Source of the DNA: an uncultured Spirochaetales bacterium
GTDB taxonomy: Bacteria > Spirochaetota > Spirochaetia > DTKZ01
Assembly: GCA_937991975.1 (NCBI GenBank)
Contig: CALKLC010000061.1
Coordinates: forward strand, 1-18,350
Length of the DNA stretch: 18,350 nucleotides
Reading direction: 5' to 3'
Shown: piece after piece, positions 1 to 18,350 of the stretch
How the letters are laid out: each line of letters starts with the position of its first letter
Position numbering within the stretch: the first letter of the stretch is position 1
The notes under the pieces: model-generated
Databases searched by the model: none
Told to the model about the DNA's origin: nothing
What the model saw: the letters and a program-made list of their open reading frames with translations, nothing else
Position numbers and translations under genes: made by a program

Positions 1-655
1 AATGAAACCTCAGGATGGGCCAGCCCCTTCGTTTCGCGACAAAGTAAAGGCGGGGATCCGGGTTTACTGCGATGGGATGAGCCACAGCTTCCAGCAGAGG
101 AAGGTCCGTAATGCTATCCGAATAGAAGGAACATTCTTCGAGAGAACCACCATTCTGTTCCAGGAACTCCAGGACGAACCGCTTCTTCTCATTCCCGAAA
201 GCGGGAAATCCGATCAGATTTCCGGTACTCCGGTGGTCGAGGAACTCGAGACTGCTGGAAATGTATTCCTTTACTCCGAGGTGGTGAGCCAGCGGACGAA
301 TCAGCATGTCGAGTGAAGAGGAAGCGAGGATTACCCGCGTACCCCGAGCCTGGAGAGTCTCGATCAATTGAGCGGCTTCGGGGTACAGATCCTTCTTGAT
401 CCATTGCTCGAATGTCCTTCCAGCGAGTTCTTCCAGTTCTTCCCTCGTTCGTCCCCGGAGGAAGGGAAACGAGCGATCCAGGTTCCTTATGGGCATGCAA
501 CCGACCCTGTAACAGGTGTAGTAGAAGGGCATGGTGAGAAGGGCAGATAGGGGAAAAACCCCTTTCCTCACTCCGAGGAAGGCGAACCTACGACCCGTGG
601 AATGCCTGGTCAGGGTATGATCTACGTCGAAGAACGCGAATTGAGTCGTATTCAT
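1..655 (-). CDS. HAD-superfamily subfamily IB hydrolase (phosphoserine-phosphatase-like). 5' complete; the 3' end runs off the left window edge.
   Basis: Minus-strand translation from the ATG at 655-653 gives MNTTQFAFFDVDHTLT, which carries the DxDxT motif I. Later come ...RGTRVILASSSLDMLIRPLAHHLGV and ...SDSITDLPLLEAVAHPIAVNPDPRL, typical of HAD-IB. The frame is open to position 1. The start ATG overlaps the aroA stop (ATGA). It is absent from the ORF track because no stop lies within the window. Confidence 0.75.
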   Translation of the reverse strand, partial: MNTTQFAFFDVDHTLTRHSTGRRFAFLGVRKGVFPLSALLTMPFYYTCYRVGCMPIRNLDRSFPFLRGRTREELEELAGRTFEQWIKKDLYPEAAQLIETLQARGTRVILASSSLDMLIRPLAHHLGVKEYISSSLEFLDHRSTGNLIGFPAFGNEKKRFVLEFLEQNGGSLEECSFYSDSITDLPLLEAVAHPIAVNPDPRLYFVAKRRGWPILRFH

Positions 656-1968
656 AGGGGTTGGATGGAGATACTCTCCAGTAACTCGAAGAAAGAAGGA
701 AAGGTCACAGAAGCGGCCTCGGCGGTTTCTATGGTAACAGGGCCCTTTGCACCCAGGGCTGCGATGGATAGGGCCATCACTACCCGGTGGTCCCCATGTC
801 CATGCACCCGTCCTCCATGGAGATACGATGCCGGGTTCGCCTCGATTCCTGCCGAAGGGGAAGGGCCGCGGATCTCGAGGCCATCCGGAAGTTCCTTTAC
901 CTGGGCACCGAGTTTTGAAAGCTCCTGTGCCATTACAGCTATCCGGTCTGTTTCTTTCAAACGGGCCTGCGGTACGTTGATGATCCGGGTGGTTCCTTCT
1001 GCATAGCAGGCTGTGGCTGCAAGAGCAGGGAGGGCATCGGGCATCGAGTTCAGGTCAATCTCGATTCCTTTCAAGGGACGACCGGTGAGGGTAATTCGAT
1101 CTGCTTCTATCCGGGTAATACATCCCATCTGTTCCAGGACGTGGATTATTTCCCTGTCGCCCTGGGTATCCCTTATATCCAATCCGAGGAGGGTGAGGGT
1201 GGATCTGGTGATAGCAGCCGCACAGAAGAAGAAGGTAGCGGAACTGAAGTCTCCTGGGATCTGCTTTTGGAAGCTGTGGTACTGTTGCCAGCCAGGAATA
1301 CGGAACCATTCCAGCCCCTTTCGCTCCAACTGTATTCCCTGTTCATCCAGCCAGCGGAGGGTCATTTCCACATAGGGACGTTCATAGAGGAGGGGAACTT
1401 CGATTTCGGTTTCTCCCTCGATCAGGGGGGTTGTGATCAAGAGGCTAGATAGGTACTGGCTGGTAGGGCATTCGATACGGGTCTTGCCCCCTCGCAGAGG
1501 GCCTTCGATGGTGAAGGGTGCGAAGCCTTCCTTTTTCTGGTAAGTAACCCGGGCACCCAGATCCTTCAGGGATTGTAATAAATTCTTCGCAGGACGGGAT
1601 TGGATCTGGGCATCCCCTGTGAAGTGGACAGGAGCCTGGCCCAGGCCTGCCAGGCCGCAGGCGAGGTACAGGGTAGTCCCCGAGTTCCCCACATCGATGG
1701 GGTGAGTCGGACACTGGATTTTCCCCCCTGTACCTCGAACCTTCACGGTTCGAGTTCCCGTTGGGGTATCGGTAGGTCCCTCGATCTGGGCCCCCAGACT
1801 TTTACAGGCTGCCATACAGGAACGGGTATCCTCTGAGTCGAGGGGGTTGATCAGGATGCTTTCCCCTTCTGCCAGGGTGGCAATCAAAAGAGCGCGAATC
1901 GTATGGGATTTGGAAGCGGGTATAAGGACTTCTCCTCCAACCCTGGCAGGGTGTACGGTTCTTTCCAT
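652..1968 (-). CDS. aroA: 3-phosphoshikimate 1-carboxyvinyltransferase (EPSP synthase)
   Basis: The 451-aa ORF 652..2007 carries LIPASKSHTIRALLIA, GNSGTT, LGAQV and RVHGHGDHRVVMAL, hallmarks of AroA. The ATG at 1968 (MERTVHPARV...) leaves an AroA-like 15 aa before the PxSKS motif. The alternative TTG at 2007 would add 13 aa. The stop is TGA. Confidence 0.9.
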   Translation of the reverse strand: MERTVHPARVGGEVLIPASKSHTIRALLIATLAEGESILINPLDSEDTRSCMAACKSLGAQIEGPTDTPTGTRTVKVRGTGGKIQCPTHPIDVGNSGTTLYLACGLAGLGQAPVHFTGDAQIQSRPAKNLLQSLKDLGARVTYQKKEGFAPFTIEGPLRGGKTRIECPTSQYLSSLLITTPLIEGETEIEVPLLYERPYVEMTLRWLDEQGIQLERKGLEWFRIPGWQQYHSFQKQIPGDFSSATFFFCAAAITRSTLTLLGLDIRDTQGDREIIHVLEQMGCITRIEADRITLTGRPLKGIEIDLNSMPDALPALAATACYAEGTTRIINVPQARLKETDRIAVMAQELSKLGAQVKELPDGLEIRGPSPSAGIEANPASYLHGGRVHGHGDHRVVMALSIAALGAKGPVTIETAEAASVTFPSFFELLESISIQPL

Positions 1969-2062
1969 GCAGGATTGAGTGTACGTCGCGGCCGATTGCC
2001 TTGTCAACGGAATCCGGCTATCCTATCTGAAGGGGTAGCCAATTGGGCGAGGGGAGGTAAGG

Positions 2063-3388
2063 ATGACACTGTCCGATTTTGGAAAGAAGTTCACCGAAAG
2101 AAGCGGGATCCTGGATTTGATGGACGATCTGAGTCTTGCACTGCAGGGGTCGGAGAAGAAGTATATGCTGGGAGGAGGGAACCCGGCCCATATCCCGGAG
2201 GTCCAGCAGGTATTCCGTAAACGGATTGAGGAAATCCTACGCACCCCCGGTGCATTGGAGGCGATGCTGGGGAACTACGACAGTGCCACTGCCAACGCAT
2301 CCTTTGCCGAAGCACTGGCCGCTCTACTGAATAGCCGGTTTGGCTGGCCCATCGGACCGGAAAACATCGCTGTTACCAACGGAAGTCAGACAGCCTTTTT
2401 CCTTCTCTTCAATCTGTTCGGCGGTAGGGCTGGGTATATCACGGATACTATTGTGCAGGATGGCAGTGAGGGTGGTGGCACACGGAAACGCGACAGGATG
2501 CAAAAGCACAACAGGATGCAAAAGATCGTCTTTCCCCTCTGCCCCGAGTACATCGGGTATGCGGATCAGGGAATCTATCCGGACCAGTTCGTGTCTTTCC
2601 CTTCCCGGATAGAGGAACTGGAGAACGGGTTTTTCAAGTATCGGGTCGATTTCAATCGGCTGGAGATCCCAAAGGATGCAGGGGCTCTCTGTGTCTCCCG
2701 ACCTACGAATCCCACCGGGAACGTCCTTACCGACGGGGAAGTTCGGGAGTTAGCCAGAATTGCAGCTGAACGTGGCATTCCCCTATTTTTGGACAACGCG
2801 TATGGATTGCCTTTCCCCAAGATCATTTTCGAGGATGTGCATCCTTACTGGGACGAGAACGTAGTGTTCAGTATGAGCCTTTCCAAGCTCGGCCTCCCCT
2901 CTGTCCGAACTGGAATCCTTGTTGCCCGGAAAGAGATCGTACGGGCCGTTTCCGCGGCCAATGCCATTGCCAACCTGGCGAACGGAGGGATCGGCCAGAT
3001 TCTGGTAACCCCCCTAATTCGGAATGGGGAAATTATTCGGATCAGTGAGGAATACATCTATCCATTCTACAAACGTCGTTCTGCCCGGACAATCCAGTGG
3101 ATTCACGAAGCCTTTCCCAAACACCTGGAGTATCGGATTCACAAGAGCGAGGGGGCGATCTTCCTCTGGATCTGGTTCAAGAATCTCCGGATTACGACAA
3201 AGGAACTGTACGAAAAACTGAAGGAAAGGCACGTGATCATAGTTCCGGGAGAATACTTTTTCTTCGGATTATCCGAACCCTGGGACCACAGCACCCAGTG
3301 CATTCGCCTGAACTATTCGGGCCCTGAAAAGGATGTACAACGGGGGATCGAGATTATTGCCGAAGTGGCCGGAGCTTATACTCGATGA
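2063..3388 (+). CDS. avtA: valine--pyruvate aminotransferase (PLP-dependent class I/II aminotransferase)
   Basis: Near-collinear similarity to E. coli AvtA, as recalled from memory: MTLSDFGKKFTERSGI.., MLGGGNPAHIPE, NGSQTAFFLLFNLF, CVSRPTNPTGNV, DNAYG.PFP, SMSLSKLGLP, EGAIFLWIWFK. The RBS GGAGGT lies 6 nt upstream. There is an approx. 17-aa insertion relative to E. coli that contains an 18-nt tandem repeat. Confidence 0.88.
   Translation: MTLSDFGKKFTERSGILDLMDDLSLALQGSEKKYMLGGGNPAHIPEVQQVFRKRIEEILRTPGALEAMLGNYDSATANASFAEALAALLNSRFGWPIGPENIAVTNGSQTAFFLLFNLFGGRAGYITDTIVQDGSEGGGTRKRDRMQKHNRMQKIVFPLCPEYIGYADQGIYPDQFVSFPSRIEELENGFFKYRVDFNRLEIPKDAGALCVSRPTNPTGNVLTDGEVRELARIAAERGIPLFLDNAYGLPFPKIIFEDVHPYWDENVVFSMSLSKLGLPSVRTGILVARKEIVRAVSAANAIANLANGGIGQILVTPLIRNGEIIRISEEYIYPFYKRRSARTIQWIHEAFPKHLEYRIHKSEGAIFLWIWFKNLRITTKELYEKLKERHVIIVPGEYFFFGLSEPWDHSTQCIRLNYSGPEKDVQRGIEIIAEVAGAYTR
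2493..2528 (+). repeat. in-frame 18-nt tandem duplication (ACAGGATGCAAAAGCACA / ACAGGATGCAAAAGATCG) inside avtA
   Basis: Direct reading: two adjacent copies of ACAGGATGCAAAAG with period 18 nt. They encode RMQKHN-RMQKIV within a Gly- and charge-rich insertion loop. Confidence 0.8.
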
Positions 3389-3521
3389 TTAGGGCTATCT
3401 ATCATGGTGGCCCGTTTTAAGGGTCGCTCTTTAGGGTTGCTATCCAGGGGTGCCGGCTTCTATTTTTATCACGATTTATAGGACAGATCTTCTTATGGCT
3501 TAGATCTTGTTGGCCCCTCCC

Positions 3522-3980
3522 TTAGGGCCGTTCGGCCAGGATCTGGAGGATGGTTTTCGCATCCTTTGCCTCTAGAAGGCGATTCCGTTTGGACTCGCTT
3601 CGAAGGAGGGTACTGATCTCGGACAGGAACTGGATGTGGGGTCCGGTACGGTGACTGGGCGAAACCGTCATGATGAAGATCCGGCAAGGGTTTCCATCCA
3701 GCGATTGAAACTCTACCGGATGTTTGGAAATACCCACACAGGCGAGAAGTTCTTCTACCGCATCGGTTTTTCCGTGGGGAATGGCAATACCATTTTCCAT
3801 TCCGGTGGACATTTTGTTTTCCCGTGCCATAATGGCGTCGAGAGCTGCTTTACGGTCCTTTACCTTTCCTGTGCGACAGATGATATCCAATAGTTCTTCG
3901 ATGATTTCCTGTTTCGTGACGCCTTTCAAACTAGGGGTAACGGTGTCCAGGGTGAGGTACTTTAACAATGACATGTCCAT
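3522..3980 (-). CDS. ptsN: PTS EIIA type-2 domain protein, stand-alone (PtsN / EIIA-Ntr-like nitrogen regulatory protein)
   Basis: MDMSLLKYLTLDTV... contains the GIAIPHGKT active-site His motif of the fructose/mannitol-family EIIA. Size is about 152 aa. No EIIB/EIIC genes are adjacent. The ATG at 3980 is preceded by GAGGA. The ORF-track start at 4049 would add an implausible 23-aa extension. Confidence 0.75.
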   Translation of the reverse strand: MDMSLLKYLTLDTVTPSLKGVTKQEIIEELLDIICRTGKVKDRKAALDAIMARENKMSTGMENGIAIPHGKTDAVEELLACVGISKHPVEFQSLDGNPCRIFIMTVSPSHRTGPHIQFLSEISTLLRSESKRNRLLEAKDAKTILQILAERP

Positions 3981-4073
3981 ACAGTACGAATCCTCTATTT
4001 CACTGTCAAGGGATACACCTATTTTCTTACTGTTTGGTATTTTTCGCAATAGTTTTTTCTTGTAGAATCGTTT

Positions 4074-4475
4074 ATGCTCTTGCGTATGGATAGTGCAGAA
4101 CGATTCTATAGACAGTTGGATAAACTACAACAGACCCACCCGCCGGTTAGTTTCCGCACAGCTGTCCGGGAAGTACAGAGAGCCTTCGAAGAGGCGATGA
4201 GCAATATCCCCGAAACGTTGACAGAGGCCATTTACCTTCATTTCCTCGATTCTTTCAACCATGCGGAGCTTCCCGAGGAAAAATTTGTATCCTACGCATA
4301 CCGGCTGGGTCCCTATATCGATGTATTCTGGAAGCGGTATGACGAGGAGGAAGATCCCATTCCCGAGGAAGAATGGATCTTCCTGAAAGAAGCCGTATCT
4401 GAGGCAGCCGGAGAGATGGATCTCAAACTTCTCACATATATCATGCAGCTCATCATGGATAAGGGGCTGATCTAA
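4074..4475 (+). CDS. hypothetical acidic helical protein (133 aa), divergent from the ptsN-like gene
   Basis: Long ORF with coding-like composition. No motif I recognise. No clear SD, so the start is uncertain (4074 or 4086). Confidence 0.45.
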   Translation: MLLRMDSAERFYRQLDKLQQTHPPVSFRTAVREVQRAFEEAMSNIPETLTEAIYLHFLDSFNHAELPEEKFVSYAYRLGPYIDVFWKRYDEEEDPIPEEEWIFLKEAVSEAAGEMDLKLLTYIMQLIMDKGLI

Positions 4476-4542
4476 ACCCGTGAATACTTGACCTGTATCT
4501 TAAAGAGGGGTTCGCACAACGTATTAGTTTTACTCTTTAATA

Positions 4543-4563
4543 AGTGGTGCCAAAATTGTGGCG
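4543..4563 (-). repeat. Copy A of the intergenic repeat family, reverse orientation (AAGTGGTGCCAAAATTGTGGCG)
   Basis: It is the exact reverse complement of the core CGCCACAATTTTGGCACCACTT. It forms an inverted pair with copy B, with 100 nt between them. Confidence 0.85.
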
Positions 4564-4663
4564 AAGGTAGCAACTTCAACAATCACCTTACTGCCCGGCG
4601 GGTAAGGTTCGGCTGTGCATGGATTCGCAAGGATAAAAGGCCCTTGCAAAACCGTCAGCGAGA

Positions 4664-4690
4664 CCGCCACAATTTTGGCACCACTTTAGA
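4664..4690 (+). repeat. Copy B of the intergenic repeat family (CCGCCACAATTTTGGCACCACTTTAGAT)
   Basis: The 27-mer at 4664-4690 is identical to copy D (5987-6013). It lies in the convergent intergenic region between the hypothetical gene and the dehydrogenase. Confidence 0.85.
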
Positions 4691-4723
4691 TCCCTTCCGG
4701 CTCTTCTGGGTGAGGAGTGTCGC

Positions 4724-5698
4724 TCAGTTCACCACATTCTGGGGCTTCCCCTCCAGGAAGGCCTTCAGGTTCTCTGCGGCGGTGTGCATGAGGCGTTTGC
4801 GTGCCTCCAGGGTTGCCCAGGCGATGTGGGGAGTGACGATGCAGTTCTTTGCCTTCAAGAGGGGATTGTCCGCTTTCGGGGGTTCGGTAAAACCTACCAC
4901 ATCGAGAGCTGCTCCTGCAATCACCCCATTGTTCAGGGCATCGGCCAGATCTTCATCCACCACCAGTCCGCCTCGAGCAACGTTGATGAGGAAAGCAGAC
5001 TTTTTCATGAGCTTCAGGGTGTTCTTGTTGATCATGCCGGTATTTTCCGGGAACAGGGGGCAGTGGAGGCTTACCACATCGGAACGTTTCAGGAGGTCTT
5101 CCACCTCGGCCCATTCGAAGGGATAGGAGGGAGGGTTTTGCCTGTAGGTATCGTACGCGAGGATCTTCATACCGAAGGCCCGGCCGATCTCTCCTACACG
5201 CCGGCCGATCCGACCGAATCCAACAATTCCCAGGGTGCGGTCGTACAGTTCTATCAGCGGATAGTCCCAGAAGCAGAAATCCGGCTGGTTTGACCATTTT
5301 CCTTCTTTTACTACTCTATCGTGATGACCCACATGGTGGCAGAGTTCGAGAAGGAGAGCAAAGGTAAACTGGGCGACATTCACGGTCCCATACTCGGGAA
5401 TGTTGGTCACCGGGATCCCCTTCTGCCGGGCATACTTGAAGTCTACCACGTTGTATCCTGTAGCAATTACCCCGATGTACTTGAGGCGGGGAAGCTGATC
5501 GATGGTTTCCTTTGTAAGGGGGGTCTTGTTGGTGATAAGGACATCCGCGTCCTTACTCCGCGGTACGATATCCGCAGGGTTGATGGTACGATCATACACG
5601 GTAAGATTCCCTAAAGCCTCGAACTCGGACCAGGGATTGTCACCTGGATTGAGGGTATACCCATCCAGTACGACAATGTTGATGTTTTTCTTAGCCAT
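4724..5698 (-). CDS. D-isomer-specific 2-hydroxyacid dehydrogenase (glycerate dehydrogenase / hydroxypyruvate reductase-like)
   Basis: GIVGFGRIGRRVGEI is a Rossmann NAD-binding site. The catalytic-domain motifs NVARGGLVDE and TPHIAWAT are also present. The ATG at 5698 has AAGGAG 5 nt upstream. The track start (GTG at 5704) adds 2 aa. Confidence 0.88.
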   Translation of the reverse strand: MAKKNINIVVLDGYTLNPGDNPWSEFEALGNLTVYDRTINPADIVPRSKDADVLITNKTPLTKETIDQLPRLKYIGVIATGYNVVDFKYARQKGIPVTNIPEYGTVNVAQFTFALLLELCHHVGHHDRVVKEGKWSNQPDFCFWDYPLIELYDRTLGIVGFGRIGRRVGEIGRAFGMKILAYDTYRQNPPSYPFEWAEVEDLLKRSDVVSLHCPLFPENTGMINKNTLKLMKKSAFLINVARGGLVVDEDLADALNNGVIAGAALDVVGFTEPPKADNPLLKAKNCIVTPHIAWATLEARKRLMHTAAENLKAFLEGKPQNVVN

Positions 5699-5731
5699 GG
5701 CCACTCCTTCGAATGAGTTGTATTATGGTTT

Positions 5732-5744
5732 GTATTCAGAATAC
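5732..5744. promoter_or_regulatory. Perfect 13-bp palindrome GTATTCAGAATAC, about 35 bp upstream of the dehydrogenase start; candidate operator
   Basis: Direct reading. It sits in the presumed promoter region of the minus-strand dehydrogenase gene. A TTGTATT direct repeat lies beside it. Confidence 0.3.
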
Positions 5745-5862
5745 GACAGATATATAACAAATATGGGAAAGGATGTCTACAGCTTAGGAGAGAAAAGTAT
5801 CGCCCCGTGAGGTGCGGGTATTCTTTAAGGGGTATTTTCAGGCACGGTCCGGCATTAATAAA

Positions 5863-5885
5863 AAGTGGTGCCAATATTGTTGCGG
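5863..5885 (-). repeat. Copy C of the intergenic repeat family, reverse orientation, slightly diverged (AAGTGGTGCCAATATTGTTGCGG)
   Basis: Two mismatches to the core. It forms an inverted pair with copy D, with 101 nt between them. Confidence 0.8.
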
Positions 5886-5986
5886 TTTCGCTTAGAATTG
5901 TAAAATGAGCTTTCTATGTTTTCAGGCCCTTATCCAATAAGGCCTTGCCCAGGTGAGACAACAAGATCTATGGGGAAGTTTTCCCC

Positions 5987-6013
5987 CCGCCACAATTTTG
6001 GCACCACTTTAGA
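5987..6013 (+). repeat. Copy D of the intergenic repeat family (CCGCCACAATTTTGGCACCACTTTAGAT)
   Basis: 27-mer identical to copy B. A GC hairpin plus T-rich tract follows at about 6021-6040 on the plus strand. Confidence 0.85.
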
Positions 6014-6103
6014 TAGAATGAACCAGGCCGGGCCTTTCGTATCCGCTGCCCGCATTGAAAAGGGGGAGGCCAACTGATTCGGCCGCCAGAGCAAAAGCGG
6101 GAA

Positions 6104-6562
6104 TTATTCCCCCAGGGCGTTCAGTATCTCCTCTGCATGTCCTTCTGGTTTCACTTTGGGGAACACGTGAGTGATCCGGTTCTGCTCATCCAGGATGAAG
6201 GTGGAACGGATAATCCCGAAAAAGGTCTTTCCGTACATTTTCTTTTCTCCCGCGGCGCCGAACTCCTTGATCACCTTCATCTCTGGATCGGATAGGAGGA
6301 TGAAAGGGAGCTGATACTTGTACCGGAACTTTGCGTGCTTTTCCACCGGGTCCGCGCTGATCCCGATTACAACCGCACCTTTCTCTGCGATTCGCGTGTA
6401 CACATCGCGGAATCCGCAGGCCTCCTTCGTGCACCCGGGGGTATCGTCCTTCGGGTAGAAATAAATGACCTTTTTCTTCCCCGCGAAATGGGAGAGCTTT
6501 ACCTCTTTCCCATCTGCATCCTGTAACGAAAAATCTGCAATTGATTCGCCTATTTGTTTCAT
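6104..6562 (-). CDS. bcp: thioredoxin-dependent peroxiredoxin, Bcp-type (AhpC/TSA family)
   Basis: MKQIGESIADFSLQDADGKEVKLSHF...YFYPKDDTPGCTKEAC is the peroxidatic Cys motif (TPGCT). Length is about 153 aa from the ATG at 6562. The upstream extension in the track ORF is AT-rich promoter DNA. Confidence 0.88.
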   Translation of the reverse strand: MKQIGESIADFSLQDADGKEVKLSHFAGKKKVIYFYPKDDTPGCTKEACGFRDVYTRIAEKGAVVIGISADPVEKHAKFRYKYQLPFILLSDPEMKVIKEFGAAGEKKMYGKTFFGIIRSTFILDEQNRITHVFPKVKPEGHAEEILNALGE

Positions 6563-6605
6563 GCGTTTAAAATATTGATTTTTCTGTCGTCTGGCAAATT
6601 GAGTG

Positions 6606-6620
6606 AATTTTGGCACCACT
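6606..6620 (+). repeat. Copy E of the repeat family, partial (AATTTTGGCACCACT); immediately upstream of the gntR -35
   Basis: 15-nt match to the conserved half of the core. Confidence 0.6.
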
Positions 6621-6632
6621 GTAAATTTAGTA

Positions 6633-6683
6633 TTGACATACTGTAATAGTACAATTAAAATTGTACTATATGAATAGTACAAA
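6633..6683 (+). promoter_or_regulatory. sigma70-type promoter and autoregulatory operator of the gntR operon
   Basis: The -35 is TTGACA at 6633-6638, followed by a 17-nt spacer and the -10 TAAAAT at 6656-6661. An interrupted palindrome AGTACAATT-AA-AATTGTACT (6648-6667) overlaps the -10. A third half-site ATAGTACAAAT lies at 6673-6683 inside the start of the ORF. The geometry is typical of autorepression. Confidence 0.6.
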
Positions 6684-7071
6684 TGGGGGAAAAAAGCTTT
6701 CGATCCGGTTGGACGGTGCTTCGGGAGTGCCTTTTTACCGACAGATCATCCAGCAGATCGAACAAGCGATCCTCTCGAAACGACTCCTTCCCGGCGATAG
6801 ACTTCCCACGATCCGTTCCCTCGCGATCGAGCTGAAGATAAACCCCAATACCATCGCGAAGGCATATAACGAACTGGAAATCCGGGGAATCGTAGTTACC
6901 CAGGTAGGAAGCGGCACCTATGTCTCAGATAAGGAAATCGATATGGCCGAAAATGAGCGACAGAAAAAAATCGAAGAAAGCATAGCCCGATTCCTTCGGG
7001 AAATGGATGCACTAGGAGTCTTGAAGTCAGAGATACCCAGGCTAATCCGTGAGTTTAAGGAGGAAGAATGA
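6670..7071 (+). CDS. GntR-family transcriptional regulator, short YtrA-like subfamily
   Basis: An N-terminal winged-HTH region (RLPTIRSLAIELKINPNTIAKAYNELEIRGIVVTQVGSGTYV) is followed by a short C-terminal helical dimerisation tail of about 130 aa in total. An ATG at 6670 or a TTG at 6661 is possible. The stop overlaps the next gene (ATGA). Confidence 0.85.
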   Translation: MNSTNGGKKLSIRLDGASGVPFYRQIIQQIEQAILSKRLLPGDRLPTIRSLAIELKINPNTIAKAYNELEIRGIVVTQVGSGTYVSDKEIDMAENERQKKIEESIARFLREMDALGVLKSEIPRLIREFKEEE

Positions 7072-8216
7072 TCTTGTTCAATAAATCGAGGGATCAGGGG
7101 AAATTTCCTCTGATCAAGAATGTGGAGCCTAAAAAGACTCGAAAAGATTTCCGTATGGATGCGGTAGGGTTAGGAGCCCTTGCGCTCTTTGTGGTGTGCG
7201 TCGCGATTGGCCTTGCGCTGGGAGGTCGGCCTCCTAAAGCAGAGGTTCTGGGGATCCTCCTGGGAACACCCGTTGCGGCTTCCCTACTCATGACCCTTTT
7301 TCCCCGCTGGAGTACAGCGGTAAAGTTTCTCTTAGTGCTGGGATTGCTGGCTGCCCTGTGGCAGTCAGAACAAATGGGGATGGTTCTTGCCGTTGGAGCT
7401 GTAGGAGCCCTCGTGGCACCAGCGGTACAAAAGATGGAAGAGTGGGAACGATCTATCGTTCTTCGGTTCGGGAAGTTCCATCGGGTACGGGGGCCGGGGC
7501 TTTTCCTCCTGTTCCCCTTGATCGATCGCATTGCTCAGGTGGTGGATCTCCGGATCCGGGTTACGGACTTCTCTGCAGAAACGACTCTGACACGGGATTC
7601 GGTCACTGTAACGGTGGATGCCCTTTGCTTCTGGCTCGTATGGGACCCTGAAAAGGCAGTGCTGGAAGTGCAGAACTACGAGGAGGCGGTAATCCTTTCC
7701 TCGAAAACAGCGTTGCGGAATGCCATCAGTAAGAACGATCTGTCCACGTTCCTGGAGCGGGGAGAGGAGATCGAAGAGCAGATCCGAAGCGAAGTGGACA
7801 GGAAAACTACCGAATGGGGAATCACTGTCCAGCACATCGAAATCACCGATATCCAGATCCCGGAAAGCCTCCAGGTTTCGATGAGTCGATTGGCCCAGAT
7901 GGAGCGGGAGAAGAAGGGCAGGATCCAGCTGGCAGAAGCGGAGATCGAAACCGCCCGGCGCCTGGTTGAGGCAGCGGGGATCTATGGGGAAAACCGAACC
8001 GCATTGCGATTGCGAAAACTAGCAGTGCTGAACGAGGGGCTAAAGGCAGGGAACGGCATGATCCTTATACCGAACGAACTGGCTCGGGAACTCCGCGGGG
8101 GCGGGGTTCTTGGATTGGCCGCCCTCGAGGAAGCGAGGCAAACCAATAAGGAAAAGATGAAACCAGACACACAATCCGAAATCCAGGAAGAAGATGACGG
8201 GAGTAGTAAACAATGA
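7068..8216 (+). CDS. SPFH (band 7 / stomatin-like) membrane protein with an N-terminal 4-TM extension
   Basis: Four hydrophobic segments lie in aa 30-120. The SPFH core follows (EWERSIVLRFGKFHRVRGPGLFLLFPLIDRIAQVVDLRIRV ... VTVDALCFWLVWDPEKAVLEVQNYEEAV ... LRNAI), then a stomatin-like coiled-coil tail. AAGGAGG lies 5 nt upstream. The stop overlaps the ABC start. Confidence 0.85.
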   Translation: MILFNKSRDQGKFPLIKNVEPKKTRKDFRMDAVGLGALALFVVCVAIGLALGGRPPKAEVLGILLGTPVAASLLMTLFPRWSTAVKFLLVLGLLAALWQSEQMGMVLAVGAVGALVAPAVQKMEEWERSIVLRFGKFHRVRGPGLFLLFPLIDRIAQVVDLRIRVTDFSAETTLTRDSVTVTVDALCFWLVWDPEKAVLEVQNYEEAVILSSKTALRNAISKNDLSTFLERGEEIEEQIRSEVDRKTTEWGITVQHIEITDIQIPESLQVSMSRLAQMEREKKGRIQLAEAEIETARRLVEAAGIYGENRTALRLRKLAVLNEGLKAGNGMILIPNELARELRGGGVLGLAALEEARQTNKEKMKPDTQSEIQEEDDGSSKQ

Positions 8217-8896
8217 TCCTTGTGGAAGCGAGAGAACTGGTAAAAGACTACACGACGAATGGACTTACGGTGCATGCCCTTCGAGGAATCTCGTTGACTA
8301 TGGAACAGGGGGAGTTTTCGGCCATAGCCGGCCCTTCGGGTAGCGGGAAGTCTACCTTACTCCACCTGGTGGGATGCCTCGATGTCCCCACTGCCGGTAC
8401 GATCCGGATCGAAGAAACGGATATTTCCACCCTGTCGAGGAAGGAACTGGCCTTTCTGCGGCGGCGGAAGATCGGCTTCATCTTTCAGGCGTACAACCTG
8501 ATTCCGGTGCTTACAGCCCTGGAGAATGTATCCTTTCCTCTGACACTGTTGGGGGTTGATCGGAAGGAAGCCCGGCGCATGGCTCTGGAAGCGCTGGCAT
8601 CGGTGGGCCTGGAGGGGATGGGGAATCGGAAACCGAAAGAGATGTCCGGAGGGCAGCAGCAGCGGGTAGCGATCGCCCGTGCGCTGGTGAAAAAGCCTTC
8701 CCTCGTGCTGGCGGATGAACCGACTGCCAATCTGGACTCCCAAACAGGGAGAGAGATCCTGGAACTGATGCTATCGCTGAACCGATCGCTGGGTACCACC
8801 TTTCTCTTCTCTACCCACGACAGGATGGTGATGGAGTATGCGAGGCGGCTCGTCCACCTTCGGGACGGCCTGGTGGAACGGGAGGAGCGTCGATGA
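8213..8896 (+). CDS. ABC transporter ATP-binding protein, LolD/MacB/FtsE-like
   Basis: Walker A is GPSGSGKST, the signature is LSGGQQQRVAIARAL, and Walker B is LVLADEPTANLD, followed by an H-loop. ATGA overlaps occur at both ends. Confidence 0.92.
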   Translation: MILVEARELVKDYTTNGLTVHALRGISLTMEQGEFSAIAGPSGSGKSTLLHLVGCLDVPTAGTIRIEETDISTLSRKELAFLRRRKIGFIFQAYNLIPVLTALENVSFPLTLLGVDRKEARRMALEALASVGLEGMGNRKPKEMSGGQQQRVAIARALVKKPSLVLADEPTANLDSQTGREILELMLSLNRSLGTTFLFSTHDRMVMEYARRLVHLRDGLVEREERR

Positions 8897-10425
8897 TAAG
8901 GAGGGAACTCATCGGGATAGCCTTCCGGAACCTCTCCCGACACAGGGTAAAAACGATCATAACGGTTACGGGAGTGGCGGTAAGTGTGGCCCTCTACATT
9001 TTCATGGACGCATGGCTATTAGGGATGAACCTCGATTCAAAGCGAAACATCGTTTCGTACGAAATAGGGGCAGCCAAGATCCAGACCCAGGCTTATTTCG
9101 AAAAGAAGGATGATCTACCGATGTACGAAAGCTTCTCTAACTGGAAACCCATCGTGCAGGCCCTGGAGGAAGGAGGGTATGTGGCAGCACCCCGTATGGT
9201 TTTTAGCGGCACCCTATACTCCCGATCCGGGTCAGCCCCCATGGTGTTTCACGGAGTGGACCCCAAGGCAGAACGAAAGGTGTTACGGTACAGTAACTAC
9301 CTGGAAGTGGGGAGATTCCCCCAAGGGGGAACTTTCGAAATGGCTGTGGGATTGCTGGCCGCAGAAAAACTGAAACTCCACATTCCACAAAAGATTACGG
9401 TTAAGGAACTGGAAGAGAAATTACTGCGAATGGCTTTGCATCCAGATGAAGAGGCGTTTGTGCGGAGGTTGTATGAACATAAATTGTACAGAACATCAGG
9501 AGAAACGGGAAAAAGAGGGGAGGGGCAGCTGGTTGAGGGCGTCTACTTCCTGCGGCGGGATGTATCCCGGGAAGAGTTGAACCGATTCTGGGATCTCCTT
9601 CTTTCCTCGGGCGAAAACGATGTCAGGATCTCCACGGTGATCGATATCAAGGAGGAGTCCGGTAAGATCCGGCATGTGTACCAGGTGATGGAGGGGAAAG
9701 TGGTGGGGATCATCAATTCCCCCAATCCCAAGACCAACGGGAACGTGGCCTACCTCCCCCTTGATGTACTTTCAGGAGAAGCGGGCCTTCTTCTGGAAGA
9801 CCAGGTCACGGAAATATTGGTACGGGGAGCTTCCGCAAAGGATGGGTCTCTACCAAAACCCGATGAAACACCGGAGGCGATCGTGGAGTCGTTGAAACGG
9901 GTTGGCTATTCTTTACCTCCCACTCTCCGGGTGTATAGCTGGATGGACTATGTGAAGGATTACATCGCTGCATCCCGGCAGGATGATGTGACAACTCGGA
10001 TCATGATCCTCCTTCTCTTCATCCTTTCCTTCCTGGGGATCGCCAACACGATGCTGATGGCGATCCTGGAACGAACCAGGGAGATCGGCATGATGCGGGC
10101 TCTGGGGATGACGGATGGAGAGTTGATTCTATCCTACCTCTTCGAGGCTGGAATGATTGGATTGATCGGTGGGATCGTGGGGATGGTTCTTGGCTCTGTG
10201 GCGAATATTCCGATGGTGAACTACGGGGTCGATTACTCCTCCATGGCGCGTGAATTGAGTGGAGATTTCGGGTATCGGATCACTGCCCTGTTCCGTTCAG
10301 CCTGGAATCCTGGAACCATTATCGGCTCAGGAATCGTGGCCACCCTCATTTCCGCACTGTTGAGTATCCCCCCTATTCTCCGGGCACTGAAGATGCCTGT
10401 CACCGAAAGTCTCCGCTTTGAGTGA
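8893..10425 (+). CDS. ABC transporter permease, FtsX/MacB-LolCE type (4 TM with a large periplasmic domain)
   Basis: TM1 at the N-terminus is followed by an approx. 330-aa extracytoplasmic domain. The FtsX C-terminal 3-TM block follows (IMILLLFILSFLGIANTMLMAILERTREIGMMRALGMT). Confidence 0.88.
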   Translation: MIRRELIGIAFRNLSRHRVKTIITVTGVAVSVALYIFMDAWLLGMNLDSKRNIVSYEIGAAKIQTQAYFEKKDDLPMYESFSNWKPIVQALEEGGYVAAPRMVFSGTLYSRSGSAPMVFHGVDPKAERKVLRYSNYLEVGRFPQGGTFEMAVGLLAAEKLKLHIPQKITVKELEEKLLRMALHPDEEAFVRRLYEHKLYRTSGETGKRGEGQLVEGVYFLRRDVSREELNRFWDLLLSSGENDVRISTVIDIKEESGKIRHVYQVMEGKVVGIINSPNPKTNGNVAYLPLDVLSGEAGLLLEDQVTEILVRGASAKDGSLPKPDETPEAIVESLKRVGYSLPPTLRVYSWMDYVKDYIAASRQDDVTTRIMILLLFILSFLGIANTMLMAILERTREIGMMRALGMTDGELILSYLFEAGMIGLIGGIVGMVLGSVANIPMVNYGVDYSSMARELSGDFGYRITALFRSAWNPGTIIGSGIVATLISALLSIPPILRALKMPVTESLRFE

Positions 10426-10439
10426 GGAGGAGGTCGTAG

Positions 10440-11753
10440 ATGGAGGTAATGAAAGGGCTGGAAAGTAAGGGGAGCCCTATAGGGAGAAAGGCGCGTGGTG
10501 GGAGTGGATCTCTCGATCTCCTTCTCATTGCGTATCGAAACCTGAATCGGAACAGGCGGCGCACGATCCTCTGCGTGGTGGCGGTGGCCCTGGCCGTGTT
10601 CTTCAACATCTTCATGCAGTCCTGGATCGAGGGGATGTACAAGAGTATCGAGGAAGTGGTACAGACTTTCGAGACAGGGCATCTCCAGCTGGTTTCGAAG
10701 GGGTTCGAGGAGGAGAAAGAGTACCTGCCGGTCCAATTTCCCCTGGAAGACGGAAAGGCTGTTGAGGATCTTGTGTCTCGCATCGAAACCCTTCCCGGGG
10801 TGAAAGCTGCTCTCCCTCGAATCGTCACTTATGCCTCCCTCTTCGATAGTGTGGTGAAACATGCAATTGTCTGGGGTATCGAGGGTGAGCGGGAGCTGTC
10901 TCTTCATCCCTTGAACCTGACGGAACGGGGGAGCGGGATGGTGGAAGGTAGATTCCCCCGAAAGGGTGAAAATGCCTGTGCGGTAGGAGTAGGGTTTGCC
11001 GGAAAAGCAGGCATCAGGGTAGGAGATCGACTTCCCTTCAAGATGGTATCTGCTCAATTTTCCGATAAGTTCTGGAATCCCGAAGTGGTGGGGATTTTCA
11101 AGTTCGACTACCGGAAGTACGACGAGGGAGTGATCCTCGTCCCTTTTGACCGGTTGCAGAGAATCCTCGTACTGGGGGAAGGCACCCAGCAGCTGTTCAT
11201 ATATCTCGAGGATGCTGCGTACGTAGAGGAAATGAAACAGCCGATCCAGGCCCTTTTAGGTGAAGGTTCTGTAATCCATTCCTGGAAAGAGAATTATTGG
11301 GTTGCTTACCTCCGAAACAGCACATTTCTCTTTGTGATTATCTTTTCTGTGTTCCAGATCGTAGCGAGTTTCCTCATTATCAATACGATTGTTATGGTGA
11401 TCCACGAACGGATCAAAGAGATCGGGATGATGGGCGCTTTGGGGATGACAAGAGGCGAAATCGTACAGGTGTTCTTCTTCGAGGCAGTGCTATTGAGTGT
11501 GTTCGGCGCCTTTGCGGGGAGCTTGTTGGGAGGTATCGTGACCTGGATCGGATCCCTATTCCCCCTCGATATGGAAATGTTCACCGGGGGGGGAATGAAG
11601 GACTTTCCCATTTCAGGAACTCTCATTCTAACCTTCTCGGTCCAGATTCTGGGGAAAGGGTTCCTGTTCGGAGTAGTGGTCTCCGCTCTCTGTACCCTGT
11701 TTCCTTCATTGAAGAGTGCCTTCATCGAACCGGTAGAAGCATTACGGAGATAG
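10440..11753 (+). CDS. ABC transporter permease, second FtsX/LolCE-type paralogue
   Basis: Same architecture as the first permease (IVMVIHERIKEIGMMGALGMT). GGAGGAGG lies upstream. Confidence 0.88.
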   Translation: MEVMKGLESKGSPIGRKARGGSGSLDLLLIAYRNLNRNRRRTILCVVAVALAVFFNIFMQSWIEGMYKSIEEVVQTFETGHLQLVSKGFEEEKEYLPVQFPLEDGKAVEDLVSRIETLPGVKAALPRIVTYASLFDSVVKHAIVWGIEGERELSLHPLNLTERGSGMVEGRFPRKGENACAVGVGFAGKAGIRVGDRLPFKMVSAQFSDKFWNPEVVGIFKFDYRKYDEGVILVPFDRLQRILVLGEGTQQLFIYLEDAAYVEEMKQPIQALLGEGSVIHSWKENYWVAYLRNSTFLFVIIFSVFQIVASFLIINTIVMVIHERIKEIGMMGALGMTRGEIVQVFFFEAVLLSVFGAFAGSLLGGIVTWIGSLFPLDMEMFTGGGMKDFPISGTLILTFSVQILGKGFLFGVVVSALCTLFPSLKSAFIEPVEALRR

Positions 11754-11770
11754 AAAAGGAGGTTGCCACC

Positions 11771-12571
11771 ATGACAAAAGGTACACAAGTTCGAGGAGGC
11801 TTGGTTCTATTTGCGGCCCTACTGGTAACTTCATTTCTTCCCACCCCTGGCATCGCTCAAGCGCAGGACTCCTCTGGCGGGGTACATCCTGGAGTGCCTT
11901 CGGCCGTCGAACTCCTGGCCCGGGTAGATGCCAACGAGGTGTACGATTCCATCACCTACGAAGGAGAGATGGTGATCGAATACCAGGGGAAACGGTTCCT
12001 CAAGGTATTCAAAGCTGCCGGCCGGGGAAATACGGATAGTTTCGTGGAGTTCTTGAATCCTGAGGATCGGGGAACCAGGTACTTGAAAAAAGAAGGGCGG
12101 TTATACGTGTATTCCCCCGATACCGAGTCCATCATGCTGATCTCGGGGCACCTATTGAAAGAGTCCATGATGGGTTCTGACCTTTCGTACGAGGATACCA
12201 TTGATAACGACACCCTTTCGGCTCGGTACACGCCCGTTCTTGCAGGGTCCGAGGAAGTGAAAGGGCGGAGAAGCTGGGTGCTGGAACTCACGGCCCGAAA
12301 GCGAACAGAGAGTTACCCGAAACGGAAGCTCTGGATCGATGCGGGAACCGGGGAACTTCTCCGGATGGAGATGTATGCTCTTTCCGGGGCAAAACTGAAA
12401 GAGTACGAACTGATCCGATCCGAGCGGATCGGAAACCGGTATTTCCCCGTCGAATTTGTGATGCGGGATCTCCTCCGTAAGGATAGCCGGACTTTCTTTC
12501 GTATGCGGAATGTGGTACTGGATGCGAGGATTCCGGATTCGGTTTTTAGTATGCGCAACCTCCGCAAGTAG
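11771..12571 (+). CDS. secreted LolA-fold protein (outer-membrane lipoprotein-sorting-protein-like)
   Basis: AAGGAGG lies 8 nt upstream. There is a signal peptide with an AQA/QD cleavage site. The sequence is beta-rich and LolA-like (VFKAAGRGNTDSFVEFLNPEDRGTRYLKKEGRLYVYSP...RSWVLELTA). This family classically neighbours FtsX-type permeases. The ORF-track start at 11297 is an out-of-context upstream extension. Confidence 0.7.
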   Translation: MTKGTQVRGGLVLFAALLVTSFLPTPGIAQAQDSSGGVHPGVPSAVELLARVDANEVYDSITYEGEMVIEYQGKRFLKVFKAAGRGNTDSFVEFLNPEDRGTRYLKKEGRLYVYSPDTESIMLISGHLLKESMMGSDLSYEDTIDNDTLSARYTPVLAGSEEVKGRRSWVLELTARKRTESYPKRKLWIDAGTGELLRMEMYALSGAKLKEYELIRSERIGNRYFPVEFVMRDLLRKDSRTFFRMRNVVLDARIPDSVFSMRNLRK

Positions 12572-12589
12572 GGGGTTGGGCCGCGAAAG

Positions 12590-14050
12590 ATGATCCCAAG
12601 TAAAGGCGTGGAGATGCTGTCCGCGAGAATACAGGAAAAGCAAAGAGAAGTGAAAACAAATCAAAAACAGTGGGAACCACCTCTGCAGGTGCGCCGGCTG
12701 CAGTCTCTATTCTGGGTATGGTTGTGCCTGTGGCTCTTCTCCATAGGACAGGGGAAAGCGTTCGGGGATGGCCAGGTTCCGCCTGCGCACAATAGATGGC
12801 CCCTTTTGGTGGGACACGGACAAACCCTCAGCAATGATCAGGCGCCGCCTGAGCAAAACAAATTGCGCTTTTCGGTTGTTGCAGATACCACTGTGGAGGG
12901 GGCCTGGGTTCCGGGGTATGGGGGAAGTGAGAAGGGAGCGTATGGATTCGAGCAGTACGGGAACCTCCGGCTGGAAGCACCCCTGAAAGAATGGGGAAAG
13001 GTGTATGTGGCGGTGAATGTGCTGGCCGCTTCGGGGACTGCTTTGCCTGGGATATCCTCGACATCTATTGGTCAAGGATCTATGGGGCAGGGGTACGGAT
13101 CCATCGTGGAGCTGGAACGGTTGTACTACCGCCTCGAAACAGAGGCGGTGGATTGGGAAACCGGGCTTCTACGGATCCCCTTTGGGTTTGGACAGGCCTT
13201 CAGGCCTATGGACTTCCTCAATCCTCCCAGTCCTCTCCATCCCGATGCCCGGCCGCGGGGGGTCCTGGGAACTCTCTACACGCAGTATCCTTCCGAAACG
13301 ACTCTTGTAAGGATTTTTGCCGCATCAGGCCCGGATCCTACCCAGACAGACGGTTCCGGAGCTCTGGCCGGGATTTCCGGGGAACTCCATGTTCCTTCTT
13401 CCAGTGTGCAGGTTTTGTACGCGCTCCAGGCTCCCCGGACAGGGGAAAAGCGGCCTACCCATCGTTTGGGTCTTTCCTACAAGTGGGACGGAGAGGTGTC
13501 GATCACTCTGGATGCTCTCTATACCCTCTGGAGAGATGCCCTGGTCACGAATCGGTGGTACGACCGGACGTGGCATCCCATACTCGGGCTGCAGCTGACG
13601 GCAGGCCTGGATGCCTCCTTCGGAGACTTCATCGCTTTCATCCAGTATCTGTACAACGGCTCTGGTCCCCTTGAACCGAAGGATCCTCTTTCCGAACTCT
13701 ACGATCCCTCGAGGGGAAATTGGAGGGATTTGCCTCCGGACAAGCGTCTTTATAGGTCTGATCTGCCCATCGGTGAATGGAATCGGCGTAACTACCTGTT
13801 CGCTTCCCTACTCTACAAGGTGAATGATTACACCCGCCTCAGCCTGAGTAGCACGGTGAACCTGGATGATGGATCCCTGGTTCCCGCGGCTATCCTTGAG
13901 CATGAACCGTTCCAGGGTCTCACGGTGCAGCTTGCTCTGCGGGTGTTCCTGGATCCTGCTCTTTGGGGGATCGGCCCAGAGGGGGAGTTGGGCCCCCTTC
14001 ATACAGGGAAACGGGGAGACTGCTCGGTGAAAGTACGGATCAGGTTCTAA
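12590..14050 (+). CDS. putative outer-membrane beta-barrel protein (porin-like); start uncertain
   Basis: A hydrophobic signal-like segment (LQSLFWVWLCLWLFSIGQG) follows a long charged N-region. An in-frame GTG at 12689 is a plausible alternative start. The sequence is Gly/Tyr/Trp-rich with alternating hydrophobic patterns, and the C-terminus is ...VKVRIRF (terminal Phe beta-signal). Confidence 0.6.
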   Translation: MIPSKGVEMLSARIQEKQREVKTNQKQWEPPLQVRRLQSLFWVWLCLWLFSIGQGKAFGDGQVPPAHNRWPLLVGHGQTLSNDQAPPEQNKLRFSVVADTTVEGAWVPGYGGSEKGAYGFEQYGNLRLEAPLKEWGKVYVAVNVLAASGTALPGISSTSIGQGSMGQGYGSIVELERLYYRLETEAVDWETGLLRIPFGFGQAFRPMDFLNPPSPLHPDARPRGVLGTLYTQYPSETTLVRIFAASGPDPTQTDGSGALAGISGELHVPSSSVQVLYALQAPRTGEKRPTHRLGLSYKWDGEVSITLDALYTLWRDALVTNRWYDRTWHPILGLQLTAGLDASFGDFIAFIQYLYNGSGPLEPKDPLSELYDPSRGNWRDLPPDKRLYRSDLPIGEWNRRNYLFASLLYKVNDYTRLSLSSTVNLDDGSLVPAAILEHEPFQGLTVQLALRVFLDPALWGIGPEGELGPLHTGKRGDCSVKVRIRF

Positions 14051-14892
14051 AGAGTGACCGTTTTGCGTTTTCGTTTGAGAACGTATCGGATCAAGCCGTC
14101 ATCCGGGCGAGGGACATATACCCCGCTCTTCGAACCCGTAAACTCCAGCTGGAAGGTATCTCCCGCTCTGTGAACACGAAACCGTCCAGTACAGGAGGGG
14201 CATTGCAAGATTTCCCCATCCTGAATGTCCGGTCTAGGCACGATCAAAGGCCCGCATGCTGGGCAGGATAGAAGCAACCGGTTTTCCCCTGCATGTCCCA
14301 GAATAGGGGTTAGTTTATCCGATTTCGCTATCGATAGGAAAAGATCCACCAGATGGGGATCGAACTGTTTCCCTTTCTCTTCGGAAAGAATGGAGAGGGC
14401 TTGATCCACAGGCAGGGCAGGCCGATAGGGACGGGGGCTGGTGAGGGCATCGAAGGTATCTGCGATGGCGGTAATCTTTCCCCAGATGGTGATACTATCG
14501 CCATCCAGCCTTGCGGGGTAGCCGGTTCCATCCACCCGTTCATGATGCTCCAGGATGCTGTAGCGGATGAGGGGGTACAACGTATGATTCTGCCCGATTT
14601 CTCCTCCTACCACGGGATGCTGCCGAACCACCTGAAACTCCTGATCCGAAAGGGGGCCATTCTTATTGAGGATTCCATCGGACACTCCCACTTTCCCTAG
14701 ATCGTGCACCATAGATCCCAACTCGAGTACGAATTGATAATTCTTGTCCAAACCGTATCGCATCCCCAGGAGAACGCTGTAGCGGCTTACCCTCCAGATA
14801 TGTCCCCCTGTGTAGGGGTCCCGAGCTTCGATGACAGAGGCCAGGGCGATCAAAGATTTCAAGAGATGGTTGTGGATTTCGATTTTTTTCAT
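14047..14892 (-). CDS. HD-GYP domain phosphodiesterase (likely c-di-GMP) with a C-terminal MJ0042-type zinc-ribbon
   Basis: HD (VHDLGKVGV) and HHERVDGTGYP motifs are present. The C-terminus has CPACG...CPSCTGRFRV, a CxxC...CxxC ribbon. There is no N-terminal sensor domain. The stop overlaps the stop of the convergent barrel gene. Confidence 0.85.
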   Translation of the reverse strand: MKKIEIHNHLLKSLIALASVIEARDPYTGGHIWRVSRYSVLLGMRYGLDKNYQFVLELGSMVHDLGKVGVSDGILNKNGPLSDQEFQVVRQHPVVGGEIGQNHTLYPLIRYSILEHHERVDGTGYPARLDGDSITIWGKITAIADTFDALTSPRPYRPALPVDQALSILSEEKGKQFDPHLVDLFLSIAKSDKLTPILGHAGENRLLLSCPACGPLIVPRPDIQDGEILQCPSCTGRFRVHRAGDTFQLEFTGSKSGVYVPRPDDGLIRYVLKRKRKTVTL

Positions 14893-14924
14893 TCTACCAA
14901 TGTACCCTGTAAATGGGATTTCGT

Positions 14925-16604
14925 CTAATGAGAAAAGAACAGTTTTACCATCGGAAGGTTCGCAGGGACCTCGCCTATGCCCACAGAGCTTCCTGGTTCG
15001 TTCCTTTTTAGCTTCTGGCAGGCCAATTGCCCGGGAACAAAATTCTCATACTTCTGGCAAACGGTCTTCCGGCGTGCAAGCGATTGGTTTGAAAGCCCCT
15101 GGCGTGCAGGCCCTTGCCGTGATGGATTCCGAAAGGTCAGGAGACGGTTTGTCCTCTGGATCTCCTGGATAAGGGCTTCCTCTTCTTTAGTTTTCTGTTC
15201 CTTTTTCAGGAGGTTCACGTACCGGCAAAGGCGAAAGGCCGTTACCAGTTCTTCTGTGGTTAGAGAACCTGTCCATGGATACGCGAAGGATCCGCGGCTC
15301 GATCCCGGATGCTTCAGGAGCAGGTCAGGAGGCGGCGAGAAGCCCGGAATCCCGGGCACGGGGTAGAAGAGGGAAATCCCCAGTAGGGTGGGAAGAGGTT
15401 GGAGGAACTGGATCTGCTCTACGATCCGTTCCGGCGTATCAGCCTCGAGGCCAGCAATGAAATAAGTGATGGAAGAAGCTCCTCGATTATGGATTTCTTT
15501 GACTACGTCGAGGTAGTGGGATAGATCGACCGGGCGGTCTACCTTGAAGGCCGTTTCCCAATAGATCGTTCCAAGGGATAGGTTGAAGCGATGGAAACCG
15601 TACTGGATCAGCTGGTCGATACGGGAAGGGTCCAGCAGGAGATAGTCCAGACCGTTTTCTGCGGAAAACAGAACAGAAGGATGGATGGATTTAACCAGCT
15701 TTAGAACCTCGAAGAAGTACTCTGGCGCGCAGAGAAGATTATCATCCTCGAAGTTCAGATAGAGGATCGGTTTAGGTGGAAGCTTTCGGATCGCCCGCTC
15801 GAAAAGCGAGAGGGGTGTCATGCGAAACTCCCGGCCATGACAGAGATAGTTTGAGCAGAACCGGCACCCTTTGGGGCAGCCTCTGCTCAAGGAAGTGGTT
15901 GCCCAGATTTTTTGTGATGTTTCCCTCACAATGGCAACTGTTCCCGTAAGCTCATCCTGTCGGCACAGGTGGTCTGCGCGAATCACTTCGGTTCCTCCCT
16001 CGGCCGATGAGCCCTTTTTCCTCATCAGTTGTTCAATCTTTTCCAGTAATAGAGGGACAGTGACTTCCCCCTCCCCTGCTGCCACGTAGTCGAAGAGCGG
16101 CCTCTGAGCGGCTAAAGAGGACCGGGCATCGTTCTGTTCGAAAGCTGGGGGGGCCACGTTTTGTGTCGTGTAATACTCGGGGCAGGAACTCGGACCCGCA
16201 CCCCCTACGGCGAGGAGTGTAGTGGGTAAAAGGGATCGGATCACTCGAGCAAGGGCGACCGCTTCTTCTGCGTACGCGTACGCGAAGGAGGAAAGGAACA
16301 CTGCGTCAGGTTGAAAGGTATAGATCCTGCGGCCACATTCCTCGAAAGGGGGGCCAAAGTGCTGGAATCGGGTGAAAAACGATAGGGGGCCGAACTCGGT
16401 AGGAACCATGTAGGGGAGAAGGTGGGAAGCCTCTTCGGGTAAGGGAATCGTATATGAGCGCTCCTTTTGGGGAAAAAGAAAAAGCTTTACTTCGTGCCTT
16501 CTTTCCCTACAGAGATCAGCGACAATTCTCGCGCCCAGAGCGCTCAGGCGATGGGGGGTAAGGTAGAAATCCCGGATCGGGGGGGCAACCACAGCAATAC
16601 GCAT
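14925..16604 (-). CDS. B12-binding-domain radical SAM protein (COG1032-like)
   Basis: An N-terminal Rossmann-like cobalamin-binding region (MRIAVVAPPIRDFY...) is followed by the SRGCPKGCRFCS CxxxCxxC radical-SAM cluster motif. Length is 559 aa. Confidence 0.8.
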   Translation of the reverse strand: MRIAVVAPPIRDFYLTPHRLSALGARIVADLCRERRHEVKLFLFPQKERSYTIPLPEEASHLLPYMVPTEFGPLSFFTRFQHFGPPFEECGRRIYTFQPDAVFLSSFAYAYAEEAVALARVIRSLLPTTLLAVGGAGPSSCPEYYTTQNVAPPAFEQNDARSSLAAQRPLFDYVAAGEGEVTVPLLLEKIEQLMRKKGSSAEGGTEVIRADHLCRQDELTGTVAIVRETSQKIWATTSLSRGCPKGCRFCSNYLCHGREFRMTPLSLFERAIRKLPPKPILYLNFEDDNLLCAPEYFFEVLKLVKSIHPSVLFSAENGLDYLLLDPSRIDQLIQYGFHRFNLSLGTIYWETAFKVDRPVDLSHYLDVVKEIHNRGASSITYFIAGLEADTPERIVEQIQFLQPLPTLLGISLFYPVPGIPGFSPPPDLLLKHPGSSRGSFAYPWTGSLTTEELVTAFRLCRYVNLLKKEQKTKEEEALIQEIQRTNRLLTFRNPSRQGPARQGLSNQSLARRKTVCQKYENFVPGQLACQKLKRNEPGSSVGIGEVPANLPMVKLFFSH

Positions 16605-16616
16605 TCCTATTCCATC

Positions 16617-16892
16617 TTACCCTTTCTGTGAGGTGTCCTCTAACAACCGAACTACTTCTTGTTCTTCTTTTTCGCTCTGTTGACCCGCCTGATCCAGATC
16701 CTGTATGGCTTTTTGGGCGGATTGATTGTAGAATCCGAGTTTTCTGATAATAAAAGTGATGGTATCAAGGTACTGGGAGAATTTCTGGAATTCTGAGAGT
16801 TGCTGAGTAGCCTGGACCACGGCTGTTAGGTCTTCTGAGCTTTGTCTCGAGGCGAAGCTTAGTCCCTGGATCACTTGTTCTACCTCTTTCAT
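16617..16892 (-). CDS. small Q/E-rich helical protein (91 aa), hypothetical
   Basis: The ORF abuts the upstream 54-aa ORF (TAGATG) and ends 12 nt before the radical SAM start. Operon position supports it. No motif I recognise. Confidence 0.5.
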   Translation of the reverse strand: MKEVEQVIQGLSFASRQSSEDLTAVVQATQQLSEFQKFSQYLDTITFIIRKLGFYNQSAQKAIQDLDQAGQQSEKEEQEVVRLLEDTSQKG

Positions 16893-17057
16893 CTACTGGG
16901 ATTCTTCCTTCAAAACAGGTTGTAGTTCTCCTTGCCCTTCTAAAGAACGCTGAATTCGTTCACCCTGGGATTGGAGGGTGGAATCTACCTCACTGATTAC
17001 CGTATACAGGTGATGAAACAACTGCTGAGCCTGCCCAAGGTATTCTCCCTGATTCAT
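16893..17057 (-). CDS. small helical protein (54 aa, MNQGEYLGQAQQLFHHLYTVISEVDSTLQSQGERIQRSLEGQGELQPVLKEESQ), hypothetical
   Basis: Hand translation of the minus strand. The ATG is at 17057 and the TAG stop at 16893-16895, directly followed by the ATG of the 91-aa ORF. It is not in the supplied track because it is under 60 aa. Its Q-rich composition resembles that of the neighbour. Confidence 0.4.
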   Translation of the reverse strand: MNQGEYLGQAQQLFHHLYTVISEVDSTLQSQGERIQRSLEGQGELQPVLKEESQ

Positions 17058-17267
17058 GGTACGGTCCTGTATAACACCAACTCGAGAGAGGACCTACTTT
17101 AGGTTAGTGGGTGTAGTTCGACTTTTCTCAATCTCCCCCTGTAGATCTTCCATGAGCCTACGAACTATTAGACCGATGGCGGCAGATACAGCACCCTGGA
17201 AAAGGAACACGACGGCAAAGATGGACCTTCTTTCCGCAAGGGTAGGTACACCAGCTCGAGTTATGAA

Positions 17268-17507
17268 TCATACCATACTCACGATTGAAATGAATACAAG
17301 GGAGCCCCGGTAGCCAGGGGAAACGAGAATGCCCGCTGGCGTGATGAAACCCATAAGAAGACCTACTACGGATATGAGGACTGCTGGGTAGATCGTAGTG
17401 TTCGGTATGTTCAGGTACCCTACAGCGAGGATCGTAAGGCATAAGGTGCTGAGTAAGCACAGTTGCCAATACACGGTGTTACACCTCCGGGCAACGCCCG
17501 CCTGCAC
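17268..17507 (-). CDS. small membrane protein (2 TM in the first 79 aa) terminated by TGA; the frame stays open a further 57 codons to the TAG at 17094-17096 and includes a third TM
   Basis: Codon 80 is TGA. Hand translation of the same frame continues FITRAGVPTLAERRSIFAVVFLFQGAVSAAIGLIVRRLMEDLQGEIEKSRTTPTNLK. The protein is either disrupted or a read-through candidate. Confidence 0.5.
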   Translation of the reverse strand: MQAGVARRCNTVYWQLCLLSTLCLTILAVGYLNIPNTTIYPAVLISVVGLLMGFITPAGILVSPGYRGSLVFISIVSMV

Positions 17508-17552
17508 AAAGGCTTGAAAGGTAGTAAGCCCATTCTAGAATCACCTTTGAAA

Positions 17553-17575
17553 CCGCCACAATTTTGGCACCACTT
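17553..17575 (+). repeat. Copy F of the intergenic repeat family (CCGCCACAATTTTGGCACCACTT), followed by AATAAGAG
   Basis: Exact 23-nt core. It lies in the divergent region between the membrane-protein gene and the 3'-partial gene. The outer flank TTAATAAGAG resembles the flank of copy A (TTATTAAAGAG). Confidence 0.85.
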
Positions 17576-17676
17576 AATAAGAGCTTTAGGTTCCTCTCCT
17601 TACGTTTTAAATTAGAAAAGGTATGCCCTGGATTCAAGGGTATCTAAGGAAAAAGTTTCTTTTATGGTGGTTGCCC

Positions 17677-17705
17677 TTTCAAAACTTAGAATGGATTACT
17701 ATAAT
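17677..17705 (+). promoter_or_regulatory. candidate sigma70 promoter for the 17734 gene
   Basis: TTTCAA at 17677-17682, a 17-nt spacer, and TATAAT at 17700-17705. AAGGAG lies at 17723-17728, 5 nt before the ATG. Confidence 0.4.
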
Positions 17706-17733
17706 AGAATTTATATTTATCAAAGGAGTATCC

Positions 17734-18350
17734 ATGTCCGATCTGTATCGCCTGCGAACCCTCGATTCTCTGCAACGGAAAGGGGTGTATGTGAATGATT
17801 ATCCAGGTCTCATCATGGACGGTAAGGATATCAGCTATTTCTACTTTCATTTCGAAAAGGAACTGTTCTTTCCTAATGGTGGGGCCGAGGGAAAACGGGG
17901 CGGGGCGGCATTGATGGATCGGGTAAACAAACTGGTTGCCGCATACAACGAGGAGTTCGCCCTGGTGGGGTTGGATAAGGAACTCCGTATCTTCTACCTG
18001 GACGATCAGGGCTTTTGCATCCTGGGACGGGTGGAGGACGAAAAGGAGACCCTCAGGTTCATGATCAACAAGAAAGAGCTGGTGTCGGACCGTGTGTTTC
18101 AGGTGAATCTGAGGAGGATCTATGCGGCCGAGGGGATCGATGGGTTATACCAGGTGCAGAATACAGAGGTAAAAGGGGTATACGAAGGAATCACCAAGTA
18201 CATATCCCTCTACATGTACGGATGGTTTGGGTTGTTTCGACAGTACGAAACTCTGCAGGAACGGACCAAGGTGTTTCGACAATTCAAGCCTTTCAAAATA
18301 CCCCTCATCGGCAGAAAAGAAACCCTGAAGAACGCTACGTTCACCCTACA
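17734..18350 (+). CDS. hypothetical protein, 3'-partial (runs off the right edge)
   Basis: An ATG with a strong SD. The frame is open for 205 codons to the end of the window (MSDLYRLRTLDSLQRKGVYVNDYPGLIMDGKDISYFYFHFEKELFFPNGG...). It is not in the track because no stop lies within the window. Confidence 0.6.
   Translation, partial: MSDLYRLRTLDSLQRKGVYVNDYPGLIMDGKDISYFYFHFEKELFFPNGGAEGKRGGAALMDRVNKLVAAYNEEFALVGLDKELRIFYLDDQGFCILGRVEDEKETLRFMINKKELVSDRVFQVNLRRIYAAEGIDGLYQVQNTEVKGVYEGITKYISLYMYGWFGLFRQYETLQERTKVFRQFKPFKIPLIGRKETLKNATFTL

Follow-up and report, generated by a model that had tools for sequence, protein, structure and literature searches.

Arms in the spacers of the window

The window, by which we mean the whole stretch of 18,350 nucleotides analysed here (contig CALKLC010000061.1, from an uncultured Spirochaetales bacterium), includes genes for a 2-hydroxyacid dehydrogenase, a peroxiredoxin and gntR, and its spacers harbour a short repeat, CCGCCACAATTTTGGCACCACTT. 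A motif search retrieved five matches to it with 0-2 mismatches, to which the repeat finder adds one truncated copy, where the chance expectation for this 23-base motif was a mean of 0.00 (200 shuffles). Every copy in the window falls between called genes, and the six-copy intergenic family announced in the initial annotation is upheld. Going along the sequence, arm A (TCGCCACAATTTTGGCACCACTT, positions 4542-4564, minus strand) was recovered by the motif search with 1 mismatch, by the repeat finder and by an arm profile, and arm B (4664-4686, plus strand), which matches the consensus exactly, by the motif search with 0 mismatches and by the repeat finder; both are terminal inverted repeats. 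Arm C (CCGCAACAATATTGGCACCACTT, 5863-5885, minus strand; motif search with 2 mismatches, and repeat finder) is oriented at the start of the 2-hydroxyacid dehydrogenase, at a distance of 164 nt, and is followed by arm D (5987-6009, plus strand), again an exact copy of the consensus (motif search with 0 mismatches, and repeat finder).

The repeat finder describes A and B as inverted arms of 22 nt (4542-4563/4665-4686) that are 100% complementary, and C and D as inverted arms of 24 nt (5862-5885/5987-6010) that are 92% complementary, the separation being 101 nt in both cases. The inverted pairs A/B and C/D, of 22-24 bp, had been rightly recognised. The identical repeat shared by B and D is likewise real, its length being that of a 28-mer (4664-4691 = 5987-6014) rather than 27. 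The truncated arm, made of the outer 15 nt in the form of the exact 15-mer AATTTTGGCACCACT (6606-6620, plus strand; repeat finder, and arm profile with E=0.0011), lies in the divergent peroxiredoxin/gntR spacer and ends 12 nt before the -35 box of gntR, TTGACA at 6633, as first reported. The last arm (17553-17575, plus strand), another exact copy of the consensus (motif search with 0 mismatches, and repeat finder), faces the gene starting at 17734 and ends 102 nt before TTCAAA-16-TATAAT at 17678, in agreement with the promoter distance of about 100 nt noted at the outset.

When the arms are aligned, at least 17 positions of the conserved block are invariant; ...CCACT is followed by T in 11/11 arms, and next by A in 5/11. 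A near-palindromic core had been described, and a dyad is indeed present, GCCAnAATTnTGGC, which widens to GGTGCCA/TGGCACC (7+7 bp) in a metagenomic copy, L006, though the extension is not kept consistently between copies, which also vary in the inner half of the dyad. On its own, the 23-mer core forms a hairpin of 4 bp closed by a loop of 6 nt (-5.1 kcal/mol). Two promoter readings of the arm were set aside. With TGGCAC taken as a sigma-54 element, the position 10 nt 3' of the GG belongs to the unconserved flank and is devoid of GC (aligned arms and flanks); with TTGGCA taken as a sigma-70 -35 box, inspection of the hexamer lying 16-18 nt beyond shows a resemblance to a -10 box in only 2-3 of the 11 copies.

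A lineage-specific, highly conserved and over-represented oligomer, some copies of which form inverted pairs 3' of genes, could recall a DNA uptake signal, another of the initial options, over-represented through biased uptake in natural transformation. Known uptake signals have 9-12-nt cores and are present inside genes too. Here, the true copies are all intergenic, the conserved block is long, with its 17 or more invariant positions, and it is embedded in homologous units of about 150 nt; among the readings considered in this work, we give this one the least credence.

Units bounded by inverted arms

The arms delimit longer units, laid out as an outer arm, an interior of about 100-120 nt and an inverted outer arm, and a unit profile search gave sizes of 139-164 nt for five of them. 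Unit AB (4540-4688, minus strand, this being the strand that aligns with CD(+); profile E=3e-35) is of full length, about 149 nt, with both ends intact, and sits between convergent genes, a hypothetical gene of 133 aa and that of the 2-hydroxyacid dehydrogenase, whose 3' ends are at 4475 and 4724 respectively. Unit CD (5862-6010, plus strand; E=1e-38), also of full length at 149 nt and with both ends intact, lies between tandem genes, with the peroxiredoxin stop at 6104 and the 2-hydroxyacid dehydrogenase start at 5698. The third unit (17439-17577, minus strand, about 139 nt, retrieved by the profile as 17577-17439(-) with E=3e-34) is found inside a 676-nt stretch without called gene (17058-17733). 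It is of full length, with one end intact and the distal end decayed: the remnant of the distal arm, AAGGTGCTGAGTAAGCACAG (17443-17462, minus strand), retains 8-9 of 23 positions and is a weak assignment, made by alignment position only. The copy at 17553, first taken for a lone one, is the intact end of this unit.

The sequence enclosed by the arms, which had been termed unrelated, turns out to be shared. The interiors of AB(-) and CD(+) align globally with z=4.2, a value reached by 1 of 2000 shuffles, and by this sequence comparison they are distant homologues. The third unit is homologous to CD over 114 nt (local alignment, CD(-)), and BLAST aligns 17482-17575 with 5955-5863 at 72% over 95 nt.

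Two of the units contain a putative sigma-70-like promoter directed outward, CTGAAA-17-TACAAT in CD (5897-5925, minus strand), reading through arm C, and TTGAAA-16-TAGAAT in the third unit (17514-17541, plus strand), reading through the intact arm; the two occupy homologous positions. Inverted repeats of 22-24 bp that enclose such matches, together with the opposite relative orientation of AB and CD, might evoke invertons, in which a site-specific recombinase would flip the segment of about 100 nt between the arms, turning the outward promoter to or from the neighbour gene. This is very improbable: inversion would be impossible for units in which one arm has decayed, AB is flanked on either side by the 3' end of a gene, and no recombinase gene was found in the window. 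A second strain (assembly L003), 99.75% identical to the window and collinear with it over 15,698 nt without gaps, carries both AB and CD in the same orientation as the window, and the other orientation was not seen in the two assemblies compared.

The predicted folds of the units are strong. AB has a closing stem of 22+ bp (z -7.0 and -8.0 against shuffles), CD yields z -5.8 and -5.5, and a GC-rich hairpin lies near the centre of every unit. Such folds, associated with promoter-like matches within the units, would suit a family of structured small RNA genes, each closed by a long terminal stem, one of the options initially put forward, yet there is very little to recommend it. Both strands of the units fold equally well, as expected of any inverted repeat; an Rfam scan of the window returned no match even at E<=1 (a tRNA scan of the window also found nothing); and no terminator was seen after AB, CD or the third unit. 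In RNAalifold, applied to the five units and of low power with only five sequences, the covariation term was penalising (+6.8), and only 2 of 32 pairs were compensatory, those two lying outside the invariant arm stem. The ORFs noticed when the sequence of the units is read directly have 6-28 codons and are not conserved.

Copies beyond the window and in related species

Two further units, L008 and L010, occur at unrelated loci of metagenome Ga0067045, with bare single ends in spacers of 58-70 nt. The unit profile scores all five units, three from the window and two from Ga0067045, at E=1e-31 to 1e-38, values that are partly circular since the profile was built from those same five units. In pairwise comparison, CD and L008 are 76% identical over 72 nt, and L008 and L010 74% over 96 nt. 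At least five units are, as judged from their sequence, homologous along their whole length while residing at unrelated intergenic loci; their neighbours differ between loci and are ordinary housekeeping genes. Intact ends are 21-23/23 identical, whereas interiors are only 38-56% identical, and the arms are bimodal, being either intact (21-23/23) or wholly decayed. Pairs of arms do not always enclose about 100 nt: the separation of 101 nt in AB and CD becomes 120 nt in L008. Most copies outside the window are single, not paired, and the distance from arm to start codon spans 29-178 nt. A pair of operators fixed in spacing for DNA looping, another of the initial proposals, is at odds with these three features.

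Two exact-pattern matches in GTDB genomes (Balneolaceae, Alteromonas) belong to coding sequence of unrelated phyla, share no flank similarity and were attributed to chance, about 0.3 being expected by our own estimate; the metagenome-scan matches L004 and L007 were treated likewise. No relevant match came from viral contigs, from BLAST against plasmids or from string searches of the literature.

Comparison with sister species underlines how restricted the family is. No copy was found in about 116 kb of related Spirochaetales loci (L011, L013, L014, L016, L022, L026, L027), orthologous spacers included, as against five copies and a partial one in the 18-kb window. The units of the window occupy lineage-specific spacer DNA, two of them at synteny breaks. 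The gene pair that flanks AB is 10 nt apart in L011 versus 248 nt in the window, and, since this difference exceeds the size of the unit, a clean empty site for AB was not found in the orthologous spacers compared. CD lies within a spacer of about 340 nt (5763-6103) to which nothing corresponds in sister species, homology to relatives stopping at 5762 and 6107. Gene order differs from that of relatives both around CD (L011, L016, L022, L026, L027) and around the third unit. In L016 and L022, the gntR/peroxiredoxin spacer lacks the truncated arm while conserving the core gntR promoter and operator.

It is worth considering how the single copies are placed. Three bare arms sit in the 58-70-nt spacers of tandem genes, and singlets are met directly 3' of stop codons in tandem spacers. 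The single or one-ended copies of tandem spacers are oriented at the downstream gene in 5/5 cases, and in three one-ended units it is the surviving arm that faces this gene. The genes downstream are functionally unrelated (PurK, class IV aminotransferase, surface protein, response regulator, dehydrogenase). Extragenic inverted doublets accompanied by singlets, a repeat much better conserved than the spacer and singlets that immediately follow stop codons would all be at home in a REP/REPIN-type family, where single-stranded hairpin repeats arranged as inverted doublets are mobilised by a single-copy RAYT (an IS200/IS605-like Y1 transposase). Among the initial options, that of a family of REP/BIME-like or MITE-like repeats keeping their termini and length does fit the data, while its REP side lacks the stable hairpin: the 23-mer gives only a 4-bp stem, and the stem extension is not conserved between copies. 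The interiors are homologous lengthwise, as in an element with terminal inverted repeats. No Y1 transposase or RAYT was found in any locus examined, so that the linked RAYT once envisaged is missing from the window and the Ga0067045 loci alike. We regard a REP/REPIN family as distinctly unlikely.

The same placement could be seen in another light. The 23-27-bp arm might mainly be a binding site for a host or domesticated-transposase protein, a dimeric regulator or a nucleoid-associated protein, kept by selection, and the units of about 150 nt would then be the past vehicle that spread the site, or two cooperating sites. The bimodal arms, 21-23/23 identical over interiors at 38-56%, would agree with this, as would the bare single arms in very short spacers just 5' of genes (5/5 co-oriented), the survival of the gene-facing arm in three one-ended units, the dyad with its extension in L006, and the truncated copy ending 12 nt upstream of the gntR -35 box. 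However, the distance to the start codon varies over the 29-178 nt given above, arms A, B and D are turned to the 3' ends of genes, and the dyad varies in its inner half. The downstream genes share no function, on which ground a regulon was rejected, and the site is missing from the orthologous promoters of sister species that keep the core gntR promoter and operator; an operator for a global regulator, as once proposed, is hard to reconcile with these two facts. Both the binding site and the role it would confer on the units are unlikely in our view, without being negligible.

A probable MITE-like element and its known counterparts

The reading that we prefer, with a probability of about 0.55, is that the 23-mers form the inverted termini of a dispersed, non-coding, MITE-like element of about 140-165 bp, found in one uncultured Spirochaetales lineage. 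What makes us lean towards a MITE is the combination of terminal inverted repeats, a non-coding body of about 150 nt, homologous copies whose loci, in two organisms, are not orthologous and absence from sister species. The type of element is ordinary among bacteria, and the family itself is undescribed. A transposase encoded elsewhere would bind the 22-24-bp ends and spread the copies in trans; since only recognisable ends would propagate, the near-identity of the ends would be accounted for, as would the drift of the interiors to about 50% identity. Older insertions would survive as single ends and one-ended units. Were a complete unit transcribed, AB from its convergent 3' region or CD from its tandem genes, its ends could pair into an RNA stem of 22-24 bp, which might alter mRNA processing or stability, by analogy with other bacterial MITEs and REPs, and two units may offer an outward sigma-70-like promoter beside one end.

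No transposase was found among the 42 ORFs of the window and the Ga0067045 loci (about 50 kb of Ga0067045 contigs). Neither complete unit, AB or CD, has the same flanking dinucleotide on both sides. The flanks are AT-rich: in either frame, TA borders just one side of AB (TA on its left, TT on its right) and just one side of CD, whereas TA is enriched beside single arms. The Tc1 end considered here, TACAGTGCTGGCCAAAAAG, comes from one primer sequence (PMC3680223), and ungapped comparison of TAAGTGGTGCCAAAATTG with this single primer sequence, counted by eye, gives 11/16 identity. Because the ends resemble that of Tc1 and often abut TA, the mobilising enzyme might be of the IS630/Tc1-mariner type, and a candidate partner gene would be flanked, within about 100 bp, by AAGTGGTGCCAAAATTGTGGCG in inverted orientation.

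As a counterpoint to a MITE, no two copies are near-identical, unlike what a recent burst would leave, and the pattern of intact or decayed arms over drifted interiors resembles selection on the arms. The co-orientation of single and one-ended copies (5/5) and the presence of bare arms in short spacers are not what a model of pure junk remnants predicts.

The ends, single ones included, are strongly constrained, which leaves room for a host function. It is conceivable, if improbable, that the arms, beyond being transposon ends, constitute a lineage-specific, selected protein-binding site of about 20 bp (dyad GGTGCCAMAA/TTKTGGCRSC) seeded chromosome-wide by the MITE. After insertion, the body and the gene-distal arm would decay, the arm facing the downstream gene being retained. 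If true, a young network of regulatory or architectural sites would have been caught during exaptation, and if host selection rather than transposase recognition keeps the ends, the family would clearly exemplify how a regulatory site can be exapted from a MITE.

Small repeats with inverted termini are common in bacteria, and the value of a new family is therefore mainly practical. As a MITE-like element, the present one accounts for lineage-specific spacer DNA and for the places where gene order is locally broken, indicates where assemblies are likely to break, and can serve as a sequence tag in its lineage, for typing strains and binning MAGs. Its salient feature is the association of near-invariant ends with interiors about 50% identical, and of single ends aimed at the downstream gene.

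When set beside known systems, the family shares with REP, BIME and REPIN sequences the extragenic inverted doublets and singlets, at gene 3' ends and between cistrons, and a repeat more conserved than its spacer; it differs from them in that the arm is a weak 4-bp hairpin, the spacers of about 100 nt are homologous and no RAYT was found at the loci examined. As in Stowaway-type MITEs and the IS630-Tc1-mariner group, ends and size are shared more than internal sequence, TA often abuts the end, and TAAGTGGTGCCAAAATTG resembles TACAGTGCTGGCCAAAAAG over about 16 nt. Unlike in IS630-Tc1-mariner elements, TA is present on both sides of neither complete unit, and no DDE transposase was found at the loci examined. 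Bacterial MITEs have been characterised as intergenic elements of <200 bp with terminal inverted repeats and terminal TA, contributing promoters and RNA stems, and they comprise Correia/NEMIS in Neisseria and RUP in Streptococcus pneumoniae (reviewed in PMC2229807). RUP has IS630-Spn1, whereas no partner IS was identified for the spirochaete family, nor was a target-site duplication or an empty site demonstrated. With Correia and RUP the family has in common a length of about 100-160 bp, a non-coding, intergenic and lineage-restricted nature, dispersed homologous copies, inverted repeats of about 20-26 bp at the ends, whose termini are AT-rich or TA, an RNA able to form a long stem and promoter-like sequences near the ends. 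It departs from typical Correia or RUP copies by interiors that are far more diverged (38-56%) between near-identical ends, and by bare single ends, which are common in the spirochaete family.

Inverted arms and homologous units

A 23-mer, CCGCCACAATTTTGGCACCACTT, matches the window with up to three mismatches at 4542-4564(-), 4664-4686(+), 5863-5885(-), 5987-6009(+) and 17553-17575(+), and has no match in 200 shuffles of it; with a partial copy at 6599-6626 (exact 15-mer at 6606-6620), this establishes the repeat family perceived in the initial annotation as real. With a profile of eleven arms, the partial copy scores E=0.0011, and weaker copies do not trail off behind it in a graded series. 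According to the repeat finder, the first four copies, arms A to D, form inverted pairs with the near-identical spacing already proposed, 101 nt in both (A/B, 22 nt, 100% complementary; C/D, 24 nt, 92%), and the identity of B and D, first given as 27 nt, reaches 28. Every copy lies between genes, as had been stated. Unit AB (4540-4688(-)) has a hypothetical gene on one side and a D-2-hydroxyacid dehydrogenase, convergent with it, on the other; unit CD (5862-6010(+)) separates the start of this dehydrogenase from the stop of peroxiredoxin; the divergent spacer of peroxiredoxin and gntR contains the partial copy; and the 17553 copy is upstream of the gene at 17734, in 676 nt without a called gene. 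This stretch (17058-17733) also lacks a Pfam-matching ORF, and the gene from 17734 onward and the two small genes at 16617-16892 and 16893-17057 have neither a family match nor a counterpart at the same position in relatives. A 69-nt direct repeat (10044-10112/11381-11449, 78% identity) was rejected as mobile: two paralogous FtsX/MacB-type permease genes in tandem share this conserved segment.

Judged from alignments, the repeat unit has a greater extent and more coherence than in the initial annotation, which took the enclosed sequences as unrelated and the 17553 copy as single. The AB interior(-) aligns globally with the CD interior(+) at z=4.2, a score equalled by 1 of 2000 shuffles, while AB(+) against CD(+) remains at background; the 17553 copy comes with 114 nt homologous to CD(-), extending to the expected place of a second arm, of which only a decayed remnant persists (third unit, 17439-17577(-)). 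An exact-pattern scan of JGI metagenomes yielded six more true copies, every one in Ga0067045, whose organism we judge, from relatives of its response regulator, to be also a member of the Spirochaetales. Its loci L008 and L010 carry full units homologous to CD (L008 against CD, 76% over 72 nt; 74% over 96 nt between the two), with a truncated or decayed distal arm. A five-unit profile recovers each unit at E=1e-31 to 1e-38, scores that are partly circular since it was built from the same units, so that the pairwise alignments constitute the independent support for homology; it also recovers a sixth copy, which is truncated (L009 1198-1237). In L005, L006 and L009a the copy is a bare arm (23-27 nt) that occupies a spacer of 58-70 nt in a tandem gene pair, beginning 3-15 nt past the upstream stop codon. 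At L009, an entire OmpR-type response-regulator gene (434-1123) lies between two arms in direct orientation (405-427 and 1198-1220), one in a 58-nt spacer before the next gene (runs off the locus end), the other in a divergent promoter region.

In the five-unit alignment, intact arms of any two units are identical at 21-23 of 23 positions and decayed arms at 5-16, against 38-56% identity for the interiors; the arm is therefore under a constraint not felt by the interior, and is either near-perfectly kept or lost. No near-identical copies were seen among the units found. The window and L003, an ENA metagenome contig of 62.8 kb, represent variant strains (99.75% identical across 15,698 nt, with 40 substitutions and no gaps), and no unit is inverted between the two. 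One substitution falls in arm A (4546, a C to T change within the invariant CACCAC) and another at 5983, 4 nt before arm D; two of 40 are too few to indicate either constraint or relaxation.

Dispersal and absence from relatives

The family is demonstrably dispersed to non-orthologous loci and absent from relatives. The window's proteins are closest to those of uncultured Spirochaetales MAGs (~60% identity to Gracilinema and Breznakiella), and a search of related Spirochaetales, across orthologous regions and their neighbourhood, gave no full or core copy in ~116 kb of non-redundant sequence (L011/L012, L013, L014, L016-L021, L022-L025, L026, L027-L030). The convergent genes flanking AB are separated by 10 nt in L011 versus 248 nt in the window. 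Homology around CD ends at 5762 and restarts at 6107, which places it within a lineage-specific spacer of ~340 nt, coinciding exactly with a gene-order difference from every relative; the third unit likewise follows a gene-order break after a radical SAM gene. Three species keep the core promoter and operator of gntR, but only the window lineage has the truncated arm just upstream (6606-6620(+)). The element would have spread in this lineage after its split from the sampled sister species.

The region downstream of peroxiredoxin is different in each of the five sister-species loci compared; one species has a tyrosine integrase gene 1.3 kb past peroxiredoxin (L016 4692-5966, L017 3010-4284, L020 1980-3254), at the place taken by CD and the dehydrogenase in the window. 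The gntR gene (YtrA-like, 133 aa) has a TTGACA-17-TAAAAT promoter whose -10 is overlapped by a perfect palindrome of 20 bp, AGTACAATTAAAATTGTACT (6648-6667), and the ATG (6670) lies only 8 nt past the -10, which suggests a leaderless, autoregulated transcript. L016 and L022, from two other species, carry the whole block (6633-6672) almost unchanged. The spacer upstream of peroxiredoxin is remodelled in the window lineage, where the gene lacks the GGAGG ribosome-binding site kept by relatives (6545-6600 against L016 7680-7740 and L022 9420-9480); as a promoter match, TTGCCA-17-TATTTT, ends 6 nt before the ATG (6562), this may be another leaderless start.

Readings of the family

In our reading, the family is a non-autonomous element of MITE-like type, whose terminal inverted repeats measure 22-24 bp and whose body measures ~100-120 nt. 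The initial annotation had offered REP/BIME-like or MITE-like elements together: terminal inverted repeats, dispersal and absence in relatives favour the latter, and a REP-like structure fails, the 23-mer alone forming a stem of 4 bp only (a longer one in L006 is not conserved). The structured sRNA also envisaged finds no backing: this is not a known RNA, the window giving nothing in Rfam at E<=1 or in a tRNA scan, and a five-unit consensus fold has a penalising covariation term (+6.8), with compensatory change in only 2 of 32 pairs. Strong folding of the units on either strand (z -5.5 to -8.0) is not telling, because any inverted repeat folds so. Inspection of aligned arms and flanks disposed of a sigma-54 promoter (the base pair 10 nt past GG is unconserved flank); a sigma-70 promoter with TTGGCA as -35 lacks support, since in the downstream sequences inspected the hexamer 16-18 nt on is -10-like in only a few copies. 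A classical operator is dismissed, and the fixed-spacing pair once suggested unsupported, given arm-to-start-codon distances of 29, 32, 35, 44, 74, 102, 158, 164 and 178 nt, unrelated downstream functions (PurK, class IV aminotransferase, surface protein, response regulator, dehydrogenase, gntR) and orthologous promoters where the site is not conserved.

Some features do not fit a MITE neatly: arms far better conserved than interiors, the lack of near-identical copies, single arms sitting in minimal spacers, and orientation. Within tandem spacers, copies that are single or one-ended are directed towards the downstream gene in 5/5 cases (p ~0.03 one-sided, on small numbers), and the gene-proximal arm survives in 3/3 one-ended units. 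Conserved ends can be explained by a transposase that recognises them in sub-lineages that have diverged. A host function of the arm, for instance binding of a dimeric protein to the putative GCCAnAATTnTGGC dyad, is an alternative that we consider unlikely.

For the MITE-like element, the mobilising partner would be of IS630/Tc1 type, as hinted by an outer end, TAAGTGGTGCCAAAATTG, resembling the Tc1 end TACAGTGCTGGCCAAAAAG (PMC3680223), and by the base after ...CCACT, which is T in all 11 arms and precedes an A in 5 of them. TA does not stand on both sides of either complete unit, and the 70 kb examined (window and Ga0067045 loci) contain no transposase gene, nor the linked RAYT/IS200-like one sought. 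Outward sigma-70-like matches adjoin one arm in CD (CTGAAA-17-TACAAT, 5925-5897(-)) and in the third unit (TTGAAA-16-TAGAAT, 17514-17541(+)), which are homologous. Were a complete unit transcribed, its ends would pair as a 22-24-bp RNA duplex; bacterial MITEs carry promoters and act through RNA stems of such kind (PMC2229807). A promoter or RNA-stem effect of the present units is a prediction only.

Relation to known families

In the literature searched, no paper contains the arm sequence, and plasmid and viral collections gave nothing similar; the family is therefore undescribed, yet of a well-known kind, and its significance is modest. Its closest known families are the bacterial MITEs (Correia/NEMIS, RUP), followed by REP/REPIN elements; for the pattern of conserved ends and free body, the closest are Stowaway-type MITEs of the IS630/Tc1-mariner superfamily.

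Follow-up and report, generated by a model that had tools for sequence, protein, structure and literature searches.

A conserved spirochaete operon joining a YtrA-type repressor, an SPFH protein, a type VII ABC complex, a LolA-like carrier and an outer-membrane barrel: a candidate inducible trans-envelope exporter

What might be the role of seven adjacent genes that together specify a repressor, an SPFH protein, a type VII ABC complex, a secreted LolA-like protein and an outer-membrane β-barrel? The question is raised by an 18,350-nucleotide stretch of DNA from an uncultured Spirochaetales bacterium (the window), in which a first-pass annotation had seen a possible envelope extraction or export machine that it could not place in a characterised system. 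Profile searches with Pfam and NCBIfam bear out the seven co-directional plus-strand genes and the domain content then claimed (Table 1), and the searchable literature yielded neither a characterised system with this gene set nor an experimental study of this operon family. The reading that we prefer, tentatively and with a confidence somewhat short of even, is that the operon encodes an inducible trans-envelope exporter of hydrophobic or amphipathic cargo, in which a soluble carrier replaces the MacA/TolC duct.

Table 1. Genes and regulatory features of the operon, in positions of the window
Feature	Position	Strand	Details
Sigma-70-like promoter	6633..6661	+	TTGACA 6633-6638, 17-nt spacer, TAAAAT 6656-6661
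Putative operator	6646..6682		three exact TTGTACTAT copies: 6646-6654 (-), 6661-6669 (+), 6674-6682 (-)
GntR repressor, YtrA-type	6670-7071	+	133 aa; PF00392 E 1.6e-18, 66.5 bits
SPFH/Band_7 protein	7068-8216	+	382 aa; Pfam E 2.6e-36, 125.7 bits
ABC ATPase, type VII kind (LolD/DevA/FtsE/MacB)	8213-8896	+	227 aa; ABC_tran 120 bits
FtsX/MacB-type permease 1	8893-10425	+	510 aa; FtsX 68 bits, MacB_PCD weak, 24 bits
FtsX/MacB-type permease 2	10440-11753	+	437 aa; FtsX 54 bits, MacB_PCD 52 bits
Secreted LolA_like carrier, PF17131	11771-12571	+	266 aa; E 1.3e-45, 155.7 bits, cut-off 30
Outer-membrane β-barrel, unnamed family	12590-14050	+	486 aa, ends ...VKVRIRF; no Pfam match

The genes are closely packed and have strong Shine-Dalgarno sequences. 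The codon at 11750 is ATA and provides no start, whilst an AAGGAGG Shine-Dalgarno sequence precedes the LolA-like ATG, which matches the start of a called gene exactly; with this start, the operon has three ATGA overlaps (GntR/SPFH, SPFH/ABC and ABC/FtsX1) and three short gaps (14, 17 and 18 nt), rather than the four overlaps and two gaps first counted. GAGGAGG is present in the 14-nt gap ahead of the permease 2 ATG. No convincing internal plus-strand promoter or terminator was found within the operon. The coordinate at which the first-pass annotation began the operon is the -35 hexamer of a promoter that fits the sigma-70-like consensus at 11/12 positions and is the top plus-strand site between 6000 and 15000. 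Its -10 hexamer stops 8 nt short of the repressor ATG and the mRNA is therefore probably leaderless.

The three exact TTGTACTAT copies are all that occur in the window and form two overlapping palindromes (the perfect inverted repeats I2 and I3), which extend from the promoter spacer across the -10 hexamer and the transcription start to the repressor ATG. Across spirochaete species the operator is conserved as TTGTACTAG, 11 nt, TTGTACTAG-ATG-AATAGTACAA (motif TTGTACTAK), with the repressor ATG falling within a palindrome, and the arrangement TTGACA, 17 nt, -10, 8 nt, ATG is common to ~28 orthologous loci (~28 species). Retention of the promoter/operator layout in so many species implies both autorepression and a leaderless mRNA. 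The repressor itself, a winged helix-turn-helix with a short helical C-terminal tail, is of the YtrA type, as initially assigned: its best solved relatives are short YtrA-class GntR proteins (4r1h, 4ham, 3by6, 3neu and 2du9), aligned near full length, and it matches the Rv1152 and PmtR models of NCBIfam over a similar extent. Since repressors of the YtrA class have no classical ligand-binding domain, it is not assured that the substrate induces its own pump. The Bacillus subtilis ytrGABCDEF operon likewise begins with the gene for a short YtrA-class repressor that acts on a palindrome in the promoter of that operon, although the operators differ (AGTGTA-N13-TACACT in Bacillus versus TTGTACTA-N6-TAGTACAA here); YtrA of B. 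subtilis represses the operon that encodes it, FtsX-type YtrF included, and cell-wall antibiotics induce that operon (PMC8060467). An FtsX-type permease is shared with the Bacillus system, the YtrF structure 9o9x matching both permeases here; that system is, however, a monoderm one with no LolA-like protein, barrel or SPFH protein.

The SPFH protein is of the stomatin/slipin type; its structural matches include stomatin (E 5e-35), QmcA and HflK. Its hydrophobic segments (33-51, 60-78 and 102-120) and a low-confidence AF2 model (pLDDT 58; helices 32-51, 58-77, 83-99 and 101-133) predict some four transmembrane helices towards the N-terminus and a helical region at the C-terminus, in keeping with the multi-pass SPFH protein first described. 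The best NCBIfam matches of the ATPase include LolD TIGR02211 (235 bits, cut-off 307.75), DevA (210), FtsE (205) and the MacB nucleotide-binding domain (199). Both permeases have the type VII topology attributed to them, i.e. a first transmembrane helix, a large periplasmic domain and three further helices. In permease 1 (transmembrane segments 22-40, 370-388, 419-437 and 474-492) the periplasmic domain comprises ~330 residues and varies in length between species, orthologues spanning 439 to 584 aa; structures of LolF, Spr0695-like, YtrF and MacB proteins are matched. Permease 2 has a MacB-like periplasmic core domain of ~235 aa, matches the LolF (9w35), LolE/LolC (7arh) and YtrF structures, and scores 109 bits against lolCE TIGR02212, under the cut-off of 362. 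The earlier label 'LolCDE-like' for the ABC complex hence applies to fold and architecture but no further, since its components score far under the curated cut-offs for LolD and LolC/E. Judged by sequence, the ATPase and permeases are nearest to Lol components, a resemblance that would suit an endogenous lipoprotein or lipid as cargo just as well.

The proposal of a dedicated secreted protein of LolA fold is supported by a type I signal peptide, with no lipobox cysteine, by membership of PF17131 (a family also shown as 'TP_0789-like') and by matches to the LolA-superfamily structures 4z48, 3buu, 3bk5 and 9tp6. The last gene product, first described as a β-barrel with a C-terminal Phe, carries a signal peptide and models as an 18-stranded barrel. 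Its closest structural neighbours are Occ/OprD, MOMP, ChiP and maltoporin, mostly uptake channels, and the similarities of its fold include the exporters AlgE and Wzi.

The gene arrangement is conserved far beyond chance. Among non-redundant related spirochaete loci with >7.8 kb of upstream DNA (n=31), all seven genes occur in the same order in 26, the remaining five having the five-gene core alone, so the repressor and SPFH protein are accessory to the core; where >5.2 kb of upstream DNA is available (n=42), the ATPase, both permeases and the LolA-like gene are upstream of the barrel in every case. The operon is widespread in spirochaetes, both free-living and from termite guts, and the cultured species that carry all seven genes include Gracilinema caldarium, Sediminispirochaeta bajacaliforniensis, Treponema primitia, Breznakiella homolactica and Brucepastera parasyntrophica. 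The association of LolA-like proteins with FtsX permeases, noted at the outset as recurrent and uncharacterised, also takes in the barrel, which is found together with a PF17131 protein at large evolutionary distance. Distant barrel homologues are found in the orders ABC-FtsX-FtsX-PF17131-barrel (loci L088 and L094/L095), TetR-barrel-ABC-FtsX-FtsX-PF17131 (L091 and Persicobacter L087; hhalign probability 93%) and TetR-MMPL-PF17131-ferredoxin-barrel (Haliovirga L086; hhalign probability 85%), i.e. the pump beside the PF17131 protein is either an ABC set or MMPL, and TetR heads the locus where a regulator is seen. Modules of MMPL/RND and PF17131 proteins, some with a porin, comprise Haliovirga pHIC, Thalassolituus TOL_3187/3188 and Treponema pallidum TP0789/TP0790, where TP0789 and TP0790 are taken to be adjacent from their locus numbers. 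These modules share the carrier family and an inner-membrane exporter with the present operon, and Haliovirga also has the remote homologue of the barrel, but their pump is driven by the proton-motive force rather than being an ABC complex, their regulator is TetR where seen, and they have no SPFH protein. The Thalassolituus MMPL/LolA-like fusion and its adjacent porin are induced on C28 alkane (PMC6304351).

In the exporter that we propose, the YtrA-type repressor would, at rest, occupy the three TTGTACTAK sites and shut off the leaderless transcript until released by a signal, for which the cargo itself and membrane perturbation are candidates; induction by envelope stress is, like the export function, an inference. 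Translational coupling would then supply the seven proteins in fixed proportions. Type VII ABC systems act via a periplasmic partner, as in LolCDE-LolA, MacAB-TolC, FtsEX-EnvC and YbbAP-TesA. The ATPase dimer would power the heterodimer of FtsX/MacB-type permeases by type VII 'mechanotransmission', enabling the permeases to take up cargo that resides in the outer leaflet of the inner membrane or in the periplasm and to pass it into the soluble carrier, as LolCDE does with LolA; the carrier would traverse the periplasm and dock on its dedicated outer-membrane barrel, which would either place the cargo in that membrane or release it outside. The four-helix SPFH protein, probably an oligomeric ring or cage, may corral or stabilise the inner-membrane pump. 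The type VII ABC core, the MacB-like periplasmic core domain and the presumed envelope-spanning purpose are shared with MacAB-TolC; in contrast, the ATPase here is a separate polypeptide, the permeases are a heteropair and a soluble carrier would take the place of a continuous duct across the periplasm, a Pfam search of the operon finding no MacA/HlyD membrane-fusion adaptor and no TolC-type outer-membrane factor. The GntR/YtrA or TetR genes that head these loci, together with the exchange of the ABC set for MMPL, lead us to favour inducible efflux or extrusion over constitutive biogenesis, with toxic lipophilic compounds, amphipathic peptides and surplus lipid as the favoured candidate cargoes.

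The alternative that survives best, which we regard as unlikely though deserving of serious consideration, retains the same architecture but assigns it a role in envelope biogenesis. As in the LolCDE-LolA(-LolB) system of E. coli, and its LolDF variant, the LolD-like ATPase is a polypeptide of its own, the two FtsX-type permeases differ from each other and carry periplasmic domains, and a soluble carrier of LolA-type fold is encoded alongside; the best permease sequence matches are to LolF, LolE and LolC, the DevA glycolipid exporter family is the third-best match of the ATPase, and the operon is broadly kept in spirochaetes of both habitats. Going by the literature, LolB is probably absent from these spirochaetes. 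Borrelia is likewise without a known LolB, and its BBJ23-BBJ29 cluster, the nearest description that we found, has been proposed, computationally, to move lipoproteins (Biosci Rep 2026, PMC13078400). That cluster is analogous rather than homologous: its barrel is described as Omp85-like and of 346 aa and its permease as a homodimer, it has two chaperone-like proteins, a repressor and an SPFH protein are not described for it, and a tblastn search of a plasmid collection with the barrel and carrier studied here returned no Borrelia record. Against biogenesis, besides this lack of a Borrelia match, the curated Lol thresholds are missed widely, the carrier belongs to PF17131 whereas canonical LolA is PF03548, the pump is exchangeable for MMPL, and the operon has a dedicated repressor with an operator over the promoter, this repressor and the TetR heading of distant versions being typical of accessory inducible pumps, not of housekeeping biogenesis. 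The operon also differs from the Lol system in that the outer-membrane acceptor would be an integral 18-stranded barrel rather than the lipoprotein LolB, and in having a repressor and an SPFH protein of its own.

It is improbable, in our assessment, that no cargo is moved and that the ABC complex signals conformationally, like FtsEX-EnvC, with the LolA-like protein as an allosteric adaptor for a periplasmic or outer-membrane activity. Type VII ABC proteins include such non-transporters (PMC12646458), B. subtilis YtrBCDEF has been suggested not to be a transporter (PMC8060467), and LolA-like GerS is described as an allosteric amidase activator. However, the operon has no conserved gene for a hydrolase or any other enzyme, the conserved partner is a channel-type barrel, and an MMPL transporter can substitute for the ABC complex beside the carrier and barrel pair.

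Inward movement, in which the barrel would admit a hydrophobic nutrient (long-chain fatty acids, sterols or hydrocarbons) and the LolA-like protein would ferry it to the inner membrane, gains from the barrel's kinship with substrate-specific uptake channels (Occ/OprD, ChiP and maltoporin) and from the alkane response in Thalassolituus, but appears very improbable, since type VII ABC transporters and MMPL/RND pumps are not known to import, the operon has no importer-type substrate-binding protein and no catabolic genes, and the fold similarity of the barrel extends to exporters. The most conserved segment of the barrel comprises residues ~192-227, which would, by strand parity, be extracellular loop 3.

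Between 6670 and 14050 the plus strand carries seven open reading frames arranged head to tail, and Pfam and NCBIfam profile searches of each protein agree with the first-pass annotation, which had described, from the sequence alone, a co-directional set headed by a YtrA-type repressor and comprising a multi-TM SPFH scaffold, a type VII ABC ATPase with two FtsX permeases bearing large periplasmic domains, a dedicated secreted LolA-fold protein and a 486-aa β-barrel with a C-terminal Phe. The observation is real save for one junction detail. The tight packing holds, with three ATGA overlaps and three short gaps, of 14, 17 and 18 nt, but a claimed fourth overlap does not exist. That overlap implied a start for the LolA-like gene at 11750, where the codon is ATA; an ATG preceded by AAGGAGG is present at 11771, and the 266-aa product from this start exactly matches a called gene on a public contig, while an exact-sequence look-up of the longer product returned no record. 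A recognisable Shine-Dalgarno sequence is present 5' of most of the downstream genes. A consensus scan gave no convincing internal promoter or terminator on the plus strand of the operon, with the total number of sites at or below that expected from shuffled sequence.

Genes of the operon, with the evidence for each assignment
Gene	Product	Coordinates	Strand	Basis
1	GntR regulator	6670-7071	+	Pfam, NCBIfam
2	Band_7/SPFH protein	7068-8216	+	Pfam, NCBIfam
3	ABC ATPase	8213-8896	+	best curated matches LolD, DevA, FtsE, MacB NBD
4	FtsX permease 1	8893-10425	+	Pfam, NCBIfam
5	FtsX permease 2 with MacB-like periplasmic core domain	10440-11753	+	Pfam, NCBIfam
6	PF17131 LolA_like protein	11771-12571	+	Pfam
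7	486-aa protein without family match	12590-14050	+	Pfam, NCBIfam

Position 6633, from which the operon had been taken to begin, is the -35 hexamer of a promoter (TTGACA, 17 nt, TAAAAT) with 11/12 consensus positions. TTGTACTAT is present in three exact copies, at 6646-6654 (-), 6661-6669 (+) and 6674-6682 (-), which form two overlapping perfect palindromes, and no further exact copy occurs within the window. The ATG of the repressor (6670) lies 8 nt past the -10 hexamer (region 6656-6672), between two half-sites and at the centre of the putative operator palindrome, with no Shine-Dalgarno sequence ahead of it; given this spacing, the repressor-first mRNA is probably leaderless. Comparison of the region, taken from every related locus containing it, reveals that the layout TTGACA-tA-TTGTACTAG, 11 nt, TTGTACTAG-ATG-AATAGTACAA is kept in ~28 species, which fixes the start codon at 6670.

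For assignment to the YtrA subfamily we looked for a GntR winged helix-turn-helix followed by a short (~50-60 aa) helical C-terminal part, in a protein of ~120-135 aa in total. The repressor has this size and architecture, being of 133 aa with the GntR domain at residues 23-85 (Pfam), and aligns over nearly its full length with Rv1152 (model 6-115 of 120) and PmtR (model 3-123 of 125), as well as with short YtrA-class GntR structures, i.e. Lmo0741 (4r1h), Lmo2241 (4ham), 3by6, 3neu and 2du9. As in that subfamily, a palindromic putative operator is present at its own promoter and ABC transporter genes adjoin it. Autorepression is probable: the protein would cover the spacer, -10 hexamer and transcription start and so silence the operon that encodes it, which is how GntR/YtrA repressors work. 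For comparison, the inverted repeat to which YtrA of B. subtilis binds lies at the operon that encodes YtrA itself (PMC8060467).

The second protein has a Band_7 domain (125.7 bits, Pfam) preceded by ~4 hydrophobic helices (hydropathy and AF2), which is unusual, and followed by a probable helical oligomerisation region, as in stomatins and slipins. Its best matches are stomatin structures (E 5e-35, residues 120-335), with additional matches to archaeal PH1511, QmcA and HflK, and its relatives carry the source label 'slipin family'. The AF2 model, which is of low confidence (pLDDT 58) and was used for secondary structure only, has long helices at 266-307 and 310-326. An NfeD gene in the operon is the usual prokaryotic stomatin arrangement; Pfam gave no NfeD match among the operon proteins. 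Like stomatin, QmcA and HflK/C in their solved assemblies, the SPFH protein probably builds a ring or cage, and this would organise the pump.

The ATPase belongs to the LolD/FtsE/MacB-NBD clade, its top NCBIfam scores being LolD 235, DevA 210, FtsE 205, DarD 204 and MacB NBD 199 bits. Both permeases have an FtsX domain (Pfam) at the C terminus and, by hydropathy, the four-TM topology of type VII (MacB/FtsX-type) permeases, in which TM1 is followed by a periplasmic domain, of ~330 aa in permease 1 and ~235 aa in permease 2, and then by three TM helices; both match LolF, LolE, LolC, YtrF and MacB structures. The MacB_PCD match is of 52 bits in permease 2 but weak, at 24 bits, in permease 1. Among the permease 1 orthologues compared (the window, L001, L002, L004, L092 and L093, the L numbers being labels of related loci), length varies from 439 to 584 aa and that of the periplasmic domain, which barely matches MacB_PCD, differs greatly; the length of permease 2 is constant. 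The two permeases appear specialised, perhaps in the manner of LolC and LolE.

The LolA-like protein, hereafter the carrier, scores 155.7 bits against PF17131 (LolA_like/TP_0789-like; gathering threshold 30), and has a type I signal peptide, with an N-terminal hydrophobic segment followed by AQA-QD; a lipobox cysteine is absent. Four LolA-superfamily structures match it, 4z48 and 3buu among them; secondary Pfam matches are to MucB_RseB (25.9 bits, just above the 22.3 cut-off) and, below threshold, DUF1329 (16.2 bits). The AF2 model of the barrel, built from an alignment of 38 homologues, is confident (pLDDT 82.4, pTM 0.76) and has 18 strands, and the C terminus is aromatic throughout the family, usually Phe. 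Identity to its closest structural neighbours (Occ/OprD, MOMP, ChiP and maltoporin) is just 7-12%, so the likeness is one of fold class, not of family; the sequence did not match the family model for OprD/Occ porins, and the barrel family is unnamed in Pfam and NCBIfam. The most conserved stretch, GLLRIPFGxGQAxxPxDFLNPxNPLxPDARPRGVLG, lies between strands 5 and 6 and, by strand parity in the model, would correspond to extracellular loop 3, which in classical porins narrows the lumen.

Because the barrel is specific to the system, it was chosen as the search handle. A word-index search returned spirochaete proteins only. Scanning one genome per species gave relatives in 97 species, nearly all Treponema or other Spirochaetia and many from termite guts, including T. 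primitia, Breznakiella homolactica and Brucepastera parasyntrophica. Conservation of the gene neighbourhood, which had been proposed as a check, was examined by tblastn of the seven window proteins against the related loci: all seven genes occur in the same order in 26 of the 31 non-redundant loci with >7.8 kb of upstream DNA, the remaining five having only the ATPase, the two permeases, the carrier and the barrel, and the four core genes precede the barrel in all 42 loci with >5.2 kb upstream. Two more cultured species with the full operon, Gracilinema caldarium and Sediminispirochaeta bajacaliforniensis, came from a search with the SPFH protein.

Several individual loci merit comment. The five-gene core is kept without GntR and SPFH genes in five termite-gut loci, L002/L003, L058, L064, L066 and L083; in L002, three proteins of no known family (172, 269 and 507 aa) are encoded ahead of the ATPase gene. 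In Spirochaetia bacterium MS495-79 the whole operon occurs twice on one contig (BNUT01000001.1), the copies being oppositely oriented and identical in their tblastn statistics (L018, 16513-37652 reversed, and L019, 46660-67799); this reflects a recent inverted duplication or else an artefact of assembly. Spirochaete-type barrel homologues (33-34% identity) are also present in termite-gut MAGs assigned to Fibrobacterota, L084 (Chitinispirillales) and L068 (Chitinivibrionia); the carrier is upstream of the barrel homologue in L068, no partner genes were found in the 4.1 kb upstream of that in L084, and lateral transfer or binning error is possible for both.

Beyond these, a barrel-family profile run against 1.8 billion representatives retrieved 861 proteins at E<=1e-3, 101 of them at E<=1e-30; a Pfam scan of ten distant members gave no significant family, and homologues sought with one distant barrel (P0139) yielded next to nothing on taxonomy. 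Every distant member with a readable neighbourhood (the contexts of L089 and L090 were too short and were left out) adjoins a PF17131 protein, which argues that carrier and barrel are the stable unit. L088 and L094/L095 have the order ABC-FtsX-FtsX-PF17131-barrel, and L091 has TetR-barrel-ABC-FtsX-FtsX-PF17131, an order shared by Persicobacter (Bacteroidota), in which a 378-aa protein matches the barrel profile (hhalign probability 93%). In Haliovirga (Fusobacteriota) the order is TetR-MMPL-PF17131-ferredoxin-barrel (hhalign probability 85%). Either an ABC or an MMPL transporter can thus supply the inner-membrane pump of these modules, and the regulator can be of the GntR or the TetR type. The strongest case for a carrier linking pump to barrel is that carrier and barrel stay while pump and regulator change. 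The association of LolA-like proteins with FtsX permeases, earlier described as recurrent, is so in distant loci also (L088, L091 and Persicobacter).

How does this arrangement relate to characterised systems? Assignment as a canonical LolCDE paralogue was rejected, since the curated cut-offs are missed by far, both for LolD (TIGR02211, 235 bits vs 307.75) and for LolC/E (TIGR02212, 109 and 63 bits vs 362.45). The window system would work much as LolCDE-LolA does, but is not a member, given these scores and a carrier that has no match to LolA PF03548 at E<=0.01 (Pfam). Nor is it a MacAB-TolC type pump: Pfam revealed no MacA/HlyD adaptor among the seven proteins, precomputed Pfam lists of orthologous operons contain none, and no OEP/TolC match occurs in the operon. 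TolC is moreover a trimeric outer-membrane factor, whereas the window barrel models as a single-chain, 18-stranded structure. With B. subtilis ytrGABCDEF the operon has in common a YtrA-type regulator and an FtsX component; the function of that operon is itself unclear (PMC8060467).

In the literature, the closest description is that of the Borrelia BBJ23-29 cluster, in a computational paper from 2026 (PMC13078400). The cluster comprises a MacB-like transporter together with a LolA-like protein and an Omp85-like barrel, and the authors report that the Treponema homologues of the Borrelia barrel sit among unrelated genes. BBJ25 is Omp85-like, whereas the window barrel is 18-stranded and porin-like, and tblastn of the window barrel and carrier against a plasmid collection returned no Borrelia record; homology with the BBJ25/BBJ28 cluster was therefore rejected, and the cluster kept as an analogue only. 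The PF17131 label 'TP_0789-like' names T. pallidum TP0789, which, going by locus numbering, presumably adjoins the AcrB-like TP0790. TP0784-0790 was rejected as the same operon, TP0784-0786 being Lpt components modelled as LptC/A/B, and TP0790 an AcrB-like pump (PMC8407342). What T. pallidum has is therefore the theme of a pump with a carrier rather than the window operon. Literature searches found nothing useful on LolA-like proteins with FtsX, nor on TP0789.

The earlier interpretation of the operon as a putative envelope extraction or export machine, possibly stress-inducible, stands. Within the type VII ABC theme the system represents a variant that is conserved but uncharacterised, and its distinguishing parts are the unnamed outer-membrane barrel family, the soluble carrier, the SPFH component and a sharply defined autoregulatory putative operator. 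What defines a type VII ABC system is the partner it has in the periplasm, and only four such pairings are known to have been worked out in E. coli (EnvC, LolA, MacA/TolC and TesA). To these the operon adds a soluble PF17131 carrier with a dedicated outer-membrane barrel of an unnamed family, a pairing that recurs well beyond the close spirochaete family. In such systems, ATP-driven movements of the periplasmic domains act on the periplasmic partner (PMC12646458). The best-supported mechanism is a five-step relay, in which the repressor would be released, the seven proteins would be made together, the heterodimeric permease would extract a hydrophobic or amphipathic cargo, the cargo would pass to the soluble carrier, and the carrier would hand it over to the barrel, to be inserted or released.

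As to the role, we lean towards inducible extrusion on three grounds: dedicated repressors, of types that control efflux pumps, head the modules; some species do without the repressor and SPFH genes; and the pump is interchangeable. A serious rival is that the relay carries an endogenous lipid, glycolipid or lipoprotein, and it is to Lol components that the proteins are closest in sequence. A signalling role in which nothing is transported, and an uptake role, in which the route would run inwards, are less likely. A broader reading, which we regard as improbable, is that these modules represent a widespread, previously unrecognised class of trans-envelope shuttle, in which a pump, either type VII ABC or MMPL, works with a PF17131 carrier and the unnamed 18-stranded barrel. 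In spirochaetes, which probably lack LolB, such a shuttle could be the missing route by which one particular glycolipid or lipoprotein reaches the outer membrane or the cell surface, with a stomatin cage organising the inner-membrane station.

The inducible relay is directly testable, since the putative operator is well delimited and several organisms with the operon are in culture (G. caldarium, T. primitia, B. homolactica, S. bajacaliforniensis and Persicobacter). The operon may serve as a concrete and tractable model of periplasmic crossing by hydrophobic molecules that does not depend on a continuous duct, and of how an SPFH scaffold possibly organises a transporter.

The flanks are ordinary housekeeping genes, a divergent peroxiredoxin on one side and convergent HD-GYP and B12-binding radical SAM genes on the other; together with an unremarkable G+C of 0.49-0.58 over the operon, this led us to reject a foreign island. 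The Bcp/AhpC-type peroxiredoxin (6104-6562, -) shares the intergenic region with the operon, and a weak promoter-like site lies on the minus strand at 6597-6569; the gene is a neighbour only in the closest relatives (L004 and L005) and is thus probably outside the system. At 4074-5126 (+) there are two adjacent ORFs of 133 and 212 aa with no Pfam match, of which at least the latter may be no real gene, since it overlaps a well-supported gene for a D-2-hydroxyacid dehydrogenase on the other strand (4724-5704). The HD-GYP-type phosphohydrolase gene (14047-14892, -) converges on the barrel gene, their stop regions overlapping by 4 nt, and its product has a C-terminal zinc-ribbon-like tail (CxxC...CxxC); the B12-binding radical SAM gene lies beyond it at 14925-16604, and both neighbours are found in L004 too.
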